DNA of 64,000 nt, from positions 173,308-237,307 of the IMG/VR virus record IMGVR_UViG_3300043395_001986; one strand, 5' to 3'. Below are positions 1-64,000 of this stretch, one piece after another; the stretch's first letter is position 1, and every line of letters begins with the position of its first letter. This stretch comes from a virus (lineage: Duplodnaviria > Heunggongvirae > Uroviricota > Caudoviricetes). A program made the translations under genes and the position numbers. Under the pieces are notes generated by a model, which was not told the DNA's origin, did no database searches, and was given only the letters and a program-made list of their open reading frames with translations.

Positions 1-1176
1 GTTAAAATTTATGCAAGTAGTGGATATGGAACACCAGATACTTTAAGACAAGTTTTAAACGCAGAAAATCCAGATGCGGTATTACACTTTACTGACCCAA
101 GATATTGGATTTGGCTGTATGAAATTGAGCATGAAATCAGACAGCACACACCAATATTTTTCTATCATATTTGGGATGATTTACCAGACCCAAAATATAA
201 TCGTAATTATTACGAAAGTTGTGATTGGATTGGATGTATTTCTAAACAAACTTATGGTATTACGAAAAGAGTTTGGGGAAGTAATTCACAATCTCAATGG
301 AAACAACCAGAAGATTGGCAAGTGAGTTATGTACCACATGGTATTCGTTCAGATGTATATAAACCAGTAGATGTTCCTTCTGATTTTAAGAAACAAATAT
401 TAGGTGATAAAGAATATGATTTTATTGTTTATTGGACAAATAGAAATATTAGAAGAAAGCAACCAATTGAAGCGATTTTAGCATTTAATGAATTTGTTAA
501 ATCATTAAGTCCAGAACAACAAAAAAAGGTTGTTATGATAATGCACACACAACCTATTGACGATAATGGAACAGACCTCCCAGCTGTTGTTAGAGATTGT
601 TGTATAAGTGAATGTAATGTAATTTTTGATGATAGAAAAAGACCAGACGAAGAATTAAATCTATTGTATAATTTAGCAGATATTACACTTACACTTTCTT
701 CTAATGAGGGATTTGGATTGGGTACTGCCGAATCTATAATGGCGGGCACTCCTATAATTACGACAGTAACCGGTGGTTTACAAGACCAATGTGGATTTGA
801 AGTTGATGGAAAATATTTAACCGCTGATGATTATGTAAAGATTGGTTCTTTGCATGATAAAAAACAATATGATAAAGTAAAATATGGAGATTGGGTTAAA
901 CCAATTTGGCCAGTTCGTTCAGCAACCGGTTCTGTACCAACTCCATATATCTTTGATGATAGAATTGATTTTGATGATGTAACACCTCTTATTAAAAGTT
1001 GGTATGATATTGGAAGAGAGGCGAGAAAAGCAGCCGGCTTAAAGGGTAGAAAGTGGATGCTTGGCGATGGCGGATTGAGTGCAGAAAATATGTGTCAGAC
1101 ATTGGTAGATGGAATGGAAGGTGCATTTAAAAATTGGAAACCAAGAAAAAAATATGAATTGTTTAAAATAAAATAA
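1..1176 (+). CDS. Glycosyltransferase family 1/GT4-like (GT-B fold), 5'-truncated by window edge
   Basis: Frame 1 is open from base 1 to stop at 1176 (VKIYASSGYGTPDTLRQ... continuous into MSYVPHGIRS...); track ORF 322..1176 is only the part after the first Met. C-terminal GT-B signature EGFGLGTAESIMAGTPIITTVTGG (E-x7-E-like). Confidence 0.7.
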   Translation, partial: VKIYASSGYGTPDTLRQVLNAENPDAVLHFTDPRYWIWLYEIEHEIRQHTPIFFYHIWDDLPDPKYNRNYYESCDWIGCISKQTYGITKRVWGSNSQSQWKQPEDWQVSYVPHGIRSDVYKPVDVPSDFKKQILGDKEYDFIVYWTNRNIRRKQPIEAILAFNEFVKSLSPEQQKKVVMIMHTQPIDDNGTDLPAVVRDCCISECNVIFDDRKRPDEELNLLYNLADITLTLSSNEGFGLGTAESIMAGTPIITTVTGGLQDQCGFEVDGKYLTADDYVKIGSLHDKKQYDKVKYGDWVKPIWPVRSATGSVPTPYIFDDRIDFDDVTPLIKSWYDIGREARKAAGLKGRKWMLGDGGLSAENMCQTLVDGMEGAFKNWKPRKKYELFKIK

Positions 1177-1177
1177 A

Positions 1178-2455
1178 ATGGCAGAAATTCAAAAACCTTT
1201 ATTAGTATTTCAAGGACCTGTGGCAACGAGAAGTGGTTATGGTGACCACGCAAGAGATTTAGTTAGGTCTCTTATTGATATGAATAAATTTGACATAGTT
1301 GTAATATCTACTCGTTGGGGGTCAACTCCTATGACGGGACTACGAAACACAGAAGAAGATAGACAGATTTTAAATTTAATAGGAAAACAAGTTACTAGAA
1401 AACCAGACGTATACATTCAATTGACCGTAGCAAACGAATTTGAAGCAAAAGGAACATATAATATCGGTATTACAGCAGGTGTTGAAACAACCGCTGCACC
1501 AATTGAATTTATTCATGGTTGTAACAAAATGGATTTAATTATTGTACCTTCTCAATTTACAAAAGAAGTTTTACAAAAAACAGCTTATACAGAAAAAGAT
1601 AATCAAACAGGAAGAGTAATAGCAGAACATAGAATTGCAAAACCAATTGAAGTTCTTTTTGAAGGATTTAATGAAAAAACATTTGGAGCAGATGCCATTC
1701 CATATATTACCGAATTAGACCAAATAAAAGAAGATTTTGTATTTCTTTTTGCAGGTCATTGGTTGCAAGGTGGATTGGGACACGATAGAAAGGATGTGGG
1801 TATGTTAATAAAAACTTTTTGTCTAGCATTTGCAGGACAAAAGAATGCACCTGCATTAGTTTTAAAAACTTCATCAGCAGGATTTAGTGTATTGGATAGA
1901 GAATCAATGATTGCTAAAATAAAAACACTTACTGAACAATTTAAAATTTCCCCATCAATATATCTGTTACATGGTGAATTTACAGAGGAAGAAATGAATG
2001 GAGTTTATCACCACCCAAAAGTAAAAGCAATGGTTTCATTTACACATGGTGAAGGATTTGGTAGACCATTATTAGAATTCAGTTTGACGGGAAAGCCGGT
2101 GATTGCATCTAATTGGAGCGGTCATCTAGATTTCTTAAAAGATGGTGCAGTATTGTTAGATGGTAAGTTAGAAGATGTACATGAAAGTGCACAAAATCAG
2201 TTCCTAATTAAAGGAAGCAAATGGTTTTATGTAAATTACAATGAAGCTCTTAAGAAATTTAAAGATATTTATACTAACTATGATAAGTATAAAACACCTG
2301 CTTATCAATTAGGAAAACAAAATTTACAAAACTTTGGTTTAGAAAAGATGACAAAATTATTTGATACCATCTTAACAAACTATGTTCCACCGATAAAACA
2401 ATTTATACCATTAAATCTTCCAAATTTTGAAATAGTAGAAGACGATGCCGGATAA
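1178..2455 (+). CDS. Glycosyltransferase GT4-like (GT-B fold)
   Basis: C-terminal donor-binding motif FTHGEGFGRPLLEFSLTGKPVIASNWSGH typical of GT4/GT1 retaining glycosyltransferases; start 2 nt after previous stop. Confidence 0.72.
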   Translation: MAEIQKPLLVFQGPVATRSGYGDHARDLVRSLIDMNKFDIVVISTRWGSTPMTGLRNTEEDRQILNLIGKQVTRKPDVYIQLTVANEFEAKGTYNIGITAGVETTAAPIEFIHGCNKMDLIIVPSQFTKEVLQKTAYTEKDNQTGRVIAEHRIAKPIEVLFEGFNEKTFGADAIPYITELDQIKEDFVFLFAGHWLQGGLGHDRKDVGMLIKTFCLAFAGQKNAPALVLKTSSAGFSVLDRESMIAKIKTLTEQFKISPSIYLLHGEFTEEEMNGVYHHPKVKAMVSFTHGEGFGRPLLEFSLTGKPVIASNWSGHLDFLKDGAVLLDGKLEDVHESAQNQFLIKGSKWFYVNYNEALKKFKDIYTNYDKYKTPAYQLGKQNLQNFGLEKMTKLFDTILTNYVPPIKQFIPLNLPNFEIVEDDAG

Positions 2456-3029
2456 TTTACCATATTATAGACCTCTTTTTAAAAGAGAAGTATTAGTTCC
2501 ACCTATGAATGTTCAACCAGGGGGTTTTTATAGATTGTGGTCTTATACGACAGTAGAAGGAAAAAGTAAAAACTATGGTGGAACAAAAGCACCTATTTTA
2601 ATGGTAATTGGTACGGTCAAAAGTACCGGTTTAATACATGCAATAAGAGTAAGTGATTTACCAATTAATACTTTTATTAAATTCTTTAAACGAATTATGA
2701 ATAGAGAATTTATACAGGAGTCACTTAATATGGAATATCAAAACACATTCTTAAAGAGAAAGGATTTACATTATAGAAATAACGGAAATGCGTATGTGGT
2801 GGATGAGCCATTTGGTAGAAGTTTCTATCAAAGAATGATTGGTAGCAATAATCTTATCATGAATTACTATGAAACATATAGAACATATAAGATAAAAAAT
2901 ATAAAAAATATGAGAGAAGTGTATTTTGATTGGAAAAAATTTGTTAAAACACATCCACAATTGGGTAAATTTATAATACCAACAAAAACAACACCACCAC
3001 CTCCACCACCAAAAAAAGTAATAAAATAA
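2445..3029 (+). CDS. Hypothetical protein with C-terminal poly-Pro/Lys tail
   Basis: 194-aa ORF overlapping upstream stop by 11 nt; ends TTPPPPPPKKVIK; no recognisable catalytic motif. Confidence 0.4.
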   Translation: MPDNLPYYRPLFKREVLVPPMNVQPGGFYRLWSYTTVEGKSKNYGGTKAPILMVIGTVKSTGLIHAIRVSDLPINTFIKFFKRIMNREFIQESLNMEYQNTFLKRKDLHYRNNGNAYVVDEPFGRSFYQRMIGSNNLIMNYYETYRTYKIKNIKNMREVYFDWKKFVKTHPQLGKFIIPTKTTPPPPPPKKVIK

Positions 3030-3030
3030 T

Positions 3031-3654
3031 ATGAAATTAAGCTTTGCAGTTACGGTCTCAACGGAAATAAAAGAAATAGAAAATTTAATTAAGCTTTTAG
3101 CTAAAAGAACAAAAACTACTGAAATAGTTGTTCAATATGATAGTTCAAACACTACATTAGAAGTTATAGAATTTCTAAATAAAAGTTTAATTGAAAATAA
3201 AATAGATAAATTAGTATCATATCCTTTAAATGGTGATTTTGCTAATTTTAAAAATCATCTAAATGCAAATTGTAGTGGAGAATTTATTTATCAATTAGAT
3301 GCAGATGAATTGATTGATTCCAAATTTTTAAAAGCATTACCAAATGTATTGGATAACAATAAGGATATAGACCTTTTCTTTGTACCCAGAATCAATACAG
3401 TCAACGGATTAACAGAAGAACACATTCAAAAATGGGGATGGAATGTAAACGAAAAGGGTTGGGTAAACTTTCCGGATGTACAAACACGCATATACAAAAA
3501 CAAACAATCTATATTTTGGGCAGGTAAAGTTCACGAAAGAATACAGGGGTTTGAATCATATTCAGTATTACCAGCTGAAGAAATATATTGTATACAGCAT
3601 CATAAAGATATTAAAAGACAAGAAAAGCAAAACGCTTTATATGATACTATATGA
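3031..3654 (+). CDS. Putative glycosyltransferase family 2-like (GT-A fold)
   Basis: N-terminal beta-alpha-beta start (KLSFAVTVSTE), DxD-like YQLDADELID, aromatic-rich C-terminal half; sits among GT2 genes. Confidence 0.45.
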   Translation: MKLSFAVTVSTEIKEIENLIKLLAKRTKTTEIVVQYDSSNTTLEVIEFLNKSLIENKIDKLVSYPLNGDFANFKNHLNANCSGEFIYQLDADELIDSKFLKALPNVLDNNKDIDLFFVPRINTVNGLTEEHIQKWGWNVNEKGWVNFPDVQTRIYKNKQSIFWAGKVHERIQGFESYSVLPAEEIYCIQHHKDIKRQEKQNALYDTI

Positions 3655-4133
3655 ATTGGGTAATTTTTACAACAGAGTGTAGTGGTAAAACAACATTTGC
3701 TAAAAACAATAAATTCAATTTAAACGAATACCAAATTGTTGATTGGGATGTTATTAAGACAGTACCAGATATTAGATATGAAAATGAATTAATGTTTATT
3801 GATTTAATTGTAGAATTGCAAAAATCTGATAATAAAATATATCTAACAAATATAGTTCCACCTGATTTTATTTTTGGATGTAAAGATTATTTTAAAAATA
3901 TAAACTTTGCAATAATTCTTATAAAAGAAGAACAATTAATTAAAAATATTAAAAATAGGCATCATCCACAATATAATAGTCAATATATTATTGATAAATA
4001 CAATTCATTTAGAGTCAAAATTGGCATGAAAAATGAAAAAATAAAAGTATTTAACAATTTTGAAGAGTTTAAAAATTACTTATATCCACCAGCAAGTAAA
4101 TTAGAAATTAAACAAAGAATAATTAGGTTATGA
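3651..4133 (+). CDS. Hypothetical protein (degenerate P-loop-like N-terminus)
   Basis: 160 aa; TTECSGKTTFAKNN resembles a Walker-A-like loop but lacks the first Gly; ATGA overlap with neighbours. Confidence 0.35.
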   Translation: MNWVIFTTECSGKTTFAKNNKFNLNEYQIVDWDVIKTVPDIRYENELMFIDLIVELQKSDNKIYLTNIVPPDFIFGCKDYFKNINFAIILIKEEQLIKNIKNRHHPQYNSQYIIDKYNSFRVKIGMKNEKIKVFNNFEEFKNYLYPPASKLEIKQRIIRL

Positions 4134-4789
4134 AAGAAGTAACTGTCGTTTGTACAAGTTGTAATAGACCGGATTTATTAGAGAAAACACTAGAAAGTTT
4201 TTTTAAATATAACACATATGAATTAACTGCATTTCATATTATAGATGATAGTGCGGTTGTTGGTTGTAATGACCATTTAAAAGAAAAATTCCCATTAGTA
4301 AATTTTTGGTACAATCAAGTAAATTTAGGACAAGTTAATAGTATTGATAAAATATACGGATATGTAACCACTCCTTATGTATTTCATATGGAAGAAGATT
4401 GGGAATTTTACAAAGAAGGTTTTATAGAAGCGGCATTAGAAATTATTGATGTTGAAAAATGTATATGCGTAACTGTCAGAGATATAAATGATACTAAACA
4501 CCCAACAATACCACCAACATATCGAACTAAAAATGGAATACATTTTAGAAAATTAATGTGGGGGTTCGATGGTCATTGGCACGGATTTACATTCAATCCA
4601 TCTTTAAAGAAAATGAAAGATTATCCAGAAAATGGATATGCACCAATTGGTAGAGAATTAGATTTAAGTAAATATTATTATGAATTAGGTTATTTTGCAC
4701 TTACTTTCACCGAAGGATATTGTAGACATGCGGGTTGGGGTAGACATGTTACTGATAAAGGTGAAACGGCAGGATTTCAAACAAATTAA
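4130..4789 (+). CDS. Glycosyltransferase family 2
   Basis: MKEVTVVCTSCNRPDLLEKTLESFFKYN... classic GT2 N-terminus (VxxxTxNRxxxLxxxLxS); HIIDDSAV (DxD/DDS) motif. Confidence 0.6.
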   Translation: MKEVTVVCTSCNRPDLLEKTLESFFKYNTYELTAFHIIDDSAVVGCNDHLKEKFPLVNFWYNQVNLGQVNSIDKIYGYVTTPYVFHMEEDWEFYKEGFIEAALEIIDVEKCICVTVRDINDTKHPTIPPTYRTKNGIHFRKLMWGFDGHWHGFTFNPSLKKMKDYPENGYAPIGRELDLSKYYYELGYFALTFTEGYCRHAGWGRHVTDKGETAGFQTN

Positions 4790-4792
4790 AAT

Positions 4793-5995
4793 ATGAAAAT
4801 AAGTTTTTGTATACCGTCAAAAAACAATTTAAGATACCTTAAACATGCAATACACTATATTCAAAAAAATATAGGAGAAATTGATTATGAAATATTGGTA
4901 TGGATTGATAAAAATGAAGATGGAACTTACGAATGGCTAGAATCGGTTAGACCAAAAAATGTAAGATGGTGGTTAAACCCAAAACAAAATCCATTTGGTA
5001 TAGGTAACGCATATGATTTTTTAGTAGAAAATGCAGATAGTGAACTTATTATGATTTATCATGCTGATATGATAATGGGTAAGCATTGTATACAATATTT
5101 GTTAGAATATGTAAAAAAAGGAGTAGTAGTATCTGCAACAAGAGTTGAACCACCACTACACCCACCCTCAGCGGATAAAATAACATTAGATTTTGGATTA
5201 TGGCCAGAAGCGGATATAGAAGATGGATTTAGAGAGGAAGATTTTGAAGAATTTTGCGTAAGTAATACATTTAATAATTTTGAAACAACAAATGGTATAT
5301 TTGCACCATGGTTAATGTATAAAAGTGATTATATAGGACATGACCCTGCATTAAATTCATTGGCAGAAGATATGGATATATTTTTACGAATGAAATTAAA
5401 AGGATATGAATTTATACAACCAAGAGTTGCATTAGTATATCATTTAACATGCAGAGGTGGACAATTTGAACACGCTGTAAATACCGAAGATTTAAGAACT
5501 CGTAGTAGAGAATGGGAATGGCTAAGTATAAATAAAACAAGAGAATTTATTCGTAAATGGAAACATACACCTTTATTAGACAAAGTTGGCCATCCAATAG
5601 AAATACCAAGATACCAAATGGGAGTAAAGGTAATAAACACAAATACGGATTGGTTGTGGTTGTTTGATTTATATTTTGATAAGGTTTATTTAGAAAATCA
5701 ATCAATGAATGTAAAATTAGCAACCGATAGATATTTGAATTTTGAATCGCAAAATACAGCAACAAATTTATATACAAAATTTAGCAACACAGAGCAATCG
5801 GTAAAAGATTGCGATATTTACATTGAAATAGATTGTAATATCTTAAACACACAATCTCATCCACAATTTTTTGCAGAATTACCTTTCCATATTAAGAAAT
5901 ATGGAATTGAAGGCAAAAAAATGAAAGCGCTGGATATTCTATTTAAATTTAACAAATTAACTGAAAGACAAAAGGAGTATATTTATATAAAGTAA
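4793..5995 (+). CDS. Glycosyltransferase family 2 with ~200-aa C-terminal extension
   Basis: MKISFCIPSKNNLRYLKHAIHYIQKN (GT2 start), LVWIDKNEDGT, MIYHADMIM; long C-terminal domain of unknown function. Confidence 0.6.
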   Translation: MKISFCIPSKNNLRYLKHAIHYIQKNIGEIDYEILVWIDKNEDGTYEWLESVRPKNVRWWLNPKQNPFGIGNAYDFLVENADSELIMIYHADMIMGKHCIQYLLEYVKKGVVVSATRVEPPLHPPSADKITLDFGLWPEADIEDGFREEDFEEFCVSNTFNNFETTNGIFAPWLMYKSDYIGHDPALNSLAEDMDIFLRMKLKGYEFIQPRVALVYHLTCRGGQFEHAVNTEDLRTRSREWEWLSINKTREFIRKWKHTPLLDKVGHPIEIPRYQMGVKVINTNTDWLWLFDLYFDKVYLENQSMNVKLATDRYLNFESQNTATNLYTKFSNTEQSVKDCDIYIEIDCNILNTQSHPQFFAELPFHIKKYGIEGKKMKALDILFKFNKLTERQKEYIYIK

Positions 5996-6006
5996 AAAGA
6001 AGTTCT

Positions 6007-6624
6007 ATGGTGGATTACATAATGAACGAACTTCCTATACTAACAGATAGGGTTAACAAAACAATTAAAAGATATGATTGTGATGAATCCTATAAAGTTG
6101 AATATAAATTTAATGATTTTGGATATAGGTCATCCACAAATTATAGAGATTTATTAAAACAACGAAAAATAGTTTGCTTAGGATGTTCTTTTACAGAGGG
6201 GGTTGGTTTAGATGAAGATGAAACATGGCCATATCTATTATCACAAAAAATAGGATTGCCATTTTTTAATTTAGGAATGGTATGTGGCTCTCAAGGTTAT
6301 ATAATGTGGCAAATACAAAATGTATTAGATAAAATACAAACAGATAATATATTTGTATTAAAACCACCACCTGGTAGAATATTTGAATTAAGAGATGATT
6401 CATTTGATAATATACAATCTTGGAATTATGAAAAACCAGGAAAATCATATGGTAGATTGTATAAATTAAATGATTTTATGTTAGATTCTGTGTGTAATAC
6501 ACATAGAATTAGTTATTTGAGTTCAACCGATTATGGCAATAAGTGGGAAAAGGCAAAGGATGGACATCATTATGGAAAAGACTATCAAGAAATGATAGCA
6601 AATGAATTTTATAAAAATATGTAA
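6007..6624 (+). CDS. SGNH/GDSL-family hydrolase-like protein (paralog 1 of 7)
   Basis: Block I LGCSFTEGVGL (catalytic Ser in GCS), block II NLGMVCGSQG, block V DGHHYGKDYQEMIANEF (DGxH...); homologous to 8573, 9347, 10098, 25649, 54458, 55204 ORFs. Confidence 0.6.
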   Translation: MVDYIMNELPILTDRVNKTIKRYDCDESYKVEYKFNDFGYRSSTNYRDLLKQRKIVCLGCSFTEGVGLDEDETWPYLLSQKIGLPFFNLGMVCGSQGYIMWQIQNVLDKIQTDNIFVLKPPPGRIFELRDDSFDNIQSWNYEKPGKSYGRLYKLNDFMLDSVCNTHRISYLSSTDYGNKWEKAKDGHHYGKDYQEMIANEFYKNM

Positions 6625-6635
6625 ATTTATATAAT

Positions 6636-7040
6636 ATGCCAGCAGTAAGTAAAGCACAGCAAAGATTTTTCGGAATGGTGCATGCAGCACAAAAAGGAGA
6701 AAAACCAGCAAGTAAAGATGTAGCAGATGTAGCTAAAGATATTTCTAAAAAAGATGCCAAAGATTTTGCATCAACTTCACATGAAGGGTTACCAACACAT
6801 GTAAAGAAAGAATTTGCATATCCTACAAATAAAGAATTATGGAAAGAATGTATGGATAGTTTGGGTAAAGGAGCAACGGCAGTTAAGCAATATGAATTAA
6901 AAGGTGGTGGATGGAGACTGGGAGAAGCAGCGGATGAAAGAGTATATAATAAAATAACCGAATTATATGCTAATGAAATCAAACCAATAAAAGAAGCAAA
7001 GGCAAAAATCAGAGAATCGTTAAGAAAAAGAAATAAATAA
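6636..7040 (+). CDS. Conserved phage/bacterial protein of unknown function (SKAQQRFFGMVH N-terminal motif, DUF3008-like)
   Basis: N-terminus MPAVSKAQQRFFGMVHAAQKG matches a widespread uncharacterised family motif (recalled, not searched); basic C-terminus. Confidence 0.45.
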   Translation: MPAVSKAQQRFFGMVHAAQKGEKPASKDVADVAKDISKKDAKDFASTSHEGLPTHVKKEFAYPTNKELWKECMDSLGKGATAVKQYELKGGGWRLGEAADERVYNKITELYANEIKPIKEAKAKIRESLRKRNK

Positions 7041-7042
7041 AA

Positions 7043-7336
7043 ATGACACGAAAACAACTAAAAGAATTTGTTAGAAAATCTTTAATAGAAAGTGGAGTAA
7101 TAAAAGAACGATACACTTTGAAAGAAGAAGGTGGTGACCACGAAGTTGGTATGGCCATAAATTTATTAGATGATATTATAATGAATGCACAATCTTTAAA
7201 AGGTAAAATTGGAACATCCGAAAAAAATTTAGCTGGATGGATACAAGACCATATTTCTCAATCACAAAACTTCATCAGTCAGGCTAATACTGGATATCAC
7301 GAAATTGATGATAAGGAGGAAAATGAAAATGGATAA
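7043..7336 (+). CDS. Hypothetical protein
   Basis: 97-aa ORF, starts 3 nt after previous stop; acidic C-terminus. Confidence 0.4.
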   Translation: MTRKQLKEFVRKSLIESGVIKERYTLKEEGGDHEVGMAINLLDDIIMNAQSLKGKIGTSEKNLAGWIQDHISQSQNFISQANTGYHEIDDKEENENG

Positions 7337-7643
7337 TTTATACACAGTCTTAATATCAGTTGTATCAGTATTAGGTTCGGCAGCAGCTTTCCGCTTCTAT
7401 GAGAAGAAATCAATGAGAAAGGAAAGAGATGACGATTTTATTAGACATGATTGTAAAGATAGAATTGCAAAATTAGAAGCATTATTAAGCCAATCATCAA
7501 AAGAGAAAGATGAACTTCGTAATATGATTTTATCATTGACAAAAGAAGTTGCAGCATTGACCGTAAAAGTTGAATTCCTTACAAAAGAAAACGAAGAACT
7601 TCATAAAAAGTCAAAACCAGCAAAACAATTATTAAAAGGATAA
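7323..7643 (+). CDS. Hypothetical membrane-anchored coiled-coil protein
   Basis: N-terminal TM helix (LYTVLISVVSVLGSAAAF) then coiled-coil-like KLEALLSQSSKEKDELRNMILSLTKEVAALTVKVEFL; AGGAGG at 7314-7319 sits 9 nt upstream of the second in-frame ATG (7329), which may be the true start. Confidence 0.4.
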   Translation: MKMDNLYTVLISVVSVLGSAAAFRFYEKKSMRKERDDDFIRHDCKDRIAKLEALLSQSSKEKDELRNMILSLTKEVAALTVKVEFLTKENEELHKKSKPAKQLLKG

Positions 7644-7652
7644 TTTGTAAAA

Positions 7653-8576
7653 GTGAGTAAAAGAGTTTTAAATGAATTTTTTGGATTAACACCTCAAATA
7701 AAAAATACAAATTGGAATGGTGTTAATATTGAATTGGGTAAAGTTTATTCCAATCCATTCGCTCGTTCATTTAAACCAATAAAAGAAGCAACGAAAGAAG
7801 AAATAAAAAAGAAAAAATTAAGAATATTTGATTTTGATGATACATTAGTAAAAACAAAATCATTTATATATGTTAAACATAAAAACGGAGAAAAATCAAA
7901 ATTATCACCTGGAGAATATGCGGTATATGATAAAAAAGAAGGAGATGAATTTGATTACTCTGATTTTGAAAAGGTAAATGAACCAGAAGAAATTAAAAAA
8001 TACACAAATCTTTTAAGAAAATTTATCGAATCAACCGGTAAAAGAAATGTTGCAATACTAACTGCTAGAGGTGCATACCAACCTGTTAGAGAATACTTAA
8101 AGGATATTGGTATGGGTGATGTATATGTTGCAGCATTGGGTGATAGTGACCCACAAAAGAAAGCAGATTGGATTGAAGATAAAATCAAAAAACATAAATT
8201 TAATGACATCTATTTTGTAGATGATTCTCATAAAAACGTAAAAGCGGTTGGTGAATTAAAAACCAAATATCCAGATGTTACTTTTAAAATTCAACACGTT
8301 AAACACAACGGAAAGTATTGGGCAGATAGAAAAGAAGATAGTAAAGATACAGGTGATTCAAATCAGATAGCAGCAACAGAAAAACCAAAATCAATATCAA
8401 CACCTGATTGGGAAACATTTAAAAATAAATCTACAAAAGAAAAGAAAGATATTTTAGATAAAACAATTAAAAATACTGAAACTGGTAGAAATATTAAATT
8501 AAGAACTGCTCTTAATTATGATGATAAAAAAGCTGTTTATAAAGCAGCTGTTCGTTACTTAAAAACACAAAAATGA
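7653..8576 (+). CDS. HAD-superfamily phosphatase-like protein
   Basis: HAD motif I RIFDFDDTLV (DxDxT), motif II ILTARG, motif IV YFVDDSHKNV; only possible in-frame start after upstream stop is GTG at 7653. Confidence 0.5.
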   Translation: MSKRVLNEFFGLTPQIKNTNWNGVNIELGKVYSNPFARSFKPIKEATKEEIKKKKLRIFDFDDTLVKTKSFIYVKHKNGEKSKLSPGEYAVYDKKEGDEFDYSDFEKVNEPEEIKKYTNLLRKFIESTGKRNVAILTARGAYQPVREYLKDIGMGDVYVAALGDSDPQKKADWIEDKIKKHKFNDIYFVDDSHKNVKAVGELKTKYPDVTFKIQHVKHNGKYWADRKEDSKDTGDSNQIAATEKPKSISTPDWETFKNKSTKEKKDILDKTIKNTETGRNIKLRTALNYDDKKAVYKAAVRYLKTQK

Positions 8577-9343
8577 ACTCATTAAGGTTTTGGAAAAAAA
8601 GTGGTTTTGATGTTGGTACATATGATTGGAAGTTAGAAAATAGAAGAAATAAAACAACTAATATTTCAGGTTCCGATAATTCACAAACAAATACATACAC
8701 TTATAACGAATTAGGATTTAGAGGAGATTCCATTTATAAAAATGGATTTCGTATAATGTCCGTTGGTTGTTCACATACGGAAGGAGTTGGTGTGAATGAT
8801 GACCAATCTTGGCCTCATTACTTTTCACAATTAGTAAATAATGGTGTTGATTTAAACGCAGGGTTTGGTGGAAGAAGTAATGATTACATAGCAAGATGTA
8901 TTATTACAATGGTAGACACATTTAGACCACAATTGGTTAATATAATGTATACCTACCCATCTCGTAAAGAATATTATAGATACAATGGTGATTTGGAGCC
9001 ATTTCATATGAATCCATGGGGATATTTTGCGGATGATATTGAGGGGAAAGAAGAATATAAAGCAATAGCAAGAATTACTCATGATGAAAACGATTTAATA
9101 AATTGGTATAAAAATCATTTATTAATAACAAATTTTCTAAAAGCAAGAAACATAGCATATACTTGGAATGGTTGCTTTTTAATGGATGAAGTAGTTACCG
9201 ATGCAAATAGATTTGATGGTGATTACGGAAATTTCAGAGAATTTTCAATAGATGGTAAACACGCAACAGCAGAACATAATCAAAAATACGCACAAAAATT
9301 ATATAATTTTATTTTGAAAAATGAAATCATTGAGTTACCTTAA
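8573..9343 (+). CDS. SGNH/GDSL-family hydrolase-like protein (paralog 2)
   Basis: Block I SVGCSHTEGVGV, block II GFGGRSNDYI, block V DGKHATAEHNQKYAQKL; ATGA overlap with upstream gene. Confidence 0.6.
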   Translation: MNSLRFWKKSGFDVGTYDWKLENRRNKTTNISGSDNSQTNTYTYNELGFRGDSIYKNGFRIMSVGCSHTEGVGVNDDQSWPHYFSQLVNNGVDLNAGFGGRSNDYIARCIITMVDTFRPQLVNIMYTYPSRKEYYRYNGDLEPFHMNPWGYFADDIEGKEEYKAIARITHDENDLINWYKNHLLITNFLKARNIAYTWNGCFLMDEVVTDANRFDGDYGNFREFSIDGKHATAEHNQKYAQKLYNFILKNEIIELP

Positions 9344-9346
9344 CAT

Positions 9347-10114
9347 ATGAATTGTTTTGTAAAAATATTTGGATGTTCACATTCTGCTGACGGCCCCTTT
9401 CGCAATACAGATAAATTGATATCTTTTTTTAAATCAAATGGATATGAAAATGTATATGTAAAAAATATAGCACATTCTGGAAATGCAAACGATAAAATAA
9501 TAAATGATGTTTATGAAAATGCAGAAATGGAATTGGGAGAAAATATATTTTACATAATACAATATTCTTATTTAAATAGATTGTGGTTACCAAATGATAT
9601 GAATATGATTTTTCATAGTTTTTTATTAGATGAAAAAACAGGTGAATGGCCACCATATATACCAATTGAAAAACGAAAATATTTAAAAAGTATGTATGAG
9701 TCGTTTGTAACTTGTTTTTATAGCGATAAATTGTATTTTGATGATTTGATTAAAAAGATTACATTTTTAAAAACATATTTAGATAGTAAAAATATTAAAT
9801 TTATACATTTTTTATGGGAAGCAGTATCTAGTGAAGAAGAAATGGTAGAATCGAGAAACGAGTTTCATAAATTGTATTTAACGGATAAAATAAAAACAGG
9901 CGAAATAGATAAACGATATTTCAATAAATTAAAAAATTTAGAATTAATAGAATTTGAAAAAAATATATTTAATTTTAGTAAAATATCATTTGATAAAAAA
10001 ATAACAAATTGGCATACATTTGGTGGCGGTAATTTTGATTTGCATTTAACAAATGAAGGAAATGATTTTTTAAGTGAAATTCTATTAAATAAGTTATATG
10101 AAAAAATACAATAA
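9347..10114 (+). CDS. SGNH/GDSL-family hydrolase-like protein (paralog 3, divergent)
   Basis: Block I IFGCSHSADGP, block II NIAHSGNANDKI, block V DLHLTNEGNDFLSEIL. Confidence 0.5.
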   Translation: MNCFVKIFGCSHSADGPFRNTDKLISFFKSNGYENVYVKNIAHSGNANDKIINDVYENAEMELGENIFYIIQYSYLNRLWLPNDMNMIFHSFLLDEKTGEWPPYIPIEKRKYLKSMYESFVTCFYSDKLYFDDLIKKITFLKTYLDSKNIKFIHFLWEAVSSEEEMVESRNEFHKLYLTDKIKTGEIDKRYFNKLKNLELIEFEKNIFNFSKISFDKKITNWHTFGGGNFDLHLTNEGNDFLSEILLNKLYEKIQ

Positions 10115-10943
10115 ATTATATAGCAATGGTTGCTCTTATATGTGGGGACACGGACATAACAATGTTAATATTTTCCATATGTTTGAAGAAACGAAAAATA
10201 TAGATATATCTGAAAAAATGATATATGAAAAAAATTCGTTTTTTAATAATTACGATTGGGTTAGAAAAAAGTTTCAATATCCGAAATTAGTTGCTGACCA
10301 TTTTGGATTAGAATTAATAGATGAATCAATATATGGTGGTAGTTTTGAAAGAGTATATAGAAAAACAATGCAATATATTCTTAAAACAAAAGATATATCT
10401 GATACTATATTTTTATTAGAATGGCCAAACGGAAGTAGAAGTGAATTTTGGTCGAATACAAGTAATAGATTCATCAATCTAACAGCAATGCGAGATAATT
10501 TCGATAATGTTGATTTTGATGATTTTGGGCAAGCAGGTAATTGGTATTATAGATTCTATGACCCAAATATATTTCAAATAAATGAAATTTTTATGGGTTT
10601 AACTTTAAAAAATTATATAGAATCATTGGGTGGTATTGCTGTTTTCTGTTTATGTGATAATTTAGAATTTTGTTTTAAACACGACACAAAAAATGTTGTT
10701 AGTAAGTATTTGAATGAAGATGATTTACGTGAAAAATTAGAAAAAGAAATATATCCAAATTGTGTTTTGTTTGAAAAGGGAATGAATAAAAATTATAATT
10801 TAATATATTACTACTTACATTTAGAAAAAGCAGCATTCAAATACGATACAAATGGGCTATTCAAAGATGAACATAATTCTTTCAGAGGATCGAGACTTAT
10901 TGCAGAGAATATAATAAAACACATAGAAAATGTTACAAATTAA
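10098..10943 (+). CDS. SGNH/GDSL-family hydrolase-like protein (paralog 4, divergent)
   Basis: Block I YSNGCSYMWGHGH, block II ESIYGGSFERV, block V DEHNSFRGSRLIAENI. Confidence 0.5.
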   Translation: MKKYNKLYSNGCSYMWGHGHNNVNIFHMFEETKNIDISEKMIYEKNSFFNNYDWVRKKFQYPKLVADHFGLELIDESIYGGSFERVYRKTMQYILKTKDISDTIFLLEWPNGSRSEFWSNTSNRFINLTAMRDNFDNVDFDDFGQAGNWYYRFYDPNIFQINEIFMGLTLKNYIESLGGIAVFCLCDNLEFCFKHDTKNVVSKYLNEDDLREKLEKEIYPNCVLFEKGMNKNYNLIYYYLHLEKAAFKYDTNGLFKDEHNSFRGSRLIAENIIKHIENVTN

Positions 10944-11931
10944 AATAATACAACCAGATAGATTAGAAAGATTTAATGTTAATTCTGATTTACATAAATT
11001 ATTACCATTCAAAGCAAGAGGTGATGAAAATAATATTATATTTGAAAATTCTAATGATGCTGATATAAACATAGTAAGTTCTTTTCATTTAAAACAATTA
11101 TATAAAAATGAACAATTTTCTGAAATAGAAAATATAGGTAAAAAAATATTAATAATTGATAATATACATGAACATTTGGATATAACCGATTTGGAAAATA
11201 TATCAAAATATTTAGAAAAAAAACCAATAGTTTTTACTGCAAACATTTTATTATACAATTCGGATTTATGTTATACACCATCAAAAGAATTTGCAATATA
11301 TCAATTTTATGATGTTTTACATAGAACTGATTTTATAGAAAATAGGAAGTATGATGTAGTTTCATTTAACAACGCAGTAAGACCATATAGGGATTCATTA
11401 GTAAATAAACTTCTTGAAAAAAAGAAAGAATTTGATGTTATCACATATCTTTTATCAGATATAGCTGGTGTTAAAGAATTTAATAAAAAGTTTAAATGGA
11501 AACATGATGCATATATTGATGTTCAATTTACAATCGCCAACTCATATCTAAATGTATATTCGGAATCTATGTTTTCTCAAAAGCACACCGGAAATCAAAG
11601 TGTAAAAGTAACAGAAAAAACATATTGGAATTTAGTAACGGGTACACCTTTTTTATCTTTTGAGTATAATAATGATAAATTAGATTTTTTAAAAAGTTTT
11701 GGGTTCTATACATTTGATGATTTGAATTTATTTCCAAATGAAGATTTTGATTACAATAAGACCGTAGAGTTCTTAAACACTAAAATTGATTACATATATA
11801 ATATGGATTTAATTGAATATTTTAACAACAATATAGTATTTTGTAAAAATAATAATGTTTTATCTAGAAATATTTTAGAAAATTATAATTTTAAAGAAGA
11901 TTTTACAAAATTATTAGATTCAAATTTTTGA
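10930..11931 (+). CDS. Unknown paralog family 'X' member 1 (putative glycan-processing enzyme)
   Basis: C-terminal region FSQKHTGNQSVKVTEKTYWNLVTGTPFLSFEY...LDFLKSFGFYTFDDLNLFPNEDFDYNKTVEFL aligns with FSEKTIKGLFSPRPFILHSYPFSLKKLRKLGFKTFDFLFDEEYDNIVDHEQRL of 36261 ORF and the equivalent in 37418 ORF. Confidence 0.5.
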   Translation: MLQIKIIQPDRLERFNVNSDLHKLLPFKARGDENNIIFENSNDADINIVSSFHLKQLYKNEQFSEIENIGKKILIIDNIHEHLDITDLENISKYLEKKPIVFTANILLYNSDLCYTPSKEFAIYQFYDVLHRTDFIENRKYDVVSFNNAVRPYRDSLVNKLLEKKKEFDVITYLLSDIAGVKEFNKKFKWKHDAYIDVQFTIANSYLNVYSESMFSQKHTGNQSVKVTEKTYWNLVTGTPFLSFEYNNDKLDFLKSFGFYTFDDLNLFPNEDFDYNKTVEFLNTKIDYIYNMDLIEYFNNNIVFCKNNNVLSRNILENYNFKEDFTKLLDSNF

Positions 11932-11959
11932 AATGGATAGTTGACATATACTTATTAGT

Positions 11960-12604
11960 ATGACAACAATCATAAAAATAAAAAACTATATTGCAGATAA
12001 GATAGCAATATTTTTCCTGGCATTAGTAGGTATATGGATTGCTTTTGCATTATTATTCCAACTTACAATGGTGGGTATACATTTTAGTGGAAATACACAA
12101 TTAGAAACAGATATTGCAAATTGGTTTAGTTGGAAATTTGATGGTACATTCAAAAACTCACCAGAAAATATTTGGTATAATGCAGAGGAACATGTTTGGG
12201 TTGAAAGTGTAGAAAATAAAGTTAAAGTTGGTAAATTAGCTGGAAACAGAAATTTAGCATTCGGTGTTAAAAATGTTTTGGAAGAAGCATTGCAAGAAAA
12301 AGGATTGGATTTAGCACCATCAGCAACACAAAAATTAAAAGTTGAAATTATCTATTTAGATGTTTTAACAACAAAATCAAATATCTCCGTATTTCACAAA
12401 GGAGAAGAGGAAGTAGTCATCCGCCTTAAAGGTACAATTTACAAAGATGGCAAAAAAGACAAAGAGGTTATAGTTGAAGAAAGTTCTGCTGAAATCTCAA
12501 TGTCAACGCTCATAATAGATGAAGGTGGTAAGTTTAACCAGACTTCTTTAAGCAATGCATTGAAGAAAGGTTCTGTTAAACTTATTACTAAACTATTTGA
12601 GTAA
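11960..12604 (+). CDS. Membrane-anchored hypothetical protein
   Basis: Two N-terminal hydrophobic helices (IAIFFLALVGIWIAFALLFQLTMVGI); soluble C-terminal domain. Confidence 0.45.
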   Translation: MTTIIKIKNYIADKIAIFFLALVGIWIAFALLFQLTMVGIHFSGNTQLETDIANWFSWKFDGTFKNSPENIWYNAEEHVWVESVENKVKVGKLAGNRNLAFGVKNVLEEALQEKGLDLAPSATQKLKVEIIYLDVLTTKSNISVFHKGEEEVVIRLKGTIYKDGKKDKEVIVEESSAEISMSTLIIDEGGKFNQTSLSNALKKGSVKLITKLFE

Positions 12605-12606
12605 AT

Positions 12607-14271
12607 ATGAAAAAATTATCATTGTTAGTTGCAGCTTTGTTTGTAACTATACTATCATTTGGACAAATTGTTGTTAATCAATCGGTATCATCTGGACCAT
12701 ACAAGGTTGGGGATACAATAACAATAACATATACTGTCAATAAAGGTGAAACCAAGCCTCGTTATTTTTGGTTACGATACCAATATAACAATAAGGCGTT
12801 AACTTATCTTTCAACTACATTTTCACAAGGTAGCCAATCACAAACTTATTATACAGGTTGGACAAACTATAAGTTTACTCCAAATGCAAATATAGCAGAT
12901 ACTTCGTTGTATGCACAATATAATTCTACACCTTGGGGATATGTAACAAATGCAGATTGGAATGTTGGGCAATTAGCAGTTCAAAGAGCAGATAAAAGTA
13001 TAGATGGTGTATTAGCAACTCAAAAATACATTCTTAAAGACCAAAATGCATATGCGAACTTTCATAAATTAGACCTTTCATACGCAACGGATAGTGCAAG
13101 CGGTGTATATATTCCATATGTAAAAACAACTTCGGGTCCTTTATCAATAACTGGCGTAACAGGCAATACATCATATTTTAAAGTAAGAGTATTATACCCA
13201 TCCGGATATAGTATTACTGACCACAATGTTCAATTGATGCCACTTAAAACCGATGGTAGTGGTGATATAGATTGGGCAAAACAACCAATAGCACAAAAAG
13301 TATTAGATGCAAGTGGTGAAGCCTTATTCACATCTGGAATTAAAGTTGGTGATAGTGTTGGTGTATTTGTTTCAAACGCATCCCAAAAAAGTTGGATGAA
13401 TAATGTGATAACTGTCTCTGATGCATATAAAGCATTTTTAGGTATAACTCAAACAGATTTGACGGGAGTTCCAACATATTTCCAAAGACCAGCATTAGAA
13501 AAGAAAATTGGTAATGTAACTAAAAACGATATGGACTTTACAGAGGCAGATGCATACAATTTATTTGCATATGTAATGGGACAAGATGTATCAGCAAACG
13601 CATTTATTCCAACATCAACCGCAACTTCATGGAGATGGCATAGTGGTTTATTAAATCAAAGTTGGTTAAACGGAACGGCGACAAATAAAGTATATGTAAC
13701 AGCACCACAACAAACAGCAGAAGCGGTATTTGCATGGGGTGGTGATTTAGACTGGTCACATTCATCTTTTCCTGATACAATCGCAGCAAGAATAGCAAGT
13801 GGTATCTATACAAACGCAGTTAATCCTGGTACATCGGATGTAGCTAATATTAAAACTATGGCAGTTTCAACAAACACATCAATTGCATATAATTCGGCTA
13901 CATTAGAAACAATATCATTGGGTGTAACTTCTAAATTGGAAGGTGGTAAAGTTGTATTAAGTACAAACTTAACAAAAGAAGGTTTAGCAGGTTTACAGGT
14001 CATAATGCAATACGATAGCACAAAATTAAGTTTAGATAATGTAATATTCAATACAGGTTCAACAATGACAAACTTCTCAACAAAAGCAGATGGTAGACTG
14101 ACTTTTGGTTCTATTGACCAATTAAAAACTGCGCGAATTAAAGTTGGAACACCTTATATATTGATATTCACTCCAAAGGTAACATTAAATAATACAGCAG
14201 GTTTATTCTATTTCGTATTAGCAGATGCAGTTGACGGAAACGGAAACAAACTAAATCTAAACATAGAATAA
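12607..14271 (+). CDS. Secreted modular protein with dockerin-like repeats and C-terminal cohesin-like domain
   Basis: Sec signal MKKLSLLVAALFVTILSFGQ; VITVSDAYKAFLGITQTDLTG and NDMDFTEADAYNLFAYVMGQD resemble dockerin Ca-binding repeats; C-terminus KVVLSTNLTKEGLAGLQVIMQYDSTKLSLDNVIFNTGS...DGRLTFGSID matches the cohesin pattern (..V.V.L....GF.G.QF.L.YD...L......G). Confidence 0.6.
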   Translation: MKKLSLLVAALFVTILSFGQIVVNQSVSSGPYKVGDTITITYTVNKGETKPRYFWLRYQYNNKALTYLSTTFSQGSQSQTYYTGWTNYKFTPNANIADTSLYAQYNSTPWGYVTNADWNVGQLAVQRADKSIDGVLATQKYILKDQNAYANFHKLDLSYATDSASGVYIPYVKTTSGPLSITGVTGNTSYFKVRVLYPSGYSITDHNVQLMPLKTDGSGDIDWAKQPIAQKVLDASGEALFTSGIKVGDSVGVFVSNASQKSWMNNVITVSDAYKAFLGITQTDLTGVPTYFQRPALEKKIGNVTKNDMDFTEADAYNLFAYVMGQDVSANAFIPTSTATSWRWHSGLLNQSWLNGTATNKVYVTAPQQTAEAVFAWGGDLDWSHSSFPDTIAARIASGIYTNAVNPGTSDVANIKTMAVSTNTSIAYNSATLETISLGVTSKLEGGKVVLSTNLTKEGLAGLQVIMQYDSTKLSLDNVIFNTGSTMTNFSTKADGRLTFGSIDQLKTARIKVGTPYILIFTPKVTLNNTAGLFYFVLADAVDGNGNKLNLNIE

Positions 14272-14274
14272 TAA

Positions 14275-16932
14275 ATGAAAAAATTATTAGTTACACTATT
14301 CTTATTTATATCATTTTTAGGGTTCGGTCAGCAAATAAATGCACCAGACCCTAAAGAGTTTACTGTCAACACATCCGGACAAGATGCAAGTGGATTTAGT
14401 TTAAGTGGATTTAATTCTACTGCAACTTTACTTTGTGCAATTGGTTTACCCACAGCACCAATCGGAACTACATTTTATTTCTCAACAACATCCGGCGTAA
14501 CTGCATCAACCGGTTACACAATGAGTGGTAACAAAACTCGTATTTCATTCACCGGAACAATGGCTAATATCAATAATGTATTGGCATCAATGAAAATAAA
14601 CACAACGGGAACAGCGGGTGATATTAGTATTTCAGTATCAGCAACTGTCAACCCAACGGGATATTATTACTTACCAACAAACGGACACTTTTATAGACCT
14701 ATGAGTGGGTTTACCGGGGTAACTGCATTTAGTGGAACTTCTGTAACTGCATATAATAATCTTAAAACCTATTGTACTCAACAATCATTCAAAGGACAGA
14801 CTGGCTATCTAATGACAATCACATCATCAGATGAAGATAACTTCGTTGTAAACAATGTACCTGGAAATAATATTATATTTGCACTTACCGATAATGTAAC
14901 CGAAGGTAGATTTGTAATTGATGCAGGACCTGAAAATGGAACTGTCGTAAGAATAAACTCAACAAATCAAACAGGACAATATAATAACTGGGCAAATGGT
15001 GAACCAAACAACTGGGGACCTGGTGAGGATTATGTTGTAACAAAATGGAATGGTTCACAATGGAATGATTTTGGACCCGAAGCAACCGCGTTCCCTGGCG
15101 GATTGGGTGGATATGTAATTGAGTTTGGAACTTGGAACAATCCTGATGACCAAACTTTTAGTGATTTTTACAATAATAGTGTGGTGCATTATAATGGTGT
15201 AAACAATAATTTAAAATCACAATTTACAATTAACTTTGGTGGCAATATAGATGAAACTAAATTTTCAGCAGCATTACATAAAAGAAATGATGCAACATCA
15301 GCTTGGACAGCAAATTCAAATGTGGCATTAAATGGAGTGGGAAGGGTAACTCTATCAACTCAATTAGATACGGCAAAGGTATTTTCATCTGCAATATCAA
15401 TAGCAGCAACAAATGATATGACTCAATATAGTGAAAGTGATATTGGTAAGATATATAAAATGACTATAACGGGCAATACAGGTGGCGGTGCAATTTGGGG
15501 GACAAACATATACACAAACGATTCATATATTCCAAAAGCAGCAGTGCACGCTGGGATTTTAACTGCCGGACAAACAAAAGAAGTTTACATTAAAATAGTT
15601 GAAGGACAAAACGACTATCCATCAACAACACAAAATGGTATAACATCGGATAGTTGGGGAGCATGGGGATTGAGTTATCAATTTGTTGCCAATCCAACTG
15701 CATACAAAGCAACAATTACACCGGGGCAAGTTGAATGGTCTTATACAAATCCAAACGCAAGTTGGTTGAGTGGTAATAGTAGATTGTTAATAGATATGAG
15801 ACAAGTTGGTAGTATTGACCCTACTAAAATTACACATACAAAAATATTTGATGCATATGATGGAGTTATGACATATACTTCGCATGACGCAAATGGTTGG
15901 GCAATATACACAGTCCCATCACCACTAACAAAAATAACTGATGGAACTTCCGCATACAATTCTTATATTAGAAATGTAAATAATTGGAATACGGATTATG
16001 CTTTTCAAAGCACAATCACACTTACACAACAAGGAGCATATAAACAACATAAATTTGTATTTCAAAATTATGATTCGGTTCAATTAAAATCTCTTTATAA
16101 TAGTATTGTGACGGTATCGGATGTGTATTTGGCATTCAAAGAATATTCAGAAGCAGGTGGTATATTTGGTGGTGGAAGTGGAACACAATTTACCTATGGT
16201 ATTCAATTCAAAAATGCGGATGTAGATGGTAATAATGTATTTGATGAAAGAGATTGTTTTAGATTATTACAAAACCTTACAGGTGCAAGAGATTTAGTAA
16301 GTAGTTATGTGTTGGATAGCACTATGAAAATTGTGTTGGACTCTACATACGGAACTATTGGAAAATCTAATTGGCAACAATTTCCATCTTATTTAGGAAA
16401 GGAATATAGTTTTAGTTTATTAGAAGGAAAAACAAACTATTCATACAATTTAGCGGTAACTTGGAAAGGTGATGTAAACTTATCACATTCAGCAACACCG
16501 CCGGCAAATGGTATAACAAATATGTCAGCAAACTTTGGTGAAAGAGTGCAATCAATGGGTGTAAGTGTTCCAATGAATGCAAGTATAATGACTGAATTGA
16601 GTGGGGATAGTGTGTATGTAGAAATCGTATTTAACCCAGGAGATAACAACATAGTAGGAACTCAATTCCAATTAAACTATGATAACTCTTTGTTAAAATA
16701 TAATAAAACCGAATATATCGTAAATGGTTCACCAACTAACTATTCCGCAAACAAAGGAACTTTTATTAATGTGGGTTCTTTGAATACGGATGGTTCACAA
16801 ATTACATCAGCAACTTACAAAGTTCTATTCACTACTACACAAAAATTGAATGGTGGATTGGGATTGGTAAGTGTGGGTAATTCGGAAGCAGTTAGTAAAG
16901 ATGGTAAATCATTGGGAGTAAAAATAAAATAA
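14275..16932 (+). CDS. Secreted modular protein: C-type lectin-like domain + LCCL domain + dockerin-like + cohesin-like modules
   Basis: Signal MKKLLVTLFLFISFLGFGQ; CTLD: GHFYRP...KTYCTQQ...GYLMTITSSDEDNFV...NNWANGEPNNWGPGEDYVVTKWNGSQWNDFG; LCCL: IWGTNIYTNDSYIPKAAVHAGIL; dockerin-like DVDGNNVFDERDCFRLLQNLTG; cohesin-like VYVEIVFNPGDNNIVGTQFQLNYDNSLLKY. Confidence 0.7.
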   Translation: MKKLLVTLFLFISFLGFGQQINAPDPKEFTVNTSGQDASGFSLSGFNSTATLLCAIGLPTAPIGTTFYFSTTSGVTASTGYTMSGNKTRISFTGTMANINNVLASMKINTTGTAGDISISVSATVNPTGYYYLPTNGHFYRPMSGFTGVTAFSGTSVTAYNNLKTYCTQQSFKGQTGYLMTITSSDEDNFVVNNVPGNNIIFALTDNVTEGRFVIDAGPENGTVVRINSTNQTGQYNNWANGEPNNWGPGEDYVVTKWNGSQWNDFGPEATAFPGGLGGYVIEFGTWNNPDDQTFSDFYNNSVVHYNGVNNNLKSQFTINFGGNIDETKFSAALHKRNDATSAWTANSNVALNGVGRVTLSTQLDTAKVFSSAISIAATNDMTQYSESDIGKIYKMTITGNTGGGAIWGTNIYTNDSYIPKAAVHAGILTAGQTKEVYIKIVEGQNDYPSTTQNGITSDSWGAWGLSYQFVANPTAYKATITPGQVEWSYTNPNASWLSGNSRLLIDMRQVGSIDPTKITHTKIFDAYDGVMTYTSHDANGWAIYTVPSPLTKITDGTSAYNSYIRNVNNWNTDYAFQSTITLTQQGAYKQHKFVFQNYDSVQLKSLYNSIVTVSDVYLAFKEYSEAGGIFGGGSGTQFTYGIQFKNADVDGNNVFDERDCFRLLQNLTGARDLVSSYVLDSTMKIVLDSTYGTIGKSNWQQFPSYLGKEYSFSLLEGKTNYSYNLAVTWKGDVNLSHSATPPANGITNMSANFGERVQSMGVSVPMNASIMTELSGDSVYVEIVFNPGDNNIVGTQFQLNYDNSLLKYNKTEYIVNGSPTNYSANKGTFINVGSLNTDGSQITSATYKVLFTTTQKLNGGLGLVSVGNSEAVSKDGKSLGVKIK

Positions 16933-17831
16933 TGAAAAAAATATTATTAATCATATCATTGGTTTTAATTGGATTTGTATCAAACGCACAAATACAAAAA
17001 CCTGATACATTACAATTATCCGCAAAAGAATTATTTGGAGAGAGTGATGATTGGAATGATGTGGGTATATTACAATCCTATATTGATTTCTCAAAAGATG
17101 TTCTTTCATCATCAAATCTTTCGGTTGGTATAATTGGAAAACAGGTATCAACAACACTTAATTTAGGATATAGTAAATCATCACTAAATGGAAAATGGGC
17201 ACATACATTTGCAGCATCAATAAATCCTTTATGGAAATATTATGGAGTGGGATATGGTTTAAGTAGAAATACTGAAAAGAGAACAACAACAATACAAACA
17301 TTTTATTCTACGGATTTTGATTTTCAAAAAGATATTAACCTATCATTTATTGATGTGTTTAGAACTAAAAAATGGGGAACATTTGGATATAGTTTAACTG
17401 CATCAAAAACATTTTGGGGAGAATATGAAAATGTTTCTGCTTGGGAAGGTAAGTTTATTGTTGATGAAAATGGTAATTGGGTAAAAAACATATATCCAAT
17501 AGACCCAGCATCATCTGAACTTACTTATAGAGGTATGGCAATGTACACATATACATTGAAAACAAAAAGAGTGAATATATCACCACAGGTATTTGCAATG
17601 AGTGATATATACAAAGTATTCAAAAATGGTGGCACATCTGATTTTTCGTACTTTGATGATTTCAATTTGGACTTATATTATGGAGTATCTATGGATTGGA
17701 AAATAACTAAAAGATTTGTGTTGAATACCAATGTTAGATATAACACAACTTGGGATACATTAAGTGAATCAGTTGGATATAAAAAGAGTAACCCAATCCT
17801 ATTTATGATAGGAACAAACTTTCAATTTTAA
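16932..17831 (+). CDS. Secreted outer-membrane beta-barrel-like protein (paralog of C-terminal domain of 22856 ORF)
   Basis: Signal MKKILLIISLVLIGFVSNAQ; alternating hydrophobic beta-strand pattern; C-terminal aromatic (..NFQF); ISPQVFAMSD...ITKRF.LNTNVRYN aligns with ISPQVFGMNS...ISKRFGFSFNYRAS of 22856 ORF. Confidence 0.5.
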   Translation: MKKILLIISLVLIGFVSNAQIQKPDTLQLSAKELFGESDDWNDVGILQSYIDFSKDVLSSSNLSVGIIGKQVSTTLNLGYSKSSLNGKWAHTFAASINPLWKYYGVGYGLSRNTEKRTTTIQTFYSTDFDFQKDINLSFIDVFRTKKWGTFGYSLTASKTFWGEYENVSAWEGKFIVDENGNWVKNIYPIDPASSELTYRGMAMYTYTLKTKRVNISPQVFAMSDIYKVFKNGGTSDFSYFDDFNLDLYYGVSMDWKITKRFVLNTNVRYNTTWDTLSESVGYKKSNPILFMIGTNFQF

Positions 17832-18175
17832 TGAAGAAGATATTATTTATATTATTTTTAAGTTTGGTAGCTTGTAGAAAAGTAGAAGTTATACCAACAC
17901 CACAACCTACAACAACCGATATATTTTCAAAATCAGAAGTAGCAGTTAAAGATGGACAAGATATACAATTCAAACTTACATCAGCAGGTAAATATATACT
18001 TACTTTGATGGATTCAACTCAAACACAGGTAGTAACAAAAGAAAAATTTACTGGAATTGTTGGAGATAACACAAAAAAAATATATACTAAATCATTATCA
18101 CAAAAAAGTTTATATTTATACCTAACAGACGAGAGTAACAAAGAAATTGGAAAAACTAAAATAACAATAAATTAA
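17831..18175 (+). CDS. Small lipoprotein (paralog A) with beta-sandwich/T9SS-CTD-like C-terminal pattern
   Basis: Lipobox LSLVAC; C-terminal alternating pattern YILTLMD...KSLYLYLTDESNKEIGKTKITIN similar to neighbour 18177 ORF. Confidence 0.5.
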   Translation: MKKILFILFLSLVACRKVEVIPTPQPTTTDIFSKSEVAVKDGQDIQFKLTSAGKYILTLMDSTQTQVVTKEKFTGIVGDNTKKIYTKSLSQKSLYLYLTDESNKEIGKTKITIN

Positions 18176-18176
18176 G

Positions 18177-18545
18177 ATGAAAAAACTATTATTCGTATTA
18201 TTCGGAATTATGGTTATAGCAGGATGTAGAAAAGACCCATTTGTAACCCCACCAGTTGCGGTTGACAATAGTCTTACAATTTCACAATCCGTTGGTATTA
18301 AATTACAATCACCATTTGTGACAACAGAAGTAGCAATGAATGTAAAAGTTGAAGCAGGACAAAATGTGACAATAAAGATATTTGATATTGCAAACAGAGT
18401 AGTATCAAAAGAAACGGCATGGGTAAATAGTGGTGATAATATCTTAAAGGTATATACATCAGCACTTCCAGCATCAGCATATAGAATTGGTTTATATGAC
18501 GTAAATGGAAAACAATTAGGTATAACAGATTTTAACAAATTATAA
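18177..18545 (+). CDS. Small lipoprotein (paralog B) with beta-sandwich/T9SS-CTD-like C-terminal pattern
   Basis: Lipobox VIAGC; VTIKIFDIANRVVSKETAWVNSGDNILKVYTSALPASAYRIGLYDVNGK resembles Por/T9SS C-terminal sorting domain pattern (v.iyD..Gr.v....G.n...id.s.l..GvY.v.l). Confidence 0.5.
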   Translation: MKKLLFVLFGIMVIAGCRKDPFVTPPVAVDNSLTISQSVGIKLQSPFVTTEVAMNVKVEAGQNVTIKIFDIANRVVSKETAWVNSGDNILKVYTSALPASAYRIGLYDVNGKQLGITDFNKL

Positions 18546-18556
18546 AAAGTAACAAA

Positions 18557-18871
18557 ATGGCAGAAGAAACACAAGAGCAATCAACAGGTGGTTCAATGAA
18601 AAACGTAATCATCGGTTTTGTATCTACGATTACATTAGGTTTGGGTACATGGGTAACAACAAAATTAACAGGTGGTGAAGAAAAGGAAGCTCCGGTACAA
18701 ACCGCAGCACCAGTAATTAACATTCAAAACACCCAACAACAATCAGCAGGCAAGACTGTAATTGTAAATGGTGGTGGAAACAATGGTGGGGCAGCAGCTA
18801 AACCAACAGATGCACCAAAACCAAAGAAGAAAGAGGGTGATGAGTTTAAAGAAAAAGCACCTGAATGGTAG
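18557..18871 (+). CDS. Small membrane protein
   Basis: One TM helix (VIIGFVSTITLGLGTWVTTKL); Gly/Ala/Lys-rich tail. Confidence 0.4.
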   Translation: MAEETQEQSTGGSMKNVIIGFVSTITLGLGTWVTTKLTGGEEKEAPVQTAAPVINIQNTQQQSAGKTVIVNGGGNNGGAAAKPTDAPKPKKKEGDEFKEKAPEW

Positions 18872-18955
18872 TATGGTATCAAATAGGGACGGTTCTATTT
18901 TTTATAATAGGATTGACTTTATTAATTAAATGGTCATTTAAAATAAAGAAAGAAG

Positions 18956-19633
18956 ATGAGTAATCAACAACCACCAAGCGGGTTTAGAGACCTGTTAAAT
19001 AAAATGATGAGTCGTAGATGGTATATTACCGCTATGGTATTAGGTGGGTTTATGGTAATTATTGCAGGTATCTTTACCGCAATTAGTTTACAAACCCCAA
19101 TGGCGGCAGCATGGAAAGAATTACTAATGTTATTATTGGGTGCTTTCATTGGTAGCTATGGTAAAATCATAGATTACTGGTTTAGTGATACTGATAAGGA
19201 TAAAATGTTAGTACAAAAGATGGATGAAGAAGATGGTGTTACCCTTTCACATACAAACGATATGAAAGAAAGTAACAAAGAAATCGCACCAACCATTCCA
19301 GATGCATTTGTACAAGGAGCAGCAGCTGCAAGTAAATTAGCAGTAGTTGAAAACCTACAAAACTTTGAATTAGCTAAAATGGAAGTAAATGTAAAATCAG
19401 AACCAAATAATCCACAACATAGTGAAACTCCGTTCAAAGCACAACCTAGAACAGGTGTTGAAGTGGATGAGGATGGTGATGGTAAAATGGATGGTATTGA
19501 TTTTGATGGTGATGGTGTAATTGATATGTATTTTGCACATCGTCAATGTGAGCATGTATGGGGTGATGCAGACCACGATGGACACGATGAGTGCCAAAAA
19601 TGCGGTTTATTAAAAGAAAAATATAACGGATAA
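18956..19633 (+). CDS. Membrane protein with Asp/Gly-rich Ca-binding-like repeats and His/Cys-rich C-terminus
   Basis: Two TM helices near N-terminus; EVDEDGDGKMDGIDFDGDGVID (EF-hand/D-x-D-G-like repeats); HRQCEHVWGDADHDGHDECQKCG metal-binding cluster. Confidence 0.45.
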   Translation: MSNQQPPSGFRDLLNKMMSRRWYITAMVLGGFMVIIAGIFTAISLQTPMAAAWKELLMLLLGAFIGSYGKIIDYWFSDTDKDKMLVQKMDEEDGVTLSHTNDMKESNKEIAPTIPDAFVQGAAAASKLAVVENLQNFELAKMEVNVKSEPNNPQHSETPFKAQPRTGVEVDEDGDGKMDGIDFDGDGVIDMYFAHRQCEHVWGDADHDGHDECQKCGLLKEKYNG

Positions 19634-19669
19634 AGGTTACATAGTTAATAACAATTAAAAACAAAAGCT

Positions 19670-19945
19670 ATGGGATTTTTTAAAGATTTAGTAAGTGATG
19701 ATAATCACATAAACGAAAAATCAGTAATCGGTATCTTATCATTCTTTGTAATGGTATTATGTATGATTGTTGATTTAGTAACTGGTGCAATGAACAAACC
19801 ATTATTAATTAATGAATTTGTATTCAATGCATTTATGTATCTAACTTTAGGAGCATTTGGTATTGGTTCTATTGATAAATTCATCAATAAGAAATCAATA
19901 ACGGATAAAGCTAAAATAGATGCCGGTGTTGAAGAAGAAGGATAA
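19670..19945 (+). CDS. Small two-TM membrane protein (holin-like topology)
   Basis: 91 aa with two hydrophobic helices (VIGILSFFVMVLCMIVDLV; FVFNAFMYLTLGAFGIGS) and charged C-terminus; followed by a strong terminator. Confidence 0.4.
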   Translation: MGFFKDLVSDDNHINEKSVIGILSFFVMVLCMIVDLVTGAMNKPLLINEFVFNAFMYLTLGAFGIGSIDKFINKKSITDKAKIDAGVEEEG

Positions 19946-19962
19946 TAATTTGATAATATTAT

Positions 19963-19993
19963 AAACCCTCACTTTTGGTGAGGGTTTTTTATT
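19963..19993 (+). terminator. Rho-independent terminator
   Basis: AAACCCTCAC-ttttg-GTGAGGGTTT followed by TTTATTTATT; perfect 10-bp stem. Confidence 0.75.
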
Positions 19994-20000
19994 TATTGTT

Positions 20001-20696
20001 ATGAAAGAAAAATTGACGATTGTTATTCCGTGTAAAAACGAAAAAGATAACATATATGAGTGTATTTCATTTATTGCAAAACAAGTGGGTTCCGCAGGAC
20101 TTAAAGTTATTATTGCAGATAACTCCGATGAAGGAGATAGTTTAGATTTTTTGTATTTTGTTCAAAGAGATTTTAAATATTGTTTGGATATTCAAATCAT
20201 AGAAGGTGGATTTCCTGCAAAAGCTCGTTTAGAAGGTAGTAAATTGGTTGAAACACCTTATATTCTTTTTTTAGATGCAGATATAATGTTGCAAAATAAA
20301 TTTGTATTAGGTGAATGTTTAGTATACGATACGGATTTAGTGACCGTTCCATTTCAAACCGAAAAAGGATTTAATTGGATATTTAGATTATTTGATATTC
20401 AGCAAAGATTGAGTAATTGGTTGGGAACACCATTTGCAATTGGTGGTTTTCAATTTTGGAAAACAGAAGCATATTGGAAAACTGGTGGATATGATGAAAC
20501 ACATTTATTTGCAGAAGATTATTGGGTATCACAAAAAACAGAGGTAATGAAAATACACAAAACAAAAGGTGTATGGACATCCGCAAGAAGATTTAAAAAT
20601 AAAGGATTTTTTTATATGTTTTGGTTGAGTATAAAATGTTACTTTAATAGAAATAATCCAGAATTTTTCAAAAAACATCACAACTATTGGATATGA
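20001..20696 (+). CDS. Glycosyltransferase family 2
   Basis: MKEKLTIVIPCKNEKDNIYECISFIAKQ (GT2 N-terminus), FLDADIML (DxD). Confidence 0.6.
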   Translation: MKEKLTIVIPCKNEKDNIYECISFIAKQVGSAGLKVIIADNSDEGDSLDFLYFVQRDFKYCLDIQIIEGGFPAKARLEGSKLVETPYILFLDADIMLQNKFVLGECLVYDTDLVTVPFQTEKGFNWIFRLFDIQQRLSNWLGTPFAIGGFQFWKTEAYWKTGGYDETHLFAEDYWVSQKTEVMKIHKTKGVWTSARRFKNKGFFYMFWLSIKCYFNRNNPEFFKKHHNYWI

Positions 20697-20763
20697 AAAA
20701 GAAAATCTATTTTAATGAAGCATTGATTGGTGCTTCAATTTTAATGATAATCCTTATTAAACT

Positions 20764-21495
20764 ATGCACTCTATAAAATACAAAGCTATTATTGTTTCTG
20801 ATTTGCATTTAGGAACAAAAGATAGTAAAGCAGAAGAATTTATTGAATTTATTGAAAACCACCCAACAGAATTATTAATTTTGAATGGAGATATCGTAGA
20901 TGGTTGGGCAATCAATAGAGGTGCAAAATGGAAAAAACAACACACAAAAGTAATAAGTAAATTATTAAAACTTTCAAATAAAACACAAATCATTTGGATA
21001 AGAGGAAATCATGACGAATTTATACAAGAATTTATCGGAAATCATTTCGGTGGAATTGAAATTAGAGAAGATTATATTATCGACTTACCTAATTCTAATA
21101 AGAGTTATTATGTTTTCCACGGAGATGTTATTGATGTTTTTATAACAAAATATAAATGGTTGGCAAAAATAGGGTCAGTAGGATACGATTTTGCACTTTG
21201 GTTAAATAGATGGTATAATCATTATCGTAAATGGAGAAATTTACCATATCAATCTATATCACAAAAAATAAAAAGTGGAGTAAAAGCGGCAACTAATTAT
21301 ATAAACGATTTCGAAACAACCGCATTATCTATGGCAACTAAAAAAGGTTGTGATGGAGTAATGTGTGGACATATTCATCAACCCGAAGATAGAACTATAA
21401 ATGGAAAGCATTATGTTAATTCTGGAGATTGGGTAGAAAATATGACTGCGATTTGTATAGATAAAGATGAAAATCTATATTTATACAAAAAGTAG
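20764..21495 (+). CDS. Calcineurin-like metallophosphoesterase (LpxH/YmdB-like)
   Basis: Metallophosphatase motifs IIVSDLHLG (D-x-H), GDIVDGW (GD), IRGNHDE (GNHD/E), FHGDVID, CGHIHQP (GH-x-H). Confidence 0.65.
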   Translation: MHSIKYKAIIVSDLHLGTKDSKAEEFIEFIENHPTELLILNGDIVDGWAINRGAKWKKQHTKVISKLLKLSNKTQIIWIRGNHDEFIQEFIGNHFGGIEIREDYIIDLPNSNKSYYVFHGDVIDVFITKYKWLAKIGSVGYDFALWLNRWYNHYRKWRNLPYQSISQKIKSGVKAATNYINDFETTALSMATKKGCDGVMCGHIHQPEDRTINGKHYVNSGDWVENMTAICIDKDENLYLYKK

Positions 21496-21500
21496 TATGT

Positions 21501-22223
21501 ATGAAAAATTTATTAGTGTTATTAAGTTTCTTTTTGTTAAGCAGTGTTGCGGGTGTTGCGCAAACAATAGGAGTAACAAAAACAGAAGAGTTTAAAGCAG
21601 ATTTCGAAAAGAAGAAAGATATATCTGCATATTTGGATTACGATGGTCCAAAGAAAAATATCCAAATCTTAAAGTGTGGTATCGGTGAAGAAGTATATGA
21701 AATGTATCCTGAACTAAAAGAAAAGAGAGTTGGATTGGGTGTTGCAAATATCGTATTGGAATATTTGGATAACCTTAATCGTTTTGAATTTACCGAAGAT
21801 AAGACAGAAATCAAAAACAGAATGGTGCAACAATTTAAAGCATCAAACGCTGGTATTTCTGAAAACAAAATTGAAGGTAGAGGAAAGATTAAATTAGCAA
21901 ACTATTTTGTTGAAATCGAAGTATACGATTATTCAGTATCAGAAGATGAAACTATCAACTTAAAAGATGGTATCAAAGACAATATGGTAACTCGTTTAGG
22001 TTTACAGGTTAGATTCACAAATGCGGAAAATGGTTCAATTATAGCAGCATCTGGTTTGGGTGAAGCTAAAACAAATAGACAATTAACATTAGTTTCAGAT
22101 GCATCAGTAGACCCCATTAAATTCAATCAATCAACTATATCTATATCTACAAAGAAAGCATTGGATATAGCATGTGCAAATATATTAGATAAAATGATTA
22201 AAAAAGGTGTATTCACTAAATAG
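21501..22223 (+). CDS. Secreted protein of unknown function (possible CsgG/LpoB-like fold)
   Basis: Sec signal MKNLLVLLSFFLLSSVAGVAQT; no catalytic motif recognised. Confidence 0.45.
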   Translation: MKNLLVLLSFFLLSSVAGVAQTIGVTKTEEFKADFEKKKDISAYLDYDGPKKNIQILKCGIGEEVYEMYPELKEKRVGLGVANIVLEYLDNLNRFEFTEDKTEIKNRMVQQFKASNAGISENKIEGRGKIKLANYFVEIEVYDYSVSEDETINLKDGIKDNMVTRLGLQVRFTNAENGSIIAASGLGEAKTNRQLTLVSDASVDPIKFNQSTISISTKKALDIACANILDKMIKKGVFTK

Positions 22224-22324
22224 ATTATGGGAAGTGCAGCAAAAAAACCAAGACCAATGAAAAGTAGAAGAAGTGGTGTAAAGAAAAAACAATTAGTAGA
22301 TGCAAATTTAGCAATCTTAAAGAA

Positions 22325-22555
22325 ATGCACTACGAAGTAATAGATGTTCCACAAAACAATCCATGTCAAAATTGTACACCATGTATGAGAATGAAATTGA
22401 TGGAAATGGGATTCGTAGAAGGACAAGAAATAGAAGTTACGGAAAAAATGAAGGGATTGTATGTAGTTGATATGATTTCTGAAAATGGACATGTAGAACA
22501 AACAATTGCATTAAGAAAAGAAGAATTAGATAGAATTTGCTATAAAATTAAATAA
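22325..22555 (+). CDS. FeoA-like small SH3-fold protein
   Basis: RMKLMEMGFVEGQEIEVTEKMKGLYVVDMISENGHVEQTIALRKEELDRI resembles FeoA domain (..L..lGf..G..v.v.......gp..v...g....l....a..i.v). Confidence 0.4.
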   Translation: MHYEVIDVPQNNPCQNCTPCMRMKLMEMGFVEGQEIEVTEKMKGLYVVDMISENGHVEQTIALRKEELDRICYKIK

Positions 22556-22557
22556 CT

Positions 22558-22854
22558 ATGAAAAATTTATTATTATTGGCAACATTGTTATTAGGAATAG
22601 CAAGTTGCACACCGGTTAGATATGTAATGATTGACCCTAAAGACTCTACAAAAGTAGTAGAAATTAGAAAGAGAGTAATTTATGATGATACATATTTACA
22701 CACACCTTTATATTTTAATTATTGGGGGTCTCCATATTATAGATTTAACTATTCACCTAGAATTGTAGTTCCTATTAGACCTACACCTCCTGTTCGTATT
22801 CAACCATCACCAAGACCAATGCCTAAATACATGCCAAGAGGAGGCAGACATTAA
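22558..22854 (+). CDS. Small Pro-rich lipoprotein
   Basis: Lipobox LLGIASC; C-terminal Pro-rich IRPTPPVRIQPSPRPMPKYMPRGGRH. Confidence 0.45.
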   Translation: MKNLLLLATLLLGIASCTPVRYVMIDPKDSTKVVEIRKRVIYDDTYLHTPLYFNYWGSPYYRFNYSPRIVVPIRPTPPVRIQPSPRPMPKYMPRGGRH

Positions 22855-22855
22855 A

Positions 22856-24355
22856 ATGAAAAAATGGATTGTTACTCTTACGATATTAATTGTTACAATC
22901 CTAACGGCAAATAAAGCCGAAAGCCAGACTTATACTCAAACTTTTATAGATAAGTGTACCGGTGAGGCAAAAATAGCAACTACAACGATTATAAACGGAA
23001 ATGCGACGGTTTCTTTCTATAATGAAGTAAGAACATTCACGCCATTAGAAGTTCAATCAGGTGTAACGCAAGTATGGTTAAATGCAACCTATGCAAAATA
23101 TCAAACAATGGGTTGCCCTACTAATCAAGTAGTAGCACAGACTGTACAAGCGACGGTAAATCAAGCAGCATCAACAGCAGCGGCAGCGGCTGCCTCATCA
23201 GCAGCGAGTTCAGCCGCTTCATCTGCGGCTAGTTCATCGGCATCTGCAGCGGCAAGTAGTTCTGCAAGTTCGGCAGCATCTTCATCAGCAAGTTCTGCAA
23301 GTAGTTCAGCAGCAAGTAGTGGAGCGAGTGCATCCACATCATCTGCACCACCACCTTCAAGTAGTTCTTCATCATCAAGTTCTTCTACATCAAGTAGTAG
23401 TTCTTCATCTTCATCATCTTCAAGCTCAAGTAGTTCTTCATCTTCATCTTCGGAAAGTAAAACGGAAACAAAGAGTGAAGGTAGTTCTTCATCATCCGAG
23501 TCAAAGAGTGAGAATAAATCAGAAACAAAATCTGAAAGTAAATCGGAAGAAAAGAAATCGGAAAGTAAGAGTGAGGAAAAAAAGGAAGAGAAAAAGTCCG
23601 ATGAAAAGAAAGAAGAAAAAAAGGAAGAGAAGAAAGAGGAAAAAAAAGAAGAAAAGAAGGATGATAAAAAAGATGACAAAAAGAAAGAAAAGAAAATCAA
23701 TCTTAACCCACAATTGGTTTCATCGGATTTAACAACATCGGAAGGACCGGATAGAAAATATAATGCAATATTAGGATTGGGTTGGAGTAGAGCAAGTATG
23801 ACAGGAGAAAGTAGTGTATCAGTAAACGGAATGATATGGAGTTCTTTGGACCAATACGCATTGAGTGGTGGATATACTAAAATGGAATTTGAGGAAGGTG
23901 AATTAAAAGCAATACATTCATACGGAACTACATTTGCATACCTCAAAGGAACTTATATGAATATGTTGGGTTATACTTGGATTAAACCTGATATGAAAAG
24001 AGGAACGTATGGTTACAATGTTGGATTGATAAATCTATTAATGAAAAATGCAGATGGAAATTACAATTACAACTTAATGACTTCCGTTGTGGCGTTTTGG
24101 ACTAAACCTTATCAATATAGTAGAAAACTTACAATATCACCACAGGTATTTGGAATGAACTCACCAATATCATATAATGCAAAAACTGGAAATACATTAG
24201 TTACACGACATTATGGGTTTATGTTGGGTAGTTCGTTTGATTATAAAATTAGTAAAAGATTTGGATTTAGTTTCAATTATAGAGCAAGTGTAAACACACA
24301 ACCTGGTACACCAATTTTACATAATTTCCTTATAGGTAGTAGAATGGTTTTGTAA
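22856..24355 (+). CDS. Secreted protein: N-terminal domain + ~220-aa Ser/Ala then Ser then Lys/Glu low-complexity linker + C-terminal OM beta-barrel-like domain
   Basis: Signal peptide MKKWIVTLTILIVTILTANKAES; AAAAAASSAASSAASS...SSSSSSSS...KSESKSEEKKEEKKEEKK; C-terminal domain paralogous to 16932 ORF. Confidence 0.55.
   Translation: MKKWIVTLTILIVTILTANKAESQTYTQTFIDKCTGEAKIATTTIINGNATVSFYNEVRTFTPLEVQSGVTQVWLNATYAKYQTMGCPTNQVVAQTVQATVNQAASTAAAAAASSAASSAASSAASSSASAAASSSASSAASSSASSASSSAASSGASASTSSAPPPSSSSSSSSSSTSSSSSSSSSSSSSSSSSSSSSESKTETKSEGSSSSSESKSENKSETKSESKSEEKKSESKSEEKKEEKKSDEKKEEKKEEKKEEKKEEKKDDKKDDKKKEKKINLNPQLVSSDLTTSEGPDRKYNAILGLGWSRASMTGESSVSVNGMIWSSLDQYALSGGYTKMEFEEGELKAIHSYGTTFAYLKGTYMNMLGYTWIKPDMKRGTYGYNVGLINLLMKNADGNYNYNLMTSVVAFWTKPYQYSRKLTISPQVFGMNSPISYNAKTGNTLVTRHYGFMLGSSFDYKISKRFGFSFNYRASVNTQPGTPILHNFLIGSRMVL
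23160..23700 (+). repeat. Coding low-complexity / short tandem repeat tract (GCN/AGY Ser-Ala repeats then AAR/GAR Lys-Glu repeats)
   Basis: Directly visible nucleotide periodicity (gcagcaagttc.., aagaaagaggaaaaaaaagaagaaaag..) inside 22856 ORF. Confidence 0.6.
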
Positions 24356-24386
24356 GATTATTATATTTATTTTAAACTCTTTATTA

Positions 24387-25022
24387 ATGAAAAAATTATT
24401 GTTATTGACTACTTTGTTATTTGCATTTGTAGTTACATTTTCGCAGGACGTAGTTGTATTCAAACACACAAACTACACATCGCATTTTAGTAAATCAAAA
24501 TTATATCCCGTTATGGTAGAATGGTGGGAAACCAAAGCAAAAGTTGGTTGTCCAAATCCATTACCAAGAAAAGATGCATTTCAACCAGACCCACAGGATA
24601 TGCAATTAACGGATATTAAAGCAGATTATGTTGGTAGTGGTTTTGATAGAGGACATATGAGTCCTGCAGCATCAAATCAATGTCAAACTGCAGATGTTCA
24701 AATTGAATGTTTTTATATGAGTAATATGGCAGCTCAATATCATAGTTTAAATGCAGGAGATTGGAAATCATTAGAAACTGCAACAAGAGAATGGGCAATC
24801 AAAGATGATAGTATTCATATTTGGGCAGGCAACATTGGTGAATTAAAAAGAATAGGTAGAGTAGCAGTACCAAAAATGTGCTGGAAAGTTGTACATGATT
24901 TAAAAACAAAAGAATGGTTTTTCTTTTTGTTTGATAATGTAGCTGATAAGCCAACGGGATTAAAATCACATGAAGTTTTAAGAGAAGATATAGAAAAACT
25001 TACAGGTTTTAAATTTAAATAA
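24387..25022 (+). CDS. Secreted DNA/RNA non-specific endonuclease (Serratia NucA-like, DRGH motif)
   Basis: Signal MKKLLLLTTLLFAFVVTFSQ; active-site motif GFDRGHMSPAA (DRGH) and downstream N/E residues. Confidence 0.7.
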   Translation: MKKLLLLTTLLFAFVVTFSQDVVVFKHTNYTSHFSKSKLYPVMVEWWETKAKVGCPNPLPRKDAFQPDPQDMQLTDIKADYVGSGFDRGHMSPAASNQCQTADVQIECFYMSNMAAQYHSLNAGDWKSLETATREWAIKDDSIHIWAGNIGELKRIGRVAVPKMCWKVVHDLKTKEWFFFLFDNVADKPTGLKSHEVLREDIEKLTGFKFK

Positions 25023-25062
25023 TTATATTTGATATACTTATTAAAAATAAAAGTATATCAAT

Positions 25063-25674
25063 ATGGTTATAGATGATTTATCCAATATTAAAAAAGAAGA
25101 TAATTCTTTTTTTCCTAATTTAGTACCCGATGGTTCTAAAAATTGGAGTAAGGGAACTACAAAACAGGGTTGGGGTGCAAGGCCTATATTAGAATCTGAA
25201 ATTAAAGAAGCACAAAAAAATGCTCAATCAGCATTTGAAGCAGCAAGAAATTTAGGAGTATCATATAATACCTATAAAAAATGGGCTAAAATATATGGTT
25301 TATTTGATGATGTAAAAAATCAAAGTGGAAAAGGTATATCAAAAGGTGGACAATTAAGAAGTGGTGCATACGCACTTACTGATATATTGGATGGAAATCA
25401 TCCAGATTATCCAATCGGAAAATTAAAAAGAAGATTGATGGATACGGGTACATTTCCTTGCAAATGCTTTAATTGTGAGTTAGAAGAAAAAAGAGTTACC
25501 GATGGAAAAGTTCCCTTATTATTAGATTTTATTGATGGTGATAAACGAAATAAAAAAGCAGAAAATTTAAGATTTTTATGTTATAATTGCTATTTTTATT
25601 TAAGTGGAAATTTAAATGGTTCAAATAGTACATTACAAATAGAAGAAGATGACACAGAAGATTCTGAATTTTAA
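25063..25674 (+). CDS. HTH + degenerate HNH-like zinc-ribbon protein
   Basis: HTH-like NLGVSYNTYKKWAKIYGL; C-terminal CKCFNCE...LDFIDGDKRNKKAENLRFLCYNCY resembles HNH (..H.D.......NL..LC..CH) with catalytic His replaced (F/Y). Confidence 0.4.
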   Translation: MVIDDLSNIKKEDNSFFPNLVPDGSKNWSKGTTKQGWGARPILESEIKEAQKNAQSAFEAARNLGVSYNTYKKWAKIYGLFDDVKNQSGKGISKGGQLRSGAYALTDILDGNHPDYPIGKLKRRLMDTGTFPCKCFNCELEEKRVTDGKVPLLLDFIDGDKRNKKAENLRFLCYNCYFYLSGNLNGSNSTLQIEEDDTEDSEF

Positions 25675-26545
25675 AGAAAAATATGATACCATCTATATAA
25701 ATGGAAGTTCACATGCAGCAGGTGGTGGATTTGAAATTTCAACAATAGAAGAAAAACAAAAACAAATAAAAGGATATAAAGAAATTTTAGATATAGAATA
25801 TTCTAATCCAAAAGAAGTTTCATATGCAAATAGATTATCTGAATTATTAAATATTAAAGTAGTAAATGAAGCTAAAAGTGGAGGCGGACCGGAACGAATA
25901 ATACGAAAAATACACCAATATATAAAAGATAATAGTATAGATAAATTAAAAAAAACATTATTCATTTTAGAAATACCTTCAACTAATAGATTGGATTTAT
26001 GGTCAAATGAATTTATGGAACATTTGGTTTGTAATATAGATTTTAAAAAAGGTTGGGATGGAAGATTACAAACATTTGATTTAGATTATATTCATTTAGT
26101 TAGAGAACATTGGCAAAAAGATGATATATTGGAAATGAAATATACAAAATATTTTGAAGCGATTCAGAATTTTATAAAATATTTTCATAATCCTGTTGTA
26201 TATGAACGAAAAATAGAAAATGAATTAATTGGATTATTTTCTATATTAAAACATATGGGAATAGATTTTTATATTATGCAATCGGGAATGGGGTTGGATT
26301 TTCATAACAAATATAATTTAGAATTAGAAGATAAACATTTTATTAAAATATTTGATGATATTCGTCCAAATATAATTCCACCAAAAGATAAATATTTTAC
26401 TTGTATATCAATATGGAGTGGTACAAAGGGGTTACGAATATTGGATGAAATAGGTAGAGAATACTCAAATGATTATCACGCTGGATATGAAGCTAATAAA
26501 ATTTGGGCAGAATTATTAGCAGATTTCATATTAAAAAATTATTAA
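25649..26545 (+). CDS. SGNH/GDSL-family hydrolase-like protein (paralog 5)
   Basis: Block I YINGSSHAAGGGF, block II NEAKSGGGPERI, block V NDYHAGYEANKIWAELLA; start overlaps upstream gene by 26 nt. Confidence 0.5.
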   Translation: MTQKILNFKEKYDTIYINGSSHAAGGGFEISTIEEKQKQIKGYKEILDIEYSNPKEVSYANRLSELLNIKVVNEAKSGGGPERIIRKIHQYIKDNSIDKLKKTLFILEIPSTNRLDLWSNEFMEHLVCNIDFKKGWDGRLQTFDLDYIHLVREHWQKDDILEMKYTKYFEAIQNFIKYFHNPVVYERKIENELIGLFSILKHMGIDFYIMQSGMGLDFHNKYNLELEDKHFIKIFDDIRPNIIPPKDKYFTCISIWSGTKGLRILDEIGREYSNDYHAGYEANKIWAELLADFILKNY

Positions 26546-26670
26546 ATATGAAAAATTGTCAGTACATTTATTGTATGATTATAGCATATATACAATAGTT
26601 ATAAGGGTATGAATATCAATGCATTAGATAAAAATACCCTAAAAAATTTGTTATTATCGGGGACATTCCC

Positions 26671-26678
26671 TATATTTG
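26671..26678 (+). promoter_or_regulatory. Bacteroidota-type -7 promoter element TATATTTG (TAnnTTTG)
   Basis: 22 nt upstream of ATG 26700; same octamer family recurs upstream of other genes. Confidence 0.4.
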
Positions 26679-26699
26679 TTAATCTAAAAAATAGAATTT

Positions 26700-26882
26700 A
26701 TGGCTAGTAAAAAGGATGAAATTTTCCAAACAATGAAAGCTTTGTGGGAAAAATTTGAAGTAGAAAACGCAAAATCAACAAAAGTATCTCAAAAAAATGC
26801 GAGAACTCTTATTGGCAACTTAAAGAAATTAGTAACTGAATACCGATTGGCTTCGGTAGAGGAAACGAAAAATAGTAATTAA
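26700..26882 (+). CDS. Hypothetical small protein
   Basis: 60-aa ORF bracketed by promoter-like motif and terminator. Confidence 0.4.
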   Translation: MASKKDEIFQTMKALWEKFEVENAKSTKVSQKNARTLIGNLKKLVTEYRLASVEETKNSN

Positions 26883-26890
26883 AAACCCAA

Positions 26891-26920
26891 AGGGTGTGAC
26901 AATTAGTCCACCCTTTTTTA
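26891..26920 (+). terminator. Rho-independent terminator
   Basis: AGGGTG-tgacaattagtc-CACCCT followed by TTTTTTA. Confidence 0.55.
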
Positions 26921-26945
26921 TTTCTTAATTTAAAAAACAACAACA

Positions 26946-26975
26946 AACATAAAGTGGGGGACAGAAATGTTCCCC
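26946..26975 (+). terminator. Terminator-like hairpin
   Basis: GGGGGACA-gaaa-TGTTCCCC (8 bp incl. one G-U) followed by ATTTTAATTT. Confidence 0.45.
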
Positions 26976-27042
26976 ATTTTAATTTGGAAAATTCAAAAAT
27001 AATTCGTATATTTAATATTATTAACAATTAAAACAAAAAGTT

Positions 27043-27249
27043 ATGGCAAAGTATTATTCAGTATTAGTTGCAGTAGAAGTAGAAGATGCAAAAGGTAAAA
27101 TCAAAAAACAAAAAGAGAATTATTTAGTAGATGCTCTTTCTTGTACCGAAGCAGAGGCTAAGTTAGTAAAGAAATTCACTGCCGAAGCAGTTCAATTGGA
27201 ATATGAAGTTGTTAAAGTTTCTGAAACTAAAATTATAGAAGTATTCTAA
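27043..27249 (+). CDS. Hypothetical small protein
   Basis: 68-aa ORF. Confidence 0.45.
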   Translation: MAKYYSVLVAVEVEDAKGKIKKQKENYLVDALSCTEAEAKLVKKFTAEAVQLEYEVVKVSETKIIEVF

Positions 27250-27250
27250 T

Positions 27251-27508
27251 ATGGCAATCGAAACAAAAGTTGAACAAATAAAAGAAATAGTATTAAAAAG
27301 AGTTCCACCAGGAGATAGATGGTCTCCTGTGGATTCTCCTTCTACTATTTTCGAGTCACTTACGGATGGGTTGGAATATCACTTCCAGGAAACTGGTCAA
27401 ACTGAATTTTTCTTATCGGCTCGTAAAGGGACGGTGGAAGTTATATTTAATAAAGAAGTTCAGGTTGAAAAACCAATAAAGAGATATTCACTATACGACG
27501 AAGAATAG
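27251..27508 (+). CDS. Hypothetical small protein
   Basis: 85-aa ORF, 1-nt spacing from previous. Confidence 0.45.
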   Translation: MAIETKVEQIKEIVLKRVPPGDRWSPVDSPSTIFESLTDGLEYHFQETGQTEFFLSARKGTVEVIFNKEVQVEKPIKRYSLYDEE

Positions 27509-27509
27509 T

Positions 27510-27821
27510 ATGAGTTTTATTATCGGAAATAAATGTGTCGGATGTATTGATGGAAGTTGTTTAAAAGTTTGTCCGGTTGATTGTATTCACGGACCATTTG
27601 ATATAAGCGGAATGGGAAAGGAATTATCAGATATAACGGAAGAACAAAGAAAAACAAATCAATTATACATTGATCCAGATGAATGTATTAAATGTGGAGC
27701 ATGTGTACCTGAATGTCCAGTTGATGCAATATATTCATCGGAACAAGAAGCAATATCGTTAAGTGACGAAATATCCGTTCATAAAAACTATGAATTTTTC
27801 GGTAAAAAATTTGGAAATTAA
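27510..27821 (+). CDS. 2[4Fe-4S] ferredoxin
   Basis: Two CxxCxxxCxxxCP-type clusters: CVGCIDGSCLKVCPVDCI and CIKCGACVPECPVDAI. Confidence 0.75.
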   Translation: MSFIIGNKCVGCIDGSCLKVCPVDCIHGPFDISGMGKELSDITEEQRKTNQLYIDPDECIKCGACVPECPVDAIYSSEQEAISLSDEISVHKNYEFFGKKFGN

Positions 27822-27833
27822 AAATATTATACT

Positions 27834-27841
27834 TATATTTG
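27834..27841 (+). promoter_or_regulatory. Bacteroidota-type -7 promoter element TATATTTG
   Basis: 29 nt upstream of ATG 27870. Confidence 0.4.
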
Positions 27842-27869
27842 TATTATTATTAACTTAAAACAAAAAACA

Positions 27870-28115
27870 ATGGGATTATTCGCATTCATCAAAGGTCTTT
27901 TTGTAAAAGCAGAAAAGATTGAAGAAAAAGTTGAAACAATTGTTGAAGTTGCAGCAGAAGTAGCACCTGAAATTAAACCTTTGGCTGAAAAAGCTAAAAA
28001 AGAGGTAGTTAAAGTAAAGAAAGCTACGGCTAAAGCAAAAGAAGCAGTTGAAAAAGTTGAAGTAAAAGTAAAGAAAGCTTCAGCTAAAACATCAGCAAAA
28101 AAATCTACTAAATAA
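27870..28115 (+). CDS. Small highly basic Lys/Ala/Glu/Val-rich protein (histone-H1-like / nucleoid-associated candidate)
   Basis: KKATAKAKEAVEKVEVKVKKASAKTSAKKSTK low-complexity basic tail. Confidence 0.5.
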   Translation: MGLFAFIKGLFVKAEKIEEKVETIVEVAAEVAPEIKPLAEKAKKEVVKVKKATAKAKEAVEKVEVKVKKASAKTSAKKSTK

Positions 28116-28139
28116 TTTGGTTATTTCAAATAGATTTTG

Positions 28140-28147
28140 TAAATTTG
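28140..28147 (+). promoter_or_regulatory. Bacteroidota-type -7 promoter element TAAATTTG
   Basis: 38 nt upstream of ATG 28185; preceded by TAGATTTTG. Confidence 0.4.
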
Positions 28148-28184
28148 TAAAACTTAAACATTAACAATTAAAAAAACACGGATT

Positions 28185-28358
28185 ATGAAAAAGGCAATGT
28201 ACGCTTTCGTAGCAATCACTTTGACTCTTGCAATGGTAGCATGTGGTTCAAACAACACAACTGCAATCAATGTAGCTGACTCAACAGCAGTAGCAACTGA
28301 TTCAACAGCAAAGGTTGATAGCGCAGCAGTGGTAGCTGATAGCACAGCAACAAAGTAA
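28185..28358 (+). CDS. Unannotated 57-aa lipoprotein-like peptide with ADSTA repeats
   Basis: MKKAMYAFVAITLTLAMVACGSNNTTAINVADSTAVATDSTAKVDSAAVVADSTATK; not in ORF track (<60 aa; track shows antisense 28154..28345); own promoter-like motif and perfect terminator. Confidence 0.5.
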   Translation: MKKAMYAFVAITLTLAMVACGSNNTTAINVADSTAVATDSTAKVDSAAVVADSTATK

Positions 28359-28379
28359 TTCTAAAATTACTGAAAAGCA

Positions 28380-28404
28380 AGGGGTCAAACGACCCCTTTT
28401 TTAT
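28380..28404 (+). terminator. Rho-independent terminator
   Basis: AAGGGGTC-aaac-GACCCCTT followed by TTTTA; perfect 8-bp GC-rich stem. Confidence 0.8.
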
Positions 28405-28616
28405 GTCCTATATATTATAAAAAATCATAATATATAAGTCATTGATCCTGGAAACCCAATAAAATAGGGGGGCGTAAGTCGTTGATAATCAATAACTTAA
28501 AAATGTGGATAACTTTTTTCCCTAAAAATTTGGTGGTCTCAATAATATTTCGTAATTTTGGTATTCTTAATTGATTTTCCACACACAATATTATATAAAA
28601 TCTAAAATCTAAAACT
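28405..28616 (+). promoter_or_regulatory. Long non-coding intergenic region with TTGAT-N3-ATCAA-type sites
   Basis: No ORF; contains GTCGTTGATAATCAATAAC (perfect palindrome TTGATAATCAA) and AAGTCATTGAT half-site shared with 40306-40604 region. Confidence 0.4.
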
Positions 28617-30731
28617 ATGGGTTGGTATGACTCGTTTAAAACCGGTACATTAGACTATATCGCTAATGGATGGGGTAAAAACAAAAAAGAAAAAAAGAAA
28701 TCAGCTTCATCTTTTTGGGCTGATGAATGGAGTAGGTATGAATATAGCGAACCTACTTATTGGAACGGAACGGACTATGTAACTAAAACTTTTACAAAAG
28801 TTGAAAGTGATACCGTCTCAATGGTTAAACTAAACGCACATCGTAGAGCTATTTCAAATTTCGTAAACATTCTTACAAACAAAAACATTCCTGTTAAGTT
28901 TGCTCGTAAAGGTGACTCTTATACGGATGGTAAAGAAGTAGTGTTATCAGCAGAAGTAAATCCAGAAAAGTTTGATATTGCAGTTGGTTTGGCATTGCAC
29001 GAAGCATCACATATCCAACTTACTGATTTTAAACTATTTCCTTCATATGTTGTTCCTGCGCACTTATTCAATAAATACGCAAAAACAATAGGATTAGATG
29101 TAAGTAGTGGTACGGATGTTCGTATAGCAAACGATACATTATTTGATGTAATTAAATCTCTTACAAATTTTGTAGAAGATAGAAGAATTGACCAATTCAT
29201 ATATGATACTTGTCCAGGTTATAGAGATTATTATCGTGCGTTGTATGAAGAATACTTTTACGATAAAGTGATTGATAAAGGTTTGAAAAGTGATGAATAT
29301 ACTACCGAAGATTTACAATCATATATGTTTCGTATTATCAATATTACAAATGCAAATACTGATTTGGGTAAATTAAAAGGTTTGAAAAAAATCTATCAAT
29401 TATTGGATTTAAAAACCATCAAACGTCTAAAATCAACAAAAGATAGTTTAGATATTGCAGAAAAAATTACCGATATATTGTTAGATAATATTATTATCGA
29501 GCAACAACAAAACCAAAATGGCAAAGGTGATAGTGGTGACCCTGCCGATATTAATGAAGATGGAAATGGTAATGAAGCAGGTGATACTCAAACTGATGAA
29601 ATGGGTGGGGGTAATGCAAATGTTAATGGTATCGGCCAACAATCGAATGATGATAAAGATTATTTATCTAAATCTGCAAAACAAACATTAGATAAGAAAA
29701 TCAAAAATCAAAAAGATTTTGTGAACAATCAAATCAAAAAGAAAGGTTTGACTAAAAAAGAAGAAGATACACTTGAACAAATTGCAAAGAGTGGTACTGA
29801 TATGGAAAGTGTGGGTGGTATGCATACTGACGAAGGACACTATCTTCCTGGTACACAATGTATCGTATCTAAAAAAATGACAGAAGAGTTGATGAAATCG
29901 GATAGTTTCCCTTTTGCAAATTGGAGTAGTTATGACAGTAAATGGTATAGTTTTAACGATAGATTACTGCAAGAAGGTATTGTATTAGGTACTTTGTTAG
30001 GTAAGAGACTACAAATTCGTAGTGAAGAAAGAGAAACTGTCACACCACGTCAAAAGAATGGTAGAATTGATAGAAGATTAGTTGCGGCATTGGGATTTGA
30101 TTATGAAAGTGTATTCAGTACAAAGGAAATTGATAAGTTCAAAAAAGTAATGTTGCATGTTTCTATTGATGGTAGTGGTAGTATGAGTGGCTCTTTATGG
30201 GATAGTGCACTTAAACTTACTATTGCACTTTGTAAAGCAACTACAATGGTATCTAATCTTGAAATTCAAGTTTCTATTAGGGGTACTTGGAATGAAAAAG
30301 CGTATGTTTGTATAGCATATGATAGTAGATTTGATAAGTTTACAAAAGTGAAACAATTATTTCCTGCATTGCACGCCAATGGTACAACACCAGAAGGGTT
30401 ATGTTACGAAGCAATTATGAAATACTTTGTAGAAAGTACCAAAGATATGGAAAGTTATTTTCTAAACATATGTGACGGTGAGCCTAATTTCCAAGATAAG
30501 AATTGTAATTATAGTGGAAAAGCCGCATTGTACCATACTAAAAAAATGGTATCTCTTATTAAAGAGAAAGGTATCAAAGTAATGAGTTATTTCGTTGCCG
30601 ATAGCGGATATGGTTACGGCCGTTCACGTGATAATTTCAAAACAATGTACGGAAGTGACAGTAAATTTATTGACATACAAGCCGTAGTACCTATTTCTAA
30701 AACCTTAAATGAATTGTTCCTAAAAAAATAA
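28617..30731 (+). CDS. CobT-like protein with C-terminal von Willebrand factor A (VWA) domain
   Basis: MIDAS motif VMLHVSIDGSGSMSG (DxSxS); acidic Gly/Asp-rich linker; large N-terminal domain; immediately followed by the partner AAA+ gene. Confidence 0.6.
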   Translation: MGWYDSFKTGTLDYIANGWGKNKKEKKKSASSFWADEWSRYEYSEPTYWNGTDYVTKTFTKVESDTVSMVKLNAHRRAISNFVNILTNKNIPVKFARKGDSYTDGKEVVLSAEVNPEKFDIAVGLALHEASHIQLTDFKLFPSYVVPAHLFNKYAKTIGLDVSSGTDVRIANDTLFDVIKSLTNFVEDRRIDQFIYDTCPGYRDYYRALYEEYFYDKVIDKGLKSDEYTTEDLQSYMFRIINITNANTDLGKLKGLKKIYQLLDLKTIKRLKSTKDSLDIAEKITDILLDNIIIEQQQNQNGKGDSGDPADINEDGNGNEAGDTQTDEMGGGNANVNGIGQQSNDDKDYLSKSAKQTLDKKIKNQKDFVNNQIKKKGLTKKEEDTLEQIAKSGTDMESVGGMHTDEGHYLPGTQCIVSKKMTEELMKSDSFPFANWSSYDSKWYSFNDRLLQEGIVLGTLLGKRLQIRSEERETVTPRQKNGRIDRRLVAALGFDYESVFSTKEIDKFKKVMLHVSIDGSGSMSGSLWDSALKLTIALCKATTMVSNLEIQVSIRGTWNEKAYVCIAYDSRFDKFTKVKQLFPALHANGTTPEGLCYEAIMKYFVESTKDMESYFLNICDGEPNFQDKNCNYSGKAALYHTKKMVSLIKEKGIKVMSYFVADSGYGYGRSRDNFKTMYGSDSKFIDIQAVVPISKTLNELFLKK

Positions 30732-30764
30732 AATCTAAATATTAAACATTAAAAAACAAAAGTT

Positions 30765-31988
30765 ATGAGTAAAGTTAAAAACACAGAGTTCGGTTACACA
30801 AATGAAATTTACAAAGTTGAGAAAAATAAATCTCGCTTTAATTTAGTAAACACCGCAGATGAAATTATTGACGATTCAACAATAGTTGGTTCAACAATGA
30901 GAAAGAAAGCACATTCATCTGGCAAAGCTATTAGAGCACACATTAATAAAAATGGTGCAAAAACATTCCGTATGGTAGATATGAGTGAATTTGAAGCATT
31001 GAAAGTAAAACCAATGAATACTGACATTGCTGAAACAATTGTGGAAAATCCTACTGAACACAAAGACATTATTGACTTCATTCATGGTGAAGGATTGGCA
31101 CTAAAACCTGCTAATCTTATTATGAGTGAATTGAAGTGGAAATATTTAGTTCGTTCAGCAGTTAGAGCTCGTAATATTATGATGACAGGACCTGCCGGTA
31201 GTGGTAAGACAATGGCGGCTAAAGCATTGGTAAGTGCATTGAAACGACCATTTTTCTATTTCAATTTAGGTGCAACGCAAGACCCGAGAGCAGCGTTGAT
31301 TGGTAACACACACTTTAATAAAGCAAGTGGTACTTATTTTAGTGAGAGTGCTTTCGTAAAGGCAATCAAAACACCTTACGCAGTTATCCTATTGGATGAG
31401 TTATCTCGTTCACATCCAGAAGCTGCTAATATCCTAATGACTGTGTTAGACCAAACACAAAGATACTTGCGTTTGGATGAGCAAGAAAATTCACCAATCG
31501 TTAAGGTAGCAGATGGAGTGACATTTATTGCAACCGCAAACATTGGTAACGAATATACTGCAACACGTGTTATGGATAGAGCGTTGTTAGACCGTTTTGT
31601 AACTATCGAAGTTGATACTCTTAATGGAGAGCAAGAATATACATTGTTGAATATGTTGTATCCTGATACCAACCAAGATGATTTGAAAGCAATTGCTGAA
31701 ATCGCTTCTCACACTCGTGACCAAATCAAATCCGAAGCGGGTAAATTGACAACCGCAGTATCTACCCGTATTTCAGTAGAAATGGCTGGTTTGATTTATG
31801 ATGGTTTCAATTTGTTAGAAGCCGCTGAAGTTGCTATTTTCCCATTCTATTCGCAAGATGGTGGTATGGATAGTGAGCGTACATATATCAAACAATTAGT
31901 TCAAAAGTATTTGAGAGATGATAAAGATGGTGAACAATTGTTCAATGAGGTGACAGAAGATAACGATAGCGAAACTATCGTGTGGTAA
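30765..31988 (+). CDS. CobS/MoxR-like AAA+ ATPase
   Basis: Walker A MMTGPAGSGKTMAAKAL, Walker B AVILLDELSR, sensor region TANIGNEYTATR. Confidence 0.75.
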   Translation: MSKVKNTEFGYTNEIYKVEKNKSRFNLVNTADEIIDDSTIVGSTMRKKAHSSGKAIRAHINKNGAKTFRMVDMSEFEALKVKPMNTDIAETIVENPTEHKDIIDFIHGEGLALKPANLIMSELKWKYLVRSAVRARNIMMTGPAGSGKTMAAKALVSALKRPFFYFNLGATQDPRAALIGNTHFNKASGTYFSESAFVKAIKTPYAVILLDELSRSHPEAANILMTVLDQTQRYLRLDEQENSPIVKVADGVTFIATANIGNEYTATRVMDRALLDRFVTIEVDTLNGEQEYTLLNMLYPDTNQDDLKAIAEIASHTRDQIKSEAGKLTTAVSTRISVEMAGLIYDGFNLLEAAEVAIFPFYSQDGGMDSERTYIKQLVQKYLRDDKDGEQLFNEVTEDNDSETIVW

Positions 31989-31993
31989 GATAA

Positions 31994-32072
31994 TGAGGTG
32001 GGCCCAACCCATACTCATAACTTGCCCACCTCACGATTACCCCTACTAATTTTAGTGGGGGTAATTTATTTT
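31994..32072 (+). terminator. Tandem hairpin terminator
   Basis: GAGGTGGGC-(20 nt)-GCCCACCTC then TTACCCCC-(loop)-GGGGGTAA followed by TTTATTTT. Confidence 0.55.
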
Positions 32073-32095
32073 AAATCATCACTAAAAAAAATCAA

Positions 32096-32695
32096 ATGGC
32101 ATTAACTAAAAATGTAACAGACTTTATAGAGCATGTAAAAGGACATTGTAGACGGGTAGATATTAAATGTGAAATACGACCAGTTAAGTATTTAGTATTG
32201 AGTGGTAATATTAGATGTGGTGGTTATTTTGATGATGAAAATAAAAAATTAGTAGTGGCCGGCAATCATAAAGATTGGTTAGGTATATTGGTACATGAAT
32301 ATGCACATCTTACACAATGGGAAGAAAATTGTGAACCTTGGAAAAAAGGCAGTACCGGACTAAATAATTTAGAACATTGGTTAAGTGGTAATAAAATACG
32401 AAGTGTAAAAGATGCGATTAATAGATCTAGAAATTTAGAATATGATAACGAACTGCGTTCAGTTAAATTAATTAAGAAATGGAAGTTACCAATTAATCTT
32501 ACGGAGTATGTTCAAAAAGCAAACGCGTATTTACAATTTTATAACTATATGAAATTTACCCGTAAGTGGAGTAAACCAAATAATTCACCATATAGTAATC
32601 CGAAAGTTTGGAAAAAAATGCCAACAACATTTAGGATGAACTATAATACAATGAGTGACAAATACATAAAATTATATCAACAAAATAACATTTAA
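32096..32695 (+). CDS. Putative zinc-metallopeptidase-like protein (HExxH)
   Basis: LVHEYAHLTQWEEN contains HExxH. Confidence 0.4.
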   Translation: MALTKNVTDFIEHVKGHCRRVDIKCEIRPVKYLVLSGNIRCGGYFDDENKKLVVAGNHKDWLGILVHEYAHLTQWEENCEPWKKGSTGLNNLEHWLSGNKIRSVKDAINRSRNLEYDNELRSVKLIKKWKLPINLTEYVQKANAYLQFYNYMKFTRKWSKPNNSPYSNPKVWKKMPTTFRMNYNTMSDKYIKLYQQNNI

Positions 32696-32714
32696 TTATG
32701 GAAAAGTTTGTAGA

Positions 32715-33125
32715 GTGTATGTTGAATTTATTAGACCCACCATCTCCAATGGAAAAACGAATGGAGAGAAGATGGCAAATAAGATTAAGAAAAATTCAAA
32801 ATCAAATAAAATGCAAAAAATAAAAAAGTATCAAAAACAAATCTTCACATTCGTAACAATATTTTTGTTATTAGAATTTGGAGTATTTCCATGTTTAACA
32901 ATGGCTAATACATTTGCAAATATTGTAGGTGGCATTGCATTGCTAATTTTGGTCCTATGGTTAGGAATAGAATTGTATGAATTAGTTAAACAACCTTCTA
33001 GAATTGAAGAAGCAGTCATAGAAGATTTGAAAACTACAAAGAAATCAAATCCAAAACAAATGGATGGAGCTGAAAGTGACAAAACTTTTGTAAAAACAAG
33101 AAAGAAAACAAATAAAACAAAGTAA
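32715..33125 (+). CDS. Membrane protein, hypothetical
   Basis: Two TM helices (IFTFVTIFLLLEFGVFPCL; IVGGIALLILVLWLGIELY), basic termini. Confidence 0.4.
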   Translation: MYVEFIRPTISNGKTNGEKMANKIKKNSKSNKMQKIKKYQKQIFTFVTIFLLLEFGVFPCLTMANTFANIVGGIALLILVLWLGIELYELVKQPSRIEEAVIEDLKTTKKSNPKQMDGAESDKTFVKTRKKTNKTK

Positions 33126-33126
33126 T

Positions 33127-34050
33127 ATGGCGTATGACAATTTAGATGCTTGGCAAAGAAGACAAGCGGAAATAGAAGAAGAAATGAAACAACACAAATT
33201 AGAACAACAATTAAAATTTAAAAAAATGATTAAATTATCAACGGCTGGAATTATTGGATTATTCGTATTATTATTTTTATTCAAATCATGTGAAAGAATT
33301 GATGCAGGACATGTTGGAGTTAAAGTAAACCTTTATGGTGATAACAAAGGCGTATCTGATGTAACAGAAGTGACGGGTATTGTGTTCTTTAATCCAATTA
33401 CACATAACATTTATGAGTTTCCAACATTCATTCAGCACAAGGAATATACAGGTGATAACGCATTCATCGTAAATAGTAAAGATGGTAGTGAGTTCCATAT
33501 TTCACCTATCATTAACTATTCAGTACAAAGAGAGAAAGTTCCGTACATATTTGCAAAGTATAGAAGAACATTATCATCTATTGAAGATGGTTTCTTAAAA
33601 ACAAATATCTATGATGCGTTCCGTATGACAGCAAACGCATATACGGCTGAGGAATTAATTAGTAATAGACAAACTTTTGAAAATAAAGTAAGAGCAACAT
33701 TAGATAGTACATTGTTAAAAGAAGGATTTGTTATCAATCAATTGACATCAAACCTAGTTTATCCTGAAACATTTAAGCAGGCGATTGAAGCTAAAAATAA
33801 CGCAGTTCAGGCAGCATTAAGAGCAGAGAACGAAGTTAAAACCGCTGAAGCACAGGCTAAAATACAAGTTGCAAAAGCAGAAGGTAACGCACAAGCTTTA
33901 TTAACATCGGCAAAAGCTGAGGCTGAAGCAAATAGAATGAAGCAACAAACATTGACACCATTACTTATTCAATTGGAGTATGTAAACAAATGGGATGGTA
34001 AATTACCAGTTTATGGGCAAGTACCACAATTGTTTAAAAACATACAATAA
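33127..34050 (+). CDS. SPFH/band-7 (prohibitin/HflC-like) membrane protein
   Basis: N-terminal TM (LSTAGIIGLFVLLFLF), SPFH core HVGVKVNLYG...FHISPIINYSV..., C-terminal Ala/Glu/Lys coiled-coil (AENEVKTAEAQAKIQVAKAEGNAQALLTSAKAEAEANR). Confidence 0.7.
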   Translation: MAYDNLDAWQRRQAEIEEEMKQHKLEQQLKFKKMIKLSTAGIIGLFVLLFLFKSCERIDAGHVGVKVNLYGDNKGVSDVTEVTGIVFFNPITHNIYEFPTFIQHKEYTGDNAFIVNSKDGSEFHISPIINYSVQREKVPYIFAKYRRTLSSIEDGFLKTNIYDAFRMTANAYTAEELISNRQTFENKVRATLDSTLLKEGFVINQLTSNLVYPETFKQAIEAKNNAVQAALRAENEVKTAEAQAKIQVAKAEGNAQALLTSAKAEAEANRMKQQTLTPLLIQLEYVNKWDGKLPVYGQVPQLFKNIQ

Positions 34051-34092
34051 GATAGTTTGGAACATTGTAGGGGTTCAATTCCCCTACTATCT
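34050..34092 (+). terminator. Nested hairpin with tRNA T-arm-like inner stem-loop
   Basis: AGATAGT-ttggaacattgt-AGGGG-ttcaatt-CCCCT-ACTATCT; inner loop TTCAATT fits T-loop TTCRANY; overall too short for a tRNA. Confidence 0.45.
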
Positions 34093-34108
34093 TCAAAAAT
34101 AAAATAAT

Positions 34109-34450
34109 ATGCTAAAAATAAAAAACATAGGCCAAATAGTTGGAATGTTAGCCGGTGATAGAATTATAATAGAAGCGGGTGATTATAGAGATGTTTTACG
34201 AAAAACAGGTAAAGAATATTTTGTATTTAAAATCGGTGCTAGAAGAGATGGTAATGATTATAATAAAGAACATAATATAGTTTTAGCAAAAGTAGCAGAA
34301 CTAAATGGAAAATACAGAATGTTCAATATGGGATTACAAGTAGCAACAGAAATTCAATTGAATTTAAGTGAAATGCAAACTCCAGATGAACTCTGTCTTT
34401 TAATCAGAGATGTTTTAGAAAAAACACTAATATTTTATCAAACAAATTAA
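34109..34450 (+). CDS. 'MLxIxN' small-protein family member 1
   Basis: N-terminus MLKIKNIGQIVGM shared with ORFs at 47432, 61124, 61420, 61687. Confidence 0.45.
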   Translation: MLKIKNIGQIVGMLAGDRIIIEAGDYRDVLRKTGKEYFVFKIGARRDGNDYNKEHNIVLAKVAELNGKYRMFNMGLQVATEIQLNLSEMQTPDELCLLIRDVLEKTLIFYQTN

Positions 34451-34451
34451 T

Positions 34452-34997
34452 ATGAAAAAATATATTTCTTTTTATGAGGAAAAGTTAAAACTTGCCTCAT
34501 CATACGCAAAGAAAAACCAAATGGGATTTGTCCGTTCAACAATGAAAGAAGCAGTTGAAGGTTTATTGGAATTGATATGGGAAACTGAAATTGGCGGTGA
34601 AGCAAAGAAAAACGATTTTATTGAATGTGTTAGTGAAAATGGCCACACATTAAAATTTCAGGTCGATAGACATTTATATAACGGGAAAAAATTAAAGTGT
34701 ATCGGAGAATGTAAAGCATATTTAGATAGATGTTTTATGGAAAGAGCAAGTTCAGATTTTGGTAGAATTAAAAATGGTGTAAAATCAAATCCAATTTCTT
34801 TTATTCTGGCATTAGAAGATGCAGTTGGTGATAGTGCATACCATTACTATATGGATGAGGGGCATATAAATCATGTCTTTTATCTATGTGATGGAAAACG
34901 AAGTCCTAAAAAACCAATTTGGAAATCGGAATTCTATAAGCCAATTAATACTGAAAAGTTAAAAGAATTTATTAAGTTTATTAAACAATACAAATAA
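34452..34997 (+). CDS. Hypothetical protein
   Basis: 181-aa ORF; Cys/His scattered (CVSENGH...CIGECKAYLDRC). Confidence 0.45.
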   Translation: MKKYISFYEEKLKLASSYAKKNQMGFVRSTMKEAVEGLLELIWETEIGGEAKKNDFIECVSENGHTLKFQVDRHLYNGKKLKCIGECKAYLDRCFMERASSDFGRIKNGVKSNPISFILALEDAVGDSAYHYYMDEGHINHVFYLCDGKRSPKKPIWKSEFYKPINTEKLKEFIKFIKQYK

Positions 34998-34998
34998 T

Positions 34999-35163
34999 AT
35001 GGCACAACCAAAAGCAAGTAATGCGAAAAGTCACTTTTACATTTCACTTTTTAAAAGTGTATTAAGATTAGGAGCATGTTATTTCCTATTCAATGAACAA
35101 TTTGGTAATTCGGCAATCACATTTGGATTAGCAGAATTATTGGGAATTATTGAAGAACTTTAA
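34999..35163 (+). CDS. Unannotated small hydrophobic peptide (54 aa)
   Basis: MAQPKASNAKSHFYISLFKSVLRLGACYFLFNEQFGNSAITFGLAELLGIIEEL; fills otherwise non-coding gap; not in track (<60 aa). Confidence 0.3.
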   Translation: MAQPKASNAKSHFYISLFKSVLRLGACYFLFNEQFGNSAITFGLAELLGIIEEL

Positions 35164-35173
35164 AATAAAGATT

Positions 35174-35488
35174 ATGGAGTTTAATAAAACTGATGATGAA
35201 TTGAAACAAATGAGCGAAGATGAACTAATGGCATATTTAGATGCAAAAGCAGCTCATTTATCAAAACACGTTTCACCACTATCACCATATCTATCTAAAA
35301 GATATGCTTACATAGGTAATGCAATATCAAAAGGTGATGTTGGTACTGATGAAATTTATAAAGATATGGACTATGAAAAAATAGTAGAAATTGCTAGGAA
35401 AAATGGCGAGGATGCTTTATCTTTGTACCTAAAACGAAAAAATGACGAAGATAACCAAACACCTACCAACGATAAAAGAAATGATTGA
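35174..35488 (+). CDS. Hypothetical protein
   Basis: Track ORF 35150.. trimmed to internal ATG (MEFNKTDDEL) to avoid overlap with small upstream ORF. Confidence 0.4.
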   Translation: MEFNKTDDELKQMSEDELMAYLDAKAAHLSKHVSPLSPYLSKRYAYIGNAISKGDVGTDEIYKDMDYEKIVEIARKNGEDALSLYLKRKNDEDNQTPTNDKRND

Positions 35489-35840
35489 TGATTTGGATGA
35501 ATTAGGTAGTGACCGATTTACACAAAAATATTGTGGATATGAAGGATATGAATCAACATCCGAAGGTAGTATAGATTTTTTATTTGAATTTATTAAATAT
35601 AAAGATAAAAAGCAATTTATGGGAAAGATGAAAGAACTTTATTTAAAACAATTAGAAACCGGCTCATTGGGAGAAAAACAAGATGAAGATTATTTGTATG
35701 AACAATATCTTACTCAAGAAAAATTGAATGAGGAATATTGGGAATATATATCTAAAACGGATAATGATCCAGGTTATACACCAACACCAGAAGAAGAAGA
35801 ACAAAACTTTCAACAAAGAATAAAAGACGAAAATATTTAG
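35442..35840 (+). CDS. Hypothetical acidic protein
   Basis: 132-aa ORF. Confidence 0.4.
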   Translation: MTKITKHLPTIKEMIDDLDELGSDRFTQKYCGYEGYESTSEGSIDFLFEFIKYKDKKQFMGKMKELYLKQLETGSLGEKQDEDYLYEQYLTQEKLNEEYWEYISKTDNDPGYTPTPEEEEQNFQQRIKDENI

Positions 35841-35842
35841 TT

Positions 35843-36268
35843 ATGGGATATAATCCGTATAGATGGTGGACAAGAGGAACAAAGCAAAGAAATAGACCTC
35901 TACCATATCACTACCCACTTGCACAAAGAATAGGTAACGGAGATTATGACCTACATCCTTTGATGGAAGAATGGATTAGTGAAAAGGAAAAATATAAAGT
36001 AGATGTTCAGAAATGTTGGGATGAGTATAAGGGTGATACTAATGCGGGTAGATGGGAATATATGAGAGATAGAACAAGAATGCAAAATTTAAGAGTTCTA
36101 AAATTAGCAGAAGAGTCACATAAAAAAGAAACAGAATTACTATTTAAATTAAGAGAAGAATTAAAGAAAGCATTTAAGATAGACCTTTGGGATGAAGCCG
36201 TAGAAAATTGTGACGGTGATATAAAAGAGTTCTACGAATATTATGCAGTAAGAAGAAACAATGGATAA
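35843..36268 (+). CDS. Hypothetical protein
   Basis: 141-aa ORF. Confidence 0.4.
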   Translation: MGYNPYRWWTRGTKQRNRPLPYHYPLAQRIGNGDYDLHPLMEEWISEKEKYKVDVQKCWDEYKGDTNAGRWEYMRDRTRMQNLRVLKLAEESHKKETELLFKLREELKKAFKIDLWDEAVENCDGDIKEFYEYYAVRRNNG

Positions 36269-37427
36269 AGTAAAATTTTTTTTAGATGATGCAGGTACGA
36301 TTATAGATTTTAATCTGCTTGATATGCAAAAGCAAGATTTAAGTTGGCAAAATCGTAGAGGTTTATTTGATTTGGTTCTAAATGAAAAATTAGAAGCAGA
36401 TACACCTAAACATTTTTATATATTTTCACGTGCGTTTGATGATTTTGTTGATTATTTTTTAGAAAGTATTTACTTTAAAGTAACATTAGAAAAATTACAA
36501 AAAGGAGAAATAGGTAAAATTGTTTTCTTTTGTGAAGATATGGATTGGTTTTCACATTTACAACCAAAATTAGACGATACTTTACATAAATTAAAAAACG
36601 CATTAGGCGATTACATAGATGTTGTAGAATTATATCTACCATCCTACTCGGAATTTGAGTATGAACCAGTTAAAAGATTTCATTCATTTGGATTTCTTAC
36701 TTTTAGATTGGGTTATTATCTCAAATTCCGATTTTTTAATGTCAATTTTTCGAAAATTGAAAAACACTTTTTCTCTGCAAACAATTATCCGAGAGCAAGT
36801 AGAATGCATTTTTACAAATATCTAAACGATAATGAATTATTTGATTATGGTAATTTTTCTTTCTTTAATTTTGCTAATATTCCGTTAGATGAAAATGGTC
36901 AATTCACATATGACCAAAGAGAAGATGATGGTGGATTAAGAAAGATACCATCTGATTATAAATTTGGTGCAATGAAATTCTATAATGAGAGAGAAGATAA
37001 TTATGTCAATCATGAAATTATCAAAGGATTGAATTTAGATATTATTGAAAAATCAGCCATCGAAATTATTTTTGAAACTGCATACTGCAAGGATGACTTT
37101 GTTCAGTTTAGTGAAAAAACAATTAAAGGTTTATTTTCACCACGTCCTTTTATACTACATTCATATCCATTTTCTTTAAAGAAGCTTAGAAAATTAGGAT
37201 TTAAAACATTCGATTTTCTATTTGATGAAGAATATGATAATATAGTTGACCATGAACAAAGATTGTATTATATATTTCATATGGTAAAACAAATTTCATA
37301 TTTGGATATAAACGAAATAAAAGCAACTTTGGAAAAAAACAAAGATGTATTTTTACACAATAGAGATGTATTAAATACTTTTTATAAAAATGAAGTTGAT
37401 ATAATTAGAAAAGCATTATGCTCGTAA
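36261..37427 (+). CDS. Unknown paralog family 'X' member 2
   Basis: FSEKTIKGLFSPRPFILHSYPFSLKKLRKLGFKTFDFLFDEEYDNIVDHEQRLYYIF; tandem with member 3; paralog of 10930 ORF. Confidence 0.5.
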   Translation: MDKVKFFLDDAGTIIDFNLLDMQKQDLSWQNRRGLFDLVLNEKLEADTPKHFYIFSRAFDDFVDYFLESIYFKVTLEKLQKGEIGKIVFFCEDMDWFSHLQPKLDDTLHKLKNALGDYIDVVELYLPSYSEFEYEPVKRFHSFGFLTFRLGYYLKFRFFNVNFSKIEKHFFSANNYPRASRMHFYKYLNDNELFDYGNFSFFNFANIPLDENGQFTYDQREDDGGLRKIPSDYKFGAMKFYNEREDNYVNHEIIKGLNLDIIEKSAIEIIFETAYCKDDFVQFSEKTIKGLFSPRPFILHSYPFSLKKLRKLGFKTFDFLFDEEYDNIVDHEQRLYYIFHMVKQISYLDINEIKATLEKNKDVFLHNRDVLNTFYKNEVDIIRKALCS

Positions 37428-38554
37428 ATTTTTTAGAAGTTAAAGATACAGAATTTGAAGTTTGTAATGTAAATGTAAACTTTGAAGAATACACCTATAA
37501 TAATAGAGTTGGATTTTTCAAATGGGTACAATCATTTTGTCAGCCTATTTCATTTTTAGCAAGTAATGCAAATGTATGTGTATTGATATATTCAATATCA
37601 TCTGACAAAGCATTGGAAAGTATAAATAAAAACTTTCACCTATTAAACAAATACAAAAAGATAATCATATTTCAGGAGGAACAAGATTTCATATGTTGTT
37701 CGTTGGAAAGATTTAATGCATTGAGAGATGAATTGCATTCTAAATTAAATGAGTTTGAAATAGAAGCTGTTTATTTTGATTTTAAATACAAATCTCAATA
37801 CGATTTGGGATTAAAAAGATACTACCATTTTGGTACTATAAATTATCTATTTGAATTAAATTTCAATTATATAGACAAGTACGATTATAACAGAGAGAAA
37901 ACAAAATACTTTTATAGTGGAAATGCGGCAGAAAGAGCACCTAGATTTCACCTACAAAAATATCTAACAGATAATAATCTTTTACATAATAATCAAGTTT
38001 CATTTTTTATTTATAGTGACAAAAATATCATTGAATATAATGAAAGTGTTGAAGGGTATGGTGAGTTTGATAAAATAAAAGATTTTACTTTTAAGAAAAT
38101 TGAATTTGAAACAACAAGTAATCTATCCGAATATACTCGTCTTTTGGAATTTAATGCATCACCAGATGCTTTAGCGGAAATTTCAATTGAAACGCTATCT
38201 AAATCGTATGGTGATTATGTTATTCAATTTTCAGAAAAAAGTTTCAAACCATTTTTCTATAAAAGACCATTTATGTTATTTGGATATAAAAATAATATAG
38301 AATGTTTGAAAGAATTGGGATATAAAACATTTGATTTTATATTTGATGAGTCGTATTCCGAAATAGATGAACAGCAACAACGATTAAATTCTATATTTAA
38401 AAACATAGGAAACTTTTGTGAAAAACCAATTGAAGAAAATTTAGAACTAATAAATAAACATTCAGATATTTATAACTATAATTTAGATAATTTAAAAAAT
38501 TTTATAGTTACAAATAAAGAAAACTTGCGTTATGAAATTATTAGTTATAGGTGA
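37418..38554 (+). CDS. Unknown paralog family 'X' member 3
   Basis: FSEKSFKPFFYKRPFMLFGYKNNIECLKELGYKTFDFIFDESYSEIDEQQQRLNSIF; near-collinear with member 2. Confidence 0.5.
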   Translation: MLVNFLEVKDTEFEVCNVNVNFEEYTYNNRVGFFKWVQSFCQPISFLASNANVCVLIYSISSDKALESINKNFHLLNKYKKIIIFQEEQDFICCSLERFNALRDELHSKLNEFEIEAVYFDFKYKSQYDLGLKRYYHFGTINYLFELNFNYIDKYDYNREKTKYFYSGNAAERAPRFHLQKYLTDNNLLHNNQVSFFIYSDKNIIEYNESVEGYGEFDKIKDFTFKKIEFETTSNLSEYTRLLEFNASPDALAEISIETLSKSYGDYVIQFSEKSFKPFFYKRPFMLFGYKNNIECLKELGYKTFDFIFDESYSEIDEQQQRLNSIFKNIGNFCEKPIEENLELINKHSDIYNYNLDNLKNFIVTNKENLRYEIISYR

Positions 38555-39263
38555 TAGTTGCACGGATGTATTTGTGTATGGTTATTGTAAACGATTATGT
38601 CCAGAAGGACCCGTTCCTATCTTTGAGCCATCTCGTACAATTACAAATATGGGTATGAGTGGTAATGTAGTAGCTAATCTTAAATCATTAGGAGCTGAGA
38701 AAGTTGAATTGGTTACAAATAGGGAACAGATTACCAAAACAAGATATGTTGAAGAAAAGGCAAATCACTTAATCATTCGTATTGATAGTAATGATAAAGT
38801 AGGTAATTCTTTTGATATTAAAAAAGTACCATTTAATGATTATGATGCGGTTATAGTATCTGATTATGATAAGGGATATTTAACTTATGATGATTTAGAA
38901 AGTATCGCCAAATCACATCCATTAACATTTATAGATACCAAGAAACCTTTAAATGAAAAAATGAAAGGATATACCTTCATAAAAATAAATGAGGTAGAAT
39001 GGGATGCTTGTAAAGGACAGGAGTATTCTAATTGGGAAGATAAATTAATTATAACAATGAGTGAGAGAGGTGCGATGTATAATGGAATAACCTACCCTGT
39101 AAATAATGATATTGAAGTTAGAGACTTAAGCGGTGCAGGTGATACCTTTATGGCAGGTTTAGCAATTAGTTATCTTAAAACAAAAAGTATAGAACGAAGT
39201 ATTCAATTTGCAAATGAATGCGCAACAAAAGTAGTTCAGAAAAAAGGAGTAGTAACATTATGA
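38532..39263 (+). CDS. PfkB-family sugar kinase, RfaE/HldE domain-I-like (D-glycero-beta-D-manno-heptose-7-phosphate kinase-like)
   Basis: N-terminus LLVIGDSCTDVFVYGYCKRLCPEGPVPIFEP...MGMSGNVVANLKSLGA parallels HldE domain I; PfkB motif DLSGAGDTFMAGL. Confidence 0.72.
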   Translation: MKLLVIGDSCTDVFVYGYCKRLCPEGPVPIFEPSRTITNMGMSGNVVANLKSLGAEKVELVTNREQITKTRYVEEKANHLIIRIDSNDKVGNSFDIKKVPFNDYDAVIVSDYDKGYLTYDDLESIAKSHPLTFIDTKKPLNEKMKGYTFIKINEVEWDACKGQEYSNWEDKLIITMSERGAMYNGITYPVNNDIEVRDLSGAGDTFMAGLAISYLKTKSIERSIQFANECATKVVQKKGVVTL

Positions 39264-39682
39264 CAAAGGTATGGGTAAACGGAACATTTGATATTGTCCA
39301 TTTGGGACATATACAAATGCTAAAAAAAGCAGCAGATTTAGGTGATTTTTTAATAGTTGGAGTTGATAGTGATAAAAGAGTTAGTGAATTAAAAGGAGAA
39401 GATAGACCTATTAATAAATTGATAAGTAGAATTACATTATTAGAAGCAATCAAATATGTTGATAGAGTTGTATCATTTGACTCGGATGAACAATTAGAAA
39501 CTTTGATTAAAACAATGAGACCTACAATAATGGTAATAGGAGAAGAATATAGGGATAAAAGAATTATAGGAAAAGAGTATGTAGGTGAAATTGTATATTT
39601 TCCTAAAATGGAAGGGTTTAGTTCAACAAACATTATAAATAAGTTATATGACAGAGAGAAAGTATCTACCAACATTAAGTGA
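39260..39682 (+). CDS. Cytidylyltransferase-fold nucleotidyltransferase, RfaE/HldE domain-II-like (heptose-1-phosphate adenylyltransferase-like)
   Basis: VWVNGTFDIVHLGHIQMLKKAADLGDFLIVGVDSDKRVSELKGEDRPINKLISRITLLEAIKYVDRVVSFDSD and FSSTNIINKL match HldE domain II; ATGA overlap with kinase gene (start moved from track 39218 to ATG 39260). Confidence 0.78.
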   Translation: MTKVWVNGTFDIVHLGHIQMLKKAADLGDFLIVGVDSDKRVSELKGEDRPINKLISRITLLEAIKYVDRVVSFDSDEQLETLIKTMRPTIMVIGEEYRDKRIIGKEYVGEIVYFPKMEGFSSTNIINKLYDREKVSTNIK

Positions 39683-40052
39683 ATTAATTGACAGATTAAG
39701 CATTGTTCAATTAAAAGAAGTGTTTATTCCTGAACACAAAGCGGAATACGCACAGGAAATAGCGGATATAGTAAATGATATTCAAATCCTATTAGATGAA
39801 AATAAAGGTGTAGTGACCGCAGAAACTATTAGAGCAATTGTAGTATTATCTCAAATGAATTTACATATTTGGCATAACGAGTCAAACTATCGTAAGGGAA
39901 TTAAAGATGGTAACAATTTAGAATTAACACATGGTATCAATGGTATAAGAAATACTGCAAAGAATAAGATACAGGAAGTTAATGGTGGCAGAAAAGATTA
40001 TAAAATAGATTGTTTAGCAGCAGAGTTTAAAGATTGGGAAATTAGTTGGTAA
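39648..40052 (+). CDS. Hypothetical protein
   Basis: 134-aa ORF. Confidence 0.4.
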   Translation: MTERKYLPTLSELIDRLSIVQLKEVFIPEHKAEYAQEIADIVNDIQILLDENKGVVTAETIRAIVVLSQMNLHIWHNESNYRKGIKDGNNLELTHGINGIRNTAKNKIQEVNGGRKDYKIDCLAAEFKDWEISW

Positions 40053-40080
40053 TATTTTTTGTAGTATCAAATACTTTTAG

Positions 40081-40088
40081 TACATTTG
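40081..40088 (+). promoter_or_regulatory. Bacteroidota-type -7 promoter element TACATTTG
   Basis: 5 nt upstream of ATG 40093 (near-leaderless). Confidence 0.35.
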
Positions 40089-40092
40089 TATT

Positions 40093-40305
40093 ATGAAAAG
40101 AAAAATGATACAATTAGAAATAGACCAATCTGAATTTTTTAACATATACTACCCGTTAGTAAGTGAATTTCCAGCAGAGTTTAAAGAGTCGATCCCGTTT
40201 TTCAAAAGTCAATTACAAAAACTTGCAGAAGTTGAAGATTATGAAAAATGTGCAAAATTACGGGATTTGATTGAATTAATACAAAATATTGAAGAAAATA
40301 ACTAA
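40093..40305 (+). CDS. Hypothetical small protein
   Basis: 70-aa ORF. Confidence 0.4.
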   Translation: MKRKMIQLEIDQSEFFNIYYPLVSEFPAEFKESIPFFKSQLQKLAEVEDYEKCAKLRDLIELIQNIEENN

Positions 40306-40604
40306 TTGATTATCAATTAGTTGTACAACCCATTGATTATCAACGGCTTATAGAGGTTTCATAAGTCATTGATTTTCAATGGGTTTTTGTATGTCATTGA
40401 TTTTCAATGACTTATGTAACTTATTGATACTGAATTAGTTAGATATTGAATTCATATATTACAAAAAAATATATGTGTAATTCGTTGATTTTCAAGCAAG
40501 AATTTTTAAAAATAGTTGACTCAAAGTGCGCAAGCAATGTATAAAAATCGTATCTTTGTTTTGTTCGGTAAAGAATACCCCAACACATTATAAAAAATCT
40601 TAAT
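40306..40604 (+). promoter_or_regulatory. Non-coding region with array of inverted repeats TTGAT-W3-TCAA (candidate operator/origin)
   Basis: Sites: TTGATTATCAA (x2), GTCATTGATTTTCAATGGG, GTCATTGATTTTCAATGAC (8-bp perfect arms), TTGATTTTCAAG, plus two degenerate copies; ends with TATCTTTG promoter-like box. Confidence 0.5.
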
Positions 40605-41435
40605 ATGAAAAGTATGTTACAATTTACAACAATTAGTTCTGCCAAAAAATTAACTGGTTTAAGTTATTTAGGTAGTGTTGCTTCATCGTCTAAAATTGCC
40701 AAAGGTTTACAATACAACGAAATGACGTATATATTGTATCTTGCTCCGGCTTCTCAAAGTGGATATAATGTTTGTCCAATGAGTACCGAAGAATGTAGAA
40801 CTGCTTGTTTAACCGAGTCTGGCCATAATCGTATTGACGTTAAAAAGAATAACATTAATAAAGCTCGTATCAAAAAGACTAAATTGTTCTTTGAACATAG
40901 AGAGTTCTTTATGAGTTGGTTAGTTGTTGAAATTACAAAAGCTAAAATTGATGCACATATGAAAGGTTATCAATTTTCAGTTCGTATCAATGGTACATCC
41001 GATATTAGTTTAGAAAGTTTCAAATTGAATGGTAAGAATATATTACAAATGTTCCCACTTATTCCTTTCTATGACTATACAAAAGTTGCTAAACGATTTG
41101 ATATGTTAAAGAAATACGATAACTATGATTTAACATATTCATTCAGCGGACATAATATGATACAATGTATTGATTTGTTAAGTAAAGGTAACGGACGTGT
41201 TGCGATGGTATTTGAAGGTAAGGTATTACCAAAAACATTTATGGGGTTTGATGTAATTGATGGTGATGCGTATGATATGAGATACTATGATGAACAAGGT
41301 GTTATTGTAGGATTGAAGTTTAAGAAAGTAAGAAACAAAATTGACACATCAAATAACGCATTCATTATTCCAATGGATAGTAAATTTAGTGTATATGAAA
41401 ACGAAAACAAAAAAGTTAAAGTTGCTGCCAAATAG
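40605..41435 (+). CDS. Hypothetical protein (Cys-cluster CPMSTEECRTAC)
   Basis: 276-aa ORF downstream of repeat region. Confidence 0.45.
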   Translation: MKSMLQFTTISSAKKLTGLSYLGSVASSSKIAKGLQYNEMTYILYLAPASQSGYNVCPMSTEECRTACLTESGHNRIDVKKNNINKARIKKTKLFFEHREFFMSWLVVEITKAKIDAHMKGYQFSVRINGTSDISLESFKLNGKNILQMFPLIPFYDYTKVAKRFDMLKKYDNYDLTYSFSGHNMIQCIDLLSKGNGRVAMVFEGKVLPKTFMGFDVIDGDAYDMRYYDEQGVIVGLKFKKVRNKIDTSNNAFIIPMDSKFSVYENENKKVKVAAK

Positions 41436-41550
41436 TAACAAACGAAATGACCAGGTAGAAGCTGGTGTATATGATGGTAGGTATAAACAAAAGGTTGTAC
41501 CTAACAAAAAGAAAAAAGCCGCTAAATTGTGGGCTCGTAAAAATAAATAA
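41396..41550 (+). CDS. Possible small highly basic peptide
   Basis: MKTKTKKLKLLPNSNKRNDQVEAGVYDGRYKQKVVPNKKKKAAKLWARKNK; only ATG start overlaps upstream gene by 40 nt; uncertain. Confidence 0.25.
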
Positions 41551-41561
41551 AAACAATCTAT

Positions 41562-42011
41562 ATGAATAACAATTTTATAAATGACCCAAACAATGATTTG
41601 GATATGATGAATGAAGATAGTTTAATCAATCAGTATTTCGATGCAATTAAAAAGCACGATTTTTCTTATATGTTTTCGGATGATAATAGATGGTATGAAG
41701 CCGGATATAAAAACCAAAAACATATTACTGAATTGATACATGCTTTGGTTTCTATTTGTAGGCTAGATGCTGAAAGATTGTTAGAAGATAGCTTATCCGA
41801 AGTGACCGAACAATTCGTTGATGGTTTAACACATAGAACAATCAATCAATGGTTTGAGCCGTATTTACCAAAACCTATAAACAAAGAATACTTTAAAGAA
41901 GTGGATGGTATGTATTTCGTAGCTCACCAATTTGATGTTGAAGGTGATGGTTGGGTAAACGAAGAACAACTAGAATTACTATTACACGAATATAATAACG
42001 GAGTAAAATAA
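41562..42011 (+). CDS. Hypothetical acidic protein
   Basis: 149-aa ORF. Confidence 0.4.
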   Translation: MNNNFINDPNNDLDMMNEDSLINQYFDAIKKHDFSYMFSDDNRWYEAGYKNQKHITELIHALVSICRLDAERLLEDSLSEVTEQFVDGLTHRTINQWFEPYLPKPINKEYFKEVDGMYFVAHQFDVEGDGWVNEEQLELLLHEYNNGVK

Positions 42012-42012
42012 T

Positions 42013-42270
42013 ATGAATATGAAAAAGAAAAAATTAGTAATGATTGATTGTATAAAATGTGGTAACAAAATGCCAGAATTACGATTTACTAAATTTGGTT
42101 ATCGTAGTTGTGTTAATTGTTCGACTGTTCAAAAAGTTGGTGGTGTAGCGATAGCTAATCACAAAACGGGTAATGAGATACAAATCATGCCCAAAGAAAT
42201 TGCAGATAGACTATATATGTTATCTCAACGACAAGGTTATGGAGTTTGTAAAGGTATGAAACATAATTAA
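42013..42270 (+). CDS. DksA/TraR-family C4 zinc-finger protein
   Basis: CIKCGNKMPELRFTKFGYRSCVNCS = C-x2-C-x17-C-x2-C with MPExR matching the TraR/DksA finger. Confidence 0.55.
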   Translation: MNMKKKKLVMIDCIKCGNKMPELRFTKFGYRSCVNCSTVQKVGGVAIANHKTGNEIQIMPKEIADRLYMLSQRQGYGVCKGMKHN

Positions 42271-42287
42271 TAATCAAAACATTTTAT

Positions 42288-42635
42288 ATGAGAACAACCG
42301 ATGAAAAAGCAATAGAATATCTTAAAAGCAATCCTATTGTTTCCGCATTTATAGATGAAGTTAATGCTAAACGATTAGCGTATTATACAAAAGCCGATAT
42401 GGTTAATCAGTATAGTGACCTAATTGTTGAAATTGGAAACAAATACATTCGTTTATGGGTAGGTACGGGTTGTTGGGGTTTCATTAGTAGAGTGGATGGT
42501 ATGTTAAAAGGTGCACCTATTAAGAAAGGTGACCTATTAAAACCGGCAACTTGGAAAGCACCCGCTAAACACGCACGTGGTAATATTATAGATGGTACTG
42601 CAAAATGGGGTGAATACGGTCCTTCATATCTTTAA
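42288..42635 (+). CDS. Hypothetical protein
   Basis: 115-aa ORF. Confidence 0.4.
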   Translation: MRTTDEKAIEYLKSNPIVSAFIDEVNAKRLAYYTKADMVNQYSDLIVEIGNKYIRLWVGTGCWGFISRVDGMLKGAPIKKGDLLKPATWKAPAKHARGNIIDGTAKWGEYGPSYL

Positions 42636-42648
42636 TTAAATAAACATT

Positions 42649-43308
42649 ATGAGAATAACAAATAGAACATCAACTTACATTGCAACTATTCCAATGAAAA
42701 GTATTGAGCAAGTTATAGAAGTTAAGGAAACATTAGAACAAATATTTGGATGGGTAGTATTGAAAGGTAGACATAGTGACCGAAAATCAGTATTAACAAA
42801 TTGGAGAAAGTTTGGACAAAATGATGTACCCTGGCGTAAAGCTGAATACATTGACATTTACTTACATCCTAAAAATCCAAATTATCAATCGGTAAATAAA
42901 GGTAATGGTATTCGTAGAGCTAATATGATTGGCTCTTTGTTAGTACCAAGAGTATTGGGTAAACACAAACAAGGTTTTTATGATGGTTGGGTAAATGAAC
43001 AAGAAACTAAAAAAAATCCAATATATCAGGCAATACAAAGTTTAAAAACACGAAAAAATTCACCACATTCTGGTAAACCATATGGTACTATTGCACAACA
43101 AATATGGAGTTTCATGAATAAAGTTGGTGAAGCAACTTATAGTGAAATGAAAGCATTTTATGATGTTGATGTAAGGGGTAATAATAGTATTATTAATGGT
43201 GGTAGTTTTATACATCACTTACAATCATTAAGAAAACCATCAAAGAAACGTGGGTGGTATTTAAGTAAACAATTAAATGGTAAATACGCATTAAGAATTT
43301 CTAAATAA
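42649..43308 (+). CDS. Hypothetical protein
   Basis: 219-aa ORF, basic. Confidence 0.4.
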   Translation: MRITNRTSTYIATIPMKSIEQVIEVKETLEQIFGWVVLKGRHSDRKSVLTNWRKFGQNDVPWRKAEYIDIYLHPKNPNYQSVNKGNGIRRANMIGSLLVPRVLGKHKQGFYDGWVNEQETKKNPIYQAIQSLKTRKNSPHSGKPYGTIAQQIWSFMNKVGEATYSEMKAFYDVDVRGNNSIINGGSFIHHLQSLRKPSKKRGWYLSKQLNGKYALRISK

Positions 43309-43315
43309 CAAAACT

Positions 43316-43519
43316 ATGGCAATATACAATAACGAAATTGACCCGAATATACTAATGTGGGAAACATTAGAGAAAGAAAGACACGAAACTTTGAGTGACC
43401 CAAAATATAGAGAATGGGTTAAAGAGCTTAATGTTTCTCGTTCTTATACTGATAGAGACGGTATTCATAAAGCAAATGATATGAATAGAGACTATAATTT
43501 TAACAAACTTAAATTTTAA
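43316..43519 (+). CDS. Hypothetical small protein
   Basis: 67-aa ORF. Confidence 0.35.
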   Translation: MAIYNNEIDPNILMWETLEKERHETLSDPKYREWVKELNVSRSYTDRDGIHKANDMNRDYNFNKLKF

Positions 43520-43522
43520 TTT

Positions 43523-44164
43523 ATGCCAAATTGGTGCCAAAACACATTGTTCGTTGAAGGAGACTTAAACGCACTACAAGATTTCAAAAAGAGAGTATTA
43601 AAAGTGAATGATAATGATATTGTGGAGTTCACTATGAATGAATTGATGCCGACACCACCTGAATTGCTAGAGCAAACATCACCTGCTATGTGGCGAGGTG
43701 ACAAGGAAGATGAGAAGGGTAGATTAGAATTTGAAAACTATTTAGATAGTTTAGAAGTAAAATATGGTGCAAAAGATTGGTACGAATGGCGTGTGAATAA
43801 TTGGGGAACTAAATGGGATGTATCAAGCGGTAATGTAGATGAAATGGATGGCGAAAGTTTGAATATACACTATGATACAGCATGGGGACCTAATGATGGA
43901 TTTATTAAATTCGCAAGTAAAGTTTACCCATCCTTAAAATTTAGATTATCATATGAAGAACCTGGTATGGGGTTTTGTGGTGTATTAATTTGTAAAGATG
44001 GTGAAATAGATTTTGAAGGACAAGATGATTTACAATGGGTTGATGAATATGATAATATTGTAGAATGGGATAGTGAATTAGAAAGATGGAAAAGAGTATC
44101 GGATAATTCAGTAATTGATGATGAAGACTTTTATCCAAATGAATATAACAAATTTAATTTTTAA
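43523..44164 (+). CDS. Hypothetical protein
   Basis: 213-aa ORF, Trp-rich acidic. Confidence 0.4.
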   Translation: MPNWCQNTLFVEGDLNALQDFKKRVLKVNDNDIVEFTMNELMPTPPELLEQTSPAMWRGDKEDEKGRLEFENYLDSLEVKYGAKDWYEWRVNNWGTKWDVSSGNVDEMDGESLNIHYDTAWGPNDGFIKFASKVYPSLKFRLSYEEPGMGFCGVLICKDGEIDFEGQDDLQWVDEYDNIVEWDSELERWKRVSDNSVIDDEDFYPNEYNKFNF

Positions 44165-44174
44165 AAAACAAAAT

Positions 44175-44513
44175 ATGAATTTACCAGAAGTATTTTTGAA
44201 AGCAAAATGGAAAACCGAAAATAAATTTCACAAAGAAGCATACGAAGATTGTCAATTAGCGGTTGATTACTTAACTAAACTTACATTAGAAAGAGGTGAT
44301 GATTATAATGTAGTGGGTTATACGCCGATTTTGGGCGAAAAGATTATGACAAGATTTGGTGTTCAAAAACGAATTGTGAAATACGATAAAGAATTGAGAC
44401 CATTGGATTATTGGAAAGATAGATTTTGGGATTTATCTTTGTTAGTTCATAAAAGAATGAAATTGCAAGAAAAACAAAACGAAAGAAAAGCTAAAAAAAC
44501 AAAAAAGAAATAA
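44175..44513 (+). CDS. Hypothetical protein
   Basis: Track ORF 44115.. trimmed to ATG 44175 (MNLPEVF) just after upstream stop. Confidence 0.4.
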   Translation: MNLPEVFLKAKWKTENKFHKEAYEDCQLAVDYLTKLTLERGDDYNVVGYTPILGEKIMTRFGVQKRIVKYDKELRPLDYWKDRFWDLSLLVHKRMKLQEKQNERKAKKTKKK

Positions 44514-44514
44514 T

Positions 44515-44799
44515 ATGGCAAAAGGAAAAAGTAAATATGAAATGAGAAATGGTATAACACCAAATGGATTGGTAGTTGTTGAAGTTATACAAAAAAAGAC
44601 AGGTGATGTTGTTAAAAGATTTATATCGGAAGAACATGCTGAAAAATGGATTAGTGGTGCAGTACAAACTGACTTAATGGAAAAACTATTGAAGTCCGGT
44701 GTTGTGGGTAACACAAAGGAGAATAGGGAATTAGCAGAACTACACTCGCAATTCAGTAGCGGTAGTATGGACGATGAAGATACCGAAGATGGTGAGTAA
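44515..44799 (+). CDS. Hypothetical protein
   Basis: 94-aa ORF. Confidence 0.4.
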   Translation: MAKGKSKYEMRNGITPNGLVVVEVIQKKTGDVVKRFISEEHAEKWISGAVQTDLMEKLLKSGVVGNTKENRELAELHSQFSSGSMDDEDTEDGE

Positions 44800-44856
44800 T
44801 CGTGGTTGTACACATTATAAAAATTTATATATGTTAAAATCTTAAAATTTAAACAA

Positions 44857-45213
44857 ATGAAAGCAATTAAAATTGATGCAAAAAATAGACAAGTTATTGA
44901 AGTAAACATTACATCTGATTATCAGGATATTAATAGAGAAATCGGTTGTCAAATATTCACAATCGCACATTCATTAAAGAAACGTGATACTATTATGGTA
45001 GATGATGAAGGATTGTATAACAATGAAAATACATTCTTTGTGTATAAAGGAGCACATCAGCCGTTTGCGGGAAATGGTTTGATTGTAGGATGTGACTCGA
45101 AAGGTGAGACAGTTGATTGTAAAATTGACATCAACGAAGTAAAACAAAATGTAGAGTTCTACGATAGAAATACATTAGCAATGGCAATGGCATTTGGTAA
45201 AGTAAAATATTAA
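44857..45213 (+). CDS. Hypothetical protein
   Basis: 118-aa ORF. Confidence 0.4.
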   Translation: MKAIKIDAKNRQVIEVNITSDYQDINREIGCQIFTIAHSLKKRDTIMVDDEGLYNNENTFFVYKGAHQPFAGNGLIVGCDSKGETVDCKIDINEVKQNVEFYDRNTLAMAMAFGKVKY

Positions 45214-45216
45214 TAT

Positions 45217-45429
45217 ATGATAAAGAGTAAAAAACAAACAGGTATTGTAATAGATTTGACAGGACCTGATGGTAATGCATTTGTATTGATTGGTAAAGCT
45301 GGTAATTTGGCTAAACAATTAGGATTGGATAGTAAAGCAATTCAAGCCGAAATGATGAGTGGTAATTACGACCAATTAGTAAAAACATTTGATAAACATT
45401 TTGGAAATTTTGTAACCTTATTAAAATAA
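45217..45429 (+). CDS. Hypothetical small protein
   Basis: 70-aa ORF. Confidence 0.35.
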   Translation: MIKSKKQTGIVIDLTGPDGNAFVLIGKAGNLAKQLGLDSKAIQAEMMSGNYDQLVKTFDKHFGNFVTLLK

Positions 45430-45434
45430 AAATT

Positions 45435-45806
45435 ATGGGATTAGATATGTACGCTTTCACTACCAAAGCAAAATTAAGTAAAGAGGTAGACTTTGAAGAA
45501 ATAAATTTGAAGCCTGAAGAATTACACTATTGGAGAAAACATCCTAACTTACATGGTTGGATGCAAGAATTATATGATGAGAAAGGTGGTAAGAGTGATA
45601 GTTTCAATGGTGATTGTGTTGTATTAACTAATAATGATTTAGATGTGTTAGAAGAAGATATTAGAGATGGTAATTTACCAGATACCGCAGGTTTCTTTTT
45701 TGGAAATACAATGGGTGACGAAATGGATGATGATTTACAATTCATTTCAAAAGCTAGAGAAGCAATCAAGGAAGGTAAGACAGTTTATTATACAAGTTGG
45801 TGGTAA
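45435..45806 (+). CDS. Hypothetical acidic protein
   Basis: 123-aa ORF. Confidence 0.4.
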   Translation: MGLDMYAFTTKAKLSKEVDFEEINLKPEELHYWRKHPNLHGWMQELYDEKGGKSDSFNGDCVVLTNNDLDVLEEDIRDGNLPDTAGFFFGNTMGDEMDDDLQFISKAREAIKEGKTVYYTSWW

Positions 45807-45818
45807 AATTAAAACACT

Positions 45819-46208
45819 ATGATAGGAGTATTATTAGGAGCAGGGTTGATACAACAACAAACATTAAGAAGTTCAAACTCATATAGTTCCGAACAAAGTG
45901 AAACAAAAAAAGATTATTACAAATTATTAAAATTAAAACCTATGTTTATAAAATTAAATGTATCATCACATGGTAGTCAATTTCTACCACAACTTATCAA
46001 TGTATCAATGATTAAAGAAATTAGAGGTGGGTTTACGGAATTAAACGGAGTAACACCTGATAAATGGTGTGTTGCCAAATTCATTGATGGTGATGAACAA
46101 TGGGTTGAGGGTTCAATGGATACATTACTATCTTTAATTTGGAACGAACAAGATAAAACGATAGATGTAAGAGTTAAACAAAGTTATTCAGGCATAGGAC
46201 CACTTTAA
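45819..46208 (+). CDS. Hypothetical protein
   Basis: 129-aa ORF. Confidence 0.4.
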   Translation: MIGVLLGAGLIQQQTLRSSNSYSSEQSETKKDYYKLLKLKPMFIKLNVSSHGSQFLPQLINVSMIKEIRGGFTELNGVTPDKWCVAKFIDGDEQWVEGSMDTLLSLIWNEQDKTIDVRVKQSYSGIGPL

Positions 46209-46326
46209 ACAATAAAACAAATATATGAAGAAATTTATTAAAAAGCTTTTGTACATTCTTAATGAGTGTGCAAAACAGCACCACGAATTTGAAAGGTGGA
46301 ACGCTAGAAATTATAAAAAATAAGTT

Positions 46327-47430
46327 ATGAAATTAGATACAATATACAAAAAGACAAAGACAGGTGCAACGCAAGAGTGGACAATTGAAGTAGTCGGTAA
46401 CAAATACCGAACACATAGTGGACAAGTTGGTGGAGCAATCACTACAAACGAATGGACGGTAGTATATGGTAAGAATGTAGGTAAGGCAAATGGTACTACG
46501 GATAGTGAGCAGGCTCTTAAAGAAGCTGAAGCTAAACGAACAAAGAAGTTGGAGAGTGGTTACTTTGAGAATATCAAACACATTAACAAAACTCAATACT
46601 TTGAACCAATGTTGGCGAGTAAGTGGGAAGATAGTAAAGATAAAATTACTTACCCAATATACTCACAACCTAAATTGGATGGTATTCGTTGTATAGTGAC
46701 CAAAGATGGTATGTTTAGTAGAAATGGTAAACCAATCATTTCAGCGCCACATATTAGAGAAGGTTTACAATCTCTTTTTGATGAAAATCCTGATTTGATA
46801 TTTGATGGTGAGTTATATGCAGATAAGTTCGCAAATGACTTTAATAAGATTGTATCGTTAGTTAAGAAAAGTAAACCAACTGATGCGGACTTAAAAGAAA
46901 GTAAAAAGAATATTGAGTATCACATTTACGACCTACCATCGGCAAGTGGAACATTTGAAAATAGATTTTTTAATAATCTAATAAAGATGTATGATGCTTT
47001 ACCTAAATATTGTGTGTTGGTTAAAACAATGGTATGTAGGAATGAAAAAGAAGTGAACATTTTATATGAAGATTGTGTAGAAGAAGGATATGAAGGACAG
47101 ATGTTACGGCTGAATAAAGAGTATGAGAATAAAAGAAGTAAGAATTTAATGAAACACAAATCATTCATTGACGAAGAATATACTATCATTGATATTTGTG
47201 AAGGCGAAGGCAATAGAGCAGGAACTGCTGGGTATATGGTATTTGAAACAGCAGATGGTAAACCTTTCAAATCAAATGTAAAAGGAACTTGGGAAGAAAC
47301 TGCGGAAATGTTAAAGAATAGGAAGAAACTAATCGGTAAGGAAGCAACGATTAAATATTTCAATTTAACTCCTGATGGAATACCCCGTTTTCCTTATGTA
47401 ATTAATATTAATAGAAACGAATACGAATAA
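46327..47430 (+). CDS. ATP-dependent DNA ligase
   Basis: Motif I SQPKLDGIRCIV (KxDGxR), motif III IFDGELYAD, motif IV EGYEGQMLR, motif V LMKHKSF; phage-size (367 aa) ligase. Confidence 0.8.
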   Translation: MKLDTIYKKTKTGATQEWTIEVVGNKYRTHSGQVGGAITTNEWTVVYGKNVGKANGTTDSEQALKEAEAKRTKKLESGYFENIKHINKTQYFEPMLASKWEDSKDKITYPIYSQPKLDGIRCIVTKDGMFSRNGKPIISAPHIREGLQSLFDENPDLIFDGELYADKFANDFNKIVSLVKKSKPTDADLKESKKNIEYHIYDLPSASGTFENRFFNNLIKMYDALPKYCVLVKTMVCRNEKEVNILYEDCVEEGYEGQMLRLNKEYENKRSKNLMKHKSFIDEEYTIIDICEGEGNRAGTAGYMVFETADGKPFKSNVKGTWEETAEMLKNRKKLIGKEATIKYFNLTPDGIPRFPYVININRNEYE

Positions 47431-47431
47431 T

Positions 47432-47728
47432 ATGTTAAAGATTAAAAATCCAAATGATATAGTAGGGATGAATTTTATAGATGGTAGATATAAACTACAC
47501 CGGGTTGCAGAACAAGATGATAGATACCGATTTGAATTCAGAGATACCAAAGAACAAAAATGGGTTTGTGTTGATATACATATAGAAGCTCAATGGGATA
47601 GTGAAGAAAGTAGAAATATGTATAAAGTTGATAATGGTACAGGTATGGGTCATAGGATATCGGCTAAATGGTTTAGTAACATTAAGAATGTGCAATTTAC
47701 ATTTAAACAAGCATTAAAAGTATTATAA
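47432..47728 (+). CDS. 'MLxIxN' small-protein family member 2
   Basis: MLKIKNPNDIVGMNF N-terminus. Confidence 0.45.
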   Translation: MLKIKNPNDIVGMNFIDGRYKLHRVAEQDDRYRFEFRDTKEQKWVCVDIHIEAQWDSEESRNMYKVDNGTGMGHRISAKWFSNIKNVQFTFKQALKVL

Positions 47729-47731
47729 GTT

Positions 47732-48064
47732 ATGAGAATTAAGTCACATTATCCACCATTTTGTTTTGAAAGCCCGATTACAGGTAAAAAATGGATTGTA
47801 TGTACCGGTAGTGGTAGTGGGTGGATAGAAGTAAACCGATGGTATAGTTGGAATGAATTAGAAAAGATGTGGGATAAAATAGAATACGGAAAACAAACCA
47901 AAGTGACAAAAACGAAAAGAAAAGAATACAAAGTTAAAGGTAGTAAAGGAAATGTGTATAAGGTAGTAACTGATGACGGTATTTGGACTTGTAGTTGCCC
48001 GGCGCATGGTTTCGGTAGAGGTAAAGATTGTAAACATATTATATCAATAAAAACAAAAAAATAA
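47732..48064 (+). CDS. SWIM zinc-finger protein
   Basis: C-terminal WTCSCPAHGFGRGKDCKHII = CxCxnCxH SWIM signature. Confidence 0.5.
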   Translation: MRIKSHYPPFCFESPITGKKWIVCTGSGSGWIEVNRWYSWNELEKMWDKIEYGKQTKVTKTKRKEYKVKGSKGNVYKVVTDDGIWTCSCPAHGFGRGKDCKHIISIKTKK

Positions 48065-48068
48065 AGTT

Positions 48069-48440
48069 ATGGGATGTTTTAGTTTTATTTGTAAAGAGAG
48101 TGGTTTGCCGGTCGCATCGTCTTCGTTTGACGGCGATGCAGTTAGATTGTATCTATTAAAAGATGGTAAAGTTATAGAGGAAATGCGAGGCCATTATGAC
48201 TCATATGGTAGAGTGTTTAAAGAAAATAATGAAACTTATTTTGAATGGAATATGGATTGGAATGATGTATGTGAACTAATGTTCAATTCAAATCCAGGCG
48301 ATGGTATTGCAGTTGTATTAGAAAAATATTTCACCGGTATAATACCAACAACGATAAGTGAACAAGACCCGGATCAAGGATGGGGTAAACGAAATGGTGG
48401 TGGTTTACTAATTGAAAACCCAATTCATATTATATATTAA
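48069..48440 (+). CDS. Hypothetical protein
   Basis: 123-aa ORF. Confidence 0.4.
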   Translation: MGCFSFICKESGLPVASSSFDGDAVRLYLLKDGKVIEEMRGHYDSYGRVFKENNETYFEWNMDWNDVCELMFNSNPGDGIAVVLEKYFTGIIPTTISEQDPDQGWGKRNGGGLLIENPIHIIY

Positions 48441-48449
48441 AATTAATTT

Positions 48450-48992
48450 ATGAGAAAGAAAATAATATTCATTGATATTGATGGCCCGTTGGCATGGGGA
48501 ACGTGGGGTGATGGTAAAGTGAAGATAAATGAGAATACCTCAAATGAATTTACAATACCTTACGCATGGGATATGGCTGATTGTGAGGCTTTAGCAAAGA
48601 TATGTGATGAAACAAATGCAGAATTAGTGTTAAGTTCTGATTGGAAAATGCATTACACATTAAAACAAATGAGTGATGTGTTTATTGAATATGGTATCTA
48701 TGCAAAACTTATTGATACCACAACCCATATGAATACTAGACAAATGGGGATATGGAATAAAATGAGTAGTCCATCATTAGAGTTTGAGAGAGCACACCAA
48801 ATTGTGAAATGGGCTAAGGATAATAAGATTAGTAACTGGATTGCAATTGATGATATGAAATTAAGTGCTGAGTTCAAATGGATGACACCACGTATCCCAA
48901 TGTGGAGGCATGTACAAGTTGACGGTGATTTTGGATATGGTGGAAGATTAAGAGATAAGATTGATGAATGTATAACAAAATTAAATAGATAA
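48450..48992 (+). CDS. HAD-like hydrolase (5'(3')-deoxyribonucleotidase / GmhB-like candidate)
   Basis: N-terminal IIFIDIDGPLAWG (DxDGxL HAD motif I), later WIAIDDM (motif IV-like). Confidence 0.45.
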   Translation: MRKKIIFIDIDGPLAWGTWGDGKVKINENTSNEFTIPYAWDMADCEALAKICDETNAELVLSSDWKMHYTLKQMSDVFIEYGIYAKLIDTTTHMNTRQMGIWNKMSSPSLEFERAHQIVKWAKDNKISNWIAIDDMKLSAEFKWMTPRIPMWRHVQVDGDFGYGGRLRDKIDECITKLNR

Positions 48993-49321
48993 TGAAAAAG
49001 CCGGAGAATTTTAGAAAAATAGACGATGTAAAATTTACAACCAAAACAGGTACTAAATACAAATTTTCAACGAATGGTATAGAACCTGAATTGTGGGTAT
49101 ATACTGAAGCCGATGATACAAAATATGTAATAGCATTTATTATAGATTGGGAAAATGAAACATATCAAATAAAAAGAGCAGAGAATGGTGATGGGACTAA
49201 TTGGATTGACACCATTTATAGTGGAAACTTTACAAGCCAACCTATGAAAACAATTAATTCATTTGTTGATTGGGCACATAATAGAGTATTACAATTTGAA
49301 CACTATTACAATAATTTATAA
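48992..49321 (+). CDS. 'MKKPxNF' small-protein family member 1
   Basis: MKKPENFRKIDDVKF; paralogs at 51091 and 51443. Confidence 0.4.
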   Translation: MKKPENFRKIDDVKFTTKTGTKYKFSTNGIEPELWVYTEADDTKYVIAFIIDWENETYQIKRAENGDGTNWIDTIYSGNFTSQPMKTINSFVDWAHNRVLQFEHYYNNL

Positions 49322-49324
49322 TAC

Positions 49325-49693
49325 ATGAAAAAGATAACAAAAATGAGTCCAAAAATATTAGTAAATATGAATTTTAATATTCCATTATTCAATGCAGAAA
49401 AGCAAATGTATGTGTGTACTAATGTGGATGAAATATCAAACGAACAATCGGCTAAAACATATTTCATTACCTTTAATGAAGTTAAAGAACATGGTTATAA
49501 TGTTCCAGAAAAGATTGAAGTGGCATTATCAGTACCAACTACGGATGCGAATGGTGAACTTGCAAGTCTAAATATGGTTGAAGTTGCCGACAGTGGTCCT
49601 TTACCTTTGGCAAAAATAATTACTAAAAAACAAAATATAAGTTCATTGGGTGGTCTTAAACAAATATTTTATAACATGGGAAAAAAGATGTAA
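49325..49693 (+). CDS. Hypothetical protein
   Basis: 122-aa ORF. Confidence 0.4.
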   Translation: MKKITKMSPKILVNMNFNIPLFNAEKQMYVCTNVDEISNEQSAKTYFITFNEVKEHGYNVPEKIEVALSVPTTDANGELASLNMVEVADSGPLPLAKIITKKQNISSLGGLKQIFYNMGKKM

Positions 49694-49694
49694 T

Positions 49695-50057
49695 ATGAAA
49701 ACTAAAACATATTTTAGCGAGTTTCGTAGTGACATTGCAGTAGCTATTTTGGGCAAAGATGATTACCGATACGAAATAATGAAACCACTATTTGAAATGT
49801 GTGGTTTTGGTTTTGCTGAAACATCTTCGGGTTGTGTATTCATAGATGGTGAAGCGAAGTTAACCAAAGATGAATTGAAGTGGGTTGAAGCACATGAAGT
49901 AGCACACATAATGTTGAAACATACAAAGGATAGAAATGATGATGATGAAATTGCAGCTGATATGTTTGCAATCATCTTATTAAAAGATAAAGGATATGAT
50001 AAAGCAGCACAATTAGTAGAGGATAAATTTGAAGAAAGACATAAAAGAAAATTATAA
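49695..50057 (+). CDS. ImmA/IrrE-like HExxH metallopeptidase-family protein
   Basis: VEAHEVAHIMLKH (HExxHxxxxH); start moved to ATG 49695 from track 49650. Confidence 0.5.
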   Translation: MKTKTYFSEFRSDIAVAILGKDDYRYEIMKPLFEMCGFGFAETSSGCVFIDGEAKLTKDELKWVEAHEVAHIMLKHTKDRNDDDEIAADMFAIILLKDKGYDKAAQLVEDKFEERHKRKL

Positions 50058-50060
50058 GTT

Positions 50061-50375
50061 ATGAAATTGAAATTTAATATTACGCCCGAATTAAAAGATA
50101 AGTTTCAAGATGAATTATCAAAACAAATTGGTGATAATGTATGGGCAGCATCTATAAAAGATGAAGATAAACAATATGTGTTTAGATTTAGAATGTTTGG
50201 TAGTGATTGGCATGTAGAATTGGATAAAGAATGCAATGCCGGAGCATGGTATACATTACATTGTTCTACTCAAGAATTATATTTACCAATTGACCTCATT
50301 AAAGATTTGAAACTATTTTGTCAGCAAATAGTGAGAATAAAACAAATGCAAACTGAATATGTAAACAATAGATAA
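50061..50375 (+). CDS. Hypothetical protein
   Basis: 104-aa ORF. Confidence 0.4.
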   Translation: MKLKFNITPELKDKFQDELSKQIGDNVWAASIKDEDKQYVFRFRMFGSDWHVELDKECNAGAWYTLHCSTQELYLPIDLIKDLKLFCQQIVRIKQMQTEYVNNR

Positions 50376-50376
50376 T

Positions 50377-50685
50377 ATGAATTTAACAATTAAAAACTAC
50401 GAAAAACTAAAAGGTAAAGGTTGGGATGCTAAAAATTTTATAGAACAAGTTAGTGAAAAGACTGATAGTTATCAAATTAATGTATGGCGAGGACATATGA
50501 GACACCATATTATTTTATATAGAAAACCATTAGAAAATGGTTATTATGAAATTGGAAAATGGAGTAATTCAAGTTATAGTGTAAACTATCCTTATTGGAT
50601 AAAACATGAAGATATATTAGATATAGAAAGTTTAATGGATAAACTTAAATTCCTAACGGATGATTGGAAACCTAAATTGTTATAA
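50377..50685 (+). CDS. Hypothetical protein
   Basis: 102-aa ORF. Confidence 0.4.
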   Translation: MNLTIKNYEKLKGKGWDAKNFIEQVSEKTDSYQINVWRGHMRHHIILYRKPLENGYYEIGKWSNSSYSVNYPYWIKHEDILDIESLMDKLKFLTDDWKPKLL

Positions 50686-50686
50686 T

Positions 50687-51094
50687 ATGAACTTTTATTT
50701 TTGGATGTTTGTTTGGCTGTATATTTTAATTCCATATGAAATAAAAAAAGAGGAAATTAGAATAGAGCAAATAATACAAACACAGAAACCGGAAGTGGTG
50801 ACAATGACCACATATAGAGCTGTTGCAGAAGAGTGTGATAGTACACCCAACATTACTGCAAGTGGATTTAAGATTACTAACCCAAAGAAACATAAAATTA
50901 TTGCAGTATCACATGACCTTAAAAAGAAATGGAAATGGGGCACTAAAGTCCAAATTGTTGGAGCCGGAGAGTATGATGGAACATATTATGTTAGAGATTT
51001 AATGCATAGACGTTTTAAGAAACGAATTGATATATTGATTGGACGAAAAGATAAACAAACTAAATTAAAAAAGATTAAAGTATATACAATATGA
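50687..51094 (+). CDS. Membrane-anchored 3D-domain protein (MltA/YuiC-like cell-wall hydrolase candidate)
   Basis: N-terminal TM (FYFWMFVWLYILIPY); TMTTYRAVAEECDSTPNITASGFKI...IIAVSHD...VQIVGAGEYDGTYYVRDLMHRRFKKRIDIL matches 3D-domain pattern with conserved Asp residues. Confidence 0.5.
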   Translation: MNFYFWMFVWLYILIPYEIKKEEIRIEQIIQTQKPEVVTMTTYRAVAEECDSTPNITASGFKITNPKKHKIIAVSHDLKKKWKWGTKVQIVGAGEYDGTYYVRDLMHRRFKKRIDILIGRKDKQTKLKKIKVYTI

Positions 51095-51438
51095 AAAAGC
51101 CAGTAAATTTTGAAAAAATAGATAAAATAAGTTTTGATATAGACGGATATTCTTTTTATTTTGATTTTGATAATATGCAAAATTACGAACATTCAAATTG
51201 GGTGTGGGTATTTTGTAACGGCCCGCTTTTAGGTGATTATTGTGTCAAGTTTGAATTGAAATGGGAACACAATTGCATTAGCATGAAAAAATGCGTGTTA
51301 GGTGAGGGTGATATCGGTGAGTATATATTTCAAGACAATTTATTAAGTACCGATATGGTAACATCAAAAAATACATTTATTATTCAAATGGGTAAGTTTA
51401 TACAAAAAGCAATTACATTAAATAAATTTAAAAATTAA
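51091..51438 (+). CDS. 'MKKPxNF' small-protein family member 2
   Basis: MKKPVNFEKIDKISF. Confidence 0.4.
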   Translation: MKKPVNFEKIDKISFDIDGYSFYFDFDNMQNYEHSNWVWVFCNGPLLGDYCVKFELKWEHNCISMKKCVLGEGDIGEYIFQDNLLSTDMVTSKNTFIIQMGKFIQKAITLNKFKN

Positions 51439-51442
51439 TTAT

Positions 51443-51973
51443 ATGAAAAAGCCAGTAAATTTTGAAACGATAGCATTTAATAAACATAAATTTTTAGGTA
51501 TTGAGTGGGAAATAAGAGTAGAAGGATTAGCAAATATAGGTAATGGTGATTTCACTAGAGTTTGGTTACTACCTGATAACGAGGGTGAACGACAACTTAA
51601 TAGAGTATTTTATTTTGACATCTTTTGGGATAAAAATAAATGTGAGGTATATGTTCCAGTAGCTGGTGATGGTGTCAACGGACCACATATTAAGAATTTT
51701 GGCATTATGAATGAAAATATGAAAACACCAGATGAATTTAAAAGTTTTTTAGAATGGATGGTAGAAGATATAATTAACGAATTTAATATACAAAATGCAA
51801 GTGGTATATCCAATGGACCTAGTGTATTATCATTTTTAGTTAAATCGGATAGCAGTGATGTATACCACGATGTTAAGTATGTAAACAAAAATTGGAGTTG
51901 TAGTTGTAAATCATTTGTATATAGCAAACAACTGCCACAAACATGCAAGCACATTGATAAACTTAAAAAGTAA
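51443..51973 (+). CDS. 'MKKPxNF' family member 3 with C-terminal SWIM zinc finger
   Basis: MKKPVNFETIAFNKHKF; C-terminus WSCSCKSFVYSKQLPQTCKHIDK (CxCxnCxH). Confidence 0.5.
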   Translation: MKKPVNFETIAFNKHKFLGIEWEIRVEGLANIGNGDFTRVWLLPDNEGERQLNRVFYFDIFWDKNKCEVYVPVAGDGVNGPHIKNFGIMNENMKTPDEFKSFLEWMVEDIINEFNIQNASGISNGPSVLSFLVKSDSSDVYHDVKYVNKNWSCSCKSFVYSKQLPQTCKHIDKLKK

Positions 51974-51976
51974 AAC

Positions 51977-53137
51977 ATGAAAAAATATTTAGCAATAATC
52001 GTAGTGACATTTTTGGTTAGTTGTACAAAGGAAGTTATAATAAATCCAAAACCACAAGAAAATCAAAAACCTATTGTTAATATTATTGATTATAAAGGAT
52101 TGTCTTCAAATCAAATTAATCTTTTATCAAAAGAATATATTGATGTAATGGCATATGATAGCAAAGCAAATTGTTGGTTATATGGTGATTTTGATTTGGA
52201 TGGTATGGAAGATGTAATGGCATTTAGATTGAGTAACAAACCAATCCTATTAAAGAACCAGGGTAATAATGTGTTTTTGAAAGTTACTGATGTATTTGAT
52301 GAAGAGTCTTATTCGGTATGGCCTAGGTCGTGTATATCCGGTGATTTTAATAATGATGGCTATTTAGATGCCGTTATTTTCTCACATGAATTTGAAGGTG
52401 CAAATGGTGGTGAAAATGTTGTACTACTAATTAACCAAAATGGAAAATCTTTTAAATCAAAAATAATAAGTCCTGTAATAAGAGGAACAACAAAAAACTT
52501 TTGGCATTTAGGAAGTTCAGCAGATATAGATAAGGATGGTGATATAGATATATTGATGTCTACTGCGGGGCAACAATACTTAATGATTAATGATGGAAAT
52601 TCTAATTTTAGTTTGTCTACAAATTATGAACAATCTTTACAAAATTCACATCTTATTGGTGGCTTGTTAGAAGATTTGAATAAAGACGGCTATACCGATT
52701 ATTTTACATTTGGTCACGAATTTGCTCAAATTGGTTTACCTAAATATCATAATGGTCCGGCTCAAACAAGAATAATGTGGGGCAACTCAAATAATTCATT
52801 TTTGTTTTTTAATTCCACAACATTTTCAATGGATACTACCGGTTTTGCATTGTTATTGGATGCAATTTGTGTTGACCTAAATAAAGACGGTAAAAACGAA
52901 TTAGTTGTATTGAGAACAGGTGACCCCGATAAATCTGGCTTTTATAAAGGTTATAAAATATCGGTGTATGATGTGCAATCTTTAAAAGATATAACACCCG
53001 AATTGTATGGAAATAATACATACAATACAAATGCAAATTGGATTTTCTTTATTAAAATAATAGACATAAACAATGATGGTAAATTGGATATTGTGGATTG
53101 TAAAAAAAGAAGCAATATAATTTTTTATCAGAAATAA
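51977..53137 (+). CDS. Lipoprotein with FG-GAP/VCBS-type beta-propeller repeats
   Basis: Lipobox FLVSC; six D-x-N/D-x-DG-x-x-D loops: YGDFDLDGMEDVMAF, SGDFNNDGYLDAVIF, SADIDKDGDIDILMS, LEDLNKDGYTDYFTF, ICVDLNKDGKNELVVL, IIDINNDGKLDIVDC. Confidence 0.6.
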   Translation: MKKYLAIIVVTFLVSCTKEVIINPKPQENQKPIVNIIDYKGLSSNQINLLSKEYIDVMAYDSKANCWLYGDFDLDGMEDVMAFRLSNKPILLKNQGNNVFLKVTDVFDEESYSVWPRSCISGDFNNDGYLDAVIFSHEFEGANGGENVVLLINQNGKSFKSKIISPVIRGTTKNFWHLGSSADIDKDGDIDILMSTAGQQYLMINDGNSNFSLSTNYEQSLQNSHLIGGLLEDLNKDGYTDYFTFGHEFAQIGLPKYHNGPAQTRIMWGNSNNSFLFFNSTTFSMDTTGFALLLDAICVDLNKDGKNELVVLRTGDPDKSGFYKGYKISVYDVQSLKDITPELYGNNTYNTNANWIFFIKIIDINNDGKLDIVDCKKRSNIIFYQK

Positions 53138-53161
53138 TTTGGAAGTTTGTTATAATTGTTT

Positions 53162-53169
53162 TATATTTG
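53162..53169 (+). promoter_or_regulatory. Bacteroidota-type -7 promoter element TATATTTG
   Basis: 15 nt upstream of ATG 53184. Confidence 0.35.
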
Positions 53170-53183
53170 TAAAAAATAAGTGT

Positions 53184-54101
53184 ATGGTATTAAGAATATT
53201 CTTTATGGCTCCAGATAATACATTATATCCATTGGAGTTTGAAGTTGAAAATAATGTTATAGCTAAACTATGGGTTAAAAAACTCAAAAAGTTTTTAAGG
53301 AGTAAATCTAAATTAGAGACAAGATGGACGGGATTTAATCTGGATAGAAGGTCACCACAAATACTTTTACAAAAATTAGACAATTGTATTAAAAAAATAA
53401 ATTCAAGTTGGTTAGCAACGGAGTATGATTATAAAATTGAAGTAGAAACACCAAAAGAATATAATACGGAATTACATAATATAGTGCATCATCACTTTGA
53501 AATTCTAATGGGACAGGTTTGGAATAAATCAAAATGGTATCTATTGATGGAACAACGTGAGGATTGGGATTTGATAAATGCAGTTAGAGGATTGAACGAC
53601 CTATCACATGAATTGGAAGCAGTTAGTGTGGGTAAACCTTTTTTGTGTACAACATTTTGGGATGTAAACGGGATACAAAAAGATGACTTACCAATTGAAG
53701 TAGAAGATTATTTTCAACTGAATTTAGAATTTGGAGCAGTGTATTTACATTATGCCCAATTGGGTAAAACTTGGCAAGAAGTTTGTTGGGATGACGATGA
53801 CCATATTTTTGAAGAGAATATTTCACCATTTTGTTTATTAAGTGGCGAGTTTGACGTATCATTTGGTGCAGATGTATTAACGCATGAACAATTAGTAGAA
53901 ACAATTAAACCAAAATTGGAATCAATGGGAAGGGATGTAGATGATAAATCATTGAGATTAGGTAGGGTCAAAGTTGCACAATTAACTACAAATAAAAAAC
54001 AAAGAGAAATATTATCTATATTAAAAAAATATGACCAAATTGGTTATATAGAATTGGACGGGTATAGTAGAGCGTTTGAGCCGTATGATGACCCATATTA
54101 A
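53184..54101 (+). CDS. Hypothetical protein
   Basis: Track ORF 53139.. trimmed to ATG 53184 downstream of promoter-like box; acidic 305-aa protein. Confidence 0.4.
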   Translation: MVLRIFFMAPDNTLYPLEFEVENNVIAKLWVKKLKKFLRSKSKLETRWTGFNLDRRSPQILLQKLDNCIKKINSSWLATEYDYKIEVETPKEYNTELHNIVHHHFEILMGQVWNKSKWYLLMEQREDWDLINAVRGLNDLSHELEAVSVGKPFLCTTFWDVNGIQKDDLPIEVEDYFQLNLEFGAVYLHYAQLGKTWQEVCWDDDDHIFEENISPFCLLSGEFDVSFGADVLTHEQLVETIKPKLESMGRDVDDKSLRLGRVKVAQLTTNKKQREILSILKKYDQIGYIELDGYSRAFEPYDDPY

Positions 54102-54110
54102 AAATTAGTT

Positions 54111-54458
54111 ATGAATTATTATAAAATATTATTAGGCATCGTATTTGGTGCGTTAGGACAAATTGGTACATTTTTACAGCTGCAAGGAAGCTACAAATAT
54201 GGATGGTATGAAAAATATCAATGGGCAGTTATATTAGTAAGCGTACCTTTGGGGTGGATATACATAAAATCAGTAAATTCTTTTATAGAAGGTTTTGGTG
54301 GTCAAATATGGCCATCGCGTTTAGTTGGGTTTGGTATTGGTGTAATTGTATTCACATTGATGTCACACTATTTATTTAAAGAGCCGCTAAATCTAAAAAA
54401 TGGATTGTGTTTATTTTTAGGTTTTACAATAGTGGCAATTCAATTGTTTTTAAAGTAA
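54111..54458 (+). CDS. Multi-pass small membrane protein
   Basis: Four hydrophobic segments in 115 aa. Confidence 0.4.
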   Translation: MNYYKILLGIVFGALGQIGTFLQLQGSYKYGWYEKYQWAVILVSVPLGWIYIKSVNSFIEGFGGQIWPSRLVGFGIGVIVFTLMSHYLFKEPLNLKNGLCLFLGFTIVAIQLFLK

Positions 54459-55204
54459 TGAATAATTTATTTGTATTTGGTGATAGTTTTAGTGCAGGAC
54501 ATGGTGTTAGGTTTACGCCATATTTAAGCTATATTAATAGTGAGAAACTGGACTATGAAGTTGCATTCGTAGATAGAATTGCAACCGAATTGAATTTAAG
54601 ATTGCATAACTTTGCAAGGGGTGGCATATCAAATACTGCTATTTTGAAATTATTTTTTCAAAATTATAGTAAAATTAAAAAAGATGATGTTGTTATTATA
54701 CAATCAACATTTTGGAATAGATTAACATTTACACACAAATTAAAAAATGCAGAATTTCATTCAACCGGACCAGGTAGTATGGACAAACGCATAAACGATC
54801 CAGATTTTGAGGAAATTTGTGATAAATATTTGGTGTTATATCATAGTAGAGAAATAGCAATGATTGATACTTTCTCTGCGTATTCTTTAATCGCTGAATT
54901 TTGTGACCTGAAAGGTATAAAAGTATTTTTCTGGTCATTGGATGAAATTTCAACCGAATGTTACTCAAAGTTTGAACAAATTATAAAGGAAAGATTTTTA
55001 ATACCAATTGAACCTGAATTGTATTTGAGTTGGTTTTCGCCGGCTGTTGATAAGTTAAAATTATCTATAAAACATGAATGCGATTTGGATGATTTACATT
55101 TATCAATAAAAGGAAATGACTATTTTTATGATAATATGATTTCTCAAATTAAAAATAAACTTGAAAATTACAATGAGTTTATCTTAAAAAATAATTTATT
55201 ATAA
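54458..55204 (+). CDS. SGNH/GDSL-family hydrolase (paralog 6, canonical motifs)
   Basis: Block I LFVFGDSFSAGHGV (GDS), block II NFARGGISNTAIL, block V CDLDDLHLSIKGNDY (DxxH); ATG inside TAATGA junction. Confidence 0.65.
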   Translation: MNNLFVFGDSFSAGHGVRFTPYLSYINSEKLDYEVAFVDRIATELNLRLHNFARGGISNTAILKLFFQNYSKIKKDDVVIIQSTFWNRLTFTHKLKNAEFHSTGPGSMDKRINDPDFEEICDKYLVLYHSREIAMIDTFSAYSLIAEFCDLKGIKVFFWSLDEISTECYSKFEQIIKERFLIPIEPELYLSWFSPAVDKLKLSIKHECDLDDLHLSIKGNDYFYDNMISQIKNKLENYNEFILKNNLL

Positions 55205-55839
55205 TGAAAAATAAACTTTGGATATTTGGTGATAGTTATTCAACCGGTTGGGTACATCAATTTGATAAAATTGAAAATAATTGGACCAAATTATTAGCAG
55301 ATAAATTAGATTTGGAATTAATTAACACAGCCGAAGCTGGAAATAGCAATTTACAGGTTGGTATACGAATAGTTGAAAATATACCAAACATAAATGAAAA
55401 TGATATAGTAATATATCAAAGTTGTTTTTGGGAAACGGTCAGAGTTATTGAGGCTAATATTATGTATTTTGATAACAATGATTGGCAAGTTAAAGAGGAA
55501 AATGGCGTTGGTTTTAGAGTAAAAAAATCAGAAGAAACCTTATCTAAAAAACCACAAATTATACAAAGTAATTCGGAATTATATATTAAATTTTATACCT
55601 TATTAAAAACAAGAACGAATAATGTATTTTGTTGGTATTTGAACAAAGGAAATTTAAGTCAATACAATGTGGATAATGGAAAGTTTATACTAAATCTGGA
55701 TGGTGGTGATAATTTTTATGAATGGTTGGACGAGCATCCAGAATATTGGACAACAAAGGGTGATAAGCATCTTAATCAAGAAGGACACGAATTGTGGGCA
55801 GAGCATATACATAAAACAATAGTAAATGAGGCGAGGTGA
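55204..55839 (+). CDS. SGNH/GDSL-family hydrolase (paralog 7)
   Basis: Block I LWIFGDSYSTGW, block II NTAEAGNSNLQV, block V KGDKHLNQEGHELWAEHI. Confidence 0.6.
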   Translation: MKNKLWIFGDSYSTGWVHQFDKIENNWTKLLADKLDLELINTAEAGNSNLQVGIRIVENIPNINENDIVIYQSCFWETVRVIEANIMYFDNNDWQVKEENGVGFRVKKSEETLSKKPQIIQSNSELYIKFYTLLKTRTNNVFCWYLNKGNLSQYNVDNGKFILNLDGGDNFYEWLDEHPEYWTTKGDKHLNQEGHELWAEHIHKTIVNEAR

Positions 55840-56023
55840 TTTGATAAATTTTAATAGTAACCTATATCAGGTCAAAAGAATATTTAATCAAAATGCATTG
55901 GGGCAAGAATACCTAAATGAATTGAGAGAATATTATATGTGTGATATAACATTAAAAAGCAACGGTCAGTTATTGTTTTGTGTTTTAATACCTGAAATTG
56001 AATATGAATTATTGGCGAGATAA
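55826..56023 (+). CDS. Hypothetical small protein
   Basis: 65-aa ORF overlapping previous by 14 nt. Confidence 0.3.
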   Translation: MRRGDLINFNSNLYQVKRIFNQNALGQEYLNELREYYMCDITLKSNGQLLFCVLIPEIEYELLAR

Positions 56024-56026
56024 AAA

Positions 56027-56170
56027 GATGCTGGAAAAGCTCAAATTGTATTATGAGGCTAAATTGAATTTAATAAATTCCTTTGATAAACATTTAGAAA
56101 AAAAAGGAAATTTATCTGAAAAACAATTAGAATTAGTAAAAAGAATTTATAAGAATATAAAGGATGAATA
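56027..56170 (+). CDS. Unannotated small ORF (47 aa)
   Basis: MLEKLKLYYEAKLNLINSFDKHLEKKGNLSEKQLELVKRIYKNIKDE; followed by terminator-like hairpin; not in track. Confidence 0.3.
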
Positions 56171-56191
56171 AACCCTTGCACACATATAATA

Positions 56192-56224
56192 AATGGTGTT
56201 CAGAAATGAGCACCATTTTTATTT
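56192..56224 (+). terminator. Terminator-like hairpin
   Basis: AATGGTG-(12 nt)-CACCATT followed by TTTTTATTT. Confidence 0.45.
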
Positions 56225-56245
56225 GGTTAAATGAAAATAAATTAG

Positions 56246-56253
56246 TATATTTG
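56246..56253 (+). promoter_or_regulatory. Bacteroidota-type -7 promoter element TATATTTG
   Basis: 19 nt upstream of ATG 56272. Confidence 0.4.
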
Positions 56254-56271
56254 TAAACAAAACATAATAGT

Positions 56272-56835
56272 ATGAATTACGAAAATTTTAAATCAGGTTT
56301 TAACAAACCAACAATCATTACAGGGCAGCAATATGGTACAAAGATTTCAGTTGAATTAGACCATAGTGACACGGAGTTGGACGAATTAATGGATGCATTT
56401 GAAACATTGGTAATCGGATTGGGCTATCATCCAGATAGTTGGAAACAATGGATTGTAGATAGAGCGGATGAATATAAAAATGATGACAAAGAATTGGAAA
56501 ATAGACCTCATTTTGATTGGGATGAGCAAGCGGCTAATGAGAGAATGGATATTATAGGTCAAAATGGAAATGATGGTACACATTACTTTAAAGATAGTGA
56601 AGGATTTGAATGGGGTGATGAACCAGAAGATGATTATATTGTATCATTGGAACAAGATGAAGATAGATATGCTGCAACTCAAGAAGATGAAGATGAATTT
56701 GATGATTATGGGATGCGTATTCCACCAAATAAAGTTCTCATAGATGCTAAAAAGCAATATGATGAACAAATTAAAAAAGAAAATAAAAAGAAAAAAGATG
56801 ACAACAAAAAGAAAAAAAGAAATACCAAAGGGTAA
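56272..56835 (+). CDS. Acidic protein with Lys-rich C-terminal tail
   Basis: 187 aa; DE-rich body (EDDYIVSLEQDEDRYAATQEDEDEFDDYG) then KKENKKKKDDNKKKKRNTKG. Confidence 0.45.
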   Translation: MNYENFKSGFNKPTIITGQQYGTKISVELDHSDTELDELMDAFETLVIGLGYHPDSWKQWIVDRADEYKNDDKELENRPHFDWDEQAANERMDIIGQNGNDGTHYFKDSEGFEWGDEPEDDYIVSLEQDEDRYAATQEDEDEFDDYGMRIPPNKVLIDAKKQYDEQIKKENKKKKDDNKKKKRNTKG

Positions 56836-57016
56836 ATGGTTTGTGGCAAATAATAAAATGCAAAAGAATGTAGATGTTGTAAATATATTGCCATTTATTA
56901 AAATATGGTACAGCAAAAACTATTTTTTAGAAACGGGTGTGTTTACTCCTGCATGTGGAATAGCAATCAGCTGGTTAAAATGGAATTATTATTTGACAAT
57001 TCAAAAGGGATATTAA
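56798..57016 (+). CDS. Hypothetical small basic protein (start uncertain)
   Basis: Track ORF 56744.. overlaps upstream gene; internal starts at 56798 (MTTKRKK) or 56858 (MQKNVD). Confidence 0.3.
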   Translation: MTTKRKKEIPKGKWFVANNKMQKNVDVVNILPFIKIWYSKNYFLETGVFTPACGIAISWLKWNYYLTIQKGY

Positions 57017-57017
57017 A

Positions 57018-57203
57018 ATGGCTAAAGAGGTTTCTAAAATAGAAAGGCCTCAAAAATTTGAACATAGATTTGAGGATGACGAGTGCATTCAAATATGGAA
57101 ATATGATTTAAAGAAGTTTAGTAGAGGACCTATTTCAGTTGAAACACAATGGAAAGCTAAATATCTAAAAGAATTAGAAGTTAAAAAACGCAGAGGCAGA
57201 TAA
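57018..57203 (+). CDS. Hypothetical small protein
   Basis: 61-aa ORF. Confidence 0.4.
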   Translation: MAKEVSKIERPQKFEHRFEDDECIQIWKYDLKKFSRGPISVETQWKAKYLKELEVKKRRGR

Positions 57204-57856
57204 TGGATTGGACCTGTGAAATATGTGGCAAAGATACATCAAATATTGAATATGATTATTTAGATGGTCATAATCATTTAGCATGCGTTTTAGGAGTATG
57301 GGGTGGTCATAATTCTTTAAACAAAATTAAGAAAATGAAAATCAAAGGTTGGGAAAAAATAAGTGGATATACATACAAAGGTTATTCAATTGTCAATCCA
57401 ATACATAATGCGGATGAAACAAAGTATGAAGCAACTATATTGAATTTAAACTTACCACAAAAACCAAAATGGGAGTTGACAGTATTAACATCCGAACATA
57501 AATTCATAATCGGTGATAGTGCTAAAGTTAATGCATTTCTTGTTATATTAAAAGATGATGAAGGTCGTTCTACAATAAATACAATCCACAAAGATAGAAT
57601 GAAATCTATTTCAATTTTCAGAAACACATTTGAGGAAATGATTGATAAATTATTAGGTATGAGGTTGACATCTGCAACTCAAACTATAAACGCGAATAGT
57701 GCAAATAGTGGAATATTAAATGTAGTGCAGAATAGCGGAACAAAATTAGTATTCGGCCAACCTGGTAATATACACATTGATTTAATTGATACTCTAAAAG
57801 ATTTACAAAAACAAATTGATGAATTAAAACAAAATACACCTTCAAATCCTTTTTAA
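57203..57856 (+). CDS. Hypothetical protein with N-terminal Cys/His cluster
   Basis: MDWTCEICGKDTSNIEYDYLDGHNHLACVLG. Confidence 0.45.
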   Translation: MDWTCEICGKDTSNIEYDYLDGHNHLACVLGVWGGHNSLNKIKKMKIKGWEKISGYTYKGYSIVNPIHNADETKYEATILNLNLPQKPKWELTVLTSEHKFIIGDSAKVNAFLVILKDDEGRSTINTIHKDRMKSISIFRNTFEEMIDKLLGMRLTSATQTINANSANSGILNVVQNSGTKLVFGQPGNIHIDLIDTLKDLQKQIDELKQNTPSNPF

Positions 57857-57857
57857 T

Positions 57858-58067
57858 ATGGGCAAACAAAAAAAGAGTTTAAAAGAGTTAAACAACGAAT
57901 TAGATTATTGGCAGAACTATCAACCTGTAAACAATATGGGTAAGTGGGCTAGACAAGTAAGGGTTGATAGCATAAAAAAGAAAATCGAAAACAAAAAGAA
58001 TAAAATCAAAGATGATGAAGATGATATTGATATGCATATTGATGACCTTACTAACGATACAAAGTAA
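57858..58067 (+). CDS. Hypothetical small protein, Asp-rich C-terminus
   Basis: 69-aa ORF. Confidence 0.4.
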   Translation: MGKQKKSLKELNNELDYWQNYQPVNNMGKWARQVRVDSIKKKIENKKNKIKDDEDDIDMHIDDLTNDTK

Positions 58068-58225
58068 AGCACAATATAACGATACTTCATATCAAAGTAT
58101 TTCATATCAAAAAACATTATTAAAAAAAGGAAGATTTGAATTATATGGTTGGACATCATATGATTTATATTCGCTGGATGAAACTGGATTTGGATTGTTA
58201 ATAACAATAAATAAAAGAAAACGTT

Positions 58226-58471
58226 ATGGAAAGATTAATAGTAAATTTGTTAATAATTGGAATTGGAATTTTAATTCTTTTCGGTATGGAGTTGATGCTG
58301 AAAAAAATAAAAACATTCAATTACAACAAAGATTTGAAGTATCGCCAAAACGATACTCTTTTAGCAAAGTATTTTAGTGAAATGATAACCGACAGAAACG
58401 ATGGATGGATAAAACAGCATTATAGAAATCTTTATACACATAGATTTAATAAATTAAAAAACAAAAAATGA
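58226..58471 (+). CDS. Small membrane-anchored protein (ambiguous with overlapping 58012..58377 frame)
   Basis: N-terminal TM (LIVNLLIIGIGILILFGM); ATGA overlap with next gene fits local packing. Confidence 0.3.
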   Translation: MERLIVNLLIIGIGILILFGMELMLKKIKTFNYNKDLKYRQNDTLLAKYFSEMITDRNDGWIKQHYRNLYTHRFNKLKNKK

Positions 58472-58683
58472 AACACATTTACGATTGTCATGGTAAAACG
58501 CACGATGAAGTTATGGATGAATTAGAAAATTGGATAATCATACATCATAATACTGGTGATATGTGCGAAATAATAGCAGGAAAGTCAACCGAAATGTTAA
58601 AAATATGTATGACAACATTGGAGTTATTGGGCATGCAGTTTGCAATACCATCAAATAATCCAGGTATGATTATATTATTATAA
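58468..58683 (+). CDS. Hypothetical small protein
   Basis: 71-aa ORF. Confidence 0.4.
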   Translation: MKHIYDCHGKTHDEVMDELENWIIIHHNTGDMCEIIAGKSTEMLKICMTTLELLGMQFAIPSNNPGMIILL

Positions 58684-58694
58684 AATAAAAAATT

Positions 58695-59234
58695 ATGTTA
58701 GATAAATTAATAGATTTTTTGGTAAGGTTTTATAAAGATGCCTTACCATTTGTGATTATTGAACAATGGAACGCGGGAGTGCAATTAAGATTTGGAAAAT
58801 ACATAAAGAATTTAAAAGCAGGTATATACATTAAAATACCTTTCTTTGACTCTATTATTGAATGTCCTGTGATTACACAATCAGTTAATTTGCCATCACA
58901 AACACTAACTACACTGGATGAACAAAGTATTGTATTAAAATCAATAATCAGATACCACGTTAAAGATGTGAGAAAATATTTGCTGACAGTAATGCATGCA
59001 AATGATGTCCTAATTGATACAACGCAAGGTATAATTAGGGATGTTGTAGAAATGACAAATTGGCCGGACTTGGTAGATGTAAATTCACAAATAACAAATG
59101 AAGTTAAGGAGTATGTAAAAAAATGGGGAATAGAAGTTGAAGCAGTAACTATAACCGATTTGGGTTTAGTAAAAAGTTTTAGAATATTTGGTGATGAAGC
59201 GCATAAGACAACAATACTACCAACTGATATATAA
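58695..59234 (+). CDS. SPFH/band-7 domain protein (second copy, no C-terminal coiled coil)
   Basis: IIEQWNAGVQLRFGKYIKNLKAGIYIKIPFFDSIIECPVITQSVNLPSQTLTTLDEQSIVLKSIIRYHVKD matches SPFH core (..e.g.v.rfGk....l.pG.h..iPf.d.v...). Confidence 0.55.
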   Translation: MLDKLIDFLVRFYKDALPFVIIEQWNAGVQLRFGKYIKNLKAGIYIKIPFFDSIIECPVITQSVNLPSQTLTTLDEQSIVLKSIIRYHVKDVRKYLLTVMHANDVLIDTTQGIIRDVVEMTNWPDLVDVNSQITNEVKEYVKKWGIEVEAVTITDLGLVKSFRIFGDEAHKTTILPTDI

Positions 59235-59244
59235 ATTTTAAATT

Positions 59245-59418
59245 ATGGAAAATCCAAATAAAGACGAAAAAATATGTTACAATTGTAATAAATTTGAAAA
59301 TAGATGGGTTGTCAATAAAGTACAAATGAATAAGAGTGATGATATATGCCCGATACACAATACTTTATTAGATGCAGATGGACAATGTAAAAAATGTTTA
59401 GAAGAAAATAATAAATAA
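59245..59418 (+). CDS. Unannotated small Cys-rich zinc-finger-like peptide (57 aa)
   Basis: MENPNKDEKICYNCNKFENRWVVNKVQMNKSDDICPIHNTLLDADGQCKKCLEENNK; CxxC...CPxH...CxxC. Confidence 0.35.
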   Translation: MENPNKDEKICYNCNKFENRWVVNKVQMNKSDDICPIHNTLLDADGQCKKCLEENNK

Positions 59419-59422
59419 AGAT

Positions 59423-59635
59423 ATGACTGATTATTATTTAAAACAAATGCTTGAGTTTAACAGAGAAGCTGCGAAATCTATAACTTTCCAAAAAGATTGG
59501 ATATTGAGTTTTGAAAATGTAACTGATTTGGGAGTTGCAGTAAAACAAAAAATGTTACAAAAGTTAATAGAATTGGAGGCAGATAATAAAAGAATTAAAA
59601 ACCAAATAGATGAACAAACCACTAAAAACTCTTGA
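59423..59635 (+). CDS. Hypothetical small protein
   Basis: 70-aa ORF. Confidence 0.4.
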   Translation: MTDYYLKQMLEFNREAAKSITFQKDWILSFENVTDLGVAVKQKMLQKLIELEADNKRIKNQIDEQTTKNS

Positions 59636-59825
59636 TGAGCATAATGCAGAATATTGGCAATATCATAATGCAATATATGATAATAGACCACAAAAAAATG
59701 GAATAGCATGTCCAGAATGTGGAAACGAATTGTGGGACACTAATCCTATGACAACATTGACAAGCATGCCACCACAAAAAAATGTTCATTGTGATTGCGG
59801 ATATACAGGATATAGAATAGCATAA
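59610..59825 (+). CDS. Small zinc-ribbon protein
   Basis: CPECGNELWDTNP...VHCDCG. Confidence 0.4.
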   Translation: MNKPLKTLDEHNAEYWQYHNAIYDNRPQKNGIACPECGNELWDTNPMTTLTSMPPQKNVHCDCGYTGYRIA

Positions 59826-59841
59826 AATTAAATTATAAGTT

Positions 59842-60186
59842 ATGAATATAAAAGATGTACTATTTCCAATCAAACAATCATTTGAAGTATTGGAACATGA
59901 AAACGAATTGAATAGGATAAAACAAAAAGATGCAGAATTGACACAAAGATTAAAAGCAGAAGAGCAATTAGAAAGTGAATATCCAATGAAACGATTTAGT
60001 ATAGAAGTTATATCAGGTGGAGTTATACTACCTTACACAATTGAAGCAAGAGGATTTGATTATAGTGGTAGTGGGACATATTATTTTTATACATACAAAA
60101 TTGGTTCGCATGGATATAAAGAACGAGAAATCATATCACATTTTCCAATTGATAAAACAATAATTAAAAATATTGAAATAATATAA
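59842..60186 (+). CDS. Hypothetical protein
   Basis: 114-aa ORF. Confidence 0.4.
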   Translation: MNIKDVLFPIKQSFEVLEHENELNRIKQKDAELTQRLKAEEQLESEYPMKRFSIEVISGGVILPYTIEARGFDYSGSGTYYFYTYKIGSHGYKEREIISHFPIDKTIIKNIEII

Positions 60187-60187
60187 A

Positions 60188-60409
60188 ATGAAAAACTGGT
60201 TATTAAAAAACGGCGGATTGATTGCGGACATTTGTATAGTAATTGCATTTACTGCTACCGGATTTTTATTAGGTGCGGTATATCAATTGAATGAGGACAT
60301 GAAAGGATTGAAACAATTGGAAATACATACAAAGATAATAGAATACCGAATGGGCAATATAACATTAGGTAGGGACACAATGAATGTAGTAATTGATAAA
60401 TACAAATAG
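60188..60409 (+). CDS. Small single-TM protein
   Basis: LIADICIVIAFTATGFLLGAVY. Confidence 0.4.
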   Translation: MKNWLLKNGGLIADICIVIAFTATGFLLGAVYQLNEDMKGLKQLEIHTKIIEYRMGNITLGRDTMNVVIDKYK

Positions 60410-60633
60410 AAAAAATACAATATGATTAAACTATTAAAAATAACAATTGCATTAGCACTTTGGATTAGCTTAATATTGGTTTACGGAATTGATGAAAAAT
60501 AAAATAAAATGAAAAACAATTTAAACAAATTATTAGAAACTATTGGCGGGTTGGCAGTATTATCATTTGGACTATATGTTTTATATTTTGGATTTCGAAT
60601 GATAGGTTATCTTTTTTATATGTTATTTACAAA

Positions 60634-61116
60634 ATGAATAAGTTTATTTTAATTGCAATATTGGTAGCCATTTTACCTATATTCGCACATTCCCAAACTA
60701 AAAAAGAATTACCAAAACTGGATTCTATTCCATTTATTACACCAGATACCGCATTAAATAATTTTGTGTATCATTGGTTGGGTAAGCCTTATAAGTTGGG
60801 TGGCAAAACTGAAAGGGGTATTGATTGTTCACAATTCAATAAACGATTAGCAAAAGATGTCTATAAAATTGAAATAGAAAATGTATGTTATAGGCAGTGG
60901 GATAGTACGCAAAGAGTTTCAAAAGATAGTTTATTGATTGGTGATTTAGTATTTTTTAGAAGTAGACAATCACCATCGGGTTGGCATTGTGGAACTTATA
61001 TAGGTGAAACAATGTTTGTGCATTCAGCAAACCGATATGAAGGTGTAAAGATTAGTAGTTTATTGGAGCCGAAATATAAACTGGCATATAAAGGAGCCGG
61101 TAGAATTAAAAAATAA
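60634..61116 (+). CDS. Secreted NlpC/P60 (C40) family peptidase
   Basis: Signal MNKFILIAILVAILPIFAHS; catalytic Cys motif GKTERGIDCSQF, catalytic His in SGWHCGTYIGETMFVHSA. Confidence 0.7.
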   Translation: MNKFILIAILVAILPIFAHSQTKKELPKLDSIPFITPDTALNNFVYHWLGKPYKLGGKTERGIDCSQFNKRLAKDVYKIEIENVCYRQWDSTQRVSKDSLLIGDLVFFRSRQSPSGWHCGTYIGETMFVHSANRYEGVKISSLLEPKYKLAYKGAGRIKK

Positions 61117-61123
61117 AATTAAT

Positions 61124-61426
61124 ATGCTAACAATAGAAAATCTTATTCCTAATATCAATAGAGAATTTAGTTGGGAAGGTAATGAGTGGATATTATACGG
61201 AGCAGATAAAACAATAATGGATTATACATTTTGTTTTATACCAATGCAAGCGGGTAGATATGATACACAAAATGTAGTCTATATTAAATTAAATAGATAT
61301 AAAGACAAGGATACAGGATACGCAGTATACAATCCAAATGGTGTCTGCATATATGTTCAAAGTAACGATATGAAATCGTGGATAAAATTCGTAGAATTAA
61401 TTTGTAAAAATAAAATGTTATGCTAA
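61124..61426 (+). CDS. 'MLxIxN' small-protein family member 3
   Basis: MLTIENLIPNI. Confidence 0.45.
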   Translation: MLTIENLIPNINREFSWEGNEWILYGADKTIMDYTFCFIPMQAGRYDTQNVVYIKLNRYKDKDTGYAVYNPNGVCIYVQSNDMKSWIKFVELICKNKMLC

Positions 61427-61683
61427 CAATTAAAAATCCGCATAAGATAATTGGTGAAGATTATAGTGATTGGTTAAAAGTAATTGGTGTAAAAGAACAT
61501 AAAAATCATTATGAATTTACATTGGCAAATAGAGAAATGAGCCAAATAGAAACAATACTTTTACATAGGGAAAAAACCGAGAATGGAATGTACATAATGG
61601 AATACAATAGTAGCACACTTTGGTTAAATCAAAATGAAATTGATGCAATTGGTAAAATTATTATTTGTATGCAAACTATATAA
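61420..61683 (+). CDS. 'MLxIxN' small-protein family member 4
   Basis: MLTIKNPHKIIGEDY; overlaps member 3 by 7 nt. Confidence 0.45.
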   Translation: MLTIKNPHKIIGEDYSDWLKVIGVKEHKNHYEFTLANREMSQIETILLHREKTENGMYIMEYNSSTLWLNQNEIDAIGKIIICMQTI

Positions 61684-61686
61684 GAT

Positions 61687-62010
61687 ATGCTGACAATACA
61701 AAACATACAAAAATTAGAAGGAACGCCCTTACACACTACGAAAGCAAGATGGGTAGTGATGGATATAGAGGAACGAAAGAATGATTATCTTATTAGAGTA
61801 AGATATAATTATGGCCTTATACCTTTTGTAAAACATCCAAAATGGGTAGTGTTTAAAATATTAAGATATAACGAATTTCAAAGTACATTAAACGAATGGC
61901 GAATGTATAATGACCAAAATAGTAACTATGTAACACTAACAAAAGGTTTATTAGATTTGAACATGTTTATTGGTATGTTAGGTGGGCAATTAGAGGATTG
62001 TACTAAATAA
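61687..62010 (+). CDS. 'MLxIxN' small-protein family member 5
   Basis: MLTIQNIQKLEGT. Confidence 0.45.
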   Translation: MLTIQNIQKLEGTPLHTTKARWVVMDIEERKNDYLIRVRYNYGLIPFVKHPKWVVFKILRYNEFQSTLNEWRMYNDQNSNYVTLTKGLLDLNMFIGMLGGQLEDCTK

Positions 62011-62092
62011 TATGTAGTGCGGGGGTTGGGGGTAAGGTCGTTTTTTAGGAAATTTTTTTGATAGTTTCAAATTAATTTCGTATATTTGTATA
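62011..62092 (+). promoter_or_regulatory. Intergenic element: G-run (GCGGGGGTTGGGGGTAAGG) + TTTTTTGATAGT box + TATATTTG -7 element
   Basis: Same G-run/TTTTTTGATAGT pair recurs at 62650-62705; TATATTTG at 62081-62088 sits 5 nt before ATG 62093. Confidence 0.4.
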
Positions 62093-62677
62093 ATGAATAT
62101 AAGCGAAGTTAAAACAGCAATAAAGGTAGCAACTGTCACTAACGATAGCTCAAACCCTAAAAAGTTGTGGAATTTAAAATGGGATGTGACAGATAAAACG
62201 ATATTAAAAGACGAATCGGGTAGAGTATATCTTATTGTAGTGAATGGTGAAATATATAAAATAGGTGCGAGTGTATGCAAGGGCGGTATACAAAAAACAA
62301 TTTCAATATATAGAGACTACGCATTAGTTGGGACACCTTCGATTAGAACATTTGGTATTCATCAATTAATAAAGCAGGAATTGGATAGCGGAAATAATGT
62401 AGAGTTTTATTTAATACAATCACAAAAGATTGATGTACCAATAGCCGGACTGTATGGAATAGAATTGAAACGAAATGTATCGGTGGATTGTAAACAAATT
62501 GAGAATAAGTGTTTAAGTGAATACCATACAAAAGAGGGCAGAGCGCCTAAATGGAATTTTCAGGAAAACCACGAGGTATGGCCTAAATGGATTGCGGAAA
62601 TAGTGAATAAGCAGAGTATTAACCAAACGAATAAAGCAAAGAAGTTAATAAAAGCGAGGGGGTTGGGGGTGAAATAG
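62093..62677 (+). CDS. Hypothetical protein
   Basis: 194-aa ORF; 3' end encodes RGLGVK over the G-run repeat. Confidence 0.45.
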   Translation: MNISEVKTAIKVATVTNDSSNPKKLWNLKWDVTDKTILKDESGRVYLIVVNGEIYKIGASVCKGGIQKTISIYRDYALVGTPSIRTFGIHQLIKQELDSGNNVEFYLIQSQKIDVPIAGLYGIELKRNVSVDCKQIENKCLSEYHTKEGRAPKWNFQENHEVWPKWIAEIVNKQSINQTNKAKKLIKARGLGVK

Positions 62678-62726
62678 AAAACACGTCGTTACCCTAAATT
62701 TTTTGATAGTATAAAAGTAAAATAAA

Positions 62727-63029
62727 ATGATTGAGTCATTAGGTTGGATTAGTACGGCATTAACAATAATAAGTTTCATACCAAAAGGTGAAACAAAGAT
62801 TAGAGCAATCAATGCAGTAGCGTGTATTGCGTGGATAGTATATGGAATAGCCCTATCGCAAGGGCCTATCGTTGCAGTTAATGCCATTGTATTCATACTA
62901 CATACTAAATACTTTATACAAAATCGGGGTGTGAAAATAGACCATAGCTATATAGAGCCGAATAAAAAGAATGAGAGCGTGGATCCAGACTTTATGTATA
63001 AGTGGATTAAAAGAAATAGTGGAAAATAA
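62727..63029 (+). CDS. Small multi-TM membrane protein
   Basis: Three hydrophobic helices in 100 aa. Confidence 0.4.
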   Translation: MIESLGWISTALTIISFIPKGETKIRAINAVACIAWIVYGIALSQGPIVAVNAIVFILHTKYFIQNRGVKIDHSYIEPNKKNESVDPDFMYKWIKRNSGK

Positions 63030-63052
63030 AACTTAAACAATAAAACAATAAT

Positions 63053-63304
63053 ATGAAATTAGAATTTAGCTTTTTGAGCCAGAGCCGCTCATTCATTGGC
63101 TTTGAAATACAAAGGGGTGGGTATATGGCGATGAATGAGGAGTCCGAGCCGGTAGTTAAAAGGACTATTGACCTTAGCATTGGCTTCTTATTTGGATGGA
63201 TGATAGTACAAATAGATTTTGGCGGAAGCTTTAAAGTAAACGACATAGTAGAGTCAATGATTGAGAATATTGATAAAAGAGAAACAATTAACAAACAAAA
63301 ATAA
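63053..63304 (+). CDS. Hypothetical small protein
   Basis: 83-aa ORF. Confidence 0.35.
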   Translation: MKLEFSFLSQSRSFIGFEIQRGGYMAMNEESEPVVKRTIDLSIGFLFGWMIVQIDFGGSFKVNDIVESMIENIDKRETINKQK

Positions 63305-63310
63305 ACAATT

Positions 63311-63571
63311 ATGAAATTAAAAGAGTTAAAAGAATGGATGAGTAAACTACCCGATGAAGCGGGCGAATATGATGTAGTATTGGCAGTAATCGGACAAACA
63401 GACGATAAGCAGTATTGGTATAGAAAGGATGACCCGGTATATGCATTGGATTTGGACAAAGAAAGTGGTGAAGTTCTGATTATGCGATATAGCACGGATA
63501 AAATCAATGCGGATGAATTAGTTGAGGGAGTGAATGAAAGTGAAGGTAGTAACGAAAACGCGGATAGCTAA
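63311..63571 (+). CDS. Hypothetical small acidic protein
   Basis: 86-aa ORF. Confidence 0.4.
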   Translation: MKLKELKEWMSKLPDEAGEYDVVLAVIGQTDDKQYWYRKDDPVYALDLDKESGEVLIMRYSTDKINADELVEGVNESEGSNENADS

Positions 63572-63595
63572 ACAAAAACAAATTCAGCAGATACT

Positions 63596-63766
63596 ATGAA
63601 GGCAAATGTCACTACGGACGATATAAAGAGGATAGAGAGTGAACTGAATACAGCACTAACGGATACTCAAAGAGATACACTATTAAAAGAATATAATAGA
63701 GTAGTAACTGATAAGGCTGATGATTGGTATGATATTATTAAAGGATTAATAAAAGAACAATGTTAA
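63596..63766 (+). CDS. Unannotated small ORF (56 aa)
   Basis: MKANVTTDDIKRIESELNTALTDTQRDTLLKEYNRVVTDKADDWYDIIKGLIKEQC; ATGTTAA junction to a 36-aa TM peptide ORF 63762-63872. Confidence 0.3.
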   Translation: MKANVTTDDIKRIESELNTALTDTQRDTLLKEYNRVVTDKADDWYDIIKGLIKEQC

Positions 63767-64000
63767 AAGGAATACTGATACTAATGAGCATAGGAATACT
63801 ATGTATAGTTACTATAATAGGAGTTATAGATATGCTTCGTCAAATCAATAAGATAAAAGAAAACACTTAAAGAAAAAAAAATCTTTACAAAGTGGTATGA
63901 AAACGAAGCGAAAACCCGCAAAAGACAATATATAAAATAGAGAACACATAACAAAACCCACATACCATTATGAAGCACATCCTAAAAGAGTTACAAAGAA

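Follow-up and report, generated by a model that had tools for sequence, protein, structure and literature searches.

A repeated 25-bp dyad upstream of promoters in a large phage genome and its relatives: putative operator sites of a dimeric regulatory protein

What is the role of a non-coding stretch of about 300 bp (positions 40306-40604), crowded with inverted repeats, in an otherwise tightly packed phage genome? The initial annotation of the window, i.e. the 64-kb stretch of viral DNA analysed here, had offered a replication origin, a partition site or a master operator for a dimeric regulator. The convincing open reading frames of the window are all on the + strand, its G+C content is about 30% and its non-coding share is about 5%. 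Several of its gaps contain TAnnTTTG boxes, often with a TTTG 19-21 nt 5' of them; TTTG-N19-21-TAnnTTTG is the consensus of Bacteroidota sigma-A (-33/-7) promoters. Because these promoter elements are accompanied by Bacteroidota-style signal peptides on many of the window proteins, the host of the phage is likely to be a member of the Bacteroidota. The same phage was recognised on two contigs, one of 45 kb from JGI and one of 0.2-1 Mb, and the genes directly to the left of the window encode a clamp-loader-like AAA+ protein, Cpn10 and a PD-(D/E)XK nuclease, which places the window in a large phage genome. Freshwater phages of this kind are known from metagenomes only. Among cultured phages, searches for DNA closely or distantly similar to the array region were negative, and a consensus-cassette query yielded only marginal matches. 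Cellulophaga phage Calle_1 was discarded as a model system, as its 73 kb contain one half-site-like match and it has no protein in common with the window. Other genes of the window include a weak DksA-like zinc-finger match (42013-42270), a weak H1/Hc1-like match of 60 aa (26700-26882), two SPFH/Band-7 proteins (33127-34050 and 58695-59234) and a PfkB-kinase and cytidylyltransferase pair (38532-39682), which could be HldE-like. Several small ORFs (at 47432-47728, 50377-50685 and 61124-62010) start near-identically when compared by eye (MLTI/MLKI...N...), which suggests a paralogous family. A tRNA search of the region found none.

Comparison with relatives defines the repeat unit as a 25-bp dyad, TAAC-N3-TTGA-N3-TCAA-N3-GTTA, which is often extended to ttCATAACTCGTTGAT-W-ATCAATGAGTTATGaa; in the window phage the outer arms frequently read TAAG/CTTA instead of TAAC/GTTA. 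The TTGAT palindrome originally taken as the unit is thus the genuine core of a longer element with TAAC/GTTA outer arms. The core TTGATNNTCAA occurs at eight places in the 64 kb, with 11 matches on both strands against 2.6 +/- 1.8 expected, a count that was reached in none of 100 shuffles. Five of the eight places (40306, 40333, 40369, 40397 and 40485) fall inside 190 bp (40306-40495) and one is in the second gap (28482), while the remaining two (11516 and 17317) lie in genes and have full-site matrix scores below zero. For scoring, a half-site weight matrix was built from the relatives only and then run on the window; the collection of sites required the core TTGA-N3-TCAA, which is therefore invariant by construction. 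All seven matrix matches (Table 1) are non-coding and confined to the two gaps that had been flagged in the initial annotation, and six of them score far above every shuffle, the best score in 20 shuffles being 12.1 bits. The repeats are accordingly real and non-random. As the two coding core matches score below zero, the density of the motif in the coding DNA of the window is not similar to that in the gaps, which argues against an artefact of base composition.

Several details of the earlier description need adjustment. Of two copies listed as degenerate, TTGATACTGAA is a good site (site 5), in which the inner right arm reads TGAA rather than TCAA with both outer arms intact, whereas TTGAATTCATA at about 40446 gives no matrix match. 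Likewise, of two repeats described as having perfect 8-bp arms, GTCATTGA...TCAATGAC stands but TCATTGA...TCAATGG has six perfect pairs. Symmetry is best in site 1, AACTAATTGAT-T-ATCAATTAGTT, the left arm of which overlaps the stop codon of the gene at 40093-40305. The half-site noted in the second gap is real. That gap (28359-28616) is not the only other long one, since further gaps of 154-248 bp exist at 26546, 26883, 56024 and 60410; these contain no sites. A literature search with the core sequences found no description of the element.

Table 1. Dyad sites and associated features of the two cassettes within the window
Feature	Coordinates	Strand	Sequence	Matrix score (bits)	Remarks
Site 1	40299..40323		TAACTAATTGATTATCAATTAGTTG	27.0	centre 40311; perfect 11-bp arms (inverted repeat I7)
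Site 2	40326..40350		CAACCCATTGATTATCAACGGCTTA	29.5	centre 40338, 27 bp from site 1; best score in the window
Site 3	40362..40386		TAAGTCATTGATTTTCAATGGGTTT	25.3	centre 40374
Site 4	40390..40414		TATGTCATTGATTTTCAATGACTTA	25.1	centre 40402, 28 bp from site 3; inverted repeat I8
Site 5	40417..40441		TAACTTATTGATACTGAATTAGTTA	21.4	centre 40429
AT-rich inverted repeat	40453..40475		CATATATTACAAAAAAATATATG		from alignment of 8 cassettes and relatives' upstream regions
Site 6, promoter-proximal	40478..40502		TAATTCGTTGAT (left half)	12.8 (left half 15.6)	centre 40490; left half alone strong
Bacteroidota-type -7 box	40551..40558	+	TATCTTTG		read from sequence and distance class
Motif 2 copy	40584..40607	+	CACATTATAAAAAATCTTAATATG		0 mismatches to motif pattern; ends in ATG of GP88-family gene
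GP88 (PF17338) family gene	40605..41435	+			Pfam; first gene after the array
Predicted intrinsic terminator	28379..28405	+			closes upstream transcription unit
Motif 2 copy	28411..28434	+	TATATTATAAAAAATCATAATATA		5' edge of second cassette
Isolated half-site	28435..28446		TAAGTCATTGAT	16.1 (left half)	second gap
Full site	28475..28499		TAAGTCGTTGATAATCAATAACTTA	29.0	centre 28487; second gap
Predicted promoter	28529..28560	+	-7 TAATTTTG		-33 TTTG 28529-28532, 20-nt spacer, -7 box 28553-28560

In the window phage the sites belong to three cassettes, located at 28.4 kb, at 40.3 kb and near 65.7 kb, which would provide several target promoters. At 40.3 kb the AT-rich inverted repeat separates the distal array from the proximal site, a position that is kept in related cassettes. 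Site 6, which like most of its counterparts in relatives is devoid of the right outer arm, forms an invariant block in the cassette alignment. The -7 box starts 61 bp downstream of its centre, and no TTTG -33 element is present at the expected place in this GP88 promoter of the window, a condition that would be compatible with dependence on an activator. The operon from 40605 onward is thus putatively controlled by the array. A sigma-70-like TTGACT-N18-TATAAA (40516-40545), spotted by eye only, was rejected as it is absent from the sigma-70-type scan matches and is not conserved in relatives. In the second cassette the -7 box starts 66 bp from the centre of the full site, and the predicted promoter would drive a CobT-like gene (28617-30731) and a MoxR-type AAA+ gene (30765-31988). 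Homologues of this pair with sites upstream are found in loci L039, L040, L048, L063, L074, L081, L109 and L136 of our collection; a search by peptide patterns for relatives of the 704-aa CobT-like protein was unsuccessful. The third cassette lies about 1.6 kb past the end of the window (L277, 12310-12562); in it a terminator is followed by motif 2, then by three sites, a -7 box and a further motif 2 copy ending in ATG, after which comes the gene for a 121-aa protein (p121); the segment of L277 holding this cassette and the p121 region (12240-12925) corresponds to about 65.55-66.2 kb in window numbering. Homologues of p121 are found directly behind arrays of 2-5 sites in all five independent contexts (including L041, L120, L285 and L287), and in the two 20-kb loci examined these arrays are the only sites present.

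The leader that follows the -7 box was also inspected. That of the GP88 operon (40559-40583) belongs to a set of leaders that often form a GC-rich hairpin of 4-6 bp capped by an A/G-rich loop, and comparable hairpins are seen in L009, L011, L017, L277, L285 and L287. The stems vary by locus (GGGT/ACCC, GAGT/ACTC, CCCC/GGGG, GGTA/TACC), and by sequence comparison these differences are suggestive of compensatory change. The leaders of L003, L021 and L024 do not fit the pattern. In L006 (about 4916-4975), L008 and L019, a strong terminator-like hairpin, GAGGGGTGAATATTGCCCC, with a T-run is located about 55 nt after the cassette promoter and before the GP88 gene; it could represent a small RNA or an attenuator.

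Inverted repeats can reflect either a structured nucleic acid or the symmetry of a bound protein. Each of the dyads is in principle foldable as a 10-12-bp hairpin, and repeated dyads would be expected if they acted as terminators, cruciforms or RNA elements, or if the array were the centromere of a plasmid-prophage. In 238 non-redundant viral sites, the complementarity between the arms equals the expectation for independent half-sites at all 18 symmetric positions (e.g. 0.47 observed versus 0.46 expected; 0.29 versus 0.33). In the absence of covariation, the symmetry has to be understood as two matches to one consensus rather than as base pairing. Promoter-proximal sites commonly retain one outer arm only. 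Further, no terminator with a T-tract is called in 40000-40700, no Rfam family matches, and the sites are upstream of the promoter. As for a partition site, neither ParA nor ParB was found among the window ORFs scanned. Both the structural and the centromere explanations are hence extremely improbable, and the dyad fits recognition by a dimeric protein rather than a hairpin.

The arrangement of the sites is equally telling with respect to one another and to promoters. Neighboring sites are mainly 25-29 bp apart, i.e. one site length, which amounts to end-to-end tiling, and spacings of 42 and 48-50 bp form minor peaks. One or two sites per locus is the usual number. With promoters assigned by consensus only, distances measured from the centre of a site to the first base of TAnnTTT[GA] are far from evenly distributed and peak at 50, 56, 60-61 and 66-67 bp. 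The GP88 relatives account for the distance of 50, and 18 non-identical loci from two clades for that of 56; the window contributes one case each at 61 (40490 to 40551) and 66 (28487 to 28553). The typical layout is a dyad, an A-rich tract, TTTGG, 19-20 nt and TATCTTTG, with spacers that are otherwise divergent. The pairs 50/61 and 56/67 are each one helical turn apart, but taken together the distances 50, 56, 61 and 67 include half-turn steps and do not correspond to one helical phase. If the start of the box is taken to be near -11, the site centre comes to about -61 to -78, a zone used by upstream activators. The promoter-proximal site never overlaps the -33/-7 elements. In the window, host-type promoters at 26.6, 27.8, 28.1, 56.2 and 62.0 kb are not associated with any site, and so the site marks a subset of promoters.

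These associations extend over a considerable collection of uncultured viruses. Relatives of the GP88 protein are encoded in 36 IMG/VR loci, and all 27 of those with at least 77% identity and available upstream sequence (L001-L026 and L035) have 1-6 sites within 700 bp upstream of the gene, while relatives of 56-59% identity have none upstream; GP88 relatives without sites are represented by L027-L034. Scanning the collection with the 25-bp pattern added at least 120 further viral loci, bringing the IMG/VR loci compared to at least 156; by shared proteins these form three main clades and singletons. Among the matches listed, 113 of 126 pattern-found sites are intergenic against an expectation of 17% (P about 4e-72), and in these loci, again among the matches listed, they lie 60-270 bp upstream of unrelated genes. 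The genes that follow sites include those for GP88, the MoxR AAA+ protein, its CobT-like partner, p121 and homologues of the 34452 and 42288 products, as well as others that on reading of the sequence appear to be GroEL-like, DNA methylase-like, ParB-like and DUF262-like. As these genes are mutually unrelated, the distribution has the pattern of a regulon and not that of a single-copy element.

We therefore consider it probable, with moderate confidence, that the repeats are operator sites of a dimeric protein situated on a promoter cassette, and that they define a phage regulon whose regulator is likely an activator. This corresponds to the third of the functions initially proposed, which gains from the independence of the half-sites, the preferred distance to the -33/-7 elements and the presence before many genes in three clades. 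We infer protein binding, the phage origin of the binder and the sign of regulation. A sequence-specific protein would bind as a dimer, with one subunit per 12-bp half-site (A)TAAC-T-y-R-TTGAT. In the cassette, one to six sites would be followed by an A/T-rich tract, then by a -33/-7 promoter of the Bacteroidota sigma-A type, and finally by a short leader and the start codon; the promoter-proximal site would lie some 60-80 bp ahead of the point where transcription probably starts. Given that this site is upstream of, and does not overlap, the -33/-7 elements, the bound protein would act on the host RNA polymerase from upstream, most likely as a class I-like activator. The tiled distal copies before the GP88 operon might allow cooperative, high-occupancy binding at a key operon, and at least three units of the window phage would be regulated, namely the GP88 operon (40605 on), the CobT-like/MoxR pair (28617 on) and the p121 gene. 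Most of the site-linked promoters have near-consensus -33/-7 elements, so that an activator may not be needed, and repression or modulation from upstream, by analogy with phi29 p4 at promoter A2c, would fit equally well.

Comparable regulatory arrangements are known. CRP at class I-type activator sites is centred at -61.5/-72.5, and the late activators P2 Ogr, P4 Delta and Mu C/Mor act at dyad sites. As in these systems, the present dyad appears suited to a dimer, is upstream of the core promoter without overlapping it, shows distances separated by helical turns (50/61 and 56/67) and is repeated before several operons. Unlike them, it has an unrelated consensus, a Bacteroidota -33/-7 promoter, two distance series offset by half a turn and up to six tiled sites. 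In the p4 region of phi29 (A2c/A2b/A3), inverted repeats of a small regulator at about -70 to -80 upstream of sigma-A promoters serve in activation or repression. The packing of several inverted-repeat sites into about 200 bp upstream of sigma-A promoters is similar here, but we found no sequence or protein similarity, and phi29 has one control region per genome as opposed to the many promoters and phages involved in this case. The streptococcal operator of FabT, a MarR family protein, contains TTGATTATCAA, with the central 11 bp identical to our site, implying that a winged-helix dimer can read such a core. The wider FabT operator consensus is ANTTTGATTATCAAATT; its flanks differ from those of our dyad, the organisms are unrelated and no MarR-family protein was detected in the window, and we use this comparison as an analogy only.

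The tiling of sites near an AT-rich tract also recalls replication origins. Under this proposal a phage initiator would use the tiled sites as iterons, the AT-rich segment 40443-40477 would be an unwinding element, and the promoter would activate or prime replication, as adjacent promoters do at T4 oriF/oriG and lambda ori. The array is among the largest of the collection, with five sites of at least 15 bits and a proximal half-site where others mostly have one or two. In one clade sites precede a gene that resembles a replisome organiser in its sequence, and the RepL-gp87 intergenic region of crAssphage contains one 27-bit site. The six tiled sites and the AT-rich inverted repeat beside the promoter are indeed present, but the whole genome is about 70% A+T, and the crAssphage match is within chance for a 2.3-Gb database. 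GC skew, which had been suggested as a check, is positive throughout the window and never changes sign; DnaA boxes are not enriched (28 versus 30 expected); and the array adjoins no gene for an initiator, helicase or primase, its neighbors being a UVR-motif protein, GP88 and proteins of unknown function. Like lambda ori, plasmid iterons and the omega/parS heptad arrays of pSM19035, the array comprises tiled, internally symmetric repeats in AT-rich non-coding DNA beside a promoter; it differs from them in the lack of an adjacent initiator or partition gene and of a skew signal, and in that the site is single at many promoters. The site stands singly at the preferred promoter distance before dozens of unrelated genes, and at no fewer than three loci in the window phage itself. 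As the combination of site and promoter recurs both in this phage and in hundreds of contigs from related uncultured Bacteroidota phages, transcription control is the most likely function, and an origin appears distinctly improbable, though large arrays might have a secondary role of this kind. A perfect DnaA box, TTATCCACA (28504-28512, - strand), between the site and the promoter of the second cassette was dismissed as a chance occurrence, being not conserved in relatives. The crAssphage match (L281, Carjivirus communis, 1060-1084), which may be due to chance, is located in a putative control or origin region, where a pair of 29-bp direct repeats and a palindromic AT-rich stretch adjoin it.

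If the sites are operators, which protein reads them? No Pfam DNA-binding domain was found in the ORFs scanned at 24-64 kb other than a weak HTH in an HNH endonuclease, and no DNA-binding candidate came out of about 80 window ORFs scanned against Pfam and PHROG. Three products had been put forward as binders. That of 25063 is an HNH endonuclease, and that of 27870, Lys/Ala-rich by eye, has a weak Pfam match below threshold; neither is retained. The third, encoded by 42649-43308 in the GP88 operon, has 540 unannotated homologues. In its AlphaFold model (mean pLDDT 73) the last 70 residues fold as three helices plus a beta-hairpin, an arrangement resembling a winged helix, and its Foldseek matches are weak (E above 0.5), comprising a LOTUS domain, the F93 winged-helix protein, Nur and Z-alpha. 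This predicted winged-helix-like C-terminus speaks for the proposal, but a link to the site did not emerge. The p121 model (mean pLDDT 65) gave no informative match in a fold search; fold searches with both models were without a significant match, and a PDB sequence search with the 42649 and GP88 products returned nothing useful. The 42649-43308 product and p121 are thus weak candidates, by position only. A small protein (57018-57203) that is frequent near sites in one clade was set aside because it is in a conserved gene block.

The paucity of phage candidates raises the possibility that a conserved Bacteroidota DNA-binding protein reads the dyad, and that phages use it to drive or time their promoters. 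A single consensus is indeed found over three phage clades with few common genes in the sampled loci, and many Bacteroidota genomes contain the pattern, one Microscillaceae MAG more than 20 times, with 115 of 121 sites intergenic. There is also a precedent in SrpA, a host protein which is reported to bind a palindrome upstream of a phage gene (PMC5945682). Against this, the matches in bacterial genomes show no coupling to -7 boxes; perfect palindromes are more frequent among them, with a fully complementary N3 in 20% as against 4% of viral sites; nineteen are between convergent genes; several are directly beside tRNA genes and followed by T-runs; and no recurrent gene family is found next to them. 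These features indicate that the bacterial matches are a mixture of terminators, genome-specific repeats and chance matches, and a host regulon derived from this heterogeneous set was not upheld. Recognition by a host factor hence seems unlikely to us. Among these bacterial loci (L160-L276), the Microscillaceae MAG Prado074 has the pattern on more than 20 contigs, sometimes paired, beside another repeated hairpin element, while in the NPL-UPA2 MAG it is located at the very ends of at least eight contigs with identical flanks, like a repeat or the end of a mobile element.

The cassette as a whole appears to be portable. Those preceding GP88 and the unrelated p121 align over about 170 nt with 67% mean column identity, with conserved blocks in the order AT-rich inverted repeat, proximal half-site, A/T tract, -7 box and motif 2 with ATG. 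Among 28 relatives, nine gene families are represented immediately 5' of the GP88 cassette, and the window contributes a tenth. Another clade shows a conserved block, the cassette and a variable gene (families 15, 82, 291, 155 and others), in that order, and the variable families at this position are partly the same as those upstream of GP88 cassettes. A repeated, promoter-containing motif is thus situated at junctions of conserved and variable genes. This is reminiscent of the PeSL (promoter-early stem-loop) cassettes of T4-like phages, which are described as small conserved composite regulatory motifs repeated in the genome, at junctions of conserved and variable genes with different neighbors in close relatives (PMC2839356, PMC4122927); the PeSL sequence is another one, and the dyad here is a putative protein site rather than a terminator stem-loop. 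Terminators are found ahead of the third cassette and, at 28379, ahead of the second, but none lies before the one at 40306. Large genes of families 15, 82, 155 and 291, two of which look DUF262-like and ParB-like, alternate just after or before the cassette (L046, L050, L060, L061, L083, L084, L087, L100, L119, L145 and L151; L001-L017), and judging from such resemblances they may be swappable nuclease, defence or anti-defence cargo.

Motif 2 is a 24-nt element, CAYATTAYAAWWWWTNNTWATATG, itself an inverted repeat (CATATTA...TAATATG), with eight matches against 1.3 expected. In addition to the copies in Table 1 it is found at 26527-26550 and 44811-33, and in L277 at 12326-49 and 12539-62; an 18-mer is identical between the 40584 copy and 28414. 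It lies at the 5' edge of the cassette and again directly before and including the start codon, and in relatives the 5' copy often has a stop within the next 1-3 codons. Its possible roles are those of a second operator, of a phage-specific promoter for near-leaderless mRNA or of a recombination boundary of the cassette.

It is conceivable, then, that the cassette is primarily a PeSL-like recombination substrate for gene shuffling, in which the dyads have no separate role in binding. The exchange of genes around it, the similarity of cassettes before unrelated genes and the presence of motif 2 on both flanks are all in keeping with such a function. Recombination alone, however, leaves unexplained a dyad of such high information whose half-sites are independent, the tiling of the sites and their preferred distances to the -7 box across divergent spacers, and as the sole explanation we regard it as improbable. 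It is compatible with the operator interpretation and no replacement for it. A more speculative synthesis, which we regard as somewhat unlikely in its entirety, is that a cassette bounded by motif 2 is carried by a large undescribed supergroup of Bacteroidota phages, and that it wires acquired genes into one regulon under a single regulator with a new fold, possibly of the p121 family, doubles as a recombination point for gene swaps and, in the form of large arrays, might also start replication.

Returning to the preferred interpretation as operator sites of a dimeric regulator, the motif, its spread over uncultured Bacteroidota phages and the behavior of the cassette appear to be undescribed, whereas the kind of element is familiar, and general concepts are unchanged by the finding. 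To our knowledge, hardly any work has addressed transcription control in Bacteroidota phages other than the crAss-like ones. An operator of such high information predicts co-regulated gene sets in the genomes of uncultured phages, and could be used as bait for the identification of the regulator. It would also serve as a marker of the junctions at which variable genes, some of which look nuclease- or defence-related from their sequences, are exchanged.
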